A DNA stretch of 64,000 nucleotides from Vulcanimicrobiota bacterium. GTDB lineage: Bacteria; Vulcanimicrobiota; Xenobia; Xenobiales; JADMJV01. Under the pieces are notes generated by a model, which saw only the letters and a list, made by a program, of their open reading frames with translations, did not search any database and was not told the DNA's origin. The stretch is taken from contig JBAYRN010000011.1 of the NCBI GenBank assembly GCA_041676625.1, positions 2,564-66,563 of the forward strand, in the 5' to 3' direction. Positions 1 to 64,000 of this stretch are shown piece by piece (positions within the stretch are counted from its first letter, which is position 1; each line of letters begins with the position of its first letter). The translations under genes were made by a program, and so were the position numbers.

Positions 1-263
1 TCGTTGCGCAGGTGGGCAAGCCCCCGGGAGTCCAGGGTGGAGATATCTACCCCGTCGATCTTGACCAGCCCGGCGGTGGGCTGGTCCAGGGCCCCCAGAA
101 TGTTTAAGAGGGTTGACTTGCCCGAGCCGCTCTGTCCCACGATGGCCACGAACTCACCTGCGCAGACGGAAAAGGTGACCCCCTTGAGTACCCGCACTTC
201 CAGCGGCGTGCCGAGGAGATAGCTCTTGGTGAGGTCCTGGACTATCAGCAGATCAGCCTTCAG
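1..263 (-). CDS. ABC transporter ATP-binding protein (MacB/LolD-like), N-terminal part only; continues past the window start
   Basis: Reverse-strand translation reads [71 protein letters not shown].. with Walker [10 protein letters not shown]. It is absent from the ORF track because it runs off the window. The start is uncertain: only CTG codons (263-261, 251-249, 248-246) lie between the in-frame TGA (269-267) and the conserved core. Confidence 0.85.
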
Positions 264-1482
264 TGATCACCTCCACCGGGTTGGTTCGGGCTGCCCGGAG
301 AGCGGGTAGAAGGGAGGCCAGCAGGGTGGCCAGGATGGCCGCCACCATGGCCATGGCAAACACCCTCGGCTCCAAGATCGCGGGAAAGAGTTGGTCGGAC
401 TTTCCAAAACGCTCCACCTGCTTGAAGGTCAAAAGAAAGCTCAGTAGCCCCCAGGCCGAGAGGGCGCCCAGGACCGCTCCGATCAAAGACACGAAAAGCC
501 CCTGGAGGGCAAAGACCCGCAGCACCTGGGCGTCGGTAGCCCCCATACTCTTGAGGATCCCGATCTGCCGAGAGCGTTGAAAGACACTGACGATAAGAAC
601 CGAGGCGATCCCGAAGGCCGAGGCGGCCAGGGAAAAGAGGCTGATCATGACCCGGGCCCCGTTTTGGGCAGCGAAGGCGTTGACGAACTGGGCCTGTTCC
701 ACCATCCAGCTTTCCGTCTTCAACCCCAGAGAGTCACTGATCAATTCGCTGACCTGGTTGGCCTGCCAGGGATCGTCCAGCTTCACCGAGATAGCGCTGG
801 CGTCTCGACCGGTGGCGTAAAGGCTCTGAGCCGCTCGTAAGGTGACAAAAACCGTGCTCCCGTCGATCTGGTTCTGCCCGGTGTCGAAGATACCGGCCAC
901 GGTGAAGCTCGACTGCACCCGCTCGGAAGAGAGTACGGTCACAGTGTCGCCCAGGCGGACCCCGGTGTCTTCAGCCAGTTTGAACCCGATCACGATGTCG
1001 TTGGATCCGATGGTCAGCCAGCGTCCGGCTACGATATCGTCATTGAGGTTGGAGATGGCCTCCTGCTTGATAGGGTCGGCTCCCCGGATGGTGACCCCGA
1101 ACTGCCGGACCCCCCGAATGATAAAGGCCTGTCCTCCCACCGAAGAGGCGGTGGCCGAGACGTGAGGGTAGTTGGAGAGGATCGCTTCCAGGGCTTCGGG
1201 GCGCTTGAGTTCGGTCCGCTTCTGGAGCTGTTTTTCCACCTGCACGGCGTAGCGCTGCTCTGGGGTGTCATTGAGCGGCTCGGGATCGGGATCCGGCACC
1301 TTCACGGTGATGTGGGCGAGTGACCCGATCAGGTCCCGGATGAACCGATCCTGAACCCCCAAAAGCAGGCAGTTGACGAAGATGATCAAGCAGACCGCGG
1401 CCGCCACTGCCGCCACCGTCAGTCCGGTCTGGCCTCGGCTGGTGAGCACGTAGCGCCAGGCCAACATGGATTCGAAGCTCAC
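253..1482 (-). CDS. ABC transporter permease, FtsX/MacB-like (N-terminal TM, periplasmic core domain, C-terminal FtsX 3-TM bundle)
   Basis: 409-aa ORF with the typical MacB/LolC-type layout. It overlaps the upstream adaptor gene by 4 nt, and the ATPase gene follows immediately. Confidence 0.85.
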
Positions 1483-2915
1483 TCTACCTCCCGGGTCCGG
1501 ACCTCCTGGCCCTCGCTCAGTCCCTGGGGAGTCAAGGCCAGGGTCTCTCCTCCCGTGAGCCCAAAACGGATCAGGTAGCCCTCTTCCAGGGGGCTTGAGA
1601 TCTCCACCGCCCGCATGTGCACCTCTCCACCCTCGATCACCGCCACCTCGGCCTTATCGCCCCGGCGGATCACGCAGGTCAGGGGCACCAGCAGGCGGGG
1701 TTTTTGTTCGTCCAGGATCAGATTGACGTCCACGGTCTGGCCAGGGATCAGCCAATCCGGCGGAGTGTCGGTGCGCAGACGCGCCTCCAGGGTGCCCCGC
1801 AGTGGGTCGATCTCGGGGGCGGTCTCGACCACTGCAGCTTGAAAGGTCTCGGAAAATCCATTGGCTCGAATTTCGGCCACCTGGCCCACCCGCAGACGGG
1901 CGCGATCGGATTCATCCACGTCCACTCGGATCTCCAGGGCGGGACGACTGGAGAAGGTGAGCACCGGGGTGTTGGGCCCGGCCTGATCGCCCACCCGCAG
2001 CAGGCGCTTGCCCACGACTCCGTCGTAAGGGGCGTACAACTGGGCCTGCTCCAACTGCTCTCGGGCCACCGCCGCCGCGCTCTGAGCCTCCGAAACCTGG
2101 GCTCGAGCCAGTTCTACGTCTTCGGTGCGCGGCTGCTCCAGGATCTGTTTCAGACGGGCAGAGCCGGCCCGTTCGGCCTCCGTTTGTCGGGCCTGAGCGG
2201 CCGAGACTTCTTGCCGGGCCCGGGCCAATTCTTCCGGCCGGGCCCCGTTCTCTAGCTCTCGCAGGCGAGCCTGGGCGTTACGGTGCTGTTCCTGGGCGGC
2301 CCGAGCCAGGGTCTGGGCCTGCTCGGCGGCCTGGCGAGAGACGGCGCCCTGGGCAACCAATCGAGACTGCCTGAGGGCTTCTCGCTCTCGCTGCTGGTAT
2401 TCGGCCGAGGCTTCCCGGAGGATAGCCCGGGCCTGCTCGAGCTGTTCGGAGCGGGGGCCGCGTTCGAGTTCCAGCAGGGCCTGGCGTGCCTTCTCCAGCT
2501 CTGCCCGGGCCGCCGCCTGACGCCCCTCCACCTCACCCCGCACCTGAGCGATCTCAGATGGGAGCGGCTTTCGGCCGGCCACCGCGAGCTGAGCCTCAGC
2601 CACCTTCACGGCCTGTTCGGCCTGAGCCAGTTGGCCACGGAGTCGACCGAGATCGAGTTCAGCGAGCTTCTGACCGGCTTTCACGCTCGCGCCTTCCTCC
2701 ACCAGCAGGTTTTTGAGGGTGCCACTCACTTCGGGGGCGAGTTGGCTCTCTTCCACTCCGTGGACTCGCCCGGAGAGGGCCAGTACTTCAGCCAGGGTCT
2801 GCTGAGTGGGGGAAACGACCTGGATTTCCGTGCTTCGGCCCCGAAATACAAGAACCGCTGCGACGAGGATCGCCAGCAGTGCGAGCGCGGGAAGCCGGCG
2901 CTTGAGTTCACTCAT
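1479..2915 (-). CDS. HlyD-family efflux adaptor (membrane fusion protein) with a long coiled-coil hairpin
   Basis: 478 aa. It has an N-terminal TM anchor (LPALALLAILVAAVLVF), A/E/Q/R-rich coiled coils, and lipoyl/beta-barrel segments (VKAGQKLAELD, GQTVDVNL). It is the first gene of an MFP-permease-ATPase operon. Confidence 0.8.
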   Translation of the reverse strand: MSELKRRLPALALLAILVAAVLVFRGRSTEIQVVSPTQQTLAEVLALSGRVHGVEESQLAPEVSGTLKNLLVEEGASVKAGQKLAELDLGRLRGQLAQAEQAVKVAEAQLAVAGRKPLPSEIAQVRGEVEGRQAAARAELEKARQALLELERGPRSEQLEQARAILREASAEYQQREREALRQSRLVAQGAVSRQAAEQAQTLARAAQEQHRNAQARLRELENGARPEELARARQEVSAAQARQTEAERAGSARLKQILEQPRTEDVELARAQVSEAQSAAAVAREQLEQAQLYAPYDGVVGKRLLRVGDQAGPNTPVLTFSSRPALEIRVDVDESDRARLRVGQVAEIRANGFSETFQAAVVETAPEIDPLRGTLEARLRTDTPPDWLIPGQTVDVNLILDEQKPRLLVPLTCVIRRGDKAEVAVIEGGEVHMRAVEISSPLEEGYLIRFGLTGGETLALTPQGLSEGQEVRTREVE

Positions 2916-2984
2916 CGCCGGTGGCTTCCCGATAATCCGATAACAACCCTACTCTTGAATAGAGTTGTGACGGACCCGACGGGT

Positions 2985-3033
2985 TTGTGAACAAGGCCGG
3001 CAAAGTTGTAACAACTTGTTCACATTGTTCACA
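2985..3033. promoter_or_regulatory. Operator-like repeats in a divergent promoter region: TTGTGAACAA (2985-2994), palindrome AGTTGT-A-ACAACT (3004-3016), tandem TTGTTCACA x2 (3016-3024, 3025-3033)
   Basis: Read directly from the 210-bp gap between the divergent genes starting at 2915 (-) and 3126 (+). The 9-mer occurs once forward and twice as its reverse complement. Confidence 0.3.
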
Positions 3034-3125
3034 GAAACGCAACAAGTGCCTCTACCCCGGGTTCTGGCAATGGATATACTGAGCGTAACACTAGAACTAG
3101 AAGAGAAAGAAGCGTAGCGAAAGAT

Positions 3126-3920
3126 ATGGCAATCAGTGGAATTCAAGGTTTTAACCCCCAGCAGCAGATGCGACCGGCGGCAGGTGTCCCCAACGCCCTC
3201 GGTGCACCCGGACAGGCGCAAGGCCCCCAAGGAGCCCCCACCGGCGACCAGTTTGGGCTGAGCAGAGAAGCTCAACAAGCAGCCGGTGCTCAAGGAGCGC
3301 AGGGCGCTCAACAGGGAGGACACCCGTTGAGCCAAGCATTGGGCCAGGGGATCGGACAGGTTATGCAAGCCCAGGCCTCCGGGGATCAGAACGCCGGCCA
3401 GCAAGCCTTGCAGAGTTTGGGCCAAACCTACCAGCAAGGGCAACAGTCGGGCCAACTGGAGCAGGTTCAGCCTCTGATTCGCCAGACCGCCGAGCAACTT
3501 CTCGGAATCAACCAGGAAGGCAAAGAAGCTGGTGGCGGTGCCGAGGGTGGCGCTAAGGAGGCTGGTGGCGGCGGTGAGCAGCCTCAAGAGGCCGGCGGTG
3601 CCAAGGAAGGTGAGAGCAACGAAGGCAAGTACGACGAAGAGTTCTTGAAGCAACTCGAAGAACTCCTCGGTAAAGACAAAGCCGACGAGGCCAAAAAAGA
3701 AGGCAAGGACGACAAGAAAACCGACGAGAAGGACAAAAAGTCCGACAGCAAAGCCGGTGAGACCAAAACGGAAACAGCTCTCGATACCAAGACGGACACC
3801 AAGTCAGACGTCAAGACCGATACCAAGGTAGAGCCTGCGGCCTCCAGGACCGAGACCAAAGCACCGAAAACCGAGACCAAAGTTGCCAGGGCCGAAGCGC
3901 CCAAGTCGACCAAGAAGTAG
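3126..3920 (+). CDS. Hypothetical low-complexity protein (Q/G/A-rich N-terminal half, K/T/D/E-rich C-terminal half)
   Basis: 264-aa ORF with an ATG start and AGAAAGAAG upstream, followed by a strong terminator. No signal peptide and no recognisable domain. Confidence 0.6.
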   Translation: MAISGIQGFNPQQQMRPAAGVPNALGAPGQAQGPQGAPTGDQFGLSREAQQAAGAQGAQGAQQGGHPLSQALGQGIGQVMQAQASGDQNAGQQALQSLGQTYQQGQQSGQLEQVQPLIRQTAEQLLGINQEGKEAGGGAEGGAKEAGGGGEQPQEAGGAKEGESNEGKYDEEFLKQLEELLGKDKADEAKKEGKDDKKTDEKDKKSDSKAGETKTETALDTKTDTKSDVKTDTKVEPAASRTETKAPKTETKVARAEAPKSTKK

Positions 3921-3932
3921 TCCAACAATCAG

Positions 3933-3962
3933 AAAAAAGGAGGCCGACGGCCTCCTTTTTTT
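3933..3962. terminator. Bidirectional rho-independent terminator
   Basis: AAAAAAGGAGGCC-gac-GGCCTCCTTTTTTT: an A-tract, a 7-bp GC stem and a T-tract, sitting between convergent genes ending at 3920 (+) and 3966 (-). Confidence 0.7.
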
Positions 3963-3965
3963 GAT

Positions 3966-5015
3966 CTAAGGGCCCAGAAGGCTGTCGACCAGTCCGTCGA
4001 TGGTGTGGACGGGGGCCACGCCCAGAACTTTTAGCCCGCATTGGCGGGCGGTCTCGGCGGTGATGGGGCCGATGCAGTGGCAGGGTGTCTCTCGATCACC
4101 GGTGAGTTCGACCCAGTTGCGCACCGTGGAGGAAGAGGTGAAGAGCGCCGTTGCCCCGGGTGCGGTCCGAACTTCCTCCGGTAGTTGCGGATGGACGGTC
4201 TTATAGACCGCTGCCACCAGGACCTGTGCGCCCCGGGACCGCAGGGTCTCGGGGAGCACCGCTCGAGCCTCTTGAGCCCGAGGCAGCAGAATGCGAAGAC
4301 CCTGAACTTCGATGGGAGCCAGGGTCTCCAGCAACCCCTCGGCCACAAAGCTCTCAGGCAATAGATCCGCCTTGAAGCCCTGCTCGGCCAGCGCCCTGGC
4401 GGTACCCGGGCCGATGCAGGCAAGTTTCGCACCAGCCAGGGCCCTGTGGTCCTTGGAGCTTGCCTGGAGTCTTGCAAAGAAGTAGCGGACCCCGTTGGGA
4501 GAGGTGAACAGGATCCACTGAAACTGTTCCAGGCTTTCGATGGCTTGCAGAATGGGAGCGGGATCGTCGGGTTCCACAAATTCGATGGTGGGGGTAGCAG
4601 TGACCCGGGCCCCCAGGGACTCCAGTCGCTCCACCAGACCCTGGCCTTGTTCTCGCTGGCGGGTTACAAGGTAGTGCTTGCCCCAGAGCGGCAAGCGGGA
4701 GCGCCAACCCTCCTCGGGGTGGGTCCAGTTGAGGGCCAGGCTCCACTCGGTGGTGGAAGGGGTAGGGATTAAACTCTGCTCCTGCCAGGAGACCTCCAGC
4801 ACCGCCCCGCTGGACTCCACCAGACGGAGTGGGCGAGAGCCGGAAAGACCGGCTTGCCAGAGCTCTTCGGCAAGCGCGCTCCAGGGGGCGCAGGTGTGGG
4901 AGATCAGAATCGGCAGGTCGAGATCCAGATATTCGTCCCAGCGGCTCGGCGCTTTTCGTAAAAACACCACGGAGTGGTCGTGGGGCAGCTTTAGGTCGGC
5001 GGCTACCCGGTCCAT
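3966..5015 (-). CDS. hemD: Uroporphyrinogen-III synthase with a ~112-aa N-terminal extension of unknown function
   Basis: The C-terminal ~235 aa is HemD-like (KHYLVTRQREQGQGLVERLESLGARV.., ILFTSPNGVRYF, LFTSSSTVRNW). The ATG at 5015-5013 overlaps the hemC TGA by 1 nt (TGATG). The longer track ORF (to 5204) is rejected as upstream read-through. Confidence 0.8.
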   Translation of the reverse strand: MDRVAADLKLPHDHSVVFLRKAPSRWDEYLDLDLPILISHTCAPWSALAEELWQAGLSGSRPLRLVESSGAVLEVSWQEQSLIPTPSTTEWSLALNWTHPEEGWRSRLPLWGKHYLVTRQREQGQGLVERLESLGARVTATPTIEFVEPDDPAPILQAIESLEQFQWILFTSPNGVRYFFARLQASSKDHRALAGAKLACIGPGTARALAEQGFKADLLPESFVAEGLLETLAPIEVQGLRILLPRAQEARAVLPETLRSRGAQVLVAAVYKTVHPQLPEEVRTAPGATALFTSSSTVRNWVELTGDRETPCHCIGPITAETARQCGLKVLGVAPVHTIDGLVDSLLGP

Positions 5016-5929
5016 CAGCGGGCCGCTACCTGGACCATCCGCTTCAGCTCCCGGGCCAGTTGCCGGCCCAACTCGGCGGCCTCTTCGGGCCGTCCCTCCA
5101 GGCTGGTGCGAGCGGTCTGGAGGGGCTCCCCCAGGGCCAGAAAGCCGTGCAATTTCAGGGAGCCGTCTCGTACCTCGGCGTGGGCGCCGGCGGGAATGTG
5201 GCAACCTCCGTCGAGTTCGGCAAGAAAAGCTCGCTCAGCGCTGCTAGAGACGATGGCATCGGGGCAGGCGATGGCCGACAGCACGCTCAAGGTCGTCCGG
5301 TCGCCCTGTCGAATTTCCAGCCCCAAAACCCCTTGCCCGGGAGCCGGCAGGCACTGCTCAAGCTCCAGGGGCCGGGATTCTCCAGGGCTCAAGCCTGCTT
5401 CGGCCAGGCCCAGGCGCTCCACCCCGGCGCAGGCCAGGACCGTGGCGTCGTAGAGCCCTTCTCGCCATTTGCGGACGCGGGTGGCCACATTTCCCCGGAT
5501 CTCTTCAAACCTGAGGTCCGGCCGCAAAAGCCTTAGCTGCTCTCGTCTGCGGGCGCTTCCGGTACCCACCACCGCTCCAGGGGAAAGCTCTTCGAGCCCC
5601 ACTGAAGAAACCAGCAGATCCCGAGGGTCCTCTCGCCTGGGAGGGGGAGCCAGGGCCAGCCCGTCCGGTAGGGTGGTGGGAAGATCCTTCAGGGAATGCA
5701 CGGCAAAATCGATCTGCCCGGCTAGTAGCGCGTCCTCGATCTCTTTAGTGAAGATCCCTTTCCCGGCGAATTTATTCAGGGCCGAATTCTGGTCTCGGTC
5801 GCCTCGAGTCTTGATGACCACGAGTTCGACCTTCACCCCTTCTTTGGCGTTTTCGAGTTGCTCGGCCACCCAGCGCGACTGGGTCAGGGCCAGGTCGCTG
5901 CCGCGGGTGCCTAGTTTTAGAACGGTCAA
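5015..5929 (-). CDS. hemC: Hydroxymethylbilane synthase (porphobilinogen deaminase)
   Basis: Motifs LKLGTRGSDLALTQ, FAVHSLKDLPT, GTGSARRREQL and ELDGGCHIPAG (cofactor Cys). The TTG start at 5929 lies 2 nt after the upstream stop. The track ORF's extra 59 N-terminal residues overlap the upstream gene. Confidence 0.9.
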   Translation of the reverse strand: MTVLKLGTRGSDLALTQSRWVAEQLENAKEGVKVELVVIKTRGDRDQNSALNKFAGKGIFTKEIEDALLAGQIDFAVHSLKDLPTTLPDGLALAPPPRREDPRDLLVSSVGLEELSPGAVVGTGSARRREQLRLLRPDLRFEEIRGNVATRVRKWREGLYDATVLACAGVERLGLAEAGLSPGESRPLELEQCLPAPGQGVLGLEIRQGDRTTLSVLSAIACPDAIVSSSAERAFLAELDGGCHIPAGAHAEVRDGSLKLHGFLALGEPLQTARTSLEGRPEEAAELGRQLARELKRMVQVAAR

Positions 5930-5930
5930 T

Positions 5931-6710
5931 TTATTGGTGCCCTCCGGGTAGTAGAAAACTGAGCACAGCGAAGATCGAAGCCACCAGCAAGATGGAGTTG
6001 AGTCTGCGCCCTTGCCAGCCCGCCACTCTGGCGTGCAAGTAGATGGTGTAGAAGATACTCGTGGCCACCACCACAATCTCCTGGGTGCCCCAGTACCAAT
6101 GTCCACCTTGAATAAAGAGGCCCGAAGCGATCCCGATGACCAGCGCAGGAAAACCCGCCCAGATGAGACGGTAGGAGACCAGATCCAGAGTGCCGAGGGG
6201 GGGCAGGGCCCGGAAGATCCCGTCGATCTGTTTTTTCTTCAAGAGCTTGGATTGGATGAAGTAAAGAATGGCACAGAACGAGGCCAGAAAGAACGAAGCA
6301 AACCCTAGCACCAGGCTGAAAACGTGGATGTAAAGGCCCGGCCCGGCCTCGGTGGTACCGTGCCCCTGCCACAGGGCAAAGACGCTGAACCCGGTCATGG
6401 CAAAGGCGGCGGGAGCGGCCACCGCACCCGTAACCTCCACGCTCCAGCGTTCGCCCAGCAACAGGTACAGCAGCATGATAAACCAGGCCAGGGGAGCAAA
6501 AGTCTCCTTTAAGCTGGCGATGGGCAGGTGGCCGCTACTCAGAGAGTAGATGGCCAGAGCCAGGGTATGGACTGCGAAGCTCGCCCACAAAACCTTGCGC
6601 CACCTGGGGAAGCTCTTCTGGCTTTCCAAGTAGATGCCACGCTGAATCCCGGCTCCCGCTACGAGGTAGCCGATAGCACTCAGAGTCAGCAGTGGCAGGG
6701 CAGAGTTCAT
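5931..6710 (-). CDS. hemX: CcsA-family integral membrane protein, HemX-like (hem-operon associated)
   Basis: 259 aa and about 8 TM segments, of the cytochrome-c-assembly family type with a degenerate Trp-rich motif (GGHWYWGTQE). Its position between hemA and hemC matches Bacillus hemAXCD. ATGA overlap with hemA. Confidence 0.7.
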   Translation of the reverse strand: MNSALPLLTLSAIGYLVAGAGIQRGIYLESQKSFPRWRKVLWASFAVHTLALAIYSLSSGHLPIASLKETFAPLAWFIMLLYLLLGERWSVEVTGAVAAPAAFAMTGFSVFALWQGHGTTEAGPGLYIHVFSLVLGFASFFLASFCAILYFIQSKLLKKKQIDGIFRALPPLGTLDLVSYRLIWAGFPALVIGIASGLFIQGGHWYWGTQEIVVVATSIFYTIYLHARVAGWQGRRLNSILLVASIFAVLSFLLPGGHQ

Positions 6711-7993
6711 CGGCTATCTTCATCCTCCACCAACCCCAGGAGGATCAAGGAGTTCAGAAGTTCGTCGGGGGTGGCGCCCCCTTCCGAGAGTTGACGAAGT
6801 TTGGTGGTGGGACCGTGTAGTAGCTTGTTCAGGAGTCGGCGACTAAAGTTCTCCAGCAACTGAAGTTCGGAGTCGGAGACGCTTTTCTTGCTCCGGAAGT
6901 GCTCGAGTTCGGCCCGCCGGAGGGTGTCGAACCCGCTGCGCAGGGTGACGATGGCGGCGCTGGCTTTGCGGCCGTCCAGGTCCTTGCAGAAATCCTGGGT
7001 GGCGGCTTCCACGATGGAGAGCACGGCCTGGGTTTCGGTGTGCCGGCGGGCGAGGTTCTTGTCGACCACGGCTTGCAGGTCGTCGATGTTGTAGAGGTAG
7101 ACGTTGTCCACCTCTCCACAGGCCGGTTCGATGTCTCGGGGCACGGCGATGTCGATCAAAAATAGGGGTCTACCCCGCCGCTGGTGGATCACTTTGGAGA
7201 TTCGGTCTTTGGTCAGGATGTAGTGGGGGGCGCCGGTAGAAGCCATGAGGATATCCACGCTGACCAGGGCTTCATCCAGCATCTCGTAAGGCACGGCGGT
7301 GCCGCCGCACTGTTCGGCCAACTCTTCGGCCTTTTCATAAGTGCGGTTCACGATCTTGACCTCGTTGACCCCGGCTTTGTGCAGGAGTTTGACCGACTTG
7401 GTGCCCATCTTGCCGGCACCCAGGAGCATCACGTTGCGCCCGTGCATGTCGCCGAAGATCTTCTGGGCCAGTTCCACCGCGGCGGCTGCCACTGAACTCG
7501 CCCCTCTGGCGATATCGGTTTCCGAACGCGCTCGTTTGCCCACCCGGATGGCCCAGGGGAAGAGCCGCTCCAGGACCGGGCCGGTGCTGCTGGCTTCCTG
7601 AGCTTGCATGAAAGCTCTTCGGACCTGCCCGAGGATCTGGTTTTCACCCACCACCAGGGAGTCGAGTCCGCTGGACACGGCAAACAGATGGTTGATGGCC
7701 GGGGCGCCCTGCTGGTGGTAGAGCAACTTATCCAGTTCGCTGGATGGAATCCCGTTGTCCCGGAGCAGAAATTTGGTCAGGGTATCCATGCTGTGCTGCA
7801 CGCTTTTCTTGGGAACGGCGTAAAACTCGGTCCGGTTGCAGGTGGAAAGTAAGGCACACTCCACCAGGGCCGCTTCGGACTGCAGCGCATTTAAGGTCTC
7901 GGTAACCTGTTCAGGAGAGAAGGAAAAACGCTCCCTCATTTCCACCGGCGCCGTCTTGTGATTCAGACCTATGAGGACGACCGTGTTTTCCAT
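6707..7993 (-). CDS. hemA: Glutamyl-tRNA reductase
   Basis: Starts MENTVVLIGLNHKTAPVEMRERF, with STCNRTEFY (catalytic Cys) and the NADPH-binding motif LLGAGKMG. ATG at 7993. The Arg/Lys-rich 147-aa upstream extension of the track ORF is rejected. Confidence 0.9.
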   Translation of the reverse strand: MENTVVLIGLNHKTAPVEMRERFSFSPEQVTETLNALQSEAALVECALLSTCNRTEFYAVPKKSVQHSMDTLTKFLLRDNGIPSSELDKLLYHQQGAPAINHLFAVSSGLDSLVVGENQILGQVRRAFMQAQEASSTGPVLERLFPWAIRVGKRARSETDIARGASSVAAAAVELAQKIFGDMHGRNVMLLGAGKMGTKSVKLLHKAGVNEVKIVNRTYEKAEELAEQCGGTAVPYEMLDEALVSVDILMASTGAPHYILTKDRISKVIHQRRGRPLFLIDIAVPRDIEPACGEVDNVYLYNIDDLQAVVDKNLARRHTETQAVLSIVEAATQDFCKDLDGRKASAAIVTLRSGFDTLRRAELEHFRSKKSVSDSELQLLENFSRRLLNKLLHGPTTKLRQLSEGGATPDELLNSLILLGLVEDEDSR

Positions 7994-8024
7994 GGATAAA
8001 CGAATTCGTTCGGACAATATCACG

Positions 8025-8033
8025 ATTATACCA
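8025..8033 (-). promoter_or_regulatory. Candidate extended -10 promoter element (TGGTATAAT on the minus strand) upstream of hemA
   Basis: The reverse complement of attatacca reads TGGTATAAT, 32 nt upstream of the hemA ATG. No good -35 element at 17-nt spacing. Confidence 0.3.
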
Positions 8034-8127
8034 CCAGGCCAAGGGAATAAATCCCCCAAAAGTCTGAAAAGAGTGCCAAAACCGATGAGTCTCGAGTTAA
8101 AAAAACGACAACATTTTCGACGGGATC

Positions 8128-8571
8128 CTAAGGGAAAACTTGCTTTCCTTTCTCGTCGTTGGCGATGAGAAAGCTCTCTTCGGTGTGTTTGTTTCGTTGA
8201 TACTTGGCCTTTTTCAGGCCGCTGGGCCAGTAGCTGACGTAGTCGATGATCCGGCCGTCGCTCTTGAGTAGCACGGCGTCTTTGCCGTTTCCGTGGCGGC
8301 GCTCGTAGGTGATGGTGCCGCCGGGGGTGCTCTGGTAGGTCACGCAGACGTTTCCGGCCGGATAGAACTTGGTGTAGGCCACCTTTCCGTCCTTTTCCAC
8401 CACGTACTTCTCTTTCTCCCGGCCGTCGGGCCATTGGGTTTCAAAGCTCTTCTTGCCCATCTTCTGGTAGGTGAGGAGGAGGTCGTTGACCTCTTTCTCG
8501 GCTTCTTTCACCGAGAGGGGCTGGGCCAGGGTGGATGCTGCTAAAATTAGAATCAGGAAAAGTAGTCGCAT
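8128..8571 (-). CDS. Secreted hypothetical protein with MORN/YwqK-like repeats
   Basis: Signal peptide MRLLFLILILAASTLAQP, then repeated G-x-aromatic beta-hairpin-like units (DGKVAYTKFYPAGN, GGTITYERRHGNG, DGRIIDYVSYWPSG). Confidence 0.55.
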   Translation of the reverse strand: MRLLFLILILAASTLAQPLSVKEAEKEVNDLLLTYQKMGKKSFETQWPDGREKEKYVVEKDGKVAYTKFYPAGNVCVTYQSTPGGTITYERRHGNGKDAVLLKSDGRIIDYVSYWPSGLKKAKYQRNKHTEESFLIANDEKGKQVFP

Positions 8572-8597
8572 GGCTCACCGTTTCCCGTAAACGCAAG

Positions 8598-8631
8598 CAA
8601 TCCTTCACCTTGAATGTTAAGGGAAGGATTG
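8598..8631 (-). other. Strong interrupted stem-loop (9 + 4 bp, 7-nt loop) without a U-tract
   Basis: The minus strand reads CAATCCTTC-CCTT-aacattc-AAGG-t-GAAGGATTG, in the gap between the radical SAM gene and the next gene. It is not a canonical intrinsic terminator. Confidence 0.4.
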
Positions 8632-8723
8632 AAGCAAAAAGAGTTCTTGGACAGGGGCGTTAGCTAGATACGCCTGACGTTTCGCCTCCAGCGTACAGCG
8701 CCTCACGTATGAAGTCTTCCGCC

Positions 8724-10451
8724 TTAACGATCTTCTCGATCTTGGGTGCGATGTAAATCATTGGACAATACTTTCCTCCCGGTTCGGTATGCTGAGAGCA
8801 GGTCATTTATCACCAGTTGGATGGTTTCCTTCCAACTCCGGTTCGATCGAATTTTGGTCAGCGCTCGACCAAAAGTTCTCGTGCTCAGTCGTGCGCTGCC
8901 CAGCATGCTTTCCCCCGGGCAAAGCAGGTGCAGCAACGGCTTCACGAAGATATTCTGGCGGATGTACTCACCGCTCAGGATGGCCCGCCCCAGTCGTCTC
9001 CGGAGCGAGGTGAGGAGATCGCCGGAAGGAGCCATCGCCTCCGGCTGGCCGGCTAAGCCGTTGGAGTGAACCATGAAAAAGGCCAGCCGCCCCAGGGAGG
9101 TGGGATCTTGTCGCAGTTGAGCGTGGAGGTCGGGGCGTTCTTCCAGGTGCACCGCCAGACCCAGCAGGTTTTCAAAGTCGCTTTCTTTCCACTCACAGAG
9201 CCGTTCGCTCAGGGTGGAAGCTTTCGGCGTTTCTTCGGCTCCTTCATCCAGGAGTTGCCAGAACAACTCCGGTGCGTAACCTGCCAATAGCTCGCGCTTT
9301 TGCTTGACCCTGGACGACAGCCCGTTGCGGGAGACTATTTTGGCCAGGCGGTACCAGTCTACGTCGGCTCGATTCAGGATCTGTTCGATGGCCCGCCGAT
9401 GATTCTCGGCGTCCTTGTCCACAACAAGGAAGAGTACCCTGTTGGCCTCTGTGGTGTTGACGGCGTCACGATTCCAGCTCTCGCCTCGGGCCACCCGCCA
9501 GACTTGCCGTTGGGCCAGTCGCAGGGCCACCTGTTCAGGTTCAGAAAGCTTTTGCCGGAGCACCTCGACGGCCTTCGGGTTGCCGCAGATCTCTCGGCAG
9601 AGCTGGCACATCCCGGAATAATGGGATTGGGAGCCAAAATCGCGAAACTCCGGAGTGGACTGCAGCACCCGCTTTAGCTCCATGGGTCCGGAAAGCCGGA
9701 TGGTTTCCAGGATCGGGTCGCTCTGGTGCCGCTCCAGCAACTCACTGATGGGGCCTTCTTTCAGGTGGCCCAGGAGCAGGGCCGAGTGTCGGGGCTCGAA
9801 ATAGGCCGGCCCGTTGCAGGCGGCTACCCTTCCGTCGTCGCACACGGTGGGCTGCTCACAGCCGCTGCAGAAGCCTTCGAGCTGGCCTCTGAGATCCTCG
9901 TTCAGGCCTTGGGCGAACCCCACCGGCTGCACGTCGTAAAAGCGAAAGGCAGCATTTTCGTAGGGAGTGAAGGGAGCCAGCAGTTCTTCCAGTTCGTGGT
10001 CGTCGGCGGTGCGGGTGATGTTGATATTGACGATCCACTGCTCCCGGCGCGCCACCTCCAAGATGTTGCAGACCGGATCGGGGCCCATGAACTTGGCGTG
10101 AAAGCGGTCGTAACTGATGGCCAGCCGCACCAGGCCGTGTTTGACCATCTGGTGGAAGAAGTCTCGGGCGCGCTCGGGCTTCTTCCCCCAGAAACCGTTG
10201 CTGACGATGGCGGTGGTGATCCCGTAGCGGGTGTGGGCAAGCTCCATGAGCTCAAAGAGTAGTCGGTGCCGGATCAACGGCTCACCCCCCGTAAACTGGA
10301 GCCTTCGGACTCCCGCTTCTCCCAACTCCATCACCAGTCGCCGTAGCTCCTCGGGCGAGGGCTCGGTGGTGATCCCAGGGTGGCTCTCGACGCTGCAGTG
10401 CCGGCAGCTCATGTTGCACTTTCGGGTCAGCATGACCACGGCGTTACTCAT
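8724..10451 (-). CDS. Radical SAM enzyme with a SPASM/twitch-like auxiliary Cys cluster region and a ~250-aa C-terminal extension
   Basis: CNMSCRHC (CX3CX2C) at residues 12-19 and FTGGEPL. The Cys-rich auxiliary region reads CSGC-x5-C-x7-C ... CQLCREIC. Total length is 575 aa. ATGA overlap with the upstream kinase-like gene. Confidence 0.85.
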   Translation of the reverse strand: MSNAVVMLTRKCNMSCRHCSVESHPGITTEPSPEELRRLVMELGEAGVRRLQFTGGEPLIRHRLLFELMELAHTRYGITTAIVSNGFWGKKPERARDFFHQMVKHGLVRLAISYDRFHAKFMGPDPVCNILEVARREQWIVNINITRTADDHELEELLAPFTPYENAAFRFYDVQPVGFAQGLNEDLRGQLEGFCSGCEQPTVCDDGRVAACNGPAYFEPRHSALLLGHLKEGPISELLERHQSDPILETIRLSGPMELKRVLQSTPEFRDFGSQSHYSGMCQLCREICGNPKAVEVLRQKLSEPEQVALRLAQRQVWRVARGESWNRDAVNTTEANRVLFLVVDKDAENHRRAIEQILNRADVDWYRLAKIVSRNGLSSRVKQKRELLAGYAPELFWQLLDEGAEETPKASTLSERLCEWKESDFENLLGLAVHLEERPDLHAQLRQDPTSLGRLAFFMVHSNGLAGQPEAMAPSGDLLTSLRRRLGRAILSGEYIRQNIFVKPLLHLLCPGESMLGSARLSTRTFGRALTKIRSNRSWKETIQLVINDLLSAYRTGRKVLSNDLHRTQDREDR

Positions 10452-11272
10452 AGCTTGGAGATCCTTTCGCCTTGGACGGCCAGGGAGGCCCGGCCCATTC
10501 GGTAGCAGCGGATGGCAGCCAGACGACCGGTCAGACGGGCCAGCCCTCCACCGATACCGTGAATTCGATAGCAGTTGGTCTGGGTCAGGATCTCCAGGGT
10601 TGCACTTGCGCTATCCATGGGTTCGAGAGGACCCTCCTCACAGCCCAGCAAAATGAGGTTCTTTAAGGGGACCGGCTCTGGCTCGACGACGGGTTGAAAC
10701 AGCACCGTACCGTCGTGGCGCACCTGAAAGTGGGAATGAGGCGGTAGTTTATCGGGCAAGACATCGGGCAGAAGCTCGCCGGCGGTTGGTCGAAGTCGAA
10801 CCCGTCGGGGCACCGGTCGGACCAGGACCCCGGACTGAAACCAGAATCCGTCATCCGCCAGGAGTTGCCAGCCCCGGGTCCAGAGATAGGTGGAGAGAGT
10901 CGATTTCCCGGTCTCCTTGGGGCCCACCAGGGCCAGACCCTCGCCCTCTTTGCAGAGCAGAGCGCCGTGGACGTATATGGGAGAGTCGGGGCGTCCCGAC
11001 AATACGGCTACCGACTGAAACTCCACGTTCAAGAGGGCGGTATCCAGATCGCTGTAGACCTCGCTGCTCAGGACAAAATCGGGAGTCAGCGGCGCATAGT
11101 TGGAGGGGGGCACGAGCCGGTAGCCATCTGCCTCTTTCAGAATTTCCCACGAAAAGTCGGGATTCCGCTCCGGTACATTCCAGGCGGAAAACATCTCCCG
11201 GGCTCGCTTTTCCACTTCTCTGTGAGCGGAGTGGAGGGCGAACGTGGCTTCTGGCTGCCCCCACAAAACCAT
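10448..11272 (-). CDS. HPr kinase/phosphorylase-related P-loop protein (HprK-related kinase, B-type by context)
   Basis: VHGALLCKEGEGLALVGPKETGKSTLSTYLWTRGWQLLADDGFWF parallels the HprK core (HG.L....G.G.L..G.SG.GKS....L...G..L..DD). Its start overlaps the PqqD stop by 1 nt. Confidence 0.75.
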   Translation of the reverse strand: MVLWGQPEATFALHSAHREVEKRAREMFSAWNVPERNPDFSWEILKEADGYRLVPPSNYAPLTPDFVLSSEVYSDLDTALLNVEFQSVAVLSGRPDSPIYVHGALLCKEGEGLALVGPKETGKSTLSTYLWTRGWQLLADDGFWFQSGVLVRPVPRRVRLRPTAGELLPDVLPDKLPPHSHFQVRHDGTVLFQPVVEPEPVPLKNLILLGCEEGPLEPMDSASATLEILTQTNCYRIHGIGGGLARLTGRLAAIRCYRMGRASLAVQGERISKL

Positions 11273-11541
11273 CAGGGTTGGATCAGCTCGTTCTGGCTCA
11301 GTTCCTGGAGATAGCTATCGATATCTCCGGCGAGCCTTTCTTTTTCTACATCGGGATGACGCTCGGCCATTTGTGCAACCAGCCAGTCTCGGCTACGGGG
11401 CGTTTCCAGTTGCTCCCAGATCCAGGTGCCGGTGGGGTTGAGGACGATAGAATTCTTGGTGCCTTTGTGGAAAAGTACTACTCTCTCTCCACTGGGGTGG
11501 GTCTCGGCTTCAGGGTGCCGCTGGATGAGTTGACTGCTCAT
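11272..11541 (-). CDS. PqqD-family peptide-binding protein (RRE-like)
   Basis: 89 aa: ERVVLFHKGTKNSIVLNPTGTWIWEQLETPRSRDWLVAQMAERHPDVEKERLAGDIDSYLQELSQNELI, which fits the PqqD/RRE pattern. The ATG at 11541 forms an ATGA overlap with the upstream gene. Confidence 0.75.
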   Translation of the reverse strand: MSSQLIQRHPEAETHPSGERVVLFHKGTKNSIVLNPTGTWIWEQLETPRSRDWLVAQMAERHPDVEKERLAGDIDSYLQELSQNELIQP

Positions 11542-12590
11542 ACTCGTTTCAGTCCTTTCAAGAGGAATTCGCCCAGGACTCGGGCGGGACGAAGGGCATA
11601 ATACACAAACCACAGTTGGGAGGGAAGATCGATGAGCCTCAGGTCATGAATTTGAGGGGTAAACCAGGTGTATAAAAGCAGCTTTAGGCGCTGCTGGACA
11701 TTTGATTGGCACTGGTATTGAAAGCGATGGTATTGGGGCCAGGAGAGTCGTTCTCCCTTGAGTCTGCTCAGGCTGTCTCCCAACAGAGAAGGCATCGGTT
11801 CGATGGGCTGGCCGGTCCCCCAAAGCTGCTCGAGAAGGCCTAGGGCCAGGCCCAGCGCACGTTCACACTTTTGAACCCTGGCAAAGAGCTCTGTTTGAGC
11901 TAGATCTATTCGGGAGTGCAACGCTTTGAGATCGTAAAGCCAGCGCAGTTGACTCCAGTAGTGCTTTGTTCCGTGCAGGGCCAGGTAGACGAAGAGGTGT
12001 TCGGCCCGAAAGGTGGGCACAGGATACCCCTGAATCTCAATGGCTTCGGAAGCCTCCCAGATACACTCCGTTGGGAAATGCACCCCGCCGGAAAATAGTT
12101 GGTAATGGAGATCGATGGTCAGGTTCTTTGCTTGGTTGCAGAGTGGTACTCCGTAATGAAACTTCGTATAGCAGCGAGGAAGGTTTTCCATTTCATATTG
12201 GAATCCAAAACCTAGTAAAAGGATAAGTGAACGCTGAAAATCTTCCGGTCTCACAAGGAGATCTATGTCGATGCACTCCCGCCCCGTAACCCGCCCGTGC
12301 GCCAATTGCGCCAGGGTGAGCCCTTTGAAACTCAGAACCTCGATCCCGTTCTCCTGAAAGAGTTTGACCAATTCCACCAGTTGCCCGGCCCGGTGGATCT
12401 CCGAGAGCGAGCGCATCGTGACTTCAGAAGAGAGTTCGGCCTGGACCTCCGGAGGCAACCCTGGAGTGTTGGCCAGGGGGAGGAGAAGTTTGTGACGACG
12501 AGCCAGTGCTATCAGGTCCGGCCAATCGTCGACTTCCTGAGGTCGTGGTGCGGGTCCCATCATGTTTACCAGGGTGTCGAAGGTCTTCAT
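11538..12590 (-). CDS. Nucleotidyltransferase-family protein (PF14907-like)
   Basis: 350 aa: DWPDLIALARRHKLLLPL.., IEVLSFKGLTLAQLAHGRVTGRECIDIDLLVRPEDF.., ALHGTKHYWSQLRWLYD. Matches the uncharacterised NTase family seen next to HprK-like kinases. First gene of the operon. Confidence 0.7.
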   Translation of the reverse strand: MKTFDTLVNMMGPAPRPQEVDDWPDLIALARRHKLLLPLANTPGLPPEVQAELSSEVTMRSLSEIHRAGQLVELVKLFQENGIEVLSFKGLTLAQLAHGRVTGRECIDIDLLVRPEDFQRSLILLLGFGFQYEMENLPRCYTKFHYGVPLCNQAKNLTIDLHYQLFSGGVHFPTECIWEASEAIEIQGYPVPTFRAEHLFVYLALHGTKHYWSQLRWLYDLKALHSRIDLAQTELFARVQKCERALGLALGLLEQLWGTGQPIEPMPSLLGDSLSRLKGERLSWPQYHRFQYQCQSNVQQRLKLLLYTWFTPQIHDLRLIDLPSQLWFVYYALRPARVLGEFLLKGLKRV

Positions 12591-12678
12591 CCGCCCCGGG
12601 CTTGATGACCGACAACCAAAATCCTTTCAACACGACACAGTCAAGGGCTCCCCGGATGAATCTCGAAGGTGCTGGTCA

Positions 12679-14157
12679 GTGACCGTTCGGAAACCTTCTC
12701 TACTGCTTCTCGCCGCTGGTTTTAATCTGGTACTGATTCAACTGCTGATCGTGCGGGAGCTCTCCATCACCCTCTTTTGCACGGAACTGGTGGTCATGCT
12801 GGTCACCCTGGGCTATTTCTCCGGACATCTGCTGGGCTACGCCTTGTATCATAAGGTCTCGGAAAGGGCCACCCGGGCCTGGCTGATCTTTTCGCTCCTG
12901 TTTCATCTGCCGGCGGTGCCGGCGGTGCGGATTCTCAGCGCCTGGCTCGCCGAGCACAACCACGTGGGGCTTGCACGGGTAGCGGTTTTTCTCTTTTGCT
13001 CACTTTTCTTGACCAGCTTCTACGCTATCTTCCTACCCCGCATCATCGACTCCATGGAAGACCGTGGGGTCGCGCTGGCCGGTGCCTATCGCGCAGAGTT
13101 GGCTGGAGGGGGGATGGCTTTGTTGTGCGGGGCTGTGGCCGGGGCCCGATTTCTGGAAGCCGCGGCGGTGAGCTATTTGTTTGCACTTTTGGTCATTGGG
13201 TGGAGCCTGAAGTTCTCCCTGCGAGGGCTGACTTTTCTGGCTGTTCTCGCGGGATTGGTATTAGCGCGCCTACCTCAGTTCGACCAGTACAGCAGCAACT
13301 ACTTCTACAACCATTACTACGGCTGGTTCGAGCAGGCTCGGGTTATTCACAGTGAACACACGCCTTATCAAAAGATCGAGGTGGTGGAAGAGAGAAATGG
13401 GGAGCGGTACCTGTATCTCAACGGACTGGAATACTTCGGTGCCGGCTCTCTGGAGCTTTTCAACTACTATCTCAGCGGGGTGCCTGGAAGGATCAAGCCC
13501 GGGGCCCGGGTGCTGATCGTGGGGAGCGGTTCCATGTCGTCATTGAACCATCTGGCTCCCAGCGTCTCGTCCATCACCACCGTGGAGATCGATCGCCGGG
13601 TGGCCGAAGTGGGTCGCGAGTATTTTGCCGAATTCAACAGGCTCGAGGAACTCAAGGTCCCGTGGAATCTGGTGATCGACGACGCCAAGCACTACCTCGC
13701 CAACACCACCGAGACCTACGACCTCATCATCGTAGACATTCCGGCCCCTTACTACCTGCAGACGGGGATGTTGTTCACTCGCGAGTTTTACCAACTGGTC
13801 GAGGACCGGCTCTCCTCGGGTGGGTTGCTGTCTATCTATCTCCCCGAGTTTTACATACCGGGGTCGGAGGAGGGAAAAATTGCCCGCCCGATCCTGGCGG
13901 CGGTGGGTGTGGTCTTCGAAGAGTTTCTAGTGATCAACGCCGATGACGCCGAGCGATCTTTCGTTTTGGCCGGCTCTCCTCTGAAGTTTGAATTGAAAGG
14001 CTTGCTGGACGCCATCAATCACCAGGGTCGGAGAAAGTTTCAGCTTCTTTCCCACGGGCACGAAGCGGTGGCTGAAGACCTGGCCGGGGTAGAGCCTGCT
14101 TCCTTTAATAATCTGAGGGTGGTTTGGGAGCTCACCTGGTGGGCGGCTCGACAATGA
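12679..14157 (+). CDS. Membrane-fused spermidine-synthase-like aminopropyl/methyltransferase-fold protein
   Basis: About 6-7 N-terminal TM helices, then VLIVGSGSMSS, TTVEIDRRVAEVGREYF, DDAKHYL and DLIIVDIPAP (spermidine synthase fold). I prefer the GTG at 12679 (GAAGGTG upstream). The track start 12562 would overlap the divergent gene. Confidence 0.65.
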   Translation: MTVRKPSLLLLAAGFNLVLIQLLIVRELSITLFCTELVVMLVTLGYFSGHLLGYALYHKVSERATRAWLIFSLLFHLPAVPAVRILSAWLAEHNHVGLARVAVFLFCSLFLTSFYAIFLPRIIDSMEDRGVALAGAYRAELAGGGMALLCGAVAGARFLEAAAVSYLFALLVIGWSLKFSLRGLTFLAVLAGLVLARLPQFDQYSSNYFYNHYYGWFEQARVIHSEHTPYQKIEVVEERNGERYLYLNGLEYFGAGSLELFNYYLSGVPGRIKPGARVLIVGSGSMSSLNHLAPSVSSITTVEIDRRVAEVGREYFAEFNRLEELKVPWNLVIDDAKHYLANTTETYDLIIVDIPAPYYLQTGMLFTREFYQLVEDRLSSGGLLSIYLPEFYIPGSEEGKIARPILAAVGVVFEEFLVINADDAERSFVLAGSPLKFELKGLLDAINHQGRRKFQLLSHGHEAVAEDLAGVEPASFNNLRVVWELTWWAARQ

Positions 14158-14636
14158 AGCGAGTTTATCCCTATTTGGTCGGTTTCTGGCTCGCCTGTCT
14201 GCAGACATCCCTCTTCTTTGTCCTGCAGATTTCCCTCTCGTCGGCATTCTTGAGCTACGGGGTTTTGCTCTTCGGTTGGCTACTGGGCTCGGCGGTGGGG
14301 GTTTCGCTAACTCCGAGGCAGGCTCGTTTGTGGTTGGTCGTCAGCGCGCTTTGCCCCTACGGCCTGTACGGGGTCTTGCATTTCTTCCCTTACCGACTGG
14401 AGGCCCTGCCGTTGGTGGGCCTGCTGATAGTCCTCTGCTCCATTTTCGCCGGAGTCTTTTTTCAGGCGGAAAAGTCTCGCTTTGAGAAGATTGGGAGGCT
14501 ATTGTTTTGGGAAACGGCCGGCTTTTGTAGCGGACTGGTCGCGGCCCTGGCCGTACTACTTTTTCTAGGAGGCCTCACCTTGGCCGCCTGGAGCCCGGCG
14601 GGCGGATTGTTGCTCCTGGTATTCCACCGGAGGTAG
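14154..14636 (+). CDS. Small polytopic membrane protein (about 5 TM), coupled to the preceding gene
   Basis: MKRVYPYLVGFWLACLQTSLFFVL.. The ATG at 14154 forms an ATGA overlap with the upstream stop. Confidence 0.55.
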   Translation: MKRVYPYLVGFWLACLQTSLFFVLQISLSSAFLSYGVLLFGWLLGSAVGVSLTPRQARLWLVVSALCPYGLYGVLHFFPYRLEALPLVGLLIVLCSIFAGVFFQAEKSRFEKIGRLLFWETAGFCSGLVAALAVLLFLGGLTLAAWSPAGGLLLLVFHRR

Positions 14637-14697
14637 CCTGTAGGTGGATGGATTGTTTCTTTTGATGTGCTATCCTTCAGGGTGGGAGAATTGAACA

Positions 14698-16620
14698 GTG
14701 TCCACTATGCTCAGGAAAAAAGGTGTTGCTCTCTTCGTGGTGATGATCACCACGACCGTACTCGCCCTCATGATGGCGACGTTTTTTAAGGCTTACCAAT
14801 CGCACTTCGCACTAACCCGCTCCAGCGTGGCCAGCCAGCGCGCCGCGGCCGCCTGCGACTCCGTTTATCAGTACGTCGTTTATCGGGTGGAGCACGAACG
14901 AAATTGGGGCTCGGAGCCGTTTACCATGAGCGGCACAGGAAACCCCTCCGGGGATCGTTTGAACGTGACGGAGACCATAGGAACTCATCGCTTGACCGGT
15001 TCCATCGAGGCGCTCGACGCGACTTTCGAAGCGGAGGTTTACAACAATTTAACGGATGCCTCTTCGGAATCGGCCAGTTCGATGACCGCGAAAGACACGC
15101 TTCTTTGCCGGATCACCGCCCGCTCAGGAGAGTCCACCCGCCAGGCAGAATTCGTGGTCAGGGTCGCTCCGCTGTTTGACTCCTCGGTGCTCAGCCGCTC
15201 TACCCTCAGGGTGGATGCGGAGACACTTATCATGCGGAGCCTGGATCCCAACCGGAATTTACTGCGAGCCGAGGGCGATATCTACGTACCGGATATTTTG
15301 ACTGGCGCGAATAGTAAGTTCCTGCACCCCGATGACAGTGCCGACGAGCGGGGCATGCTGTGGGCCAAAGGTGACATCTACTCGCTAAGCGGAGGCTCGC
15401 CGGAACTGATCGACGAAGCCGAGGAATTGGCCGACGCTACCGAAAACAGCAATGGCAAGATTGTATCCAAAGCGCTTTCCGATTTTTCCATCTACAACCT
15501 GGAGGAGAGCAATCTCCAACTGCCGGAGAACAACAAGACCGTTCCTCTGGTCAAGGATGGACATGACAAACCCGGCCGCTGGAATTTCGTGCGGCGAAAG
15601 GCCGACGTGGAATTTACCGCGACTTACGCTGCCACCGTATCTCAGACTGATTTAGAAACTACAGAGACCTACAACGAGGCTGTTTGGTTGGACGTACTGG
15701 AGTACTACCCCCCCGATGCCACCGAACCCACCGAAGTTTATCGTGCTGCCAATCGAGTCGAGGATTTGATGGCCCAGGCCGACCAAACGGTGACCGAGCG
15801 AGTCAGCAGCGGCAAGGGCAAGGGGAAAGGTGCTCAGATTACCTCGAAAGGCAAAGGGACTAACACCGAGTTTGAAATCGAGTCAGTGGAGACCAATTCT
15901 ATCGTCTTGCCGGACTACGATGGTCTGGAAGTGACCGTACTCGAGGACGATCAACTGGTCTTCAAGAGCACTGACCCGAACAGCGACGCCAACCTCACCT
16001 TCAACCTTCTTCATCAGACGGTGACCGCCACTAGCGATGCGACCGTGACCATCAACGGTTCGTTCGAGGTGACTTCCGAGACCGATGAGAATGCTTCGAT
16101 CGATGGTATCGCCAACACTCCGCCGCCTATCCTCGATCTGGGATATTCCGCCGACGGTACGGCCAAGGCAGCCCTGGTGGCCAATGGTACTCTGAACATC
16201 GAGAATGGGGTCACCACCGGACTGGGAGCCCTCATCTCCCGAACCGGCGATGTGAGGATTCAACCCATCAACACCGATTCCGTAACCGTGGATGCCGGCG
16301 CGACCGGCAACGGGCTACTGGTTTTCGCCGGTGGCGACGTGGTCTTGAAGAACCCGGACGAAACAGCTCACTGGTTGTTCAAAGGTCTGGTCTACGCTCG
16401 AAACGGAATTCGGATGGAAGGGCACGGACAGGACGCCACCTTCGAAGGGACCATCGTCTCGCTACAGGCGAATGAAGCGGAGGGGGGCGGAGTCAACGGA
16501 ATTGAGTTCGTGGAGAGTGGAAGCATTGAGTTTATCTACAACCCTGAACTCCTCGACGCGTATGTGCGCGAATTGCCCGGAAACCGGATGCAACTCGAGT
16601 TGGTGTACTGGAAGCGGTAA
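14698..16620 (+). CDS. Large exported protein with a PilX-N-like (minor pilin/pseudopilin-associated) N-terminal anchor
   Basis: N-terminus KKGVALFVVMITTTVLALMMATFF...QRAAAACDSVYQY resembles the PilX N-terminal domain. GTG start with GGGAGA 8 nt upstream. The rest is T/S/D/E-rich with no recognised domain. Confidence 0.5.
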   Translation: MSTMLRKKGVALFVVMITTTVLALMMATFFKAYQSHFALTRSSVASQRAAAACDSVYQYVVYRVEHERNWGSEPFTMSGTGNPSGDRLNVTETIGTHRLTGSIEALDATFEAEVYNNLTDASSESASSMTAKDTLLCRITARSGESTRQAEFVVRVAPLFDSSVLSRSTLRVDAETLIMRSLDPNRNLLRAEGDIYVPDILTGANSKFLHPDDSADERGMLWAKGDIYSLSGGSPELIDEAEELADATENSNGKIVSKALSDFSIYNLEESNLQLPENNKTVPLVKDGHDKPGRWNFVRRKADVEFTATYAATVSQTDLETTETYNEAVWLDVLEYYPPDATEPTEVYRAANRVEDLMAQADQTVTERVSSGKGKGKGAQITSKGKGTNTEFEIESVETNSIVLPDYDGLEVTVLEDDQLVFKSTDPNSDANLTFNLLHQTVTATSDATVTINGSFEVTSETDENASIDGIANTPPPILDLGYSADGTAKAALVANGTLNIENGVTTGLGALISRTGDVRIQPINTDSVTVDAGATGNGLLVFAGGDVVLKNPDETAHWLFKGLVYARNGIRMEGHGQDATFEGTIVSLQANEAEGGGVNGIEFVESGSIEFIYNPELLDAYVRELPGNRMQLELVYWKR

Positions 16621-16716
16621 ACTGGAGCCCACTCCGTAACAATTTCGTTAACCCCGGGACGAAGCGGCCCCTAACTGGCATACTAGGTCACCTAGGGAAG
16701 GCTACAGATACTCACT

Positions 16717-18282
16717 ATGGTTAATCAATCGTCGTCGGAATATATCATTTACCGCGGTCGCACCGGCAAAACCCCACTCAATAAGGCTGCCGCCGACCAG
16801 AAGCCGGTGCCCCTGACCAGAGACGCCTGGCTGGACGAAACGGCAGACACCGTGGGGATGTACAAACAACTTACTCTCTTTCCCATGGACGAAGTCGCTC
16901 CCGCCAGTGCGGTCAAGACAGATCTACTGGAGAGTGTTCCCGTACCTCACGAAAAGAGCCTGCGCTTTCTCGCGAAGGACACCCAGCGCCAGATCAAGGC
17001 ACCCAATCGACCGGACTATCCCGGTTCCTTCGTCGAGACTCCCACCACGCACCCGAAAGACGCGGTCTCGGCCACCAACGGCCAATTGCTCGTTCCGGGA
17101 ACGACCGAAGTGAAGGAAGACCAGTTTCCAGGGCGGGTGCACTACACCGATGGGGGGCTCTACCCTAAAGGTGATGCGAACGACCCCAAGACCGTAGAAC
17201 TGCATTCGAATGCTCCCAATTACCGCAAGATGCCGGGCCACCCGGTGCACGGAGTGGGGCAGCCCACTGAGCAAGGTTTCGAAGACGTGCTCAAGCATCT
17301 GGGGGCTGAGAACAAGAACGGAAAGCCGGGAGAACCGGTGGTCTGGACCAACACCCGGGCTGAAGCGATTATTTACATCAATGGAAAGCCACACAACTTA
17401 CGCGAGGTGGCGTCTCGGGAGAATCTGGTCTTGAAAGAGGGAGCGAGCGGGGCCGAGGTGGAGGCGCTGGAAGAGAAGCTCAAGCAACTTCTTATCCAGA
17501 GAGGCTCTATCGAGATCGTGACTGAGGGCCCCGACGGAAAGCCTCAAAAGCAGACCGTTCCGGTGACCGCCGAGAACACCAAGACTACCCGGGAAGTGGT
17601 CGAAGGTCTCCAGGATAAATACAACATCGAATACAAACGCATTCCTATCCCCGATGAGACCAGTCCTGATCCGGCTCGCCTGGACGAGATGCGCCAGTGG
17701 CACAACGAGATGCAGGAGAAGCACCCGGAAGCCTCCATCGATTACGTGGTGAATTGCCACCAGGGGCGTGGTCGGACCACCACGGGTATGGTCGCCACCG
17801 CGATCGCCCTGGAGGGGCGAACCAAACAACTCGAGCTGTTCGGGATGTCGATTCTAGGTGAGAGCAGCAAGGATCGGGCCAACCGTATCATCGACGACGC
17901 CTTTCATCTGCAGAACTTGCGTGAGACCGTGGACGAAACCCGTCAGAAGTCTGAGACCGCACAAGCGGAGGCTCGACGTTTGGAAGCGGAGGCCAGGAAA
18001 GAGACCGATGCCAAGCGGAAGGCGGAGTTGGAATTTAAGGCCCAGGCCGAGAAGGAGCGGGCTCAGCGATATCAGGATCAGGCCCAAGAATTTACCAGGC
18101 GCTACGCCCAGACCCTGAAATACAGCGAGTACATCAACGAGTTCGGACCGAAAGCTGAAACTCCGACTTTTGAGGAGTGGATGAAGCAGAGCGAGCAGAT
18201 CGAAGACCTGAATACCAAGTGGGTGGCCATCAACGCCAAGTTGGGTCTCGGGCAAGCTGAGCCCTCCGTCGTGCTGGTGTGA
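16717..18282 (+). CDS. Paladin/PTP-like-phytase family phosphatase domain protein with a C-terminal coiled coil
   Basis: CX5R signature VNCHQGRGRTTTGMV (nt 17755-17775), preceded by the family-typical VVWTNTRAEAIIYINGKPHNLRE. The K/E/A/Q-rich coiled coil runs from about aa 400 to 470. No signal peptide. Confidence 0.6.
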   Translation: MVNQSSSEYIIYRGRTGKTPLNKAAADQKPVPLTRDAWLDETADTVGMYKQLTLFPMDEVAPASAVKTDLLESVPVPHEKSLRFLAKDTQRQIKAPNRPDYPGSFVETPTTHPKDAVSATNGQLLVPGTTEVKEDQFPGRVHYTDGGLYPKGDANDPKTVELHSNAPNYRKMPGHPVHGVGQPTEQGFEDVLKHLGAENKNGKPGEPVVWTNTRAEAIIYINGKPHNLREVASRENLVLKEGASGAEVEALEEKLKQLLIQRGSIEIVTEGPDGKPQKQTVPVTAENTKTTREVVEGLQDKYNIEYKRIPIPDETSPDPARLDEMRQWHNEMQEKHPEASIDYVVNCHQGRGRTTTGMVATAIALEGRTKQLELFGMSILGESSKDRANRIIDDAFHLQNLRETVDETRQKSETAQAEARRLEAEARKETDAKRKAELEFKAQAEKERAQRYQDQAQEFTRRYAQTLKYSEYINEFGPKAETPTFEEWMKQSEQIEDLNTKWVAINAKLGLGQAEPSVVLV

Positions 18283-18860
18283 GCGAGGATAGCCACCGGC
18301 TCGACCTTCAGATCCGATGGGAAGAGGAAGGTGTACGGCGGGACCAGAGTAGCGATAGCGTGGTGGTGGGGGAAGCTCCGGACCAAGAAGCGCTCTCCGA
18401 ATACACCGAGCTTGAAGAGGAGGATAGCTCGGAGGAAGCTCCCGATGACTTCGAGTGGGACGCCGATCGCGAGCAGGCGCTTTTAGACGCTCTCGATGAG
18501 ACGGTGGAAGGTACCTCGCCCATCGTTCATCGGCATATCGAACAGTTGCTGGTGGGACTGAAGACGGAAAGCATCGAGACGGAACAAGCCCGGGAAATGC
18601 TCGATGAGATCCTGGCCTTTCTAGATGATCAGATAGCCTGGGAACAAGCCAAGGCTCCGGTAGAGCACGCCGACTTCATGCAGTCACGCGCCGATAAACT
18701 GAACGCCCTGGCGGCCTGGCAGGAAGCAGCCAGAGCTCTCCTGGAGTTTCTGGAAAACGGGGAAGCGGTGCAGCTGAAGGTGGCGGAATACGCGGCCGAG
18801 CAGGGGCGAGGTTTTTTGGAGCAGTCCCTCGATCTTCTGATGGCTTGCGAGCCGGATTAG
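18279..18860 (+). CDS. Acidic hypothetical protein, translationally coupled to the phosphatase-like gene
   Basis: 193 aa and very D/E-rich (EYTELEEEDSSEEAPDDFEWDADRE). GTGA start/stop overlap with the upstream gene. Confidence 0.55.
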   Translation: MSEDSHRLDLQIRWEEEGVRRDQSSDSVVVGEAPDQEALSEYTELEEEDSSEEAPDDFEWDADREQALLDALDETVEGTSPIVHRHIEQLLVGLKTESIETEQAREMLDEILAFLDDQIAWEQAKAPVEHADFMQSRADKLNALAAWQEAARALLEFLENGEAVQLKVAEYAAEQGRGFLEQSLDLLMACEPD

Positions 18861-18868
18861 GGCCGGTC

Positions 18869-21214
18869 TCAGATTCCCACGGCCCGTTCCAGTCGTTTTA
18901 GCAGAGTGCCCACCTTGCATGGTTTCTCTAAGCAGTCGAAGGCACCACTATCGAACGCCTTGACCAGTTCGGTCTCGGTGGATACCGCTACTACCACATT
19001 GACCAGGCGGGTCACCGGACCGAGCCTGGCCAGGAGTTGCAACCCCCCGGTGCTGATAAAGACCGCCGAGGCTTCCAGGGTTGGCGGGTCGGAGGTGAGT
19101 CGAGCCACCGCGCCTTCAGTATCGGGCTCCCAGCGGGCGTCGAACCCCCGCTCCACAAACAGGTTCATCACCGCTTTGCCGGTGGCTGCGTCGGGCTCCA
19201 GGATTAAGAGTTGGCACTGCTCCACCTGGGTTGAGCTAGCCGTGGACTCTGGCATCTCTCCAGCCTTGACCAGGGCTCCCGACTCGTCGATCCCCTGTAA
19301 GCACAGGTTGCACTGGCGCAAGGCCGCTTCCAGGCTTTCTTCAGGGCTGTCCATCACAGTGGTGCCCGCCACCACCTTGAAACTCAGGGACGCATCTCCC
19401 AGGGGAAAGCCCGTGGTCTCAGGCTGAGCCAGGATGGTGCCCAGTAGATGCGTTCCCGCTTCCAGGGTCTGGCCAGGCAAGGCTACGACAAACTCGTAAT
19501 TGCGCCCTCGGGCTACCGCTCCCACCCCTCGCAGGCGGTCGCCCAGACGGACCCCCAACTGGCGGTTCATCTTGGTGACGACAGCCGCCCCGTGCCGTTG
19601 GAGCAGCTCCTCTTCGTTTCCGATCCGCAGCAGAGCCACCACGATGGGGCTACTCTTCCAGCGCTCCTCGGCCAGGACTTTTCGTAAACCGTCCAGCCCG
19701 CTGTAGGTATCGGAGGTATCGTCGGCCAGCACGGTGTCGCTGGAGCGAACCAGCCGGTTGACCACTCGAGTGGCAAGCTCGGGACCGGAAAACGGTTTGG
19801 GTACAAAATCGTCGGCCCCCACGGCAAAGATCCGGTTGAGATTGTCGGGGTCGGAGGAGGCACTCAAGAACAGGACCGGCAATTTCCACCAGCGGACCGA
19901 AGAACGGACCGCCCGGCAGAGTTCGATCCCGTTGAGGTACGGCATGTCGATGTCCAGCACCAGGAGATCTGGCTCGGTGCGCTCCAGGGTGTCCCAGAAC
20001 TCCAAGGGGTCTGCCAGGGTGGTGATCTCGAGCTTCAGGGGAGCCAGCAGCACCCCCAGGGCGTCCAGGATCTGGGGATCATCGTCGACCGCCAGCACCT
20101 TGGGCCGGGGGCGTTCCGGTCCGGAAAGCAGCTTGCTGATGGTGGAGTCCAGAAGTTCGGGCTCGTAAGGGTGAAACAACACATTGAAGCCGGCAAATCG
20201 GGTCAGCGACTCGGGCCGGCTCCAAACCTCCTGGGGCAGGATCACCAGCACCGGGATGGTGGAGAGCTTTGCGGCCACCGAATTGAGCAGGGTTTGGCGC
20301 TCTTCGGCGGCTTCTCCGCAGAGATCCAGGACCACCAGTTCGGGGGCCCGCAAGAACCAGCTCTCTCGGGCTCGATGCCAACTGGTCACCCGCTCTACCA
20401 CCGGGGGCTCCTCGCCCAGCGGGAGGGCTCCTAACTGGGACTCGATCTCGTCGTTTTCGCTGACCAGTAAGAGGCGAACCTTTCCATCGTCGGTGGGGGC
20501 TTTGAGCTGGCCCTGGGGTCCCTTGTTGAGCTCCATCTCGATGGCCTGAACCCACTGCAACAACTGGTGCCCGTCGAGGGGGGCGAGGGACTTGGTGGGG
20601 GAGACGTGAAATTCGATCTCGCGAGCCAGGACGGTGGCCTGAGGAAATCCGAAAGTCCCCAGGGCGCCTACCATCTTGTGGGCTTCTCGTTCCATCTCCC
20701 GGCGAGCATTCTCGTCCTTGTCTTCCCCTTCCAGATATTCGCTGACTTGCTGCTTGAGCCACTGCACTCTTTCCCGATTGGTGGGTCCGAATTTGTCCCA
20801 GAGGGCAGCCAGCCGAGCCCGCATCTCTTCGCCCACTCCGTTGCTGCTGGTCTCTACCTTGCGCTCAGCGGAAAGGAGTTCGCCGGCTCTTCGCACCATC
20901 TCGTCCGGGTCCACCGGTTTGATCAGGACGCAATCCACCTGGAGCTCTTGCACCAGAGATCGCATGAAGTCGCTGCTCTTCTCGCTATCCATGCAGCAGA
21001 CCGTGGGGATCTTCAGGGCCCGGATCTTTTGCAAAAACATGCCGGAGTCGGGCATACTTTCGTCCAGAATAAGGAGGTCGAAGGGACCTTCCCCTTCGAT
21101 CACATCGAGGGCCTCTTGCATTTCGGAGGCGGAGTGAAACTCCACCTCGGTGAGTCGACCATTGAGTCGGGCTTTATGCCGGATGTGAAGTCCGACGGTT
21201 ATGGCTTTCTTCAA
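18869..21214 (-). CDS. Multidomain response regulator: REC-like / HPt / REC-like / canonical REC / degenerate GGDEF / REC-like
   Basis: HPt motif EAHKMVGALGTFGF. The canonical receiver reads VLAVDDDP..LLVLDIDMP..LSA..KPF. The GGDEF position reads GRNYEF. The N- and C-terminal receiver-like folds lack the acidic pocket. Confidence 0.75.
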   Translation of the reverse strand: MKKAITVGLHIRHKARLNGRLTEVEFHSASEMQEALDVIEGEGPFDLLILDESMPDSGMFLQKIRALKIPTVCCMDSEKSSDFMRSLVQELQVDCVLIKPVDPDEMVRRAGELLSAERKVETSSNGVGEEMRARLAALWDKFGPTNRERVQWLKQQVSEYLEGEDKDENARREMEREAHKMVGALGTFGFPQATVLAREIEFHVSPTKSLAPLDGHQLLQWVQAIEMELNKGPQGQLKAPTDDGKVRLLLVSENDEIESQLGALPLGEEPPVVERVTSWHRARESWFLRAPELVVLDLCGEAAEERQTLLNSVAAKLSTIPVLVILPQEVWSRPESLTRFAGFNVLFHPYEPELLDSTISKLLSGPERPRPKVLAVDDDPQILDALGVLLAPLKLEITTLADPLEFWDTLERTEPDLLVLDIDMPYLNGIELCRAVRSSVRWWKLPVLFLSASSDPDNLNRIFAVGADDFVPKPFSGPELATRVVNRLVRSSDTVLADDTSDTYSGLDGLRKVLAEERWKSSPIVVALLRIGNEEELLQRHGAAVVTKMNRQLGVRLGDRLRGVGAVARGRNYEFVVALPGQTLEAGTHLLGTILAQPETTGFPLGDASLSFKVVAGTTVMDSPEESLEAALRQCNLCLQGIDESGALVKAGEMPESTASSTQVEQCQLLILEPDAATGKAVMNLFVERGFDARWEPDTEGAVARLTSDPPTLEASAVFISTGGLQLLARLGPVTRLVNVVVAVSTETELVKAFDSGAFDCLEKPCKVGTLLKRLERAVGI

Positions 21215-21220
21215 CTTTAT

Positions 21221-22069
21221 TTATCCTTGCCGTCCGGCTTGCCTGGGGTTGAAAATGAGGAGTTCGACGATCTGCTCTCCTTGCAAGCGGGCTCCGATCC
21301 CCCATTTGTCATAGAAAACTGAACTCTGGTCGATTCTGTAGTCATTCCCCAGTTCCCGTTTCATATCGGAAAATGGTCGACCGACCTTCAAGCCCGAGGG
21401 GGTGACCCAATCGCCGGAGGTGACTCCCACCAGGTGCAAGCGGCCCTCGATAAACCCGAGTCTTATTCCCTGATCCGGGTAGGTCCAGATATTATCTTGA
21501 GGGCCCGATTTCTGAGAGGGCCGGCCCAGAAGAGCCTGCATATCGGTGTCCGACTGCCCCAATCGTAGCTGCCCGGCTCGGGAGCCGCCTACCAACAGGT
21601 GGTCTCCCTTGATCTTGTCCACGTCATCGATCTTGACCACGTAGATCATTTCCACCAGTCCACCTCTAAAAGTGATGGCAAGGCCTGCCTCCGGAAACGC
21701 GAGCTGGCCGCTGCCTCGTTTCAGGCCTTTTCCAAAAAGCTCCTGGAAGGCTAACACCGGCGAACCGACTCCCAGGCCTTGAGCGGTTTTCCAGTCTTTG
21801 CGGGCCACCGTGATGCCGATGATTTTTTGTTCAGGATTGACCAGGAATGCCAACTGGTGCTGCTTGTAGGACCGAAAGGTGGTTCCCGGGTCGCCGCTGG
21901 TCGGTTGCTGGGAAGAGGGCGGGCCCAGGCGAGACTGGACCTGGGCGAAGGGAGAGCCGATGGTGTAGGGACCAGCCCTTTCCCCCCCGACGATCAAAGT
22001 CTGATTCTGGCCGAGAGCGACCGCGCTCAGGAAAAATAAGAGAACCCAGGCGGGAAAGAAGTTTTTCAT
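21221..22069 (-). CDS. Secreted hypothetical protein with two tandem ~130-aa repeats
   Basis: Signal peptide MKNFFPAWVLLFFLSAVALG. Repeat starts LIVGGERAGPYTIGSPFAQVQSRLGPP and LLVGGSRAGQLRLGQSDTDMQALLGRP. I chose the ATG at 22069 over the track start 22099. Confidence 0.55.
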   Translation of the reverse strand: MKNFFPAWVLLFFLSAVALGQNQTLIVGGERAGPYTIGSPFAQVQSRLGPPSSQQPTSGDPGTTFRSYKQHQLAFLVNPEQKIIGITVARKDWKTAQGLGVGSPVLAFQELFGKGLKRGSGQLAFPEAGLAITFRGGLVEMIYVVKIDDVDKIKGDHLLVGGSRAGQLRLGQSDTDMQALLGRPSQKSGPQDNIWTYPDQGIRLGFIEGRLHLVGVTSGDWVTPSGLKVGRPFSDMKRELGNDYRIDQSSVFYDKWGIGARLQGEQIVELLIFNPRQAGRQG

Positions 22070-22185
22070 AGCAGCTCCATTCTCGATATTTAACCTCATT
22101 CCATTTAGAAGGGATTCGTGGGCGAAGGACGATATCGGATACTGCCGAATACTTTACTTGTAAACCAAACTCTTGCGAGGACATC

Positions 22186-23970
22186 TTGACACCTAAAACT
22201 TTATCCAACGCCTGTGGTGGCGCCTTTTTACTGAACCAATCGAACCCCGACGACATCTTTACTCCCGACAGCCTTTCCGAAGAGCATCGCATGATTCGTG
22301 ACATGGTCGCCTCTTTCATGGAAGACAAGGTCATGCCCAACGTAGAGGCGATCGAACACCAGGAAGGCGGAATCATGAAGAAGATTCTGAAAGAAGCCGC
22401 CGAGCTGGGTCTGCTGGGGGCGGAGATCCCCGAACAGTACGGCGGTATGGAGTTGGACATCCTTTCGCTGATGCTGATCGGTGAGCAGGTCGCCCGCCTG
22501 GCTTCCTTCTCGGTCAGCTTTGGGGCCCACAGCGGCATCGGCACCGCACCCGTGCTCTACTTCGCCAACGACAAGCTCAAGGAGAAGTATCTGCCCAAAC
22601 TGGTCTCCGGGGAGCTGATCTCTTCCTACGCTTTGACCGAAAACCACAGTGGTTCCGACGCCCTGGCGGCCCGGACCAAAGCGGTTCTCTCGGAAGACGG
22701 GCGGCACTATATCCTGAACGGCTCGAAGATGTGGATCACCAACGGTGGTTTCGCCGATCTCTCCATGGTTTTCGCCAAGGTGGACGGAGAGAAGTTCACC
22801 TGTTTTGCGGTGGAGACAGCCTGGGACGGTTTCAGCGCGGCCGCCGAGGAGAAGAAGATGGGTCTGAAAGGCTCGTCCACCACGGCTCTCAACCTGGACA
22901 ACGTGAAAGTGCCCGTGGAGAACCTGGTGGGTGAAGTCGGGAAGGGCCACAAGGTGGCGCTGAACGTACTCAATCTGGGGCGGTTTAAGTTGGGGGCCTG
23001 GTGCACCGCCGCCTCCAAGTTTGCCATGAACGATGCCATCGGGTACGCCAAGGAGCGCACCCAGTTTGGCAAACACCTGGTAGAGTTTGGTGCCATTCAG
23101 CAAAAGATCGGACAAATGGTCACCGAAACCTGGGTGGGCGACTGTATGAACTACCGCACCGCCGGCCTGATCGATAAGTCGATCAAGGCGGTGGAGGCGG
23201 GCGACACGGTCGGAAAGCTTGCTGCCATCGAGGAGTTCGTGATCGAGTGCTCCATTTTGAAGGTGAAGTGCTCGGAGCAGCTGGACTTCGTGGTGGATGA
23301 ATCGGTGCAAATGCTGGGCGGCTACGGCTACAGCGCCGAGTATCCGGTGGAGAGGGCTTATCGCGACTCCCGTATCAACCGGATTTTCGAAGGAACCAAC
23401 GAGATCAACCGCCTGACCATCACCGGCATGCTGCTCAAGCGCGCCATGGGTGGTCGACTGGCTCTGATGGAGCGCCTTATGGGACTGCAGCAGGAGATGT
23501 CCGAGCGCAACTTCGGCAGCATCGAAGAAGGATCGCTGGGCCGCGAGATCTATCTGGCCGACGCTTCCCGTAAAGCCACCCTGCTGGCCGCCGGATTGGC
23601 CGTGAACGTGATCGGGATGAACCGACCGGAAGAGAACCACCAGGAGCAGATGATGGCCATCGCCGACATGGTGATGGAGGTCTATGCCCAAGACAGCGCC
23701 GTCTTGCGCTGCCAGAAGCTGGTGGCCGAGCGAGGCGAGGACAAGACCGCCATCGAGCGGGATATCGTGAAGGTGTTTGTCCAGCAATCCGCCGAGCGCG
23801 TTCGAAGCCTGGCCCGCACCCTGCTAGCCGATGTGATCGCCGATAGCAAGGAACTGGAACCTAACCTCATGGCGATCGAGGCACTCCTCAATAAAACCCC
23901 GGTAGGCACCTGCGATCCCTTGCGACGCATCGCCGCTCGGGCGATCGAACTGGGGCGCTTTCCTTTCTAA
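22186..23970 (+). CDS. Acyl-CoA dehydrogenase (long, about 590-aa type)
   Basis: SYALTENHSGSDA, MWITNGGFADL, QMLGGYGYSAEYPVERAYRDSRINRIFEGTNEI. TTG start. Confidence 0.85.
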   Translation: MTPKTLSNACGGAFLLNQSNPDDIFTPDSLSEEHRMIRDMVASFMEDKVMPNVEAIEHQEGGIMKKILKEAAELGLLGAEIPEQYGGMELDILSLMLIGEQVARLASFSVSFGAHSGIGTAPVLYFANDKLKEKYLPKLVSGELISSYALTENHSGSDALAARTKAVLSEDGRHYILNGSKMWITNGGFADLSMVFAKVDGEKFTCFAVETAWDGFSAAAEEKKMGLKGSSTTALNLDNVKVPVENLVGEVGKGHKVALNVLNLGRFKLGAWCTAASKFAMNDAIGYAKERTQFGKHLVEFGAIQQKIGQMVTETWVGDCMNYRTAGLIDKSIKAVEAGDTVGKLAAIEEFVIECSILKVKCSEQLDFVVDESVQMLGGYGYSAEYPVERAYRDSRINRIFEGTNEINRLTITGMLLKRAMGGRLALMERLMGLQQEMSERNFGSIEEGSLGREIYLADASRKATLLAAGLAVNVIGMNRPEENHQEQMMAIADMVMEVYAQDSAVLRCQKLVAERGEDKTAIERDIVKVFVQQSAERVRSLARTLLADVIADSKELEPNLMAIEALLNKTPVGTCDPLRRIAARAIELGRFPF

Positions 23971-23988
23971 GAATCCCTGGGTAAGAAG

Positions 23989-24017
23989 CACTCGGTTTTC
24001 GGGCCGGGTGTTTTTTT
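23989..24017 (+). terminator. Rho-independent terminator
   Basis: CACTCGG-ttttcggg-CCGGGTG followed by TTTTTTT, 19 nt after the acyl-CoA dehydrogenase stop. Confidence 0.65.
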
Positions 24018-24132
24018 GTGCGCTTTTACATGCGCGCGGGGTGGGGTGCGGTGTGAAGTGGGCAATGTTGCTGCCTTTTGGGGCAAGGCGCGCGTGGCAG
24101 GAATCGAATTTTGGGCCGGGAAGCGTCTCTCA

Positions 24133-24810
24133 ATGTATCAGACCAGCGACGTGAGTGTAGTTGTCCCTGTCTACGGCCCGCCTGAGTTCTTTTTGGAAGC
24201 CCTGGAAAGTGTAGTGAAAGAGCAGCCCGGAGAGATCATCGTGGTGGACGACGCCTCTCCGCGCCCTTTGCCGGATCTGAGTCGTTTCCCCGACCTGAAG
24301 CTAATCCGCCATTCCAGCAACCTGGGTCCTGGAGCGGCTCGCAACACGGGTGTGCGTGCGGCGGGCGGGACCTGGCTCTGTTTTAACGACGCCGACGACC
24401 TCTGGGTGGAAGGCCGCCTTAAGCTTCAGCTTGAGTTGGCCGAGCGCCATCAGGTGGATGTGGTGCATGGGAGACTCTCCTTTTTAGCTTCGGATGGCGG
24501 ACCTGATCCTTTAGAACGTACCGACCAGGTTTCACCAGGTATGCCGACTTACTTGCTACGGCGTGAGTTGGCCCTCCGTTTTCCTTTAGACGAGAGTTCC
24601 AAGTTTTCCGAGGACCTGGAGTTCTATGCACAGCTTAAGGACCATGGTGTGCCCATCCACTCTCATCCCGAAGCAGTCCACTGCTATCGACGCCACTCCA
24701 CCAGTCTCACTGCGGGACGGCCGCTTGACGACATCAAGGCCGATATTTTTCGCACCCTTTCGAGATCGCTCTCCCGACGACGTGCTTTAGCCCAGGGAGA
24801 ATCTAAATGA
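24133..24810 (+). CDS. Family 2 glycosyltransferase
   Basis: VSVVVPVYGPPEFFLEALESV, IIVVDDASP, GPGAARNTG, FNDADDLW. ATG at 24133. ATGA overlap with the next gene. Confidence 0.8.
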   Translation: MYQTSDVSVVVPVYGPPEFFLEALESVVKEQPGEIIVVDDASPRPLPDLSRFPDLKLIRHSSNLGPGAARNTGVRAAGGTWLCFNDADDLWVEGRLKLQLELAERHQVDVVHGRLSFLASDGGPDPLERTDQVSPGMPTYLLRRELALRFPLDESSKFSEDLEFYAQLKDHGVPIHSHPEAVHCYRRHSTSLTAGRPLDDIKADIFRTLSRSLSRRRALAQGESK

Positions 24811-25214
24811 GATTGCAGCCTAGAGATCGAGATATTGTTTGGGAGTCGATCGAGGGAGAGGTACTGCTGCTTGACCTCTTCCACGGAGTTTATTACAGCG
24901 TGCGCTTCGGTACCGCCCAGTTGGTGAGCGACCTGCTCCACGGTCATAGACCTGGCGAGGTGGCCGAGCGGTGGCTGGAGAAAGTCGGGCCTACTTCTGG
25001 CCTTCAAGAGAAGATCCAGAGCTTGTCGGCTTATCTCGTCGAGCATGGTCTTGCCGTTTCGGGTCGGCCCGAACCCTCCGAGCCGGCAGCCTTCCTCGAG
25101 CTTGAGTCCCACGAACTCCCCGATATCGAGCGCTTCGAAGACATGAAAGAGATCTTCGAGATGGATCCGATTCATGAAGGAGACCTCGAGCGCGGATGGC
25201 CAGTCCACAACTAG
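24807..25214 (+). CDS. PqqD-family peptide-binding protein (RRE-like)
   Basis: 135 aa: IVWESIEGEVLLLDLFHGVYYSVRFGTAQLVSDLLHGHRPGEVAERWL...IQSLSAYLVEHGLAV, plus an acidic tail. Confidence 0.7.
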   Translation: MRLQPRDRDIVWESIEGEVLLLDLFHGVYYSVRFGTAQLVSDLLHGHRPGEVAERWLEKVGPTSGLQEKIQSLSAYLVEHGLAVSGRPEPSEPAAFLELESHELPDIERFEDMKEIFEMDPIHEGDLERGWPVHN

Positions 25215-26266
25215 AGCTTTACCACTGCGCGACGGCTCCGCCGGCACAGGCTCTGCAAATGTGGAACGAATTGCTGGATGGAATTCCGGTGGAGGATTTT
25301 GACTATCCCGCCCAGCGTCTTTTGCCCGCCGTGTGGTCTAATCTCAAGAAGGCCGGCCAGGAGTTTCCGCAAGAGCCCCGCTTGCGCGGCGTTTACCGCC
25401 TCACCTGGATCAAGAACTCCCTGCTTCAAAGAGCCTGTCTTGAGACCTTAGATCTCTTCGAGGCTCAACAACTTCCGGTGATAGTCCTCAAAGGTCAGGC
25501 TTTCAATACTTTGCTCTATCAAGAGCAAGGTGTACGCAGCGCCAACGACTTCGATCTCCTGGTACCTTTTCAACGAGCGCCTCAAGCCTTGGCACTGCTG
25601 GCCGAAGCTGGTTGGCAGCCCGCCGGTGGGAAATGGCCTGACCCTTGCCTGAGACTGGAAAATGCTGTGGCTCTGAAAAAAGGCCGGGCTGAACTCGATC
25701 TTCATTGGTATTTGCTGCGGGAAGCGCGAGAGGAAACCTTTGATGCTCCCTTGTGGCAAGAAGCGGTGCCCTTCCCTTTTGCCGGTCGAGAGGCTTTGAC
25801 TTTGTGCCCCACCCACCATCTTCTTCACCTCTTGGTCAGTGCCAATCGCGAGCCTGAGAGTCTGGGGCGCTACCTTTTGGACCTTCGTTTACTCACCCAG
25901 GAGTATGCGGGCGCACTCGACCAGCGAGCCGTCCTTCGCTTGATGGAAGAGCGGCACTTGCTCAGCCGCTTGAATGGCTTGCCTCTGGCCGAGTGTGGAC
26001 TGACGGAACTCACGACCACGACGGCCCCAGCTCTACTGGATCGGGCCTGGAGCCACGCCACGCGCTATGTTTCAGGCGGTTCCCATGAATGGCACTATTT
26101 GATTTTCCCTTTCCTTGATTTTTGGCTTCACTATCGAACGGGCCAAGAACCGAAATGGAATTTTTGGACCTATATAGTACGGCGTTTGGAGGTGTCGGAC
26201 GCCAGAGAATTTTTTGTCCGAACCTATCGCAAACTTCTACGGATGGTGAAACACGCTTGGCGCTGA
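25196..26266 (+). CDS. Nucleotidyltransferase-family protein (PF14907-like)
   Basis: LPVIVLKGQAFNTLLYQEQGVRSANDFDLLVPFQRAPQAL.., ELDLHWYL. It aligns by eye with the 11538-12590 product (IEVLSFKGLTLAQL..IDIDLLVRPEDF). Confidence 0.7.
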   Translation: MASPQLELYHCATAPPAQALQMWNELLDGIPVEDFDYPAQRLLPAVWSNLKKAGQEFPQEPRLRGVYRLTWIKNSLLQRACLETLDLFEAQQLPVIVLKGQAFNTLLYQEQGVRSANDFDLLVPFQRAPQALALLAEAGWQPAGGKWPDPCLRLENAVALKKGRAELDLHWYLLREAREETFDAPLWQEAVPFPFAGREALTLCPTHHLLHLLVSANREPESLGRYLLDLRLLTQEYAGALDQRAVLRLMEERHLLSRLNGLPLAECGLTELTTTTAPALLDRAWSHATRYVSGGSHEWHYLIFPFLDFWLHYRTGQEPKWNFWTYIVRRLEVSDAREFFVRTYRKLLRMVKHAWR

Positions 26267-27267
26267 AGGACCCTCATGATTTCTTAGAGCAAGTCTGGCC
26301 GCTCTGCGCCGGGCGGGCCGGCTTTTCCACGCCGGTGGGTTCCCACGCTTTGCTTTTGGATTGCCCCGATGATTCGTGGATGGAAGCTCTGTCTCGTGGC
26401 TTTTGGAAGATCTCGCAGGAGTTGGAGGGGGATAGTCCCTTTCACATTCGCGTGATCGGCCGGAGTGACCTTGAACGCTTGCCACCATTCCCTCTCACTC
26501 TGGCGCAGGAATCGGTTCGGGGCCGCATCGAGCCTTGGTGTACCGACGATTTTCTGGCCGTGGGCACTCTCGGGGGGCTTTTTTTGGCCGACCGACCCCG
26601 GGGTAGAGCCGTTCTCTACTACGCAGCGCCGTCTTCTATCCCGATCTGGGACCTCTGTGCACCGCTACGAACGGCACTCGGCTTTTTGCTGCCCGCCCAG
26701 GGCTATCATCTGCTGCACGGGGCGGCGGTGAGCTTTCAAGGCTCGGCCTGTCTCTTGGTGGGCAAAGGAGGCTCGGGCAAGAGTTCTTCGGCGCTTTCAG
26801 CTTTAAATCCGGGAAGCTCCTTGGAATTCGTGAGCGAAGACTATACGCTGGTGGAGTCGGAATCTCTCACTGTTCATCCTCTCTATCGCTCTTTCAAGGT
26901 CGGCTCCGCGGGCTTTACTCGCATGCCTTATTTGGAGAGATTCGAGAAGTTGGGAGAGCAGGACCAAAAGATCTGTTCGCTGTTGGACGGTTCGTTGTCC
27001 CCGAAGCCTGCCCGTTTGAAAGCGGTGCTCTGGCCCGATCTCCATGAGCCAACTCTTTTGGGGCCGATCCCTCGGGCAACCGCTTTGCTGAAGCTTGCTC
27101 CCAGCACCCTCTTTCAAAACCCCAACGCCCGACGAGAGGATTTTCAGGCTCTGGCCGCGCTGTGCCGCCGCTTGGACTCCTATTGCCTGGGTTTGGGCCG
27201 GCAGCCCTCTTTCGAAGTCGTGGAAAAGAGCCTGCAAGGCTTATTGGGGGAGTTCGCTTCCCTATGA
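26257..27267 (+). CDS. HPr kinase/phosphorylase-related P-loop protein (HprK-related kinase, A-type by context)
   Basis: YHLLHGAAVSFQGSACLLVGKGGSGKSSSALSAL..FVSEDYTLV. The track ORF begins at 26122, but that overlaps the upstream gene by 145 nt. The TTG at 26257 is a guess and the start is uncertain. Confidence 0.65.
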   Translation: MALKDPHDFLEQVWPLCAGRAGFSTPVGSHALLLDCPDDSWMEALSRGFWKISQELEGDSPFHIRVIGRSDLERLPPFPLTLAQESVRGRIEPWCTDDFLAVGTLGGLFLADRPRGRAVLYYAAPSSIPIWDLCAPLRTALGFLLPAQGYHLLHGAAVSFQGSACLLVGKGGSGKSSSALSALNPGSSLEFVSEDYTLVESESLTVHPLYRSFKVGSAGFTRMPYLERFEKLGEQDQKICSLLDGSLSPKPARLKAVLWPDLHEPTLLGPIPRATALLKLAPSTLFQNPNARREDFQALAALCRRLDSYCLGLGRQPSFEVVEKSLQGLLGEFASL

Positions 27268-27923
27268 CAGTGAGCGTGATCATTCCGGCACACAACGCCG
27301 AAGCCTTTCTGGGCCAAGCCCTGGAGAGTGTTTTGGCCCAGACCCATCCAGCCCACGAGATCGTCGTCTTCAATGACGGCTCCACCGATCGAACAGCCGA
27401 GATCTTGAGAGAATTTGAGGGAAAGATCTTAGTCCTGGGAGGAGAGGGCCCGGCTCGAGGAGCCGCCCATGCCAGGAATCGTGCCGTGGAAGTGGCTCAA
27501 GGAGAGTTTTTGGCTTTTCTCGATGCCGACGATCTTTGGCTCCCCGAGAAGTTGCAGCGTCAACTCGAAGCCCACGCTCGACAAACTGAAGACTGCGCCG
27601 TCTTTGGTATGGTCCAAGAGTTCAATAGCGAGGGTCCCTTGGGAGAGTATCGGACTTGTGCTCTTTCTTCGGTCTGCCTGGTCTGGCGAGAGCTCGCCCG
27701 AAGAGCAGGGCCCTTTGATGAGAGCTTGACCTTGGGTGATTTCGCGGACTGGATCGCTCGGATTCAGGAGCTTCCAGCTCGCCTGCTTTACCTGGAGCAG
27801 CCTTTGGCCAGGCGACGCTATCACCAGAACAACTTAGGAAAACGCGAGGTCGGTCAGCGCCAAGACTACTTGGAAGTGGTGAGACGTAGGCTGGCCCGAC
27901 GTCGTCAGGGAACTCAACAGTAG
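27264..27923 (+). CDS. Family 2 glycosyltransferase (paralogue of 24133-24810)
   Basis: MTVSVIIPAHNAEAFLGQALESV, IVVFNDGSTD, GAAHARNRA, FLDADDLWLPEKLQRQLE. ATGA overlap with the upstream gene. Confidence 0.8.
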   Translation: MTVSVIIPAHNAEAFLGQALESVLAQTHPAHEIVVFNDGSTDRTAEILREFEGKILVLGGEGPARGAAHARNRAVEVAQGEFLAFLDADDLWLPEKLQRQLEAHARQTEDCAVFGMVQEFNSEGPLGEYRTCALSSVCLVWRELARRAGPFDESLTLGDFADWIARIQELPARLLYLEQPLARRRYHQNNLGKREVGQRQDYLEVVRRRLARRRQGTQQ

Positions 27924-28012
27924 AGCGTACCGTCGATATCGCTCGCCACCCACAACAAGACCGCCGCCCTGGCGCTGATTTCAGACTTTGTTCAGAGAAG
28001 CTGTTTAAGATA

Positions 28013-28771
28013 ATGAGCGTGAAGATTCAAGCTCCCAAATACTCCCAGAGTTCTACTCTGCGAAAACCCGAGGCCCGGCGGGACGACCGATCCGAGCAGG
28101 CGGTTGACCGAGTGGAGCTTCGGGCTGGAGGGGTGCAGAAGGGCTCTCGCTGGGTGGGCCGGGTGGGCAAATTTATTTCAAAGGTTCCCAAGTTTCTGGC
28201 TCACACCGCCAAGTTTATCGGAGTGACCCTGCTGGGTGGTTTGACCGCTGCGGTTCAGTTGGCGGCTGGCTCCATCGGACTGGTGGGTATGGCCGGGCTG
28301 GGCCTTGCTGGGGCGCTGGAAGTGCGAGACGGCGTCAAAGAAAAGGATCCTCTCAAGATGCTCTCGGGGACCGGGGAGATCGTCAGGGGGGCTTACACCG
28401 GAGCTCTCTCCACCGGCTATCTGTTGGATCTCGGGCAGCACGCCGGAATGGCCGTAGCCACCTCCGCCCTGGGGGGGCTTCAAGGGAGTATCTACCTGTC
28501 CAGCGGGGCTATGAAATTTGTGAAAGGGCGCGCCGAGGGAGATAACCAGCGCCGGACCGAAGGAGCCCTGGAAGTGGGAATGGGGGTAGCCAGTCTGGGA
28601 ATGCTCGCGGCCCCCCTCACCCCGGTGGCCCTCGGAGTCTTCGGTGCTCTCTGTGCAGCCCGATTCGTGGTGGTCAACAAAGACCGGATCAAAGAGGGCG
28701 TGCAAAACGCGCGTCAGGTCTTGAATGAATACCGAAGAAAGATGGCCGACGAGCTGATCAGCGACCGCTGA
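28013..28771 (+). CDS. Gly/Ala-rich hypothetical membrane-associated protein (glycine-zipper-like)
   Basis: 252 aa. A polar K/R/Q-rich N-terminus with no signal peptide is followed by GxxxG/A-rich hydrophobic stretches (VTLLGGLTAAVQLAAGSIGLVGMAGLGLAGA). Confidence 0.5.
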   Translation: MSVKIQAPKYSQSSTLRKPEARRDDRSEQAVDRVELRAGGVQKGSRWVGRVGKFISKVPKFLAHTAKFIGVTLLGGLTAAVQLAAGSIGLVGMAGLGLAGALEVRDGVKEKDPLKMLSGTGEIVRGAYTGALSTGYLLDLGQHAGMAVATSALGGLQGSIYLSSGAMKFVKGRAEGDNQRRTEGALEVGMGVASLGMLAAPLTPVALGVFGALCAARFVVVNKDRIKEGVQNARQVLNEYRRKMADELISDR

Positions 28772-29558
28772 TGCTGCTGGGGAAGTAGCCGGCATGGGTC
28801 ACCAGCGGGCCTACTTGAAAGCACTCCAGTTGTGGATTGGCCTTGTTTCGGAAAGGTATGAGGTATTGATTGCGTTCGGCTAAAGATTTGGTGTGCATCA
28901 TTATGAGCATGTCGATATCTGCGGATGCGTCATCGAGAATAGTCAACATTTTTTTGAGACCCCTCCGAGAAATGATGTAGCCGTCAGTTCCCCAGCCAAT
29001 TTTGACGCGCCCGCAGTAATCACCCTGAACTCGGTTATTTAGAAACACCAGGTCGAACTCCACCGGCAGTTCCAGTTTCGGTGAGCCATGGATCACTCCG
29101 TCATCCTCAAAGATGGCCAGAAACTCCCATCCCTGGGCCAGTGCGTGTTGGTAAAGCTTTCTGGTTGTGAGCAAAAGTCCGATCGCGCCTGCCGAAAAAT
29201 CGCGGCCCTCCACGTGTTCTTTGAGCCAGTCGGGAGGGGCTTGAAGGGTAGAACCGTCCACTGCAGGCCACAATTCTACCGGCCAACCAGATTTTCTGGC
29301 CCAGTGCTGAAAGAGTCTCCTGCGGGATTGGTACCTCACGTCATCAAGCAAACTGATGCAGTAAATTCCGGTATTTATTCCCGCATTTCTTGCCAGGTCG
29401 ACGGTGTGCCAGCGGGTGGGGTCGGAAGTCCACCAGCGAAACCACCGCCGGATCCAGGTGTTGATGAGCGCTCTGGCCTGATTTAAAGGAATGCGAACTT
29501 GGAGAACAACTCGACGCAGAGGGGTCTTAATTGCGGGTGGAAGCCTCTCGACGAACAC
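28758..29558 (-). CDS. Glycosyltransferase family 25-like protein
   Basis: IYCISLLDDVRYQSRR, LWPAVDG, GAIGLLLTTRKLYQ, FLAIFEDDGVI and GTDGYIISRRGLKKML resemble the GT25 (LOS beta-1,4-galactosyltransferase-type) pattern. The start is uncertain because of a ~60-aa N-terminal lead. Visibly lower G+C than its flanks. Confidence 0.55.
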   Translation of the reverse strand: MFVERLPPAIKTPLRRVVLQVRIPLNQARALINTWIRRWFRWWTSDPTRWHTVDLARNAGINTGIYCISLLDDVRYQSRRRLFQHWARKSGWPVELWPAVDGSTLQAPPDWLKEHVEGRDFSAGAIGLLLTTRKLYQHALAQGWEFLAIFEDDGVIHGSPKLELPVEFDLVFLNNRVQGDYCGRVKIGWGTDGYIISRRGLKKMLTILDDASADIDMLIMMHTKSLAERNQYLIPFRNKANPQLECFQVGPLVTHAGYFPSSISGR

Positions 29559-29568
29559 GCACTGCCCT

Positions 29569-32500
29569 TTATAACTGAGTCGATGGATCGACGGTGGATG
29601 ACGGACTCTGGGTTCGGTTGCGGAATTTCCTCTTGAGTAGGTCTTCGTCGTCCCACCAGTTCAGGGGTATGAGAACGTCTTCGTAATAAAAATCCCACTG
29701 GCCGGAGCCGATGAGCGACTGGGTGTATTTCTCCACCAGGTCCACATCGTTCTGGGCAAACTCTGAGCCGGTCCGGTCATCGTCGTCAAAGCGCGGCTGG
29801 TCGTCCGAAAAGAAGCGTTCTCCCGGCGGGGTTTGAGGCCCGGGGGGCGTTTCGGGGGTTACCGGAGTCGGGGGAGGGGTGGGGTCGATGGGAGGTGTAG
29901 GAGCGGGAGGGTTGCCCTGGTTCACGGTAACCTCCACCGAGGTAACGCTGTTTACCGGGTCAGGGGAGGACGACAGGTTGCTGGAGCTACTATAAAGGGA
30001 GAGGTTCTGGGCCTCGATGACGATGGGACTTCCGGGGGTGCCGACCGTCCCGTTGGCCCCCAACCCCAGATTAAAGGTGCTGACTCTCCCACCGTTTTGA
30101 ATTACGTTGCCCTGAGCCACCAACACCAGGTTGTCACCCGCTGTGACGTCATTGTTCAAGATGATGTTGGGAGGCACCGCCAGTTGGGCGGGAATTTGGA
30201 GTTGGGTGCCCGCTACCAGGGCTACATCGTAGGCCTCTATATCAGTAGAGACAGTGAGATCACTGAGATCTGAACGGACTCGAAACTCGTCGTCGGCGGT
30301 TCCGGCATCGGAGACTTTGGCGTTGTTCACGATCGTGAGAGGATCGGAACCGATGTTTTGGATGTAGAGGCTGTGCCCCGCGGCTGGAGAGAGGGTGGAG
30401 GCAAGGATCTGCAGGTCGTTGTCGATGGCCCCGATGTCGTTATCGGCTTCCAGCAGGACCCCGGGGGCTTCGAGCAGGCCGTTGGGGCGCTGGATGATGT
30501 CATCGGAGGAGTTCAAAAAGATCTCGGTGTTGCCCCGAAGCCGGGTCGCCACGCTGATATCTCCGTTGTTTTCCAGGTGAAAGGTATCGGCCCGATTGCC
30601 GCTGATGCTCTTGTTTCGAAACGACAGGCTTCCGGTAAGGGTTACCTCCTGCTCGGCTCCGCCGTTGGTGGAGAGGAAGTAGTCCGTGCCGGAGGTGCTT
30701 CCGATCGCGAGGTTCTTGACACGGTCGATCTCGACGGGAGTGGCCTCGCTGCCGAAGTCGCTCGACAAACTCAAGCCGAGGTTGTCGGCGGAGATGTCGA
30801 CGCTGTTATTTAGCGAGGCAGCGTTGATAAGGAGAGTCTTGTCTGTGCCGGTGAGGTCAAAGCCGAGGGAATTCACGTCGCCGGTGGCGTCGATGGAAAC
30901 GTTGCCTCCGGACTCAACCCCGCCCGGAATGGCCAGTCCCCCGGTGACACCGACCACGATGTCGCCCTGTTGGGTTGTGACCGGAATGGAAGACGGGGGC
31001 GTCAAGTTGTCGATATCGTTTGTGGTCAGTGATTCATCAGCACCTTCCAGGGTGACGGTTGTTCCGGAATCCGGGGTCAGGGCCAGGAAGATGTTGGAGT
31101 TGGAGCCACTGGCGTTGACCTGCAGACTGTCGGACTGCACGGAGAGCGGTGCGCTCTGGCTACCAATGTCTTCGTCGGCGAAGAGGGCCAGAAAGGTGTT
31201 GCCGCCGCTAGCGATGATGTTGGGGCTCGCGCCACCACTGAGCAATGAGGAGTCGCTCGCGTTGAGGACCACGAACTGGTCGTTCTGGAGAGAAAGACCG
31301 TTGATGGCAAGGTCGGCCAGGGAGGTGAGGCGGGTGACGGTATCTGACGCGATCGCTGTACCATCCATTTGGAGACCGCTGGAGTTGTGAGTCAGCATGT
31401 CTCGACTCAACTCTTTATTGTTCAGTACCACGTCTCCACCGTTGAAGGTGAAGTCGATAAACTGGAGGGTTCTCGAATCCTCCTCGGAGCGGATGCCAAT
31501 GGGTGCGTTTGGCCCTTCAGCTTTCACCGTGAGGTTCGGAGTCAAGACGTCGATGAGCTTGCTGGTCGTGCCAACACCCTGAAAGCCTTCGAGAGTGATA
31601 CCCCCGTTGGGGGCGTGGACTTCAAGGACCTCGTCACTGGGATCAGGATCTGCTTCTATGGTCCCTAGAGTAGAAATCTTGACATCCCCGTCTATAGAAG
31701 AAGCGGCGGCACTAGGGGTGGGCGTGATTGTTGGCGTCAGGATAATCCCTTCGGCCTCCGGGGCGATATCATTCACCACCACGCTGTTCTGACCGTACGC
31801 GGACAACTTCGTCTTGCCCGAAGTGGTGTCGATCGCTGCGGTGACGGACCCATTTACTGAATTAAGAATGATCCGGGGAGACTTCAGCCCGAATTCGCTA
31901 TCGGCATCACCGATGATATCACCATTCGATTCTGCCAGGACCGAGATCTCGGTTCCGGCCATGATATCGGCGTTGGTGATGTCGACGGAACCTGCTTGGG
32001 AGGTGAGGCTTACGGACTGCCCGGCATCGGCACGAACCACGGTCAGATTTCCACCCGCTTCGGCTTTAATATCTGTGCCGGCGACCCAGCGTGATTCGTT
32101 ACCCTCGGTAATGGCTTGAGTGACAGAGCCGCCGGCGTCTAAGAGAATATCCTTCGCCCGCATTTCGGTGTCGGTGATCGTAATGTTACCGGTGGCATCC
32201 ATATCAATGTGTGAGAAGTAGGTGGGATTGTCTTGCGTCCCGGAAAAATCGGAGATAAAAGTGCTGCCTTCGACCAGGATATTGCCGCCGGTCGAATTTA
32301 TGGCCAGCGTAGCGGCGGCTTCAGCCGCACCGCTGTCGTCGTACTCTTCCTCGAAACGGATCGTAGTGCCGGTAATCGACACATCACCACCGGCGGTCAG
32401 GTGGACGTGCCCGCCGTCTTCTGAGCCAGCCTGGTTTTGAGTATCGATGGTGGCTCCGGTAATGGTGATTTTCCCCCCGGCGTCCGCCTCAAAGCCCCGA

Positions 32501-33948
32501 TCGGCAACGATGGTGCCCGACCCGATGAGGATGTCGTCGGTGGCCTTGAGCGTGAGGGCACCGCCGATATCGATGTCGTGGTTTCCCAGGTTGATGTAGG
32601 TGCCGTTATTCCCGTCTTCCACAAGAGTTGCATCTAAAGTGAGGCTACCCGAGCCGGTGGAAACGATATCGGTTTCCAACTCGATGAACCCACTAGATTT
32701 TAGATCGTATAAGGTGCCACTATTGATGAGAACTAAGATGTCATCAACCTCAACATAGGTGATACCCGACTCGCTCCCCGCCGTCTCTACGATTCTCGTA
32801 TTGCCCGGATCCAACAAAAACGTCCCACCCCGTCCGTCGACCCGGGTGAAATCAAGCTCCCCTTCCAGCTTCACCTGGTTTCCACTGACCTCGATGAAGC
32901 CGGCGTCCCCGGACTCCCCTCCCCGGGCGGCAATGGTGGCTCCTTCTTGAAAGGTGGTCAGTCCGGGCGGCCCGCCTTCCATGTTCGATAGCACCCGCAC
33001 CTCTCCGGCCGAGCTGTTTACTCCCACCCCGGAGGCCGAGGTCAGGGAACCGCCGGTCAGCAGGGTGTAGTCCGCCGAATCCAGCAGCACGTTACCCGCG
33101 TTTGCATGGTCTCGCCCGTCCGCCGAAACGGTGCCGGCCTGGACTAAAGTACCGGAGGAGCTGACCAGCCGGTAGGAGCCGTCCGGCATCTGGGTGAGCT
33201 GATCGGCTCGGCGGGTGGAGGGCACTCCCAGGGTCTGGGCGATGGTTTCCGACAGCATGCCCGGGGCCAGCAGCACCGTGCCGTCGGAGACCTCGCCGCT
33301 CAAGGAGAAATGCACCAGGTCCCGGCCGTCCAGATTCAGGGTGGCTTGCTCTCCCGAGGCCAGCACCACGTTGCCGGTGCGCGCCACGATGGTACCCTCG
33401 TTGATCACGGTGGGCGCCACCAGGACCGCGTAGCCGGCGTCGGTGATGGTGATCTGTCCCTGGTTCACCACGGCGGCCAGAGCTTGGTTCTGGTCTTGAA
33501 AAAAGTTGTAGTTACCGGCCAGAAAATCCTGATCGGTGATGTTCAGGCTGGAGGCCACCAGCCCCCCCACGTTGACCACGGAGGTGGGTCCGAAGAGGAT
33601 GCCGTTGGGGTTGATCAAGAACACGTTGCCGTTGGCGGTGAGCTGCCCCTGGATCAGCGACGGGTCCACCCCTGTGACCCGGTTGAGGATCACCGAAAGC
33701 TGGCTCGGCTGCAAGAATTGCACCGACTCCCCCAGCCCCACGGAAAAGCTCTGCCAATCCACGATGGCCCGGTCGGTGAGTTGCTGGATCACGGCGTGGG
33801 TCCCGCCTGCGATGTTGACCTCGCCGTGTCTCACGCTGTGCCCGGACGGGTTGGCCGCAGCCGAACCGGCTAGCCCCACGGACAGACCTATCGAAAGTAA
33901 GCCCCCTAGAAATCGTGTCCTCATCTTTTGGAAACGCCGAGTTTTCAT
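29569..33948 (-). CDS. Two-partner-secretion exoprotein (TpsA; filamentous haemagglutinin N-terminal domain protein), 1459 aa
   Basis: Signal peptide, then a TPS domain (AVIQQLTDRAIVDWQSFSVGLGESVQF, VILNRVTG, FLINPNGILFG), a long beta-helical G/T/S/N/D-rich repeat body, a Pro/Thr-rich linker and a ~100-aa C-terminal module. Confidence 0.9.
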   Translation of the reverse strand: MKTRRFQKMRTRFLGGLLSIGLSVGLAGSAAANPSGHSVRHGEVNIAGGTHAVIQQLTDRAIVDWQSFSVGLGESVQFLQPSQLSVILNRVTGVDPSLIQGQLTANGNVFLINPNGILFGPTSVVNVGGLVASSLNITDQDFLAGNYNFFQDQNQALAAVVNQGQITITDAGYAVLVAPTVINEGTIVARTGNVVLASGEQATLNLDGRDLVHFSLSGEVSDGTVLLAPGMLSETIAQTLGVPSTRRADQLTQMPDGSYRLVSSSGTLVQAGTVSADGRDHANAGNVLLDSADYTLLTGGSLTSASGVGVNSSAGEVRVLSNMEGGPPGLTTFQEGATIAARGGESGDAGFIEVSGNQVKLEGELDFTRVDGRGGTFLLDPGNTRIVETAGSESGITYVEVDDILVLINSGTLYDLKSSGFIELETDIVSTGSGSLTLDATLVEDGNNGTYINLGNHDIDIGGALTLKATDDILIGSGTIVADRGFEADAGGKITITGATIDTQNQAGSEDGGHVHLTAGGDVSITGTTIRFEEEYDDSGAAEAAATLAINSTGGNILVEGSTFISDFSGTQDNPTYFSHIDMDATGNITITDTEMRAKDILLDAGGSVTQAITEGNESRWVAGTDIKAEAGGNLTVVRADAGQSVSLTSQAGSVDITNADIMAGTEISVLAESNGDIIGDADSEFGLKSPRIILNSVNGSVTAAIDTTSGKTKLSAYGQNSVVVNDIAPEAEGIILTPTITPTPSAAASSIDGDVKISTLGTIEADPDPSDEVLEVHAPNGGITLEGFQGVGTTSKLIDVLTPNLTVKAEGPNAPIGIRSEEDSRTLQFIDFTFNGGDVVLNNKELSRDMLTHNSSGLQMDGTAIASDTVTRLTSLADLAINGLSLQNDQFVVLNASDSSLLSGGASPNIIASGGNTFLALFADEDIGSQSAPLSVQSDSLQVNASGSNSNIFLALTPDSGTTVTLEGADESLTTNDIDNLTPPSSIPVTTQQGDIVVGVTGGLAIPGGVESGGNVSIDATGDVNSLGFDLTGTDKTLLINAASLNNSVDISADNLGLSLSSDFGSEATPVEIDRVKNLAIGSTSGTDYFLSTNGGAEQEVTLTGSLSFRNKSISGNRADTFHLENNGDISVATRLRGNTEIFLNSSDDIIQRPNGLLEAPGVLLEADNDIGAIDNDLQILASTLSPAAGHSLYIQNIGSDPLTIVNNAKVSDAGTADDEFRVRSDLSDLTVSTDIEAYDVALVAGTQLQIPAQLAVPPNIILNNDVTAGDNLVLVAQGNVIQNGGRVSTFNLGLGANGTVGTPGSPIVIEAQNLSLYSSSSNLSSSPDPVNSVTSVEVTVNQGNPPAPTPPIDPTPPPTPVTPETPPGPQTPPGERFFSDDQPRFDDDDRTGSEFAQNDVDLVEKYTQSLIGSGQWDFYYEDVLIPLNWWDDEDLLKRKFRNRTQSPSSTVDPSTQL

Positions 33949-33989
33949 TGTTTTCCCCTCACTTCTTTTACACTCTGCCCACGTAGTCT

Positions 33990-36449
33990 TCAGGCGGGAC
34001 TCTTGGCTCTCACCAGGACTTCCTGGACGATAGGTTTGATCATTCGTTCTTTCAAAGTTTTGGAAGGCGCTACCATGTTTCGACCGCCTCGTTTGGCCAC
34101 GTAAAGCGCGTCGTCGGCGGCTTTGGCCAGGTCCTTTTTGGTCAGGGCGTCGGTGGGGAAGCAGGCCAGTCCGATGGACGAAGTGACCTGAACCTGGTGG
34201 CCCCCAAATCGAAGCTGGAAGGCTTCCCGAACCCGCTCACACATGCGCAGGGCCTCCTCCTTGGAAGCTTTGAGCAAGAGGGCGAATTCGTCTCCGCCGT
34301 AGCGGGCCACGATGTCCTGAGAGCGCACCTTGTCTTTCAAAAGCGAGGCGATGTCCTTCAGGAGCGCGTCGCCCGCGGGGTGGCCCAGGGTGTCGTTGTA
34401 GGTCTTGAAGTTGTCGCAGTCCACCATGCAGAGCACCAGTTGCTGCTTGTTCTGGGCGGCTTTTTCCATCTCCTGACCCAGTTTTTCCTGAAAGAGCCGG
34501 TGGGTGTACAGCCCGGTCAGACCGTCGGTCAGGGCCTGCTGCTGGGTCTGCTCGTAGAGCCGGGCATTCTTCAGGGCCATCGCGGTCTGATAAGAAACCG
34601 TCTCGATGAGGTTTCCGTGGTCGTCGGTCAGGGCGTTGGGCTCGGCGGCCCCCACGTAGAGCACCCCCAGGAGCTCTTGCTCGCTTTCCCCTTTGGACTC
34701 ATCTTCGCTGGCGCTGGACAACAGGGGAGCCACCACCACCGACTGTTCGGCGCTACCCAGCAGGCCACGGTGCTCGGCGTGCGAGGTGTTTCGGACCAGT
34801 TGGGTCTGCCGGGTGGAGATGGCCTGACCCAGTAAGCCCTCGTCATCTCGGGGGGCCAGTTTGTCCACGTAGCCGTCGTAGGGGGTGTCGGAGAATTCGG
34901 CCTTCAGGGCGTGGCCGTCCGAGGTGGGCGATTTGTCGTGGGTGAAGAGGATCACGCTCTGGGCCGGCGTCATCTTTTTCAGAGCTTCGGCAACCACTTT
35001 GATGGTGGTGCTGGTGTTGAGGGTGGCACCCATCTTTTGACCCATCACCTGAAGCTCGGCCAGTTGAGCGTTCTTGGCTTCCACGTACTGGCGAATATTT
35101 TTTTCTTTGTGCAGTCGCTGTTCGTTGTCTTCGAACAGCATGGCGGTTTTGATCGAGGGGGCCGCCAGAGCGGCGATCATCTTCAGGTGCTTCTTGTGTT
35201 CTTCATTGTGGGTCCGAGGGTTGAGGGAGCCCACGTAGATCACTCCGATGCTTTCCTTGCTGACTAGCAAGGGTACGCATAGAGCGGAGCGCTCGTCCTT
35301 GAAAATCCGGCCTTCCTGGGAAGAGCCGATGTCCGGCTTCAATTGGGCCTTGCGATTATTAAAGACCTGCTTGATCAGCGCCTCCTCCAGTTGCAGGAGG
35401 TGAGACATATTGAGCACCTGCTCGACCTGGGAATCGGTGTCCTTGTAGACCGCTTCCAGGGTGTCGTTTTTCTGTAGAAAGATCACGCAGGAGCGGTAGG
35501 GGATGCGCAGAGTCTTGACCATGTAGGCGACCACACTGAGGGTATCTTCCACTTTGGTAGAAGCCCCCAGGCCATCGGCCATGGTGTAAACGCTTCGCAG
35601 TTCTCCTACCGCCTGGTCCTTTTCTTCCTTGACCGTGGAGAGCTGGTCGTCCAGCATCCTTTTCTGGGCCCTGGCCTGGTTGAGAGAAACTTCGATCTGC
35701 CGTTGATCGCCAACCACGATCTCGTCGATGTAGTACTGGGCCGTGTTGCGAAAGGCCAGACCGACCAGCGCCACCGCTACCACTGCCAGGACGCTGTGCT
35801 GGACTTCCTCCTGTTGCACCAGGCCGGAGCCCGCGATCCCCACTAGCGGTGCCAAAGCCAGGATCGCTTTGCCGGAGAGCGGGGTCTGCTCCCACAGGTT
35901 GACGGTTTCGCTCTCCTCGCATGAACTCATGAGAGGGCCCACCACGAAGGCATCCAGGGCAAGCCATAGGCCGTATCCGGCCCCGGCACCCACCAGGATG
36001 CCCAGGCCCGCCCGGATGGCTCCCAGCATAATGGCTCCGACCAGGGCCACTCTCAGGATATTAAATCCCAACCCAGCCAGGCGGGTATTCATGGAGTAAG
36101 CGTGATGCTCCGAATTGGGCGCGATGAAGCGCCCCAAGGAGCAGAGGCCGGCGGCGCAGACTCCCAGCCCCAGGGAAAGCAGCAACTTCTGGGTGCCTTC
36201 ACCCGGCACGCTGTCGCTGAACAGTACCAGGAAATAGAGGGCCGAGGCCAGGGAGTAGTAACCGATGGCCGAAAGCGAATAAGAGAGACCCTCTAGGAGC
36301 AGTCCCGCCACGATGGCACAGATGAGAGCGGGGCCCCAGATAACTTTGGGTAAGACAAGGACGGCCGACACGGCCGTGACGGCCAATCCGATGACGGCCA
36401 AAAGGCCGGGTATGAACTTATTCGTAGCAGCTTTATCGCTCGACATCAA
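33990..36449 (-). CDS. Membrane-anchored GAF-GAF-GGDEF diguanylate cyclase
   Basis: About 7 N-terminal TM helices, two GAF-like regions, then LTGLYTHRLF..DCDNFKTYNDTLGHPAGD..RYGGDEFALLL. Confidence 0.85.
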   Translation of the reverse strand: MMSSDKAATNKFIPGLLAVIGLAVTAVSAVLVLPKVIWGPALICAIVAGLLLEGLSYSLSAIGYYSLASALYFLVLFSDSVPGEGTQKLLLSLGLGVCAAGLCSLGRFIAPNSEHHAYSMNTRLAGLGFNILRVALVGAIMLGAIRAGLGILVGAGAGYGLWLALDAFVVGPLMSSCEESETVNLWEQTPLSGKAILALAPLVGIAGSGLVQQEEVQHSVLAVVAVALVGLAFRNTAQYYIDEIVVGDQRQIEVSLNQARAQKRMLDDQLSTVKEEKDQAVGELRSVYTMADGLGASTKVEDTLSVVAYMVKTLRIPYRSCVIFLQKNDTLEAVYKDTDSQVEQVLNMSHLLQLEEALIKQVFNNRKAQLKPDIGSSQEGRIFKDERSALCVPLLVSKESIGVIYVGSLNPRTHNEEHKKHLKMIAALAAPSIKTAMLFEDNEQRLHKEKNIRQYVEAKNAQLAELQVMGQKMGATLNTSTTIKVVAEALKKMTPAQSVILFTHDKSPTSDGHALKAEFSDTPYDGYVDKLAPRDDEGLLGQAISTRQTQLVRNTSHAEHRGLLGSAEQSVVVAPLLSSASEDESKGESEQELLGVLYVGAAEPNALTDDHGNLIETVSYQTAMALKNARLYEQTQQQALTDGLTGLYTHRLFQEKLGQEMEKAAQNKQQLVLCMVDCDNFKTYNDTLGHPAGDALLKDIASLLKDKVRSQDIVARYGGDEFALLLKASKEEALRMCERVREAFQLRFGGHQVQVTSSIGLACFPTDALTKKDLAKAADDALYVAKRGGRNMVAPSKTLKERMIKPIVQEVLVRAKSPA

Positions 36450-36504
36450 AGGCGTCCCAAACGTAGAAAACTTCGGTGGACGAGCGAGTCTACCTTTCTT
36501 TTTT

Positions 36505-36924
36505 TTACCCCGCCGCGTTTCGGCGGGTGGTCTCTTCCTGGTAGCGGATCACCCCTCCGTCGAAGCGAAACCAGGCTTTGGCAACGGTGGAGTAGTTTCG
36601 CTGCTCGGGATCTACGGTCTTCTTGATGATGGCAAGCTTGGAACGGGTGGTTCTGAGGGTCAGTTCCACCGAACCGGCGCGGCCTTGCTCGGTCTTGCGA
36701 ACGCCCAGGGCACGCAGGTCGCCGCGCTTGCTGAAGCGGGCTGCTCCGCTGACCACGACGTTTTCGTTTTCGGGCAAAGAGAGCGCTTGCAGACGTACCC
36801 GGTCGGACTGGCGAGAGCGATCGTGCTCGGTGTCTCGATACTCCAGCATCAGGTGAGCAAACCGCTCCACCTCCTGTCTTAAATTCAAAGCTTGCTCGAT
36901 TCGCTCCATCGTTTCCATAATCAT
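36505..36924 (-). CDS. Hypothetical protein
   Basis: 139-aa ORF upstream of, and co-oriented with, the GGDEF gene. No recognised motif. Confidence 0.45.
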   Translation of the reverse strand: MIMETMERIEQALNLRQEVERFAHLMLEYRDTEHDRSRQSDRVRLQALSLPENENVVVSGAARFSKRGDLRALGVRKTEQGRAGSVELTLRTTRSKLAIIKKTVDPEQRNYSTVAKAWFRFDGGVIRYQEETTRRNAAG

Positions 36925-37011
36925 GACCCTCTCGTTGAATGCTATGGGTCGATGGTATCGGGAAGCGATAGAGGCAGAATAACTTCCGGCCGAAAAGATG
37001 TTACAAAGTTG

Positions 37012-39360
37012 TTAAGGTCTTTCGATGAGCCCTTCCAAACCGTTATAGGCCGGAAAGTTGGGGGGCAACCCGAGATCTGCGTGGTTGGCTCCCGAGCAGT
37101 GGAAGTAATAGACCTCCCATTGGCTACCGTCCGGCTGCTCGGTGCGGTAGCTCTCGCTGTAAGTGTCTCGACCGGCGGCGGGGCATTGGGGCATGGTCTT
37201 TAAGTAGTTGGGAGTGATCTTGGAGATGTCTTGAGGATAGCGACCGGAGTAGTCGGTGGAGTACATCTCCAGGGCGGTCCCTATATTCTTCTGGTTGGAC
37301 TTGCAGGCAGTGAGTTGGCCCTGGCCACGAGCGCGCACGAAGTTTGGTACCATGATGGCGGCTGCCACCCCGACCAGACCGGCGTTGGAGATTCCTCGGG
37401 CTCGATACCGCAACCCCTGCGGTTGGACCACCAGGCAGGAGGCACCTTCCAGGTCGGGGATCTGGGCTCGGAGCTTCTCCAGCACGGCCAGCCCGGCCCT
37501 GGCTTCGGGGTCGTCGCTCTCTTTGAGAATCTTCAGCAGTTCCTGATAAGCCGGTTCGAGGTTCGTGTAATCGAAGTAAACGATCCCGTCTTTGCCCCAG
37601 GACATCAACTCTTTGACCACTTCCCTCTGGGCCAGGCTACCGGAGGCGGTGTCCAACAGTTTCGAGCCTTCCGGGCCGTAGGAGGCGATAGCCATAGGAG
37701 TCTCCTGGTTGCTCAGCTTGAAAGTGAGTCCGGGCAGAAACATGAGTGACGGAGGAGAGTAGGACTGCTCTTCGCCTTTTTTGGGAGGCTCTCCGCCGAT
37801 TTGAAGGAGTTTGTTGATAAAGGCGTGGCCGGTATCGGCATCGGTCAGGCTAGCCACCACCACGGTGGACGGAGTCTTTTCTTCAACGACCGACTCTTCT
37901 TCAGCGAAGGTCGCACCACCGTCTTCCAGGCCTGTGATGGAGTTGTAGGAAGGATAGTTTTCGGCGGTCTCCGGGTGGTTTTTCCCCTGACAGCAAAAGT
38001 AGTAGTAGTCCGGGAAGCCTTCTTCGTTCCCGGACGCTTCAGGTCCGGTCTGGAGACTGGCGGAGTAAATGTCCCGACCTGCGGTGGGACACTCGGGGAT
38101 GGTTTTCAGGTAGTTGGGGGTGAGCAGGGCCGTCGTGCTCGGGTAGCGGCCAGACCAATCGGTGGCGTACATCTCCATCGCCACCCCGATGTTCTTCAGG
38201 TTGGACTTACAGGCGGTGAGCTGACCCTGATCTCGGGCCTTAGAAAAGTTTGTCGACAAGCTGGATACCAGGGTCTCGGGGGCGTTGCCCGCGACTGTCA
38301 GATCACCCCGAAAGGCCGCCCAGGGATCGCCCTGGGACATCAGGCCCATCCCCACCAGGCCGGCCTGCCCCCGCATTTCCGGTGAGAGCTGGGCCAGCTT
38401 CAAGACGGTGTTGATGCTCCACTTGAGGTCAAAGCTATTGAGGTTCGTGGCATCTCCGGAAATGGCTTGAAGCGAGGTGGAACTCAGGGTGCCTGGAATC
38501 AGAAGCTGTTTGGCGAATTCGGTCTCTCCGCTCACCTTGGTGAAGCCGTCCACCTGAGCCCCGGCGAAGTCGGTGGAGGCGATCACGTATTCCAGGGCGG
38601 CCAGGTCGGTGAAGGTTTTTTCATCGGTGCCTTCTGCACCGCTGGCTTTCACCTGCTCCACCAGCTTGTTTACCGGCACAAATACAAAGGCTCCCGACGA
38701 TGGGTTCTCCAGCCGCTCTACCCCCTCTTTAAAGGCCGGGAGAGTATCGAGGGTTTGCCCGCTTCCTTTCACATTGGCCAGAAGTTTCTTGGCGTTTTCC
38801 TGGGTGTCTGCGATATACAGCCACTGGGGATCGTGGCCTATCAAGGGTGGGTTCTCTCCCACGGAGACGAAGGTGACTCCGTCGAGGTCGTGTGTTTGTA
38901 AAGGCTCGCCATAGCTTTCGGCTTGCTTCGTCCACCATTCGTCGAACTTCGCCCCGTCCTGGAGTCCCACTGCCGCCATGATTCCTGACTCGTTGGCCGC
39001 ATCCGGGACGACAGCCAGAAACCCTCGGCCATCGTACATCTGGAGCCAGGCTTCCAGACTCATACCCAGCTCCTGCTCAAAGCCGACGAGATCGGTCTGG
39101 GCCGTTTCCGGGAGGTCTTTTTGAATCTCCTTGAAGTCCTTGACCCAGCCCACGTAGTCGAGCTGACCGTTCAGGTCCCAGCCCCAGGCAAACTGAGAGT
39201 CCGCAGGCATCATGGCGGCTAGCTCCAGGGCGGAACCACCGCTTTTCCCCGGCCCCTTCTTTTGCATGAAAAAGTAGGCAGCGACGACCGCCAAGATCAC
39301 TAGAACGACCCCGATTATGGCCGCGGCGGCGCCTCTTTTGGTGTGGTTTAGACTTCTCAT
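37012..39360 (-). CDS. N-terminally anchored 782-aa protein containing two internal type IV pilin/pseudopilin-like modules
   Basis: MRSLNHTKRGAAAAIIGVVLVILAVVAAYFF anchor. Module A (nt 37921-38274) and module B (nt 37015-37383) share ..F.(K/R)AR.QGQLTACKSN.KNIG.A(M/L)EMY(A/S)TD(W/Y)SGRYP...TPNYLKT.P.CP.AGRD.YS.S... Module B keeps the pilin alpha-1-like GLVGVAAAIMVPNF. ATG at 39360 chosen to avoid overlap with the upstream gene. Confidence 0.6.
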   Translation of the reverse strand: MRSLNHTKRGAAAAIIGVVLVILAVVAAYFFMQKKGPGKSGGSALELAAMMPADSQFAWGWDLNGQLDYVGWVKDFKEIQKDLPETAQTDLVGFEQELGMSLEAWLQMYDGRGFLAVVPDAANESGIMAAVGLQDGAKFDEWWTKQAESYGEPLQTHDLDGVTFVSVGENPPLIGHDPQWLYIADTQENAKKLLANVKGSGQTLDTLPAFKEGVERLENPSSGAFVFVPVNKLVEQVKASGAEGTDEKTFTDLAALEYVIASTDFAGAQVDGFTKVSGETEFAKQLLIPGTLSSTSLQAISGDATNLNSFDLKWSINTVLKLAQLSPEMRGQAGLVGMGLMSQGDPWAAFRGDLTVAGNAPETLVSSLSTNFSKARDQGQLTACKSNLKNIGVAMEMYATDWSGRYPSTTALLTPNYLKTIPECPTAGRDIYSASLQTGPEASGNEEGFPDYYYFCCQGKNHPETAENYPSYNSITGLEDGGATFAEEESVVEEKTPSTVVVASLTDADTGHAFINKLLQIGGEPPKKGEEQSYSPPSLMFLPGLTFKLSNQETPMAIASYGPEGSKLLDTASGSLAQREVVKELMSWGKDGIVYFDYTNLEPAYQELLKILKESDDPEARAGLAVLEKLRAQIPDLEGASCLVVQPQGLRYRARGISNAGLVGVAAAIMVPNFVRARGQGQLTACKSNQKNIGTALEMYSTDYSGRYPQDISKITPNYLKTMPQCPAAGRDTYSESYRTEQPDGSQWEVYYFHCSGANHADLGLPPNFPAYNGLEGLIERP

Positions 39361-39388
39361 AAGACCCTCCCGGATTAGGAGTGAAGCT

Positions 39389-39922
39389 TTAGGAGTTGAG
39401 CGGTAAACACCTTCCCAGGGACTCCTTGTAGAGTTGTCCACGGGACACATAACCGGCCACGTTTCTTGCAATGGCGGCCAATTCACGCTCCTGCAATGCT
39501 CTTATCTTGCGGGCCGGAACTCCCATATAGAGGTGACCCTTTTCCAGGTGCTTGTTCTCCGCCACCAGCGCCCCGGCCCCCACCAGGCAGCCGTCCGGCA
39601 CGACCGCTCCGTTTAAAATGGTGGCCCCGATCCCGATCAGGCAACCCTCTCCGATGGTGCAACCGTGCAGCACGGCCCGATGACCGATCACGCTCCCTGC
39701 TCCCACCCGACACGGGTAGCCGGGATCCACGTGGATGATCACCCCGTCCTGAATGTTGGACCGAGTTCCTATTTCGATGACCTCGTTGTCAGCTCGCAAG
39801 ACGGCTTGAAACCAGACGGAAGCATCTTCTGCCAGGCTGACCCTTCCGATCAGATCAGCCGAGGAAGCCACGAAACACGAAGGGTGTATGGCGGGTTCAT
39901 GATTTTCAAGACGATAGATCAT
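39389..39922 (-). CDS. Gamma-class carbonic anhydrase / left-handed beta-helix (LbH) family protein
   Basis: MIYRLENHEPAIHPSCFVASSADLIGRVSLAEDASVWFQAVLRAD..IGTRSNIQDGVIIH..IGHRAVLHGCTIG. Start taken at the ATG at 39922. Confidence 0.8.
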   Translation of the reverse strand: MIYRLENHEPAIHPSCFVASSADLIGRVSLAEDASVWFQAVLRADNEVIEIGTRSNIQDGVIIHVDPGYPCRVGAGSVIGHRAVLHGCTIGEGCLIGIGATILNGAVVPDGCLVGAGALVAENKHLEKGHLYMGVPARKIRALQERELAAIARNVAGYVSRGQLYKESLGRCLPLNS

Positions 39923-39971
39923 CGTTAATTCTCCTGCAGGTGAGGTCGCATTGCGATAGAACGAGGTTTTT

Positions 39972-40586
39972 GTGAAAAAGATTCTGACTCTAATTCTAAT
40001 TTCATTCATTGTCGCAGGGGTGGGCTGCCAGGGTTCTCCCAGTGCCGGGGCAGGCCCCGTCAAGACCTACCAGATGTTGGATGGCAGTATCGCTTTCGCC
40101 ACTCCTACTTCCCCCTGGGAAGAGAAGGTTCAGACCCTGGGTGAGGACGTCGGGGAGTTGGGGGATCCGATCCCGGCCGAAACGGTTCTCGGAATCACCT
40201 TTAGGCGGCCCGGCAAAGACGGATTGATCGCAGTGGGAGTACTGGGGCAGCAGCAGAACGAGAAGGGCGAGTTCGTCGAACTCGAAAACGATCAGGAGAT
40301 GCTCAATCAGATTGCCCTCTCGGTAGAGAAGCGCGAAGGTAAGCGCACCAAAGAAGAGTACATCAAGGTCCTGGGCGTCAACGCTTTTCGCATGGTCTTT
40401 GAAGTCGGGGAAGGGGAGCGGTTGCAGAAGGGTGAGCAAGTTCACTTCACCAAAGACGGCAAGCACTACAGCCTGTCGATCTTGCTCCCGGCTCAGGATT
40501 ATGACGCCGAGATCGGCCAGTTCCGCAATCTGGTTTCAAGCTTCAATATCGTGTCCGATGGCAAGGCCGACCCGGAAGAGTCTTAA
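39972..40586 (+). CDS. Lipoprotein, hypothetical
   Basis: GTG start. Lipobox LISFIVAGVGC. Confidence 0.6.
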   Translation: MKKILTLILISFIVAGVGCQGSPSAGAGPVKTYQMLDGSIAFATPTSPWEEKVQTLGEDVGELGDPIPAETVLGITFRRPGKDGLIAVGVLGQQQNEKGEFVELENDQEMLNQIALSVEKREGKRTKEEYIKVLGVNAFRMVFEVGEGERLQKGEQVHFTKDGKHYSLSILLPAQDYDAEIGQFRNLVSSFNIVSDGKADPEES

Positions 40587-40614
40587 CGCGCTGGTACAGT
40601 TCTCTACTCAAATG

Positions 40615-40644
40615 AAAAAAGGCTCCGAATATCGGGGCCTTTTT
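40615..40644. terminator. Bidirectional rho-independent terminator
   Basis: AAAAAA-GGCTCCG-aatat-CGGGGCC-TTTTT, between convergent genes ending at 40586 (+) and 40664 (-). Confidence 0.65.
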
Positions 40645-40663
40645 CGTGGGGTATGGAAAGATG

Positions 40664-40912
40664 TTACGACGCGGTCTCGACGGCACGTTTTTCAACGTAC
40701 GCGACTGCTTCTTTCATATTGGTAATCTTTTCCGTGTCCTCGTCCGGGATCTCGATCTCGAACTCGGTTTCGAAAGCCATCACCATCTCCACATTGTCCA
40801 GAGAGTCGGCTCCCAAGTCCTCAACGAAGTGAGCAGTGGGGGTCACTTGCTCTTCCTCTACGTTGAGCTGTTCGACGATGATCTTCTTTATGCGTTCTTC
40901 AATGTCAGACAT
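40664..40912 (-). CDS. acpP: Acyl carrier protein
   Basis: [48 protein letters not shown].. with the DSLD phosphopantetheine site. Confidence 0.95.
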
Positions 40913-40928
40913 AATTTCCTCCGAGGGC

Positions 40929-41669
40929 TCACAGCATTCCACCGTCAACGTTCAAAACCTGCCCTGTAATGTAATCGCTTTCGGGGTGAGCCAAGAAGCC
41001 CACCGCCCTGGCGATGTCTTTCGGTAGCCCCATTCGACCCAGCGGAACCTGACCGAGGATGCCTTCCTTGACTTTGTCTGGAAGGGAGTCGGTCATGTCC
41101 GTCTCGATGTAGCCGGGGGCTACCGCGTTCACGGTGATGTTTCTGGCTCCTAATTCCCTGGCCAGCGATCTTGTAAACCCGATCAGCCCGGCTTTACTGG
41201 CGGCGTAATTCGATTGGCCGGCGTTGCCCCGGATCCCGATCACCGAAGTGATGTTGATGATGCGTCCGTAGCGGGCTTTTAGCATGCTCTTGGAGACGGT
41301 TCGGGTCAATAGAAAAGCCGCCCGCAGGTTGAGATTAAGAACCTCGTCCCAGTGCTCGTCTTTCATGCGCAGCAGCACGTTGTCCCGGGTCATCCCGGCG
41401 TTGTTGACAAGAATAGACGGGCCGGTAGCAGCGAAGTCGGCGGCGACCTTTTCGGCCTGCTGAGGATCGGACAGGTCTGCTGCCCAGGCGGTGGCCTGGT
41501 GACCGGCCTGCTGGATCTCCTGGACCGCCGAGTCCAGTTGCTCCTGGGAGCGAGCTACCAGGTAGACGTGGGCTCCCTGTTCGGCCAGATGCTGGGCGAT
41601 GGCTCGGCCGATACCCCGACCGGCCCCGGTTACCAGGGCGTTTTGCCCTTCAAGAATGTTTTTACTCAT
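40929..41669 (-). CDS. fabG: 3-oxoacyl-ACP reductase
   Basis: [52 protein letters not shown] overlap with fabH. Confidence 0.9.
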
Positions 41670-42685
41670 GCGGCTCCAGCCTTTGCATCGGAACTGGAGA
41701 CTCCTCCCCAACGAAAGACCAGGGCGCCCCAGGCCAACCCTCCGCCGAAACCGACCAGGACAACCTTTGAACCCTCTCGGATCCGGCCTTCTTCCAGAGC
41801 TTCCGACAGTGCTAACGGGATGGAGGCGCAGGAGGTGTTGCCGTAGCGTTGGAGGTTGACGAACACCTTTTCATCGCTCAGGTCCAGGCGCTTGGCCGCA
41901 GCTTCGATGATGCGACTGTTGGCCTGGTGAGGGATAAAGAGATCGATTTCGTCGGGTCGGATGCCGGCTTTTTCGGCGGCCCGCACGGCGGCGTTTCCCA
42001 TGACCTGAACGGCGAAACGGAAGACCTCGCGACCGTTCATCTGGAGGGTGAAGTCCTGGGGCACCAATCCGTCTTCGCCCACGGGGTGTGCCCCGGCTCC
42101 CGCCGGGATCCGCAGGTGCTCGGCCCCCTGCCCATCGGAGCCGAGCTCCTGAGCCAGCAGGCCGTAGCCCTCCTGGACCTCGCCGAGGAGCACCGCCCCC
42201 GCTCCGTCTCCGAAGAGCACACAGGTGCCGCGGTCGTTCCAGTTCATGACCCTGCTCATCACGTCGGCTCCCACCACCAACACCTTGCGGGCCAGGCCGC
42301 AAGCCACGTAGCCGCATCCTAAAGCCAGGGCGTAAGTAAAGCCCGAGCAGGCGATCGAGACATCGAAAGCACCGGCGTTCTTGGCTCCCAGTTCAGCCTG
42401 GACCCGGCAGGAGATGGCAGGCAGGATGCTGTCGGGCGTCATGGTGGCAACGATGATGAGGTCCAACTCCTCGGCTGCACAACCAGCTTTTTCCAGAACA
42501 CGCAAAGCAGCGACGGTGCCGAGGCTGGCTGTCGTCTCGTTGTCCGAGGCGACCCGTCGCTCATGAATGCCGGTGCGAGAGCGGATCCACTCGTCGGTGG
42601 TATCTAGCTTTTCCTCGAGCTCCTTGTTGGTCAGAACCCGCTCGGGAACGTAATGGGAAGCAGCTAGAATGCCGACAGGCTTCAT
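41666..42685 (-). CDS. fabH: Beta-ketoacyl-ACP synthase III
   Basis: TDEWIRSRTGIHERR, ACSGFTYAL (active-site Cys), IPHQANSRI, YGNTSCASIP. Confidence 0.9.
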   Translation of the reverse strand: MKPVGILAASHYVPERVLTNKELEEKLDTTDEWIRSRTGIHERRVASDNETTASLGTVAALRVLEKAGCAAEELDLIIVATMTPDSILPAISCRVQAELGAKNAGAFDVSIACSGFTYALALGCGYVACGLARKVLVVGADVMSRVMNWNDRGTCVLFGDGAGAVLLGEVQEGYGLLAQELGSDGQGAEHLRIPAGAGAHPVGEDGLVPQDFTLQMNGREVFRFAVQVMGNAAVRAAEKAGIRPDEIDLFIPHQANSRIIEAAAKRLDLSDEKVFVNLQRYGNTSCASIPLALSEALEEGRIREGSKVVLVGFGGGLAWGALVFRWGGVSSSDAKAGAA

Positions 42686-42695
42686 CTAGAAATCG

Positions 42696-42884
42696 CTACT
42701 CTTCGTCTTCTTGTTGAGACCAAATCTGCCGATCGCGATAGGTGTAGCAAGAGCGGCACACCGTGTGGGGTAGCGTAGGCGCAGAGCAATTCTTACAAGG
42801 AATCACATTGGGCGCTGTCAAGGCGAGGTGAGAGCGCCTCTTTCTGGTCCTAGAACGCGATAGTTTGTATTTAGGTTCAGCCAT
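42696..42884 (-). CDS. rpmF: 50S ribosomal protein L32
   Basis: MAEPKYKLSRSRTRKRRSH...CKNCSAPTLPHTVCRSC (zinc-ribbon form). Confidence 0.9.
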   Translation of the reverse strand: MAEPKYKLSRSRTRKRRSHLALTAPNVIPCKNCSAPTLPHTVCRSCYTYRDRQIWSQQEDEE

Positions 42885-42898
42885 CTTTCGTGGTCCTC

Positions 42899-43426
42899 CT
42901 AGTTAAGACTCGGTTTTGAGTCTTTCCTTTTTAGCTCGCCGAGGGCAGCCCAGCGAGGGTCTATGTCTTTTTCTTTGCAATGACAGGAGCCGGTGTTCAG
43001 GTCGCAACCGCACTGGTCGCACATCCCCTGGCACTCGCCTCCCCGGCAGATGGGCTGCATGGGCACAGCTGCCAGAAAATTTTGCCTCAGCATTTCGTTC
43101 AGGGGCAGACGATCCTCCTTGTAGGTCAAGACCTCGAAGGTGTCCAGCCCTGAAACGTCGGCTTCTGGACTATGTTCGGGCACGAAGTTTTCCTCCACCT
43201 CAATCTCGAGAGGCAAAAGAAAGTCTTCATTGCACCGGGCGCAAACCGCTTTGACTTCCGCCGAGGCCTTGCCTTGAACCAGAATTCTGGTCTCAGCATT
43301 GGTCAGCTTCAGATCGACCGAGACGGGACCCACGATTTCCAGATCGGAGCACCTGAGCTCCTCCTCGGTTTCGTAGTCCATCCACTTTCCGGCACCTTGC
43401 TGGATCTCGTTGATGCGTACGTACAC
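42899..43426 (-). CDS. yceD: YceD/DUF177 family protein
   Basis: 175 aa with a CxxC..C-rich C-terminus (CRGGECQGMCDQCGCDLN). It sits in the conserved position upstream of rpmF. GTG start with AGAGG 9 nt upstream. Confidence 0.8.
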   Translation of the reverse strand: MYVRINEIQQGAGKWMDYETEEELRCSDLEIVGPVSVDLKLTNAETRILVQGKASAEVKAVCARCNEDFLLPLEIEVEENFVPEHSPEADVSGLDTFEVLTYKEDRLPLNEMLRQNFLAAVPMQPICRGGECQGMCDQCGCDLNTGSCHCKEKDIDPRWAALGELKRKDSKPSLN

Positions 43427-43496
43427 GGGGGCCGCCTCTTTCAGCTAACCTGCGACGATGGTGCGGCGCGGGTCGGCTCGGTTTGCACAGATGCGT

Positions 43497-43525
43497 AGTA
43501 TAATGAGACAGCCGGGGGCTGTCAA
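43497..43525 (-). promoter_or_regulatory. Near-consensus sigma70-type promoter for yceD-rpmF-fab genes
   Basis: The minus strand reads TTGACA (43525-43520), a 17-nt spacer, then TATACT (43502-43497), about 70 nt upstream of the yceD start. Confidence 0.5.
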
Positions 43526-44553
43526 CGTGAGATTTGCCCTAAAATTCGGGACAGCATGGCCGAACTGCTCATGTTCGGACTTCCCTTCTTGTTGCGCTCC
43601 GCTTCCCGGACCAGGGACACGATCTGTTCGTTGGCGGGGGCGCCGAGTCCGCACCCTCGAGCCAGTTCGACAACAGCCTGATTCAGGAACTCGATCTCGG
43701 TGGGACGGCCTTTCTCCAGGTCGTCTGCCATGGAGGAACGAGCCAGCGGATCGATTCTTAGCATTTGTCCAGCCACCAACTTGAAGAGCCAATCGGGCAG
43801 TCGAAGAAGCCAGGGCACCAGGAACGGAGGCACCTTGGTGAGTTTGGCAGGCTTGATACCGGTCCTTTTCAGAGCGGCCAGCAGTTCGCGCATACAGGCA
43901 GAGAGAACTCTGCGGTAGTCGCGGTCGGAGAGTTCTTGGAGCAGTGGCACTCCGGCCAGAGCATTGATCGCGTTGTTGAGATTGAGCAGCAGCTTGCCCC
44001 AGGAAACTTCGGTGAAATCGGTCCGGGTCTCGACCGGTAGACCCATCGACTGCCAGGCCGATAGGAGCGGAGCGAGGGCTGGATGCGGTTGAAGGAGTAA
44101 AGCCCCATCGGTACCACGATGGAGACGAGGGCCGTCCAACCAGATGACGTTGAAGCCTACGATGGCTGCAACGGTTTTGGCTTTCAAGCTGCGTGCCACT
44201 AATGCATCGGTGCCGATCCCATTTTGACAGCAGACAACCAGAGTCGATTCTGTGACCAGCCTGGAGAGTTCCTTGATGGCCTCTTCCACTGCCGTACATT
44301 TCACGGTCAGTAGGACCACCTTCGGGATCTCCTCAAGCTCTTCGAGAGAGGAGAGAAAAGGGATCTGCGCTCCGTCCAGTCGAGTTACTCGACCCTGGTA
44401 ATCGGTGAGTTTCAAGCCGTCCCGGCGATAGGCCGCTCCGACCGACTCTCGCCCCAGGAGGGTCACGTCAAGTCCTGCGGCGAGCAACGTACCACCGAGG
44501 TATCCGCCGATGGCGCCGGCTCCATAAACCAGTGTTCTAGAGGGCACCGGCAA
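43522..44553 (-). CDS. panE: 2-dehydropantoate 2-reductase family protein
   Basis: LVYGAGAIGGYLGGTLLAAG N-terminal Rossmann motif, and a ketopantoate reductase-like C-terminal domain (SSMADDLEKGRPTEIEFLNQAVV). Confidence 0.7.
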   Translation of the reverse strand: MPVPSRTLVYGAGAIGGYLGGTLLAAGLDVTLLGRESVGAAYRRDGLKLTDYQGRVTRLDGAQIPFLSSLEELEEIPKVVLLTVKCTAVEEAIKELSRLVTESTLVVCCQNGIGTDALVARSLKAKTVAAIVGFNVIWLDGPRLHRGTDGALLLQPHPALAPLLSAWQSMGLPVETRTDFTEVSWGKLLLNLNNAINALAGVPLLQELSDRDYRRVLSACMRELLAALKRTGIKPAKLTKVPPFLVPWLLRLPDWLFKLVAGQMLRIDPLARSSMADDLEKGRPTEIEFLNQAVVELARGCGLGAPANEQIVSLVREAERNKKGSPNMSSSAMLSRILGQISR

Positions 44554-46264
44554 TAGCCCGCCCGGCTTGTCGCCCGCTAAAGATGCATCCCCCTAGGAAG
44601 GTCCCTTCCAGGGCTCGGTAACCGTGCATTCCACCACCACCGAAGCCTGCTGCTTCTCCCACCGCGTAGAGGCCCGGGATGGTCTCACCCCGCTCGTTGA
44701 GCGCTTGGGCCTTCAGATCGGTGTGCACTCCTCCGAGAGATTTTCGGGTCAGAAGATGTAGTCGCACCGCGATCAACGGACCGGCCGCCGGGTCCAGGAG
44801 CCGGTGAGGCTTGACGGTGCGCAGGAGCCGATCGCCCCAGAACGACCGGGCTGAACGTAACGCGGTGATTTGCCCGTCTTTGCAAAATGGGTTGTCGATC
44901 TGCAGATCCCGGACACTGATGATATGTTCGATCCGAGAGAGATTCAACAAAGGCTGCTCGGTGAGCTGGTTCATGCGCTCCACCAGCCGCGGCAGTTCGG
45001 CCTCCACGATGAAGTCTTCGCCCTGTTGTTTGAAAGCCTCCACCGGACCGGGGGCGCCTGGACGGATGCGACCCAAAACACCCAGGACCGATCTGTTGGT
45101 GAGATCGGGGTTTTGTTCAGAGCCGGAAAGAGCGAACTCCTTTTCGATGATCCGTTGATTGAGAATGAACCAGGAATAGTCGTAGCCGGTCTTGAGGATC
45201 TGTTCCAGGGTGCCGAGGGTATCGAAACCAGGCGAATAGGGATGAGGGAACCGGTTGCCTTCGGCATCTAGCCAGAGAGAAGAGGGACCGGGAAGGATCC
45301 GGATGCCGTGATCGGACCAGATGGGGCTCCAGTTCTTGATTCCCTCGCAGTAGTGCCACATGCGATCTCGGTTGATCCAGGCCGCTCCGGCCCTCTCGGC
45401 GGCTTCCAGCATCCGACCGTCCACGTAGTCAGGCACCCCCTTGACCATGCGATGAGGCGGTTTGCCCAGCCGTTGGGGCCAGTGCTTCTTGACCAACTCC
45501 AGATTGGCTCCCATTCCGCCGGACGCTATCACCACGGCCTGGGCGCGTAACTGGAAGTCTCCGTTCACCTCTCGGGTGCTGGGAGTTCCTCGCCCCCCTT
45601 CAGTCGGCGCCAACATCACCCCGGAAACGCCCACGATCCGGCCCCCCTCGCCGATCAACTCCTTGACCTGGTGGCGAAACTTGAAGTGAAGGAGCCCATT
45701 GTCGGCGGCTTTTCTCACCCGGGCCACAAACGGCTCTATCACACCCGGCCCGGTGCCCCAGGTCACGTGAAAGCGAGGGACCGAATTCCCCGGACCCTGG
45801 GCGGAGGCGCCGCCACGTTCGGCCCAACCGACGATGGGGAAGAACCTCATGCCTAGCTCGTACAGCCAGGACCGTTTTTCACCGGCGGCAAAATCGAGGT
45901 AAGCCTCGGCCCACCTCTTGGGCCAGTTGTCTTCCGGGCGGTCGAAGCCCGCGGTTCCCATCCAATCTTCCAGAGCAAGCTCTCTGGAATCTCGGATCCG
46001 CATTCGTCTTTGTTCGGGTGAGTCCACGAAGAATAGTCCACCGAAGGACCAGAAGGCCTGCCCGCCCAGACTTTGCTCTCCCTCCTGGTCGAGCAGCAGT
46101 ACGGACCTTCCCGCCCGGGTCAGTTCACAAGCGGTGACAAGACCGGCCAGACCGGCTCCCACGACGATCACGTCGGCTTCATTGGCTTGAGTCATGAAGT
46201 GGTTTTCGGGACTTTCGCCGGGCCACCTCGCATGGAGGAGCATGCGATCCTTCGGCTGAATCAT
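44537..46264 (-). CDS. FAD-binding dehydrogenase (COG3573-like flavoprotein oxidoreductase)
   Basis: ADVIVVGAGLAGLVTACEL, LLLDQEGEQSLGGQAFWSFGGLF, LYAVGEAAGFGGGGMHGYRALEGTFLGGCIFSGR. An alternative start is the ATG at 46195 (MTQANEADV..). Confidence 0.7.
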   Translation of the reverse strand: MIQPKDRMLLHARWPGESPENHFMTQANEADVIVVGAGLAGLVTACELTRAGRSVLLLDQEGEQSLGGQAFWSFGGLFFVDSPEQRRMRIRDSRELALEDWMGTAGFDRPEDNWPKRWAEAYLDFAAGEKRSWLYELGMRFFPIVGWAERGGASAQGPGNSVPRFHVTWGTGPGVIEPFVARVRKAADNGLLHFKFRHQVKELIGEGGRIVGVSGVMLAPTEGGRGTPSTREVNGDFQLRAQAVVIASGGMGANLELVKKHWPQRLGKPPHRMVKGVPDYVDGRMLEAAERAGAAWINRDRMWHYCEGIKNWSPIWSDHGIRILPGPSSLWLDAEGNRFPHPYSPGFDTLGTLEQILKTGYDYSWFILNQRIIEKEFALSGSEQNPDLTNRSVLGVLGRIRPGAPGPVEAFKQQGEDFIVEAELPRLVERMNQLTEQPLLNLSRIEHIISVRDLQIDNPFCKDGQITALRSARSFWGDRLLRTVKPHRLLDPAAGPLIAVRLHLLTRKSLGGVHTDLKAQALNERGETIPGLYAVGEAAGFGGGGMHGYRALEGTFLGGCIFSGRQAGRAIAGAL

Positions 46265-46345
46265 GACAAAGTGGGATGTTGTTTTGTTTTTGTCTGTTTT
46301 TAGAGTTGAACGCCCATAGATATTTTTGAAGGATTTTCAATTTTC

Positions 46346-47443
46346 ATGGGAAAATTGTTCATTATGAAACAGCTTGTAGCCATTTTTCTGCTTTTGTCGT
46401 CGTTTGCTCTAGCTCAAAACGAGCCCGTCAATTTTTCCAACCGCACCGTCCAGGGGATCGCCATCAACCTTATCACCGTCGATCTGAACTCCCAGGAGAT
46501 CGATATCCGGCCGATCGTCGCTCCGGCCGGGGAGGCGGTCTCTTTTCAGGGGCTGATCAACCAGGGGGAGGGGCCTTACGCGGCCATCACCGGCACTTTT
46601 TTTGATCCCGCTACCGCCATCACCGTGGGCAACGTGGTCTCCAACGGGCGACTCATGACCGAAGGCTCGGTGGGGAGCGTGATGACCATCGGGGAAGACC
46701 GCAAGGCCAGCGTACGATCCTTAGAGGGTAAAATGGGGCGTCACATCGACTGGACCGGTACCAAGTTTGCCATCTCCGCAGGCCCCACTCTACTCACTGA
46801 CGGGCAGGCGATCATCGCCCCCAGCAGCGAAGGGTTTCGCGATCCCGGCCTGTACGGTGCGAGAATTCGCGCCGCTATGGGGGTGACCCCTGAAAACAAG
46901 CTGTTGCTACTGACCACCCGACAGCCCGTGACCCTACACGGACTGGCCCGAATCTTCCAGGATCTGGGCGCCGTGGATGCCGTGAATCTGGACGGGGGAA
47001 GTTCCACCGCTCTGTACCACGCCGGTTCCACCATCACCCGCCCAGGCCGCCGACTGACCAACTTGATCGGGATCTACGCGGCAGGCTCCGCGCCGGACCA
47101 GTCTCGGGAGCTTTCCGGCCAATATGCTCAGGCCTACAAGCACTACCTCAAAGGGGTCAAGCTCTTTAAGCAAGGCTCTCTGCTGCACGCCCACTCGCAG
47201 GTTCGAAAGGCCCTCTCTATGGCGCCTGATCGCCCTCCGTACTGGGAGACTCTGGGTGAGATCCTGGAACTGGATCGGCAGTTGGAAGAAGCTGCGCGCT
47301 CCTTTCTCAAGGCGGCGGAGCTCTACGCCCAGCGCTCCCAGGACGACAAAGCTCTGGCCTGTGCCGCTTCGGGCTTTCGGTTGGCTCCTGACCTGAGATC
47401 CGAATATCCCCAATTTGCGACTTTGCTAGGTTATCGGGAGTGA
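46346..47443 (+). CDS. Phosphodiester glycosidase (DUF2233/NAGPA-like) domain protein with a C-terminal TPR-like region
   Basis: Signal peptide, AITGTFFD, GVTPENKLLLLT, AVNLDGGSSTALY. The helical repeats lie at the C-terminus. Confidence 0.65.
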   Translation: MGKLFIMKQLVAIFLLLSSFALAQNEPVNFSNRTVQGIAINLITVDLNSQEIDIRPIVAPAGEAVSFQGLINQGEGPYAAITGTFFDPATAITVGNVVSNGRLMTEGSVGSVMTIGEDRKASVRSLEGKMGRHIDWTGTKFAISAGPTLLTDGQAIIAPSSEGFRDPGLYGARIRAAMGVTPENKLLLLTTRQPVTLHGLARIFQDLGAVDAVNLDGGSSTALYHAGSTITRPGRRLTNLIGIYAAGSAPDQSRELSGQYAQAYKHYLKGVKLFKQGSLLHAHSQVRKALSMAPDRPPYWETLGEILELDRQLEEAARSFLKAAELYAQRSQDDKALACAASGFRLAPDLRSEYPQFATLLGYRE

Positions 47444-48936
47444 GCCTGGACTTGTAGGATGGCTTTGGCTAGTAGTTCTCTTCGCAGAGGCTTGGTGAGC
47501 CAGTAGTCCATCCCCGCGGCCAGGCATTTCTCCCGGTCTTCTTCAAAGGCGTGGGCGGTCAGAGCGATAATCGGTACTCTGCTCCCCACGTCTTCTTTTT
47601 TTCGAATGCGGCGGGCGGTTTCGTATCCGTCCAAGTTTGGCATCCGGCAGTCCATCAAGATGAGATCGAAAGGAGTACCCTCCAACTCGGCCAGGGCGGC
47701 CACTCCGTCAGCCGCTACCGTCACCGCGCATTCCAGCCTTTTCAGGGTCAGGGTGGCCACCCTCTGGCTGACCGGATCATCTTCCACGACCAGCACTCTC
47801 AAGCCGGGAAAGGTCCGAATCTCAGACCTGTCGGGGGAAGCTTTCTGAGGGGAAGCCTCCTCCGGGGAGAAGGGGAGTGTGACCAACGCCGTGCATCCCG
47901 GATTTGCCATTTCCAGTTCGATGGTACCGTCCATGAGTTCCATGAGTTGTCGACAGATGGCCAGGCCCAAACCCGTGCCCTGGTCGGTTTCACGAGCTTT
48001 GAAAAAAGGGAAAAAGATCAGGTCCAGCTTGTCGCGGGGGATCCCGATGCCGTTGTCCTGGATCGCAAACTCCAGGGTTCGATGGTCCGGACCTGCACGG
48101 CAGGACATTTCGATCCGTCCTCCCGAGGGTGTGAATTTCACCGCGTTGGATGCCAGATTGACCAGCACCTGGCGCAGGCGGTTCTCGTCGCCCATGGTAA
48201 ATTCGGGTAGGTCGTCGGCGATCGTGGTGTGCAGGGTCAGCCCCTTTTTGCGGGCCTGGTGCTCGAAAAAAGTAGAGAGAGATCTCATCAGAGAGGCGGG
48301 CGAGAATAAAGCTCTGGTGAGAGAGACGCGTCCCGAATCGACCGCGCTAAAGTCCAGCAGGTCGTTGACCAGGGCCAGCAGGTTGCCGGCGGAATCTTTC
48401 AAGACGTCCAACAATTCCTGAACTTCATCGTCCCACGGTCGATCCTGCAGCAGTTCGGCGATGCCCACGATCCCGTTGAGAGGGGTGCGAAGTTCGTGGC
48501 TGGCGTTGGCCAAAAAACGGCTCTTGGCCACGCTCGCTTCCTGGGCCAGGTCGTGGGCTTCTCTCAGTTCCTGCTCGGTACGCTTGAGTCGAGTGAGATC
48601 GCGGACAACCCCCACCAGGATCTTTTCTCCGCTTTCGGTCACGAAGACCGACTTCTTGGTGGAGATGATTCGGGTGTCGCCACCTGCCCCGGTGAAGCGC
48701 TCTTCGTTTTCCATGGTCTTGCCGCTGCGAAAGACTTCATCGTCCTTGGCCCAAAAGACCAGGGCTTCTTCTTCCGGGAAGATGTCAAAATCGGATTTTC
48801 CGATCAGTTCTTCCCGAGAATGCCCAATGTAACGACAGGCGGCTTCGTTGAGCAAGATCCATCGGTGATTCTCATCTTTTACGAAAATCGGGTCGGCCAC
48901 GGCGTCGATGATATCTCGGAGCAAGTCACTGTTCAT
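47431..48936 (-). CDS. Hybrid sensor histidine kinase (PAS - HisKA - HATPase_c - REC)
   Basis: PAS (DPIFVKDENHRWILLNEAACRY), H-box ANASHELRTPLNGI, N/G boxes (NAVKFT, DNGIGI, GTGLGLAI), and receiver VLVVEDDP..LILMDCRMPNLDG. I prefer the ATG at 48936 over the TTG at 48963. Confidence 0.85.
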   Translation of the reverse strand: MNSDLLRDIIDAVADPIFVKDENHRWILLNEAACRYIGHSREELIGKSDFDIFPEEEALVFWAKDDEVFRSGKTMENEERFTGAGGDTRIISTKKSVFVTESGEKILVGVVRDLTRLKRTEQELREAHDLAQEASVAKSRFLANASHELRTPLNGIVGIAELLQDRPWDDEVQELLDVLKDSAGNLLALVNDLLDFSAVDSGRVSLTRALFSPASLMRSLSTFFEHQARKKGLTLHTTIADDLPEFTMGDENRLRQVLVNLASNAVKFTPSGGRIEMSCRAGPDHRTLEFAIQDNGIGIPRDKLDLIFFPFFKARETDQGTGLGLAICRQLMELMDGTIELEMANPGCTALVTLPFSPEEASPQKASPDRSEIRTFPGLRVLVVEDDPVSQRVATLTLKRLECAVTVAADGVAALAELEGTPFDLILMDCRMPNLDGYETARRIRKKEDVGSRVPIIALTAHAFEEDREKCLAAGMDYWLTKPLRRELLAKAILQVQAHSR

Positions 48937-48938
48937 GG

Positions 48939-49803
48939 CTACGGACGGACGGTAAAAGACCAACTCTTTTCTGCGCTACGCCCGAGCTGGTCCGAGATGC
49001 TAGCCTGGACCTGATAGTTACCCGGACCCACGACCCTCAAGGTGAAATCGACCCGATCCCGGCGAGGAAAGACCTGCACCACCTCCGCTCCGCCGGAGAC
49101 CTGGAGCCGGACCGAACCGGGGTCCAGGAACAGCGAGCTGCCCTCCAGGGTGAACCAACCGGGAATGAGATCCAGATGATCCGAGGCGACGGTCGGGCCT
49201 GTCTCGCCGATCCGGGGCCTGCCGGCGGAGACCGAGATCCGCTTGCCCCGGAGTGTCCTCCGGCCTTCCTGTACGAGAAGCGGTACTTCCCGGAGATCCC
49301 ATTCGCCCACTACCAGACTGGTCTGGAAACGCCCATCGGGGCGGCTCCGGAATTTAGAGCCCTCCGTCTGCCCGGGGATCCGAAGGATCGGAGAGGTCAA
49401 ACCCGCGCGCTCGGCTTCCGGCCGTTCGATCACGACTTCCAACTTCTGCCCCGGCTTGAGTACAGGAATCCAGGGGGTCAGTTCTAGAGAGACGGCCGGC
49501 ATGGGTGCTGGACTGAAGGCGTCGCAGCGGGAGACCAGGCCGCTCTTTGCCTGATAGGAGGCAACCACTTTGAGGGGGGTGCCGTCTTCCAGGGCCGAGG
49601 TGAGTTCCTCGGCGGACCGGGCTGAGCCATCGAGGGTAAAGATGGTTTGCTCATCCCACTGCAGCAACACGCCGGTTCCTCCGACGTCGATGGAGGCCTG
49701 GCCGTAGCGAAGATCGATGAGCCCACCCTGGAGTAGGCAGGAAAGCTCCCGGGCCGAACTCGGAACCAGGAGCATCACCAATAAAACCAGGTAACTGGCC
49801 CTT

Positions 49804-49817
<14 letters not shown>
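48939..49817 (-). CDS. Secreted hypothetical protein (beta-rich, Ig-like by composition)
   Basis: TTG start. Signal-like [20 protein letters not shown]. Overlaps the pyrG stop by 14 nt. Confidence 0.5.
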
Positions 49818-51451
<1,634 letters not shown>

Positions 51452-51459
<8 letters not shown>

Positions 51460-52129
51460 GTCTTAAACAGACGACTTTCGTGTTGGCGGGAAGGCGGGCC
51501 AGTTCCACCTCTACGGCAGTGGTGGCAGCGTCTTCCACGTTGCTCATCTTGTCTATGAAGGCAGAGAGTGGGTGCTCGCAAAGCGGCCCTTCCCCGAGTT
51601 CATCGGTCTTGTAATGCATGGGAAAGACGATGCGGGGGTTGAGCTGGTTGATCAGAAGGGCCGCCTGGGAAGGTTCCAGGGTCTCCTTGCCTCCAACCGG
51701 GATGAACACCACGTCGACTTTGCCCAGCGTGCCCAGTTGCTCGTCGGTGAGAAGGTGGCCGATGTCTCCGAAGTGGGCGAAGTGCACGCCCTCCCAAAAC
51801 CAGTGCCAGATCGTGTTGGGGCCTCGGCGGCGTCCTTCTTGATCGTCATGAAAGCAGGGCATGCCGACAAATTTAAGGGTCTCTCCGGTCCGGGGGATGT
51901 TGAGCTCGGTCTCCGAGGCAAACCCGTGCGAACGCTTGACCAACATGGGGTTGTTTTCAAACCGATAGTAGGCGTTGTGATCGTGGTGCTCGTGAGAGAC
52001 CATGACTACATCGGGCTCTACCTGGGGTAGCGTGTAGGGGATGCGCTGGCTGTAAGGGTCGATGACCACTGAACTCCCCTTGCTCGAAGAGACCAGGAAG
52101 CACGAATGGCCTAGGTACCGTACATTCAT
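51452..52129 (-). CDS. MBL-fold metallo-hydrolase (UPF0173-like)
   Basis: [24 protein letters not shown]. Overlaps the pyrG start by 8 nt. Confidence 0.8.
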
Positions 52130-52146
52130 AGTGACGTCCTAACAAA

Positions 52147-52983
52147 TTAATGGTGGTGCGGTCGGCTTTGACTCGACAGCCGGTTTTCCCGCCATTTTTG
52201 TAAGAAAAGTTGAAAATGGGCATTGACCGGGATGGGGTTGCGGATCGGATTCATGTGCCCTCCGGGGATGCAGGCGGTGGTCAGGTGGGGTAGGAGTTCC
52301 TGCAAAATATCTTTGACCGCCAGGACCTCCGGAGGAGAAACCGTGCCGTGGAGGAGATGGAAAGGGCAGTTGATCGACAGATATTCGGTGTGGGGCGTTT
52401 CATCCTTGAGGACTTCGTAGACCTCGGCTGCGATCTTCTCCGCCCCCAGGATCACCGGTCGTCGTTGGACCTCGGTCATGGCAGCCCAAAAACCATCTCC
52501 GTTCCAGTAGTCGATGAACCGGTGGAGGTAGGCTTCGGTGCCTGCTCTGCTCTTGTCGAGTAAGACCATCTCCGGGTCGAAGCGCTTAATGACCTCTTCG
52601 ATCTTGACCCCTCGAAAGCTTGCCAATCCGCCCCACATGACCGGTTCGTAAAGGCACATCCCCAGGGTGCGTTCAGGCCGTGCCACCGCACATTTCAGGG
52701 CGATGAAGCCGCCGTAGGAGTGCCCCAGCAAAAGATAGGGAGTGGGGAGGCTGTCCAAAAAAGCTAGAATCTGTTCCAGGTCTTCGGTGTAGCGAAAGTC
52801 GAGTCCGTTGGGTGAGGGCGGGCTGCCGCCATAGCCCAGGAAATCGGGCGCCATGATCTGGTGGTGAGCCGAAGCGGCTTCGCCGATCCTGCGCCATTGG
52901 AGGCCCGAGAGACCTGAGCAGTGGAGGGCCACCACGGGGGTGCCGCGCTCACCCCAACGATGAATTTTGAGAACCGATCCCAT
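52147..52983 (-). CDS. Alpha/beta hydrolase
   Basis: VVALHCSGLSG and the nucleophile elbow LLGHSYGG. Start taken at the ATG at 52983 (MGSVLKIH..). Confidence 0.75.
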   Translation of the reverse strand: MGSVLKIHRWGERGTPVVALHCSGLSGLQWRRIGEAASAHHQIMAPDFLGYGGSPPSPNGLDFRYTEDLEQILAFLDSLPTPYLLLGHSYGGFIALKCAVARPERTLGMCLYEPVMWGGLASFRGVKIEEVIKRFDPEMVLLDKSRAGTEAYLHRFIDYWNGDGFWAAMTEVQRRPVILGAEKIAAEVYEVLKDETPHTEYLSINCPFHLLHGTVSPPEVLAVKDILQELLPHLTTACIPGGHMNPIRNPIPVNAHFQLFLQKWRENRLSSQSRPHHH

Positions 52984-53065
52984 CTCTGGCGTATACCACC
53001 CCTGCCCTATTCGGTCAACAGGCTTTGACAGCAGGAAGCCCGTGGTGATAGAATCCGGCGCAATT

Positions 53066-54325
53066 ATGAAAACATCAATACTTTGGAAAAAAATTGACGA
53101 AAACAGCCAGGCCGTGGCCGAACGCAACGAACTGGTTCGTCCGGGGGAAAAATTCAGCCTCACCGATGATCAAAAAGACGCGATCGAGTGGCTGGACAAC
53201 AACATCGACAAAGCCAAGCGAACCGACCGGTTCCTGTTGAAGGCTCCTACCGGGGCCGGCAAAACAGAGGTGTTCTTCCGAGTCAGCATTCAACAGGCCG
53301 TGGAGAAGGGCAACGTGGTGATCGCCCTGATCCCCACTCGAGACCTGGCCCGCCAGCAGGCGGACTACTTCGAGGCTCGCCTGGAAGGCACCGAGCTCGA
53401 GGTGGCGCAGCTTCACGGGGGGATACCTCCCCGCCAGCGCAGCACCATCATGGAGCAAGTGGAGAAAGGTGAAGTCCGATTTGTGGTGGGAAGCGCCATG
53501 CTGCTCCAGCACCGCAAATATCGAAAGACCCTGGAATCAGCCGCTCTCATCGTGGTGGACGACGTAAACGCCTTCGATGAGGAAGAGGACCTCCAGCACC
53601 TGAGGGGCCTGAAAACCCCCGTACTCTACACCACCGCCACCCCTTCGGCTGTGGAAAGATTCCTCAAAGCCGAAAAGGCCTTCGACAAAATGTTCGAGAT
53701 GAAGCAGATGCCTTTCGACTCCCCGGATACCGAGGTTCATGAAGTTCGGGCCACCTGGAACGAGAATATCTTTTCCCAGATCGATATGGGTAAGGATGTG
53801 CTGCAACGGCATCTCGACGAAGGCAGCAGGGTGTTTGTCATCTCCAAGACCCGGGCCCGGGTGCCGGTGATCGCGCAGTACGTGGAAGACCGCTTCAACG
53901 TTCCGGTTTCGATCCTCCACGGCGACATGGCCGACTCCAAGGAGCATAGCCGCCGAATGCGGGGCAAGAAAAAGTCCAGCGAAGACCGCATCACCATGAT
54001 GAAGCAGTTCCGCGACTCCAAGCCGGCCATCCTGGTAGCCACCAACCTGGTGGGATCGGGTTTGGATATCCCCATGGCCGATATGGTCCTGGTGACCGAC
54101 GCTGATCACTTCGGAGAGGCTGAACTGGAGCAGTTGATGGGTCGGGTGGGGCGCCGTGAACGCGGATCCGACGCGGTTTTGATCCGGGGAACCACGGGAA
54201 GCCCGATCAAGGCCGGCATCAAGGTCAAAGCCACCACCCGGGTGCGCAAGGGCGGGGTGGTCACCACCTATCGCATCGTGGACGCAGGCCGGGGCCGCAA
54301 CCCCAACAAGCGCCGGGTCGTATGA
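53066..54325 (+). CDS. Superfamily 2 helicase, ComFA/RecG-like
   Basis: Motif I KAPTGAGKTE, motif II VVDDVNAFD (DD instead of DE), motif III TTATPS, motif V ATNLVGSGLDIP, motif VI QLMGRVGRR. ATG at 53066. Confidence 0.7.
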   Translation: MKTSILWKKIDENSQAVAERNELVRPGEKFSLTDDQKDAIEWLDNNIDKAKRTDRFLLKAPTGAGKTEVFFRVSIQQAVEKGNVVIALIPTRDLARQQADYFEARLEGTELEVAQLHGGIPPRQRSTIMEQVEKGEVRFVVGSAMLLQHRKYRKTLESAALIVVDDVNAFDEEEDLQHLRGLKTPVLYTTATPSAVERFLKAEKAFDKMFEMKQMPFDSPDTEVHEVRATWNENIFSQIDMGKDVLQRHLDEGSRVFVISKTRARVPVIAQYVEDRFNVPVSILHGDMADSKEHSRRMRGKKKSSEDRITMMKQFRDSKPAILVATNLVGSGLDIPMADMVLVTDADHFGEAELEQLMGRVGRRERGSDAVLIRGTTGSPIKAGIKVKATTRVRKGGVVTTYRIVDAGRGRNPNKRRVV

Positions 54326-54738
54326 ACTGCCCTCGCTGTTCCACTGAGCTGGTGCCGGTCACCATCGAATCGGCGGAAGTCCTGGCCTGCGGTAACTGCG
54401 AAGGTACCTGGTACCCCGATGAAGCCCTGGCCGAGGTGACCGATCATAGTTTCAGCGAGCTAAAAGAAACACCGCTGAAAGAGAGTCTGGTGCCCGACCA
54501 ACTGGCCAAAGTGGACCTGGATGAGCCGATCTGCTGCCCCGAATGCGCTCGGCAGATGAGCCGCTACACCTACTCCCTGACCTGCCCTATCGTATTGGAC
54601 GAGTGCATGGAGCACGGGGTCTGGTTGGACGACGGAGAACTCGGGACCCTGATGCAGTATCTGACCGAGTTGGACAAACGGGTGGGGGCCACCCACGTGC
54701 TGGCAGCTTTGAACGCGGTTCACACCCGCCCCAGATAA
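54322..54738 (+). CDS. zf-TFIIB-type zinc-ribbon domain protein
   Basis: MNCPRCSTEL...CGNCEGTWY and CCPECARQM...CMEHGVWLDDGEL (two zinc-ribbon units). ATGA overlap with the helicase gene. Confidence 0.7.
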   Translation: MNCPRCSTELVPVTIESAEVLACGNCEGTWYPDEALAEVTDHSFSELKETPLKESLVPDQLAKVDLDEPICCPECARQMSRYTYSLTCPIVLDECMEHGVWLDDGELGTLMQYLTELDKRVGATHVLAALNAVHTRPR

Positions 54739-54780
54739 AAAAAAAGCCCCCGAGAAACCCGGGGGCGTTTTCGGTTTTTT
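54737..54780. terminator. Bidirectional rho-independent terminator
   Basis: AAAAAAAAA-GCCCCCG-agaaacc-CGGGGGC-GTTTTCGGTTTTTT, between convergent genes. Confidence 0.7.
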
Positions 54781-54789
54781 GGCCGGCGG

Positions 54790-55158
54790 TTAGGCGCCCT
54801 TGGGGTTGGGGCCGTACTCGTTGTTGCCGGGTTGGCTGTCCACGACCATGAAGTAGAGCATGATCAGCGGACCGATCAGGGGGATGAAGGACACCAGCAT
54901 GAACCATCCGCTCTTCCCAGTGTCATGGAGTCGTCGTACTGTTAAAGCGATCCCGGGAATGATCACGGCAAGGCTATAAAGCATAGGGAGTAGGCCGAAT
55001 GTCTCCACTCCTGTCATACCAACGAGCATGCCGCCACTGAACCCAAGCACAACGCTGATGATGAGGTTAAAGAGAAAGAACATCCAGTATTCTTGGCGCC
55101 TAGCGCGCCCATTGAAATCAGCGTAGTGTTGTTTCAGAACTTTTAGATACCAGTCCAT
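54790..55158 (-). CDS. DUF805 family inner-membrane protein
   Basis: [41 protein letters not shown] at 55158 with GAGGAG upstream, and a TATAAT (55191-55186, minus strand) further upstream. Confidence 0.8.
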
Positions 55159-55318
55159 TTTAATAAGACTCCTCGAAGCAAAATGATTATATTGAACTAG
55201 TTTGCGGGTTCGCCCAGAATTCCTTGAGAAAATGAGCAAAAATTTTTTATACTGAAGCTGTTTGTATAAGTGCGCGTTCTATAGGGAAAAGCTGCGGGAA
55301 ACTCGGTAATTTTTCGAT

Positions 55319-55537
55319 CTACCGTTTTGGCGAACTCTTCAGCTTCGTGCCCAGGTAAAGAAGTCCGCCGCCCACAGCCAGGATTCCCAGGCCCCAGGCA
55401 GCCACACTGAAGAGGGTAGCCCCAACTGCCAGGGCACCGGCTACTGCGATGAAGACTTTCAGTCCAATCAGGGCGCAGACCAGGCCCAACATGACTTTGA
55501 CGTAGAAGGCGATTCCTCGGGGTTTTTTCTGACTCAT
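55319..55537 (-). CDS. Small two-TM membrane protein, hypothetical
   Basis: 72 aa: FYVKVMLGLVCALIGLKVFIAVAGALAVGATLF..GLGILAVGGGLLYLG. Confidence 0.45.
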   Translation of the reverse strand: MSQKKPRGIAFYVKVMLGLVCALIGLKVFIAVAGALAVGATLFSVAAWGLGILAVGGGLLYLGTKLKSSPKR

Positions 55538-55612
55538 TAGCGTTCTCCGTTTCTCAGGGTTTTAGTATACGAAATTCGAGCCGGGATAGCAATTCTCTTT
55601 AAGCAAGAAAAT

Positions 55613-56782
55613 CTATCTCTTAGCTTTGGAGCTTCTCTTGCTTTTCTTCGCCCCGGCCTTCTTTTTTCCGGCTTTTTTCTTTTTAGCAGCCTTTTTCGGC
55701 TTCTTGGAGGCCGCCTTCGGCTTGGTTTCATCGGTCACGAACTTCACTTCGGCCAATTTCAACAAACGCATGCGGATTTTGGCTATGAGCAAGCGATAGG
55801 CCAGCAGCTTGTAAGCATCTTCCTCGATCAGCTTGCGCTTCAAGTCCCTGGCTGAGGTTCGATTCTCCCGGGCCTGGTTGATGATCGCCTCATCCACTTC
55901 TTTGTTGCTCACCGAGAGTTCAAGAATAGCAGCCAGGCTGCGATAGAGTATCTCCAACCTGGCTTCCACCAGGCCGGTGAGGTTCAATTCCTCGCTGAAG
56001 TGCTCCATGGAGATCCCGCGACCGGCCAGCCATTGTTCCAGGGACTGCCCCTGCCGCTCCAGGGACAGGGTTTGGTTGCGCAGGGCCAGCCTGGCGTGGC
56101 CCTCCTGCAGTTGAGGCGGGACCACTCCCAGGTCGATCCCGGAGGCCAACCCGCTCACGATCTGGTTGACGATCTCTTCCTCTATCCGGGTCTTGCCCTG
56201 GCTTTCCAGGTTGCGGCGTATTCGTTCGCGCAGTTTGACCAGACTTTCGGCGTTGCAGTGCTCCCGGGCGAAGGCATCGTCCAGATGGGGCAGATCGTGA
56301 TCTTTGATCGGGGCCTGGGGGTCGAGATTGCGAGCTACTCCCTGGCGCCGACGTTCAAGGATCTCTTCGACTTGCTCATCACTGATTACCACGGCCGGCT
56401 TGACAAAGCTTTGCCCCTTGTACCCGTCGAGCTCGAGTAGCGGCATGACCTGAATGGTGGCCTCGAAAACCAGGTCGCCTCCTCGCTCGGACTGCTTGAG
56501 CTTCCACTCCGGCTTACCCAGGGGTTGGAGTTCTTCCCGGGAAACCGCTTCTCGATAAGCTGAGGGCACCAGCAAGTTGACCACCTGCTGTACCAGATGG
56601 GAGTCCCTGATGTGCTTCTCGGCGATCTTGAGAGGCACGTTGCCCTTGCGAAAGCCTTTGAGCTTGAGCCCTTTGCGCCGATCGTTGAAGGCCTGTTGGT
56701 AGGCCGCCTCCACCCGCTCGGCGGGCACGGTCACGGTCAGCACCCGTTCACCGGGGGAGGTTTTCTTCACTGAGACTTGCAC
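55613..56782 (-). CDS. tig: Trigger factor lacking the FKBP/PPIase domain, with a Lys-rich C-terminal tail
   Basis: MQVSVKKTSPGERVLTVTV...LKGFRKGNVPLKIAEKH matches the TF ribosome-binding domain (GFRxGxxP). The C-terminal arm domain is present. The ~95-aa PPIase segment is absent when aligned by eye to E. coli TF. GTG start. Confidence 0.8.
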   Translation of the reverse strand: MQVSVKKTSPGERVLTVTVPAERVEAAYQQAFNDRRKGLKLKGFRKGNVPLKIAEKHIRDSHLVQQVVNLLVPSAYREAVSREELQPLGKPEWKLKQSERGGDLVFEATIQVMPLLELDGYKGQSFVKPAVVISDEQVEEILERRRQGVARNLDPQAPIKDHDLPHLDDAFAREHCNAESLVKLRERIRRNLESQGKTRIEEEIVNQIVSGLASGIDLGVVPPQLQEGHARLALRNQTLSLERQGQSLEQWLAGRGISMEHFSEELNLTGLVEARLEILYRSLAAILELSVSNKEVDEAIINQARENRTSARDLKRKLIEEDAYKLLAYRLLIAKIRMRLLKLAEVKFVTDETKPKAASKKPKKAAKKKKAGKKKAGAKKSKRSSKAKR

Positions 56783-56908
56783 CCGGTGAATTTTATAGCT
56801 GGAACGAGAATTACCTGTGCGGGGAAGCGACGGCGAGGAACCAACTTCCCACTCCCGGCGTCTTACCTTACGAGGGATCCTGAGTCTAAGGGTAAACGCA
56901 TAGCGGTC

Positions 56909-57421
56909 GTGAGTCGCCAGGACTTCGATAGAATCTACGATGAGCAGGCTGATTACGTCTATAATTTGGCCTGCCGACTTACGAGGAGCCGCACTGATGC
57001 CGAAGACCTGTATCAGGAATCGTTCTTAAAAGTCTATCGTTTTCTGCCCAAGTTTCGGGGTGGGTCGGTGAGAAGCTGGTTGAGACGGATCGTGGTAACT
57101 ACCAACATATCCAGTCATCGGGGCTTGAAGAACAAGCCCTTACTGCCGTTGGATGAGAAACCGGGCTGGAAAGAATCGATCCCTGACGACAATGCCGGAC
57201 CTGAGAAGATCGCTGAGCAGACCGAAGCCACTTTCAGGTTGAAAGAAGCGCTCTCCGAGTTGACGGACGACGCCCGAACGGTGTTGGTCCTACGGGAGAT
57301 AGAAGGCTTGGATTACCAGGAGATCGCCGACGCCCTGGAGATCCCCAAGGGTACGGTGCGCTCCCGGCTGGCTCGCGCCCGAGAAGCACTGCGCCTGGTG
57401 TTGGACGGCCCCCATGGATAG
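56909..57421 (+). CDS. ECF-type RNA polymerase sigma factor
   Basis: Region 2 is DAEDLYQESFLKVY. Region 4 is VLVLREIEGLDYQEIADALEIPKGTVRSRLARAR. The GTG at 56909 is chosen because the track ORF start (56777) overlaps divergent tig. The start is uncertain. Confidence 0.75.
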   Translation: MSRQDFDRIYDEQADYVYNLACRLTRSRTDAEDLYQESFLKVYRFLPKFRGGSVRSWLRRIVVTTNISSHRGLKNKPLLPLDEKPGWKESIPDDNAGPEKIAEQTEATFRLKEALSELTDDARTVLVLREIEGLDYQEIADALEIPKGTVRSRLARAREALRLVLDGPHG

Positions 57422-58205
57422 GGAGCGACTGGAAGAGCTACTGACGGGGCTGCTGGATGACCAACTGTCATCTTCGGAGCGTGCCGAACTGGAGCAGGAG
57501 TTGCAGCAATCCGAGACGGCCCGGCATCTCCTGGAGTCTTACCGTGCCCGGAGTCAGGGGCTAAAGAGCTTACCGACCGAAAGCCTTTCTGAGCCAGAAA
57601 AAGCGGCCACAAAGAATCGTATTGTGTCGACACCCGCATCGGCCCGAAACGTCTCAAGCCTCTGGTGGATCCTGGGCTCGGTGGCGGCTTGCGCGGCATT
57701 TTTTTATTCCAGCTACCTGCTGGGCCCGACCAGTGGAGCCGAGACCTGGAAGCTGTATCTCAGCGACACGGGGATCGCCACCCGGCAACACTCTCATCCC
57801 CAGCAATTTGTTCTGAGTCCGGCGTCCGAGGAGATTCGAACGCTGGAATCTGAGACCCTCAACGGCCTTGTTACCCAGGGTTCGGCCACGGTTGTCCTGG
57901 AGTGCGACGGGGGGACTCACGAAGGGCAACAATTGATATTGCGGCTTTCCCTCGACTTCGACGGCGATCAACAGTTTGAGCTTGTCCAGCAGACCGACCC
58001 GTTTTTGATTGACAGCTTTCCGGGGCACGAAATCGTGGTTGGGCGCTTTCCCCCCATTCCGGCAGAGTTTCAGGGTCGACCTCTGCTAGGAGCGGTGAAA
58101 TTGGAGTTCCGAGGAGCTTCGCTGAGCGGGGATGGCCTGAACCTGCAGTTCCGCCCGGAACATTCGCACCTCACCCTTCCGGTGCGAGCTTCCGAGGTGC
58201 TATAA
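57414..58205 (+). CDS. Anti-sigma factor (single-pass membrane protein)
   Basis: N-terminal LLTGLLDDQLSSSERAELEQEL anti-sigma helix, TM WWILGSVAACAAFFYSSYLL, and an 8-nt overlap with the sigma gene. Confidence 0.6.
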   Translation: MDRERLEELLTGLLDDQLSSSERAELEQELQQSETARHLLESYRARSQGLKSLPTESLSEPEKAATKNRIVSTPASARNVSSLWWILGSVAACAAFFYSSYLLGPTSGAETWKLYLSDTGIATRQHSHPQQFVLSPASEEIRTLESETLNGLVTQGSATVVLECDGGTHEGQQLILRLSLDFDGDQQFELVQQTDPFLIDSFPGHEIVVGRFPPIPAEFQGRPLLGAVKLEFRGASLSGDGLNLQFRPEHSHLTLPVRASEVL

Positions 58206-58215
58206 CCGACCGATC

Positions 58216-59151
58216 CTAAGGGTGACTGAACAGCCGCGGTCCCGCCGACAGCGGCACGGCGGCCACAACCCCGCTCGGATTGACCTTTTTATGAGACTGG
58301 TAGTAATGGTTGCGGATGTGGTCCATGTGGCAGGTCTCCTTGACCCCGGGGGTGTTGTAGACGCGCTCGAGATGAGCGGACAGGTTCGGATACTGGCAGA
58401 TCATTCGCTTCGAGCACTTGAAATGGACGAAGTAAACAGGATCGAATCGCAAGGTGGTGGTGAAGAGGCAAATGTCGGCCTCGGTGAGTCTGTCTCCCAC
58501 CAAGAATTTTTGCCTTTCGAGTCGGCGCTCCCAGCTATCGAGGGCGGCAAAGAGGGTGTCCACGGCCTGCTCGTAGCTTGGCTGGCTGGTGGCAAAACCG
58601 GCTTTGTAGACTCCGTTGTTGATCGGCTCGTAGATGGCGTCGAGGGTCTGGTCGATCTCGTCTGTTAGTTCCGCCGGACAGAGATCGGGTGCTCCGGGCC
58701 GGTGCCAATCCCGCAGGCGGGTGGTAAAGCTCCGCAGGATCTCCCTGGACTCGTTGTTGATGATCGCGCTCTCTTTGATGTCCCACAGGATCGGTACGGT
58801 CACTCGCCCGGTGTAGTGCTCGTCGGCTTTCTTGTAGAGGTGGCGCAGTCGGTCGAAGTCGTAGAGGTGGTCCCTGGTGGAACCTTCGTGTTCGGGGTGA
58901 AAACGCCAGCCCCCGTCGTCGAGATACCAATCCACGTAGGAGACCGAGATCTGGTCGGTCAAACCCAGTAAGGAACGGGCGATCAGGGTTCGGTGGGCCC
59001 AGGGGCAGGCCCAGGATACGTAAAGATGGTAGCGGCCCGGTTCAAACTCCTCGAGGGTCTTGCGAAAGGTCGTGGGTGGGCGCTTGAACTTGCCCTCCTC
59101 GTCGTTCTTGTACCAGCCCTCTTTCCATTCTCCGTTGATGAATTCGCCCAT
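58216..59151 (-). CDS. Xi-class glutathione transferase / glutathionyl-hydroquinone reductase
   Basis: GRYHLYVSWACPWAHRTLI (CPWA motif). The length and remaining sequence fit the YqjG/ECM4 type. Confidence 0.8.
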   Translation of the reverse strand: MGEFINGEWKEGWYKNDEEGKFKRPPTTFRKTLEEFEPGRYHLYVSWACPWAHRTLIARSLLGLTDQISVSYVDWYLDDGGWRFHPEHEGSTRDHLYDFDRLRHLYKKADEHYTGRVTVPILWDIKESAIINNESREILRSFTTRLRDWHRPGAPDLCPAELTDEIDQTLDAIYEPINNGVYKAGFATSQPSYEQAVDTLFAALDSWERRLERQKFLVGDRLTEADICLFTTTLRFDPVYFVHFKCSKRMICQYPNLSAHLERVYNTPGVKETCHMDHIRNHYYQSHKKVNPSGVVAAVPLSAGPRLFSHP

Positions 59152-59209
59152 GATGTCTCCTTGCTGTTCCCAACAAGATGACTATACCGGAAAACATGAT
59201 TAGGGACCT

Positions 59210-60604
59210 CTAATCCTTCGACCACTGGTGGTAGGCGAATCCCCCCACCACCATGGCCAGCCCCAGCCCACCCAGGGCTGGATTTTTAAAAAGGAACTCA
59301 AGTGAAGGGCCGATGATGTGTTCGGCGAGGGGGCGAACGGTGACGTCGATCACTCTGTCTCCAGCTTGCTCCAGGGCCTGGATGCCGAGTCCGCTGCCCA
59401 GGGCGTACAGGCTGCCGGCAGCGCTGGCCGCCGCACCGGTGCCGTGAAAGGCGGCGGTGGCGAGCTTGCCCGCGCGGGCTGATTCCACCGCCTTCTTTCC
59501 AAAGGCGTAGGTGCTCAGCCCCAGACCGGCACCGGCTATCGCGGTGGTACCGTTGGAGAGCAGGCGCGAGGCCTCGGAAGCGCCCCAAGACCAGGCCGCG
59601 ACCCCGGCCCCCGCTCCCAGCGCTGACGCTCCTATCGTCAATCCCAGAGAATTGAGAGGCCCGATACCGTTTTCCCGGAGGTGTCCGGCGGCGTGTCTTG
59701 CCACGGCTCCACCGAAGGCCGAAAGGGCCAGGCCACCGACCTCTCCGGCGTGCCCGGTGAAGAGCCCCCGGGTGGCTTCCAGCCCCAGGCCGTGGCCTGC
59801 AAGTTCCAGCCCTCCCAGTCCAGCTGCGGCCGCCCCTGAAAGCATAGCGGCGGTGGCGTAGTCGTTGCCGCTGCCGGAAATCAGATTCTTCCCGGCATGA
59901 GTTGCCGCCACCGCGGCTCCCCCAACCAGCAGGCTTCCACCCGCCACGGCGGCGGCCGGAGATCCGGCTAGAAACTCCAGGGTGCCGGTAAACGCCCTGT
60001 CGAGCACCGGAAGGCCCAGGTCGCGGCCCACCAATTCGGCTCCCGCCAGTCCTGCAGCCACGGATCCCACGGCCGCTCCGGTGCCCAGGGCGGCGTGCGC
60101 GGGCTTGTTGCTGCCGTCCTGGCTCAGTTTCCCGAATTGGGAGACCGCGGCTTTCCCCGCCGCCCCGGCACCGGCCAGCAGAGCACCTCCCAGCAGGGCC
60201 TGGCCGTGGTCAAACACGACTCCCGTGAAAGCCCGGTCCAGGATCGGTAGGTCGAAGGCCATTCCCACCACCTGAGTTCCACCCAGCGCGGCGGCGGTAC
60301 CCAGAGCTATCTTGGCGGTGGCTTTGGCGTTGTTTTCTCCCACATCGTTGACCACCGCGTCGTGGACGGCGGCTGCCCCCAAAACTGCGACACCGGTACC
60401 GGCGGCCGGCACGATCCCGTAGCGGGCCACCCGGGCAAAGGTGTCGGACTGAAAAGCTCCCCCGGCGATCACGGCCGAGGCCGCTACCGAAGCGGCACCA
60501 GCTCCCACCTTATGGTCCCGGACCGAGCGTCCAATTTTAGAATTCTTGATTTTTTGATAGGGCGTCTCTTTGATCGGTCTTTGACGCGTCGAGGTGATCT
60601 GCAT
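59210..60604 (-). CDS. Gly/Ala-rich repeat protein (four ~90-aa repeats, glycine-zipper-like)
   Basis: 464 aa. Repeat anchors are VVGMAFDLPILDRAFTGVVFDHG, LVGRDLGLPVLDRAFTGTLEFLAG, LAGHGLGLEATRGLFTGHAGEVGG and ALGSGLGIQALEQAGDRVIDV. Polar K/R-rich N-terminus with no signal peptide. Confidence 0.55.
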   Translation of the reverse strand: MQITSTRQRPIKETPYQKIKNSKIGRSVRDHKVGAGAASVAASAVIAGGAFQSDTFARVARYGIVPAAGTGVAVLGAAAVHDAVVNDVGENNAKATAKIALGTAAALGGTQVVGMAFDLPILDRAFTGVVFDHGQALLGGALLAGAGAAGKAAVSQFGKLSQDGSNKPAHAALGTGAAVGSVAAGLAGAELVGRDLGLPVLDRAFTGTLEFLAGSPAAAVAGGSLLVGGAAVAATHAGKNLISGSGNDYATAAMLSGAAAAGLGGLELAGHGLGLEATRGLFTGHAGEVGGLALSAFGGAVARHAAGHLRENGIGPLNSLGLTIGASALGAGAGVAAWSWGASEASRLLSNGTTAIAGAGLGLSTYAFGKKAVESARAGKLATAAFHGTGAAASAAGSLYALGSGLGIQALEQAGDRVIDVTVRPLAEHIIGPSLEFLFKNPALGGLGLAMVVGGFAYHQWSKD

Positions 60605-60694
60605 AACACATTCCTGAGTCGAGTGATTTTTTTAATCCTCGCACGTTGGCGTCACGGGAATGTTAATCTGCAGTTAAATTTACCAATGAACGAT

Positions 60695-62104
60695 TCAGGT
60701 GCGTTCCCGGTCCAACCGGTCCCGGATCTCCGCCGGCAACGGGACTTCCACCGGGAACTCCTGAGCTGCCGCCCGTCGCCAGCCCCAGAAGGCCCGCTGA
60801 TAGTCGGCTTGAGCTTTGGCCAGGCCAAACCTGGCTCGGGAGCGAGCGGCCTGGGAATCCAGCAGTTCCACGGTGGTGGAGATGCCGTTTTCGTAGCGGA
60901 GCTGGGCCACCCGAAAGGCTTCGTCGGCCTGCTGCACGTTGGCCTGGGAGACCTCGATAGAGCGCCAGCGATCCTGAAGTTGCCGATAGGTCTCCGCGGT
61001 CTCGACCACCACATCCCGCTCTCGCTGCTCTAGATCGGCTTCCAGTTGCTTGACGACCTGCTCGGCCTGCAGGGCCCGATTCTTGGTCACACCCCCATCG
61101 AAGAGTGGGATGGAAAGAACCAGCGAGGTGGTATTTTGGGTACCGGGGCTGAGGCCGGTGGCGTTTCGATTGATGGTCTGATTCTGGAGAGACAGCATGG
61201 GCGACCCCTCGGATCGGGTCAGATCCACTCTGGCTTTGGCAGCCTCCACGGCCCAGCGCAGGGCTCGCAAATCCGGACGTCGTTCCAAGATTTCAGGCTG
61301 TTCGTCGCTCAGGGTGGTGGGTTCGGGGGATTCTAACTCCAGAGGGGTCAACCGCAGTTCCTGGTCCAAATTTACCCCCATAAACGATTTGAGGCGGGCC
61401 AGAGCGTTTTGTCGCTGGGTATTGGCCACGATGAGTTCATGCTCGGCCTGGCTGGCTGCAGCACCCGTGCTCAAGACGTCAAACTTCGCCACTACCCCCT
61501 GTTCGAAGAGCTGCTCGGTGACCTTGAGGTTGGCCCGCTGAGCTTCGAGATCATCGCTTGCGATCTTCAGGGCATCATCGGCCACCAGGGCCTGGATATA
61601 GAGCTCGGCGCCTCCCAGGATCACCTGGTGCAACTGATCCAGGTACTCTTCCTGGGCGCTCCGGCGACTGAGCTTGGAGGCCAACACACTAAATCTTAGT
61701 CTCCCGAAGGTATAGATGGGTTGCCGCAAAATGAGGGCGAAGCTGTAGTTGTCCGATGGCTGAATGACCTGGCCGCCGTTAAAGGAGACCTCCGGGGTCA
61801 CTCGCTGATACTGGGCTTGAAAATCAACCGTGGGGTTGGCTTGGGTGTAGGCCTCTTCCACTTCGTACTCCCGTTGCTGGATCACCGCGATCTGCCGATC
61901 CAGAGAGGGAGAGGTGGCCAGGGATAGCGCCAGGGCCTGGGAAAGGTCCAGATGCAAAACCTCTCCACTCACCGACAGCGCCGGGCGCTCCCGGGGGGGC
62001 GGCGCCAGTGCCTCAGGGTCCACCGGGTCGGCCTTTGTGAAGGCCGGCAGGCTGAGGAAAAGGGGTAGAACGATGAGGAAAGACTTCCATCTTCTTGTAA
62101 ACAC
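60695..62104 (-). CDS. TolC-family outer membrane efflux protein
   Basis: Signal peptide, then two tandem TolC repeats with coiled-coil/beta-barrel periodicity (..YTQANPTVDFQAQYQR.., ..NATGLSPGTQNTTSLVLSIPLFDGG..). Confidence 0.85.
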   Translation of the reverse strand: MFTRRWKSFLIVLPLFLSLPAFTKADPVDPEALAPPPRERPALSVSGEVLHLDLSQALALSLATSPSLDRQIAVIQQREYEVEEAYTQANPTVDFQAQYQRVTPEVSFNGGQVIQPSDNYSFALILRQPIYTFGRLRFSVLASKLSRRSAQEEYLDQLHQVILGGAELYIQALVADDALKIASDDLEAQRANLKVTEQLFEQGVVAKFDVLSTGAAASQAEHELIVANTQRQNALARLKSFMGVNLDQELRLTPLELESPEPTTLSDEQPEILERRPDLRALRWAVEAAKARVDLTRSEGSPMLSLQNQTINRNATGLSPGTQNTTSLVLSIPLFDGGVTKNRALQAEQVVKQLEADLEQRERDVVVETAETYRQLQDRWRSIEVSQANVQQADEAFRVAQLRYENGISTTVELLDSQAARSRARFGLAKAQADYQRAFWGWRRAAAQEFPVEVPLPAEIRDRLDRERT

Positions 62105-62106
62105 CC

Positions 62107-62151
62107 GTTTAATTAAACACCTGTTGACTTTCTTGTCAATAGTGTTATTCT
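62107..62151 (+). promoter_or_regulatory. Divergent promoter/operator region: palindrome GTTTAATTAAAC (62107-62118), inverted repeat TTGAC-n6-GTCAA (62124-62139), candidate -35 TTGACT and -10 TATTCT
   Basis: Read directly. The -10 ends 7 nt before the tetR ATG (62159), which implies a leaderless or near-leaderless transcript. The inverted repeat overlaps the -35. Confidence 0.35.
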
Positions 62152-62158
62152 AGCCCCT

Positions 62159-62740
62159 ATGACATCCCAAGAGCTGAAGAAATCGGAGCGAACCCGGTTG
62201 GCAATTCTGCATTCGGCTCGCGCGGCTTTCCTGCAGCGTGGATACGACCAGGTGGGGCTGCGGGAGATTGCAGCCGGAGCCGATGTGACAGCGGCTCTGG
62301 TCAATCGCTACTTCGGCTCCAAGCAGGGACTCCTCAAAGAGGTTTTGCGGGACGACAACGACTACTCCGAACTGTACGAGGGGGTGCAGGAGGAGATGGG
62401 TCTGAGGATGGCCCGGTTCTTGATCACCGGGTACTTGACTCGCAAGAGCGGGGAGTTGCTCGATTGCAATACCGATCGCCTCTTGATCTTCGTTCGATCG
62501 CTGGGCTGTGAAGAAGCTATGCCGATCCTCCGGGAGCACGTGGCCGAAAGGATCAGCGGGCCGCTTACCAAGGTCTTGCCGGGTGAGCACCGGGAAGCCA
62601 AGGCGTCGTTGTTGATCTCTCACTTCTTTGGCTTTCTGGTCGTTCACAAAGTGGTGGGAGCGGCTTGCGCGACCAGAGCGGATACCGAGGCGGTGGAGCG
62701 ACAGCTCGCCGCCAGTCTACAAACTATTATCGACTCGTAG
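62159..62740 (+). CDS. TetR/AcrR family transcriptional regulator
   Basis: N-terminal HTH: RTRLAILHSARAAFLQRGYDQVGLREIAAGADVTAALVNRYFGSKQGLL. Confidence 0.85.
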   Translation: MTSQELKKSERTRLAILHSARAAFLQRGYDQVGLREIAAGADVTAALVNRYFGSKQGLLKEVLRDDNDYSELYEGVQEEMGLRMARFLITGYLTRKSGELLDCNTDRLLIFVRSLGCEEAMPILREHVAERISGPLTKVLPGEHREAKASLLISHFFGFLVVHKVVGAACATRADTEAVERQLAASLQTIIDS

Positions 62741-62748
62741 GTGACACA

Positions 62749-64000
62749 ATGAAGCGAAGTTTTTTTCTTCTACCGACCTTGATTAGCGTGATTCTCGTGG
62801 GGATGAGCGGCTGTGGGGGCAATAAGCAAGGCCCCGGGGCTCCGCCTGCCCCGCCCCCACCCCTGGTCAAGGTCGCAACCGCCGAGATAAAGAGAGTAGA
62901 CTCCTCGCGCCATCTGGTGGCCGAACTCAAAGCCCCGGAAGCCGCCGACATCCGCTCCCGGGTGGAGGGCTACTTGCTGTCTCATAGCTTTCGGGAGGGC
63001 AGTCCGGTGGTGGCCGGCCAGGTGCTGTTTCAACTCGACCCCCGCCCCTACGAAGCCAGTCTGGCAGCAGCCCGGGCTCAGGTAGCCCAGGCCGAAGGGC
63101 GACTCCAGCAGTCCAACGCCACGCTGGTTCAGCGCCAAGCGTCGGAAGAGCGGGCGCGTCAGCAGGTGACGGTGCTTCAGGTGGACGCCGAATTGGAGGA
63201 AGCGCGGGCCAATCTCCGGGCTACCGAACGGGAAGTGGAGCGGTTTAAGCCGTTGGTCGAGAACGGGGCGGTGCCGCCCCAGCGCTACGACGAGGTGGTC
63301 GACCGGCACAAGGTGGCCCTCTCGCGTTATGAGAGCGTGCAGGCGCGGCTGCGCAACACCAAGGTGGGCGAGCGGGCCGACGTGAGGGAGAGCGGGGCCA
63401 ACGTGGAGGCGGCCCAGGCCGATGTTCGAGCCGCCCAGGCTTCCCTACAGGCAGCCCGGGCGCAACTTCAAGCCGCCCAGCTCAATCTGAATTACACCAC
63501 CATCCGGGCACCCTTCAGCGGGGTGATCGGAACCCTGGGCGTCGACGTGGGAAGTCTGATCATTCCCGGGCAGACCAGACTGGCTACTCTTTCCAAGAAC
63601 GACCCCATCTACGCGGATTTTCCGGTGGACGAAGCGGCCTACCTGAAACTGGCTTCAGGCCCCGGCTTTGACCAGGCTCCTTTTGAACTGGTGCTGGCCA
63701 ATGAGCAGGCTTATCCCCACAAAGGTCGCTTCGTGCTGGTGGACCGCAGCATCAATCAGCAGACGGGCACCATCACCGTCCGGGCCGCTTTCCCCAACCC
63801 CAATCATCTGTTGAAGCCGGGCGGATTCGGCCGGGTGAAGATGCAGACCGATACTCTCCAAAATGCAGTGGTTATACCTCAGAAGGCACTCACCAACTTT
63901 CAGTCTCTGGACGCGGTGTACGTGTTGAAGGATGACATGACCGTGGAGCAGAGGAGGGTGACGCTGGGTGAAAAGCTGGATGGCGAGGTGGTCGTATTGG
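62749..64000 (+). CDS. RND efflux periplasmic adaptor (AcrA/MexA-like lipoprotein), C-terminus beyond the window end
   Basis: My own translation: MKRSFFLLPTLISVILVGMSGCGG.. (lipobox), VEGYLLSHSFREGSPVVAGQVLFQLDPRPYEA, LNLNYTTIRAPFSGVIG, ITVRAAFPNPNHLLKPGGFGRV. The frame stays open to nt 64000, so it is not in the ORF track. Confidence 0.8.
   Translation, partial: MKRSFFLLPTLISVILVGMSGCGGNKQGPGAPPAPPPPLVKVATAEIKRVDSSRHLVAELKAPEAADIRSRVEGYLLSHSFREGSPVVAGQVLFQLDPRPYEASLAAARAQVAQAEGRLQQSNATLVQRQASEERARQQVTVLQVDAELEEARANLRATEREVERFKPLVENGAVPPQRYDEVVDRHKVALSRYESVQARLRNTKVGERADVRESGANVEAAQADVRAAQASLQAARAQLQAAQLNLNYTTIRAPFSGVIGTLGVDVGSLIIPGQTRLATLSKNDPIYADFPVDEAAYLKLASGPGFDQAPFELVLANEQAYPHKGRFVLVDRSINQQTGTITVRAAFPNPNHLLKPGGFGRVKMQTDTLQNAVVIPQKALTNFQSLDAVYVLKDDMTVEQRRVTLGEKLDGEVVVL

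Follow-up and report, generated by a model that had tools for sequence, protein, structure and literature searches.

The window analysed here is a stretch of 64,000 nucleotides of a contig from a Vulcanimicrobiota MAG. At positions 24133-27923 it carries five overlapping plus-strand genes, coding in order for a family-2 glycosyltransferase (GT2), a PqqD/RRE-like protein, a PF14907 nucleotidyltransferase, an HprK-like P-loop kinase and a further GT2. The PqqD/RRE protein, the nucleotidyltransferase and the HprK-type kinase are referred to below as Q, N and K, with G denoting a GT2 in gene orders. The features of this cassette, and of another cassette in the window, are as follows:

23985..24017, plus strand: terminator-like hairpin and U-tract, downstream of an acyl-CoA dehydrogenase gene
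24133..24810, plus strand: GT2a, 225 aa (PF00535, 84.6 bits)
24807..25214, plus strand: Q, PqqD/RRE-like, 135 aa (from the AF2 model and family homologues)
25196..26266, plus strand: N, PF14907 nucleotidyltransferase, 356 aa (119.8 bits, cut-off 31.2)
26257..27267, plus strand: K, P-loop kinase of the HprK/PEPCK superfamily, 336 aa (start from the public annotation)
27264..27923, plus strand: GT2b, 219 aa (PF00535, 113.5 bits)
8724-12590, minus strand: cassette 1, with an NTase, a PqqD protein, an HprK-like kinase and a YydG-like radical SAM enzyme (profile matches)

The hairpin, which follows the end of the acyl-CoA dehydrogenase gene (23970) and folds at -16.1 kcal/mol (z = -3.9; equalled by 0/200 shuffles), marks the 5' boundary of the cassette transcription unit. 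The ATGA overlaps at 24807-24810 and 27264-27267 and the 19-nt overlap of Q with the start of N (25196-25214), described in a first-pass annotation of the letters, are all present. The most likely start of K is TTG 26257, as in the annotation of the two public contig copies; K then has 336 aa and overlaps N by 10 nt, the fourth overlap of the cassette. That annotation was also right in its five domain calls and in presupposing a first cassette, and the motifs it quoted (LLVGKGGSGKSS..SEDYTLV, FNDADDLWVEGRLKLQLE and FLDADDLWLPEKLQRQLE) are all found in the translations. As it had stated, the core RiPP enzymes are missing from the cassette: neither it nor its immediate surroundings encode a radical SAM enzyme, lasso cyclase, protease or transporter. 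A GT25-like gene and a TPS-domain exoprotein are encoded nearby in the window.

All five proteins could be assigned to folds and families, with catalytic motifs intact. In the translation of N the motif is of the Pol-beta type, G..(x)..N-D118-F-D120. GT2a and GT2b are soluble family-2 glycosyltransferases, each with a DAD(D) motif, and the relationship between them that had been noted earlier is clear (35% identity over 171 residues, E 1e-17). They have the GT2 (GT-A) catalytic domain in common with the SunS-type glycocin glycosyltransferases and mycofactocin MftF, but are minimal proteins of ~220 aa that lack a peptide-recognition domain. Against NCBIfam, GT2a gave generic sub-threshold GT2 matches only, the best being MftF (70 bits, cut-off 280), and GT2b a weak match to SunS (20 against a cut-off of 350). 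At other loci the best matches of GT2a are the GT2 in position +1, and those of GT2b the GT2 in positions +2 to +5. By these matches, GT2a is orthologous to the GT2 that comes first behind the kinase elsewhere in the family, and GT2b to the one that closes the tandem run; as they map to two different orthologous positions, they are not redundant. Their nearest named relatives are polysaccharide enzymes, every such match being far under threshold; at 4- to 20-fold under the cut-offs, these matches show only the generic GT-A domain.

The key residues of K are H154, G169-KGGSGKS176 and E194-D195, and H154, GxGGSGKS, D195 and K214 are invariant across its family. Its P-loop, upstream His and downstream acidic pair align with those of L. 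casei HprK/P, and a profile search of PDB sequences with K ranked the HprK/P entries 1jb1, 2qmh, 1knx and 1ko7 top (E 1e-4); its scores were 15 bits both on TIGR00679 (cut-off 240) and on PF07475 (cut-off 33). PEP carboxykinases are the top Foldseek matches of its AF2 model (pLDDT 94.5), on which the two-domain model superposes with E 2e-10 and a TMq of about 0.5. K has a different N-terminal domain, and its genomic context is unrelated to the PTS or gluconeogenesis. The closest characterised relative of K is BsfK, which the K family profile matches across the whole catalytic domain (43 bits, E 1e-14), the pairwise identity being only ~30% over 71 residues. Experiments have shown that BsfK phosphorylates Ser in a peptide, is strongly stimulated by BsfB1 and has H148, K169, S170, D186 and D187 as essential residues (PMC10368454); these correspond to the residues conserved in the K family.

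Other known systems also pair a PqqD-family protein with an HprK-related P-loop kinase, among them HPr-rel-A (TIGR04352 and TIGR04353) and HprK-related kinase B (TIGR04355). The first-pass annotation had placed the cassette in the HPr-rel-A system, an assignment that fails: TIGR04352 and TIGR04355 are the best NCBIfam matches of K, but score 24.3 and 20.1 bits where both models require 200, the aligned part being limited to ~60 residues about the P-loop, and Q has no TIGR04353 match. The cassette 1 kinase is closer to TIGR04352 (44.6 bits), still under threshold. A similar pairing is seen in SynChlorMet, with HprK-like ScmC and PqqD-like ScmD; that system has the radical SAM enzymes ScmE/F, whereas the present module has no such partner. 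In newer Pfam the K family bears the name ScmC (PF27840), and many K homologues have a precomputed PF27840 match (marked 'faint' for L008). The precomputed annotation lists none for the K of the window, and K does not match TIGR04249.

Q comprises an RRE fold (~1-85), a confidently modelled extension (~86-119) and a conserved tail (120-135, DPIHEGDLERGWPVHN). Q itself has no Pfam PqqD match, and its best NCBIfam match has an E of 0.027. Its >2,000 profile homologues all carry PF05402 among the matches listed, and an Oscillatoria member scores 52 bits against lasso_PqqD_Bac. The top PDB matches of the AF2 model (pLDDT 86.7) in Foldseek are the lasso B1 proteins 5v1v, 5v1u and 6jx3 (TM 0.80-0.83, rmsd 2.3-2.8), TbiB1 and 6jx3 being foremost. 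The PqqD/RRE nature of Q is thus shown indirectly, through PF05402-bearing homologues and the likeness of a predicted model to the lasso B1 RRE. The Q family profile matches BsfB1 with 55.7 bits, and the profile comparisons relate Q to BsfB1 and K to BsfK by sequence.

The strongly conserved C-terminal tail on these RRE proteins (FExPxL..KYTDM..LLDPIHDVDExGWP), missed in the first-pass annotation, is new here. Its consensus over 138 sequences is F-E-x-P-x-L-x-K-Y-T-D-M-Q-D-L-L-L-L-D-P-I-H-D-V-D-E-T-G-W-P, with D112, D120, P121, H123, G130, W131 and P132 invariant in a 60-sequence alignment. In the AF2 model, residues 86-112 have a pLDDT of 84-96, with a strand at 108-110, and the last 15 residues one of 52-56. 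Across the family the tail is without any invariant hydroxyl residue. The last 30 residues of the window's Q contain zero Ser, Thr or Tyr, so O-phosphorylation of the tail is impossible in this organism. A search for a free-standing copy of the tail found none.

The module was found in 329 GTDB species genomes, the best 80 loci come from >10 phyla, and the K family comprises ~3,100 clusters (50% identity) at E<=1e-30. Neither this very wide distribution nor the kinship with lasso tailoring genes had been recognised earlier. Its recurrence across the 80 loci retrieved, which represent many phyla and have varied flanking genes, is more than chance; the five genes are a conserved, portable and self-contained module whose flanks differ. 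In the close relatives L003 and L004 the genes are likewise arranged G-Q-N-K-G, and Q-K-G-G-N variants occur in Oscillatoria, Phycisphaerales and Abditibacteriota loci. Among the 48 loci with >=5 kb on each side of K, used for gene-content counts, 44 have N and 41 have Q; GT2s number one or more in all 48 and two or more in 39. Q lies mostly immediately upstream of K, and the two are fused in some loci (L026 and L082, with the tail internal in both); further fusions tie K to a GT2 on either side (GT2-K, K-GT2), to an epimerase (epimerase-K) and to an ABC exporter (ABC exporter-K). The accessory genes are a typical tailoring and export repertoire: ABC exporters at 19 loci (about a quarter of related loci), TPR-GT2 proteins, which recall the enzymes that glycosylate peptides in RiPP and cofactor pathways, at 12, sulfotransferases at ~9, epimerases at 7 and methyltransferases at 6. 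No exosortase or PEP-CTERM link, suggested earlier as a possible co-varying feature, was seen around the module. Neither a conserved small precursor ORF in or near the module nor a lasso B2 protease, C cyclase or precursor gene was found here or in ~80 related loci; the same kind of precursor search at cassette 1 found precursors at once. The Gly/Ala-rich protein at 28013-28771, once proposed as a substrate, is not conserved beside orthologous cassettes and is thus a poor candidate.

Parts of this evidence would suit a module that makes a cell-envelope or secreted glycoconjugate, i.e. an oligosaccharide, glycolipid or phospho-sugar polymer, with K phosphorylating a sugar or lipid, N activating or transferring a sugar phosphate, the GT2s extending the chain and Q acting as a co-opted scaffold with no peptide substrate. 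We consider this unlikely. PEP carboxykinase is a small-molecule kinase, and full-length K, whose model matches it over both domains, is at least as similar to it as to HprK/P; the substrate of K could therefore be a small molecule, but the closest characterised relative of K is a peptide kinase. The best matches of the GT2s are TuaG-, EpsD-, WcaA- and PglI-type enzymes, yet at the generic level noted above. Sugar-nucleotide epimerases or dehydratases, SDRs, GT4s, methyl- and sulfotransferases, MsbA/PglK-like ABC exporters and ABC-2 transporters among the accessory genes, the epimerase-K fusion and the lack of a precursor ORF all fit a glycoconjugate, but the recurrent neighbours do not include a priming phosphoglycosyltransferase, Wzx/Wzy or a polysaccharide co-polymerase. 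Likewise, the GT25-like gene and TPS-domain exoprotein would be in keeping with it, but the window's neighbour genes are not kept at orthologous loci. Finally, peptide binding is, to our knowledge, the sole known role of RRE/PqqD domains, and most complete loci encode Q, as a rule immediately upstream of K and at times fused to it.

The nearest characterised relatives of the module are lasso-peptide tailoring proteins, namely the B1 RRE, BsfK and a PsmN-type nucleotidyltransferase. Phosphorylated or glycosylated lasso clusters (paeninodin, pseudomycoidin and Bradymonas bsf) also combine a B1 RRE, an HprK-like kinase and an 'N' nucleotidyltransferase, and bona fide Butyrivibrio lasso clusters have an NTase, an HPr kinase and a GT2 together (PMC7533575). 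In the pseudomycoidin cluster, PsmN is required for one or two hexoses on the phosphorylated C-terminal Ser (PMC6993621); it is likened to N by its description as an 'uncharacterized NTP transferase' and not by sequence, and its PF14907 membership rests on that. As in lasso tailoring clusters, GT2s, sulfotransferases and ABC exporters often accompany the module. Unlike those clusters, it has >=2 GT2s as core members, and its RRE bears a conserved ~50-aa extension missing from BsfB1, TbiB1 and the cassette 1 PqqD. The chances seem even that the module shares its stock with the accessory ('tailoring') genes of lasso-peptide clusters and operates without the lasso protease or cyclase.

We thus favour, with a probability of roughly 0.5, RRE-guided phosphorylation of a peptide or protein by the module, then glycosylation by the NTase and GT2s, with export often following. 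Q would hold a peptide segment and form a complex with K, which would phosphorylate the bound polypeptide on one residue, with ATP as the donor; N and the two GT2s would then build a short glycan on or beside that phosphate, and in many relatives the ABC exporter would secrete the product. We infer the phosphorylation of a peptide by K, the addition of sugars to it by N and the GT2s, the order of these steps and the polypeptide nature of the substrate. Phosphorylation guided by an RRE, followed by sugar decoration, had been proposed in the first-pass annotation; this fits the BsfB1/BsfK (PMC10368454) and PsmN (PMC6993621) precedents and the GT2-kinase, exporter-kinase and RRE-kinase fusions, and against it stands the lack of a precursor ORF in ~80 loci.

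That lack also bears on the tail of Q, which may serve for docking or else be a substrate fused to the RRE. In the latter case Q would be a fused RRE-leader-core, with FExPxL occupying the RRE groove as lasso leaders do and the invariant DPIH..D.E.GWP presented to K, N and the GT2s; this is doubtful. We think it equally improbable that the module yields a modified protein tail or, after excision, a conserved peptide-derived molecule, more cofactor-like (as PQQ or mycofactocin) than a variable antibiotic. The [FY]xxPx[LI] motif stands ~17-18 residues from the conserved block, motif and spacing both matching the rule for lasso leaders (YxxPxL at -17 to -12; PMC10368454), but the tail profile is not significant against lasso-type precursors, with 5-40% of shuffled sequences scoring equally. 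The low confidence of the last 15 residues is expected of a presented segment, and MftF is the best, if sub-threshold, NCBIfam match of GT2a. Cofactor-type precursors are typically highly conserved, and the extreme cross-phylum conservation of the tail is at their level. However, no protease to free a product is among the recurrent neighbours. As Ser, Thr or Tyr is never invariant in the tail, and none occurs in that of the window, the acceptor would be Asp, Glu, His or Trp, for which we know of no precedent among HprK-type kinases. Under the favoured phospho-glycosylation of a bound polypeptide, the tail would dock Q to K and other enzymes, or would itself be the modified segment; as it is internal in the L026 and L082 fusions, a free C-terminus is not required, and it could simply be the Q-K interface.

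The cassette consists of five plus-strand genes in the order G-Q-N-K-G, wherein Q is a small PqqD-like protein, N a nucleotidyltransferase (NTase), K a P-loop kinase and the two G genes encode family-2 glycosyltransferases (GT2a and GT2b):

24133-24810 (+): GT2a; PF00535, 84.6 bits (cut-off 23.3)
24807-25214 (+): Q, 135 aa; RRE fold in the predicted model and homology to PF05402 proteins
25196-26266 (+): N; PF14907, 119.8 bits (cut-off 31.2)
26257 (TTG) to 27267 (+): K, 336 aa; start as in both public annotations
27264-27923 (+): GT2b; PF00535, 113.5 bits (cut-off 23.3)

Public copies of the 74-kb contig are found in ENA (ERZ27247376 k141_1513539) and in GCA_041654815.1, a Vulcanimicrobiota MAG of the Eremiobacterota type. 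The first-pass annotation had described ATGA overlaps at 24807-24810 and 27264-27267 and a 19-nt overlap of Q with the NTase at 25196-25214, and these are all present in the window, as are, in its proteins, the sequence motifs that it quoted. With K starting at TTG 26257, its gene shares 10 nt with that of the NTase, and neighbouring genes thus overlap at all four junctions. The surroundings of the cassette include the following features:

23985-24017 (+): terminator-like hairpin of 13 bp followed by a U-run (-16.1 kcal/mol, z = -3.9), directly 3' of an acyl-CoA dehydrogenase gene
28013-28771 (+): Gly/Ala-rich protein of 252 aa, apparently membrane-embedded, without family match, downstream of the cassette
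28758-29558 (-): GT25-like protein (weak match), downstream
29569-33948 (-): 1,459-aa protein with a two-partner-secretion domain (TPS, PF05860), downstream

The hairpin, which was spotted by eye, then folded, and was missed by a consensus terminator scan, is likely to be an intrinsic terminator and delimits the cassette as a separate unit. Within the cassette the promoter and terminator scan returned no promoters, and fewer terminator-like sites than in shuffled sequences. Neither the TPS protein, nor the GT25-like protein, nor the Gly/Ala-rich protein is conserved beside orthologous cassettes; we therefore set aside the earlier suggestion that the last of these, itself without any family match, is a substrate of the kinase. 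A search of the five cassette proteins and the Gly/Ala-rich protein with the PADLOC defence models recovered no match at E<=0.01.

Q has no Pfam match even at E<=10, falling short of the PF05402 gathering score, and its sole NCBIfam match is lasso_PqqD_Strm at 14.7 bits. A profile built from Q and 29 relatives (alignment A2) retrieves over 2,000 proteins, the top 120 of which all contain PF05402, and Q aligns with the more distant proteins of a further alignment (A3) at 21-29% identity. The closest structural matches of its AF2 model (pLDDT 86.7) are the lasso B1 RREs TbiB1 (5v1v, 5v1u) and 6jx3 (TM 0.80-0.83, rmsd 2.3-2.8 Å), followed by the RREs of TigE, CteB and SkfB. Thus, Q is predicted to be a winged-helix RRE of three strands and three helices, homologous to PF05402 proteins. 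The Q proteins of the module are about 135-160 aa in length, versus about 90, and comprise the RRE, a variable linker and then a strongly conserved C-terminal segment.

The NTase possesses an N-D118-F-D120 signature, which conforms to the DxD pattern, and both GT2a and GT2b contain a DADD motif, suggesting that all three are catalytically competent. The relatedness of the two GT2s, noted at the outset, is confirmed by their 35% identity; GT2a matches the first GT2 after K in related loci and GT2b the last GT2 of the tandem run, and they are old paralogues, presumably with different roles. They are neither SunS-type glycocin transferases (20.2 bits, cut-off 350) nor mycofactocin MftF enzymes (70.1 and 67.2 bits, cut-off 280).

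The top NCBIfam matches of K are to the HprK-related kinase A (TIGR04352; 24.3 bits, E 1.4e-5, residues 193-257 only) and kinase B (TIGR04355; 20.1 bits, with an Oscillatoria member reaching 20.9) models, both with a cut-off of 200 bits, and they cover the P-loop region alone. K therefore lies outside the HPr-rel-A and -B families. The first-pass annotation had assigned the triad to the HPr-rel-A system, and this does not hold for Q either, which has no match to TIGR04353 (cut-off 35 bits) at E<=1. K is likewise not an HPr kinase/phosphorylase (HprK/P) proper (TIGR00679, 15.1 bits, cut-off 240; PF07475, 15.3 bits, cut-off 33.3). It does not match the SynChlorMet model TIGR04249, and the cassette lacks a radical SAM gene; PF27840, labelled ScmC, has precomputed matches on many K homologues and none on record for the window protein. 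In an alignment of 34 homologues, H154, the GSGKS loop (172-176), D195, K214 and K238 are invariant, and the family consensus reads LVHGAAV..GGVLLVGKGGSGKST.AL..L......Y..DDY. The profile of this alignment, when run against PDB sequences, recovers the HprK/P structures 1jb1, 2qmh, 1knx and 1ko7 as best matches (E 1e-4), with the His, P-loop and DD motif all lining up. PEP carboxykinases (PEPCK) and the HprK/P catalytic domain form one superfamily. In Foldseek searches with both domains of the AlphaFold model (pLDDT 94.5), the best superposition is with PEP carboxykinases (E 2e-10, TMq ~0.5). Together, the His, the P-loop, the acidic pair and the fold identify K as a member of the HprK/P-PEPCK-like P-loop kinase superfamily.

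The same combination of a B1 RRE, an HprK-like kinase and an 'N' nucleotidyltransferase occurs in clusters for phosphorylated lasso peptides. The Bradymonas kinase BsfK phosphorylates Ser3 of its precursor, an activity 'greatly enhanced' by the RRE BsfB1, and needs H148, K169, S170, D186 and D187 (PMC10368454). The Bacillus pseudomycoides kinase PsmK targets the C-terminal Ser for phosphorylation, and attachment of one or two hexoses to the phosphorylated peptide depends on PsmN, described as an 'uncharacterized NTP transferase' (PMC6993621). GT2 genes are also present in Butyrivibrio lasso clusters (PMC7533575). Translated BsfK aligns with the entire catalytic half of the K profile at 43 bits (E 1e-14), the Q profile matches BsfB1 at 55.7 bits over its RRE part, and the Oscillatoria Q matches the lasso_PqqD_Bac model at 52 bits. 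By these profile matches, the cassette trio appears homologous to a kit with demonstrated peptide-directed activities. In contrast to that tailoring kit, the trio here is free-standing and the GT2s are core members. The precursor A, the transglutaminase-like B2 protease and the Asn-synthetase-like cyclase C are absent from the cassette and its flanks (16-57 kb and 4-16.6 kb), and are not among the recurrent neighbours of about 80 related loci.

Close homologues of K (45-55% identity) number 18, and there are many more at a greater distance (~30-35%). Two close relatives, L003 and L004, share the order G-Q-N-K-G amidst unrelated flanking genes; elsewhere the order varies, with N-Q-K-G-G in Oscillatoria, Q-K-G-G-N in a Phycisphaerales MAG and N/Q-K-G-GT4-G in Abditibacteriota. 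When each GTDB species was represented by one genome, scanning yielded 329 loci, and all ORFs in the best 80 of these were classified using iterated HMMs for the four families. These best 80 loci span more than ten phyla, including Cyanobacteria, Acidobacteriota, Chloroflexota, Planctomycetota, Desulfobacterota and Verrucomicrobiota, along with Bacteroidota, Actinomycetota, Alphaproteobacteria, Margulisiibacteriota and one archaeal genome (a Woesearchaeote). In 48 loci K is flanked by at least 5 kb in both directions; a GT2 is present in every one of these (two to five copies in 39), N in 44 and Q in 41, and in 34 of them Q immediately precedes K. When 1.84 billion representatives were searched exhaustively with HMMER, 3,122 K clusters (50% identity) were recovered at E<=1e-30. 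The module is hence conserved and portable, and constitutes a large, abundant and ancient group.

Gene fusions link the same components. GT2-K and K-GT2 fusions are seen in six proteins (P0064, P0233, P0260, P0296, P0351, P0355); K is fused to an NAD-dependent sugar(-nucleotide) epimerase/dehydratase domain in P0310 (617 aa) and to a complete ABC exporter (ABC_membrane + ABC_tran) in P0354 (941 aa), with L028 (K941) noted as a locus of these fusions. Two Acidobacteriota loci encode Q-K fusions as single ORFs, at 6282-8678 (+) in L082, with two more RRE-like repeats, and at 6924-8777 (+) in L026, with one partial repeat. The accessory genes comprise MsbA/HlyB/CydC-like ABC exporters (19 loci), TPR-GT2 proteins (12), sulfotransferases (about nine), NAD epimerases (seven), methyltransferases (six), SDRs (five), and GT4 and ABC-2 transporters (about three each).

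From the folds, motifs, synteny, fusions and homology to BsfB1 and BsfK that are observed, we infer the substrate and every chemical step of the reading that we consider best supported, with a probability of about one half: RRE-guided phosphorylation of a peptide followed by its glycosylation, often with export. Q would bind a peptide segment and partner K, which would phosphorylate the segment so held; N and the GT2s would then glycosylate the phosphorylated segment, and in many lineages the ABC exporter would secrete the product. The general scheme proposed in the first-pass annotation, namely RRE-guided phosphorylation and then sugar decoration, reads as a plausible one. The main rival of the best-supported reading, which we regard as rather improbable, is a glycoconjugate pathway acting on a small-molecule or lipid substrate; the sugar-modifying accessory genes, the PEPCK-like fold of K and the missing precursor would all suit such a pathway, but the RRE is near-universal and often fused, and priming or polymerising enzymes are lacking. 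Priming glycosyltransferases and flippases/polymerases are not among the recurrent neighbours in about 80 loci, and neither are proteases, cyclases or radical SAM enzymes.

As to the precursor, all ORFs of 18-110 aa lying within or close to about 80 modules were clustered; no conserved small ORF emerged, the sole clusters being antisense shadows of ABC and SDR genes. The small-ORF search did succeed beside a second gene set of the window, indicating that the method can find precursors. This set is the first cassette that the earlier description had implied, and we located it on the minus strand:

8724-12590 (-): cassette 1, with a PF14907 NTase, a PqqD protein (PF05402, 55.7 bits), an HprK-like kinase (TIGR04352, 44.6 bits) and a YydG-like radical SAM enzyme
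8660-8761 (-; ORF 8660-8806, internal Met at 8761): candidate precursor peptide MIYIAPKIEKIVKAEDFIR|EALYAGGETSGVSS, beside cassette 1

The peptide ends in Ser-Ser, and its YxxPxI leader is of the lasso type; Y occupies -17 and I-R -2/-1, the very positions that they take in the Bradymonas precursor BsfA. In a metagenome cassette (L091) 57% identical to cassette 1, three homologous peptides follow in tandem directly after the radical SAM gene:

6520-6612 (+): first peptide
6626-6721 (+): second peptide
7433-7522 (+): third peptide

Cassette 1 thus looks like a lasso-cyclase-free RiPP cluster, with the small peptide its likely precursor. We considered the two cassettes as duplicates and rejected this, as BLAST finds no similarity between their PqqD, NTase or kinase pairs, which marks them as two distinct systems; a family HMM links the kinases only weakly (14 bits). 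Near cassette 1, the ORF at 6707-8434 (-) encodes a 575-aa HemA (glutamyl-tRNA reductase) in which the GlutR domains start only at about residue 153; the ~150 Arg-rich residues at its N-terminus seem to result from a start called too far upstream and not to be genuine protein.

The conserved tail of Q is missing from the cassette-1 PqqD, BsfB1 and the solved B1 proteins. Its consensus in 138 database members is F-E-x-P-x-L-x-K-Y-T-D-M-Q-D-L-L-L-L-D-P-I-H-D-V-D-E-T-G-W-P followed by 4-10 residues. Its invariant positions are the D of 'DM', D-P-x-H, W and P, and in the window the segment reads HELPDIERFEDMKEIFEMDPIHEGDLERGWPVHN. The model gives residues 86-112 a pLDDT of 84-96, predicts a strand (108-110) and a helix (113-119), and drops to 52-56 over the last 15 residues. 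The [FY]xxPx[LI] element lies about 17-18 residues from the invariant block, resembling in motif and spacing the lasso leader rule (YxxPxL at -17 to -12), which suggests a fused leader-plus-core. Q might then be a self-contained, RiPP-like precursor in which an RRE is fused to its own substrate region, with the leader-like FExPxL and the near-invariant core LLDPIHDVDExGWP as the substrate, an option that we hold to be unlikely. It appears similarly doubtful that, under this option, K, N and the GT2s would modify the core at a non-hydroxyl residue (Asp, His, Trp) or a variable Thr, to give a conserved phospho-glycosylated protein tail or peptide-derived factor in more than ten phyla. Compared with shuffled sequences, the tail profile shows no significant likeness to lasso-type precursors (BsfA and four cassette-1 precursors). 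The tail has no invariant hydroxyl residue, the window version lacks Ser, Thr and Tyr altogether, and in the Q-K fusions the tail lies inside the protein; docking or an interface function is consequently at least as likely for it as a function as substrate. A six-frame search with the tail HMM did not find a free-standing tail peptide. In a Chloroflexia MAG (L087), the RRE part (7181-7573, +) and the tail (7539-7685, +) lie in two overlapping reading frames, which looks like a frameshift error or else a rare split arrangement.

In the literature searched on this gene combination, PF14907 and ScmC/SynChlorMet, we found no description of the module; the papers recovered deal with lasso peptides, apart from a single brief mention in phosphonate genomics. 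The module shows that the RRE/kinase/NTase trio, so far known solely as optional equipment for decorating lasso peptides, is also an independent system built around glycosyltransferases. If its substrate is indeed a peptide, the module would define a new family of phospho-glycosylated peptides or proteins, and provide a genetic handle on the chemistry of PF14907; were the tail of Q the substrate, Q would combine an RRE and its own precursor in one protein, a rare case. Cultured carriers of the module include Cerasicoccus frondis NBRC 105381, Aestuariivirga litoralis KCTC 52945, Oscillatoria sp. FACHB-1406, Laspinema olomoucense D3b and Cronbergia sp. UHCC 0137. L010 and L011, the loci most closely related to the window cassette, come from MAGs with the labels Burkholderiales and Selenomonadaceae; given proteins 52-55% identical to those of a Vulcanimicrobiota-type contig, these labels are odd and may reflect mis-binning or horizontal transfer.
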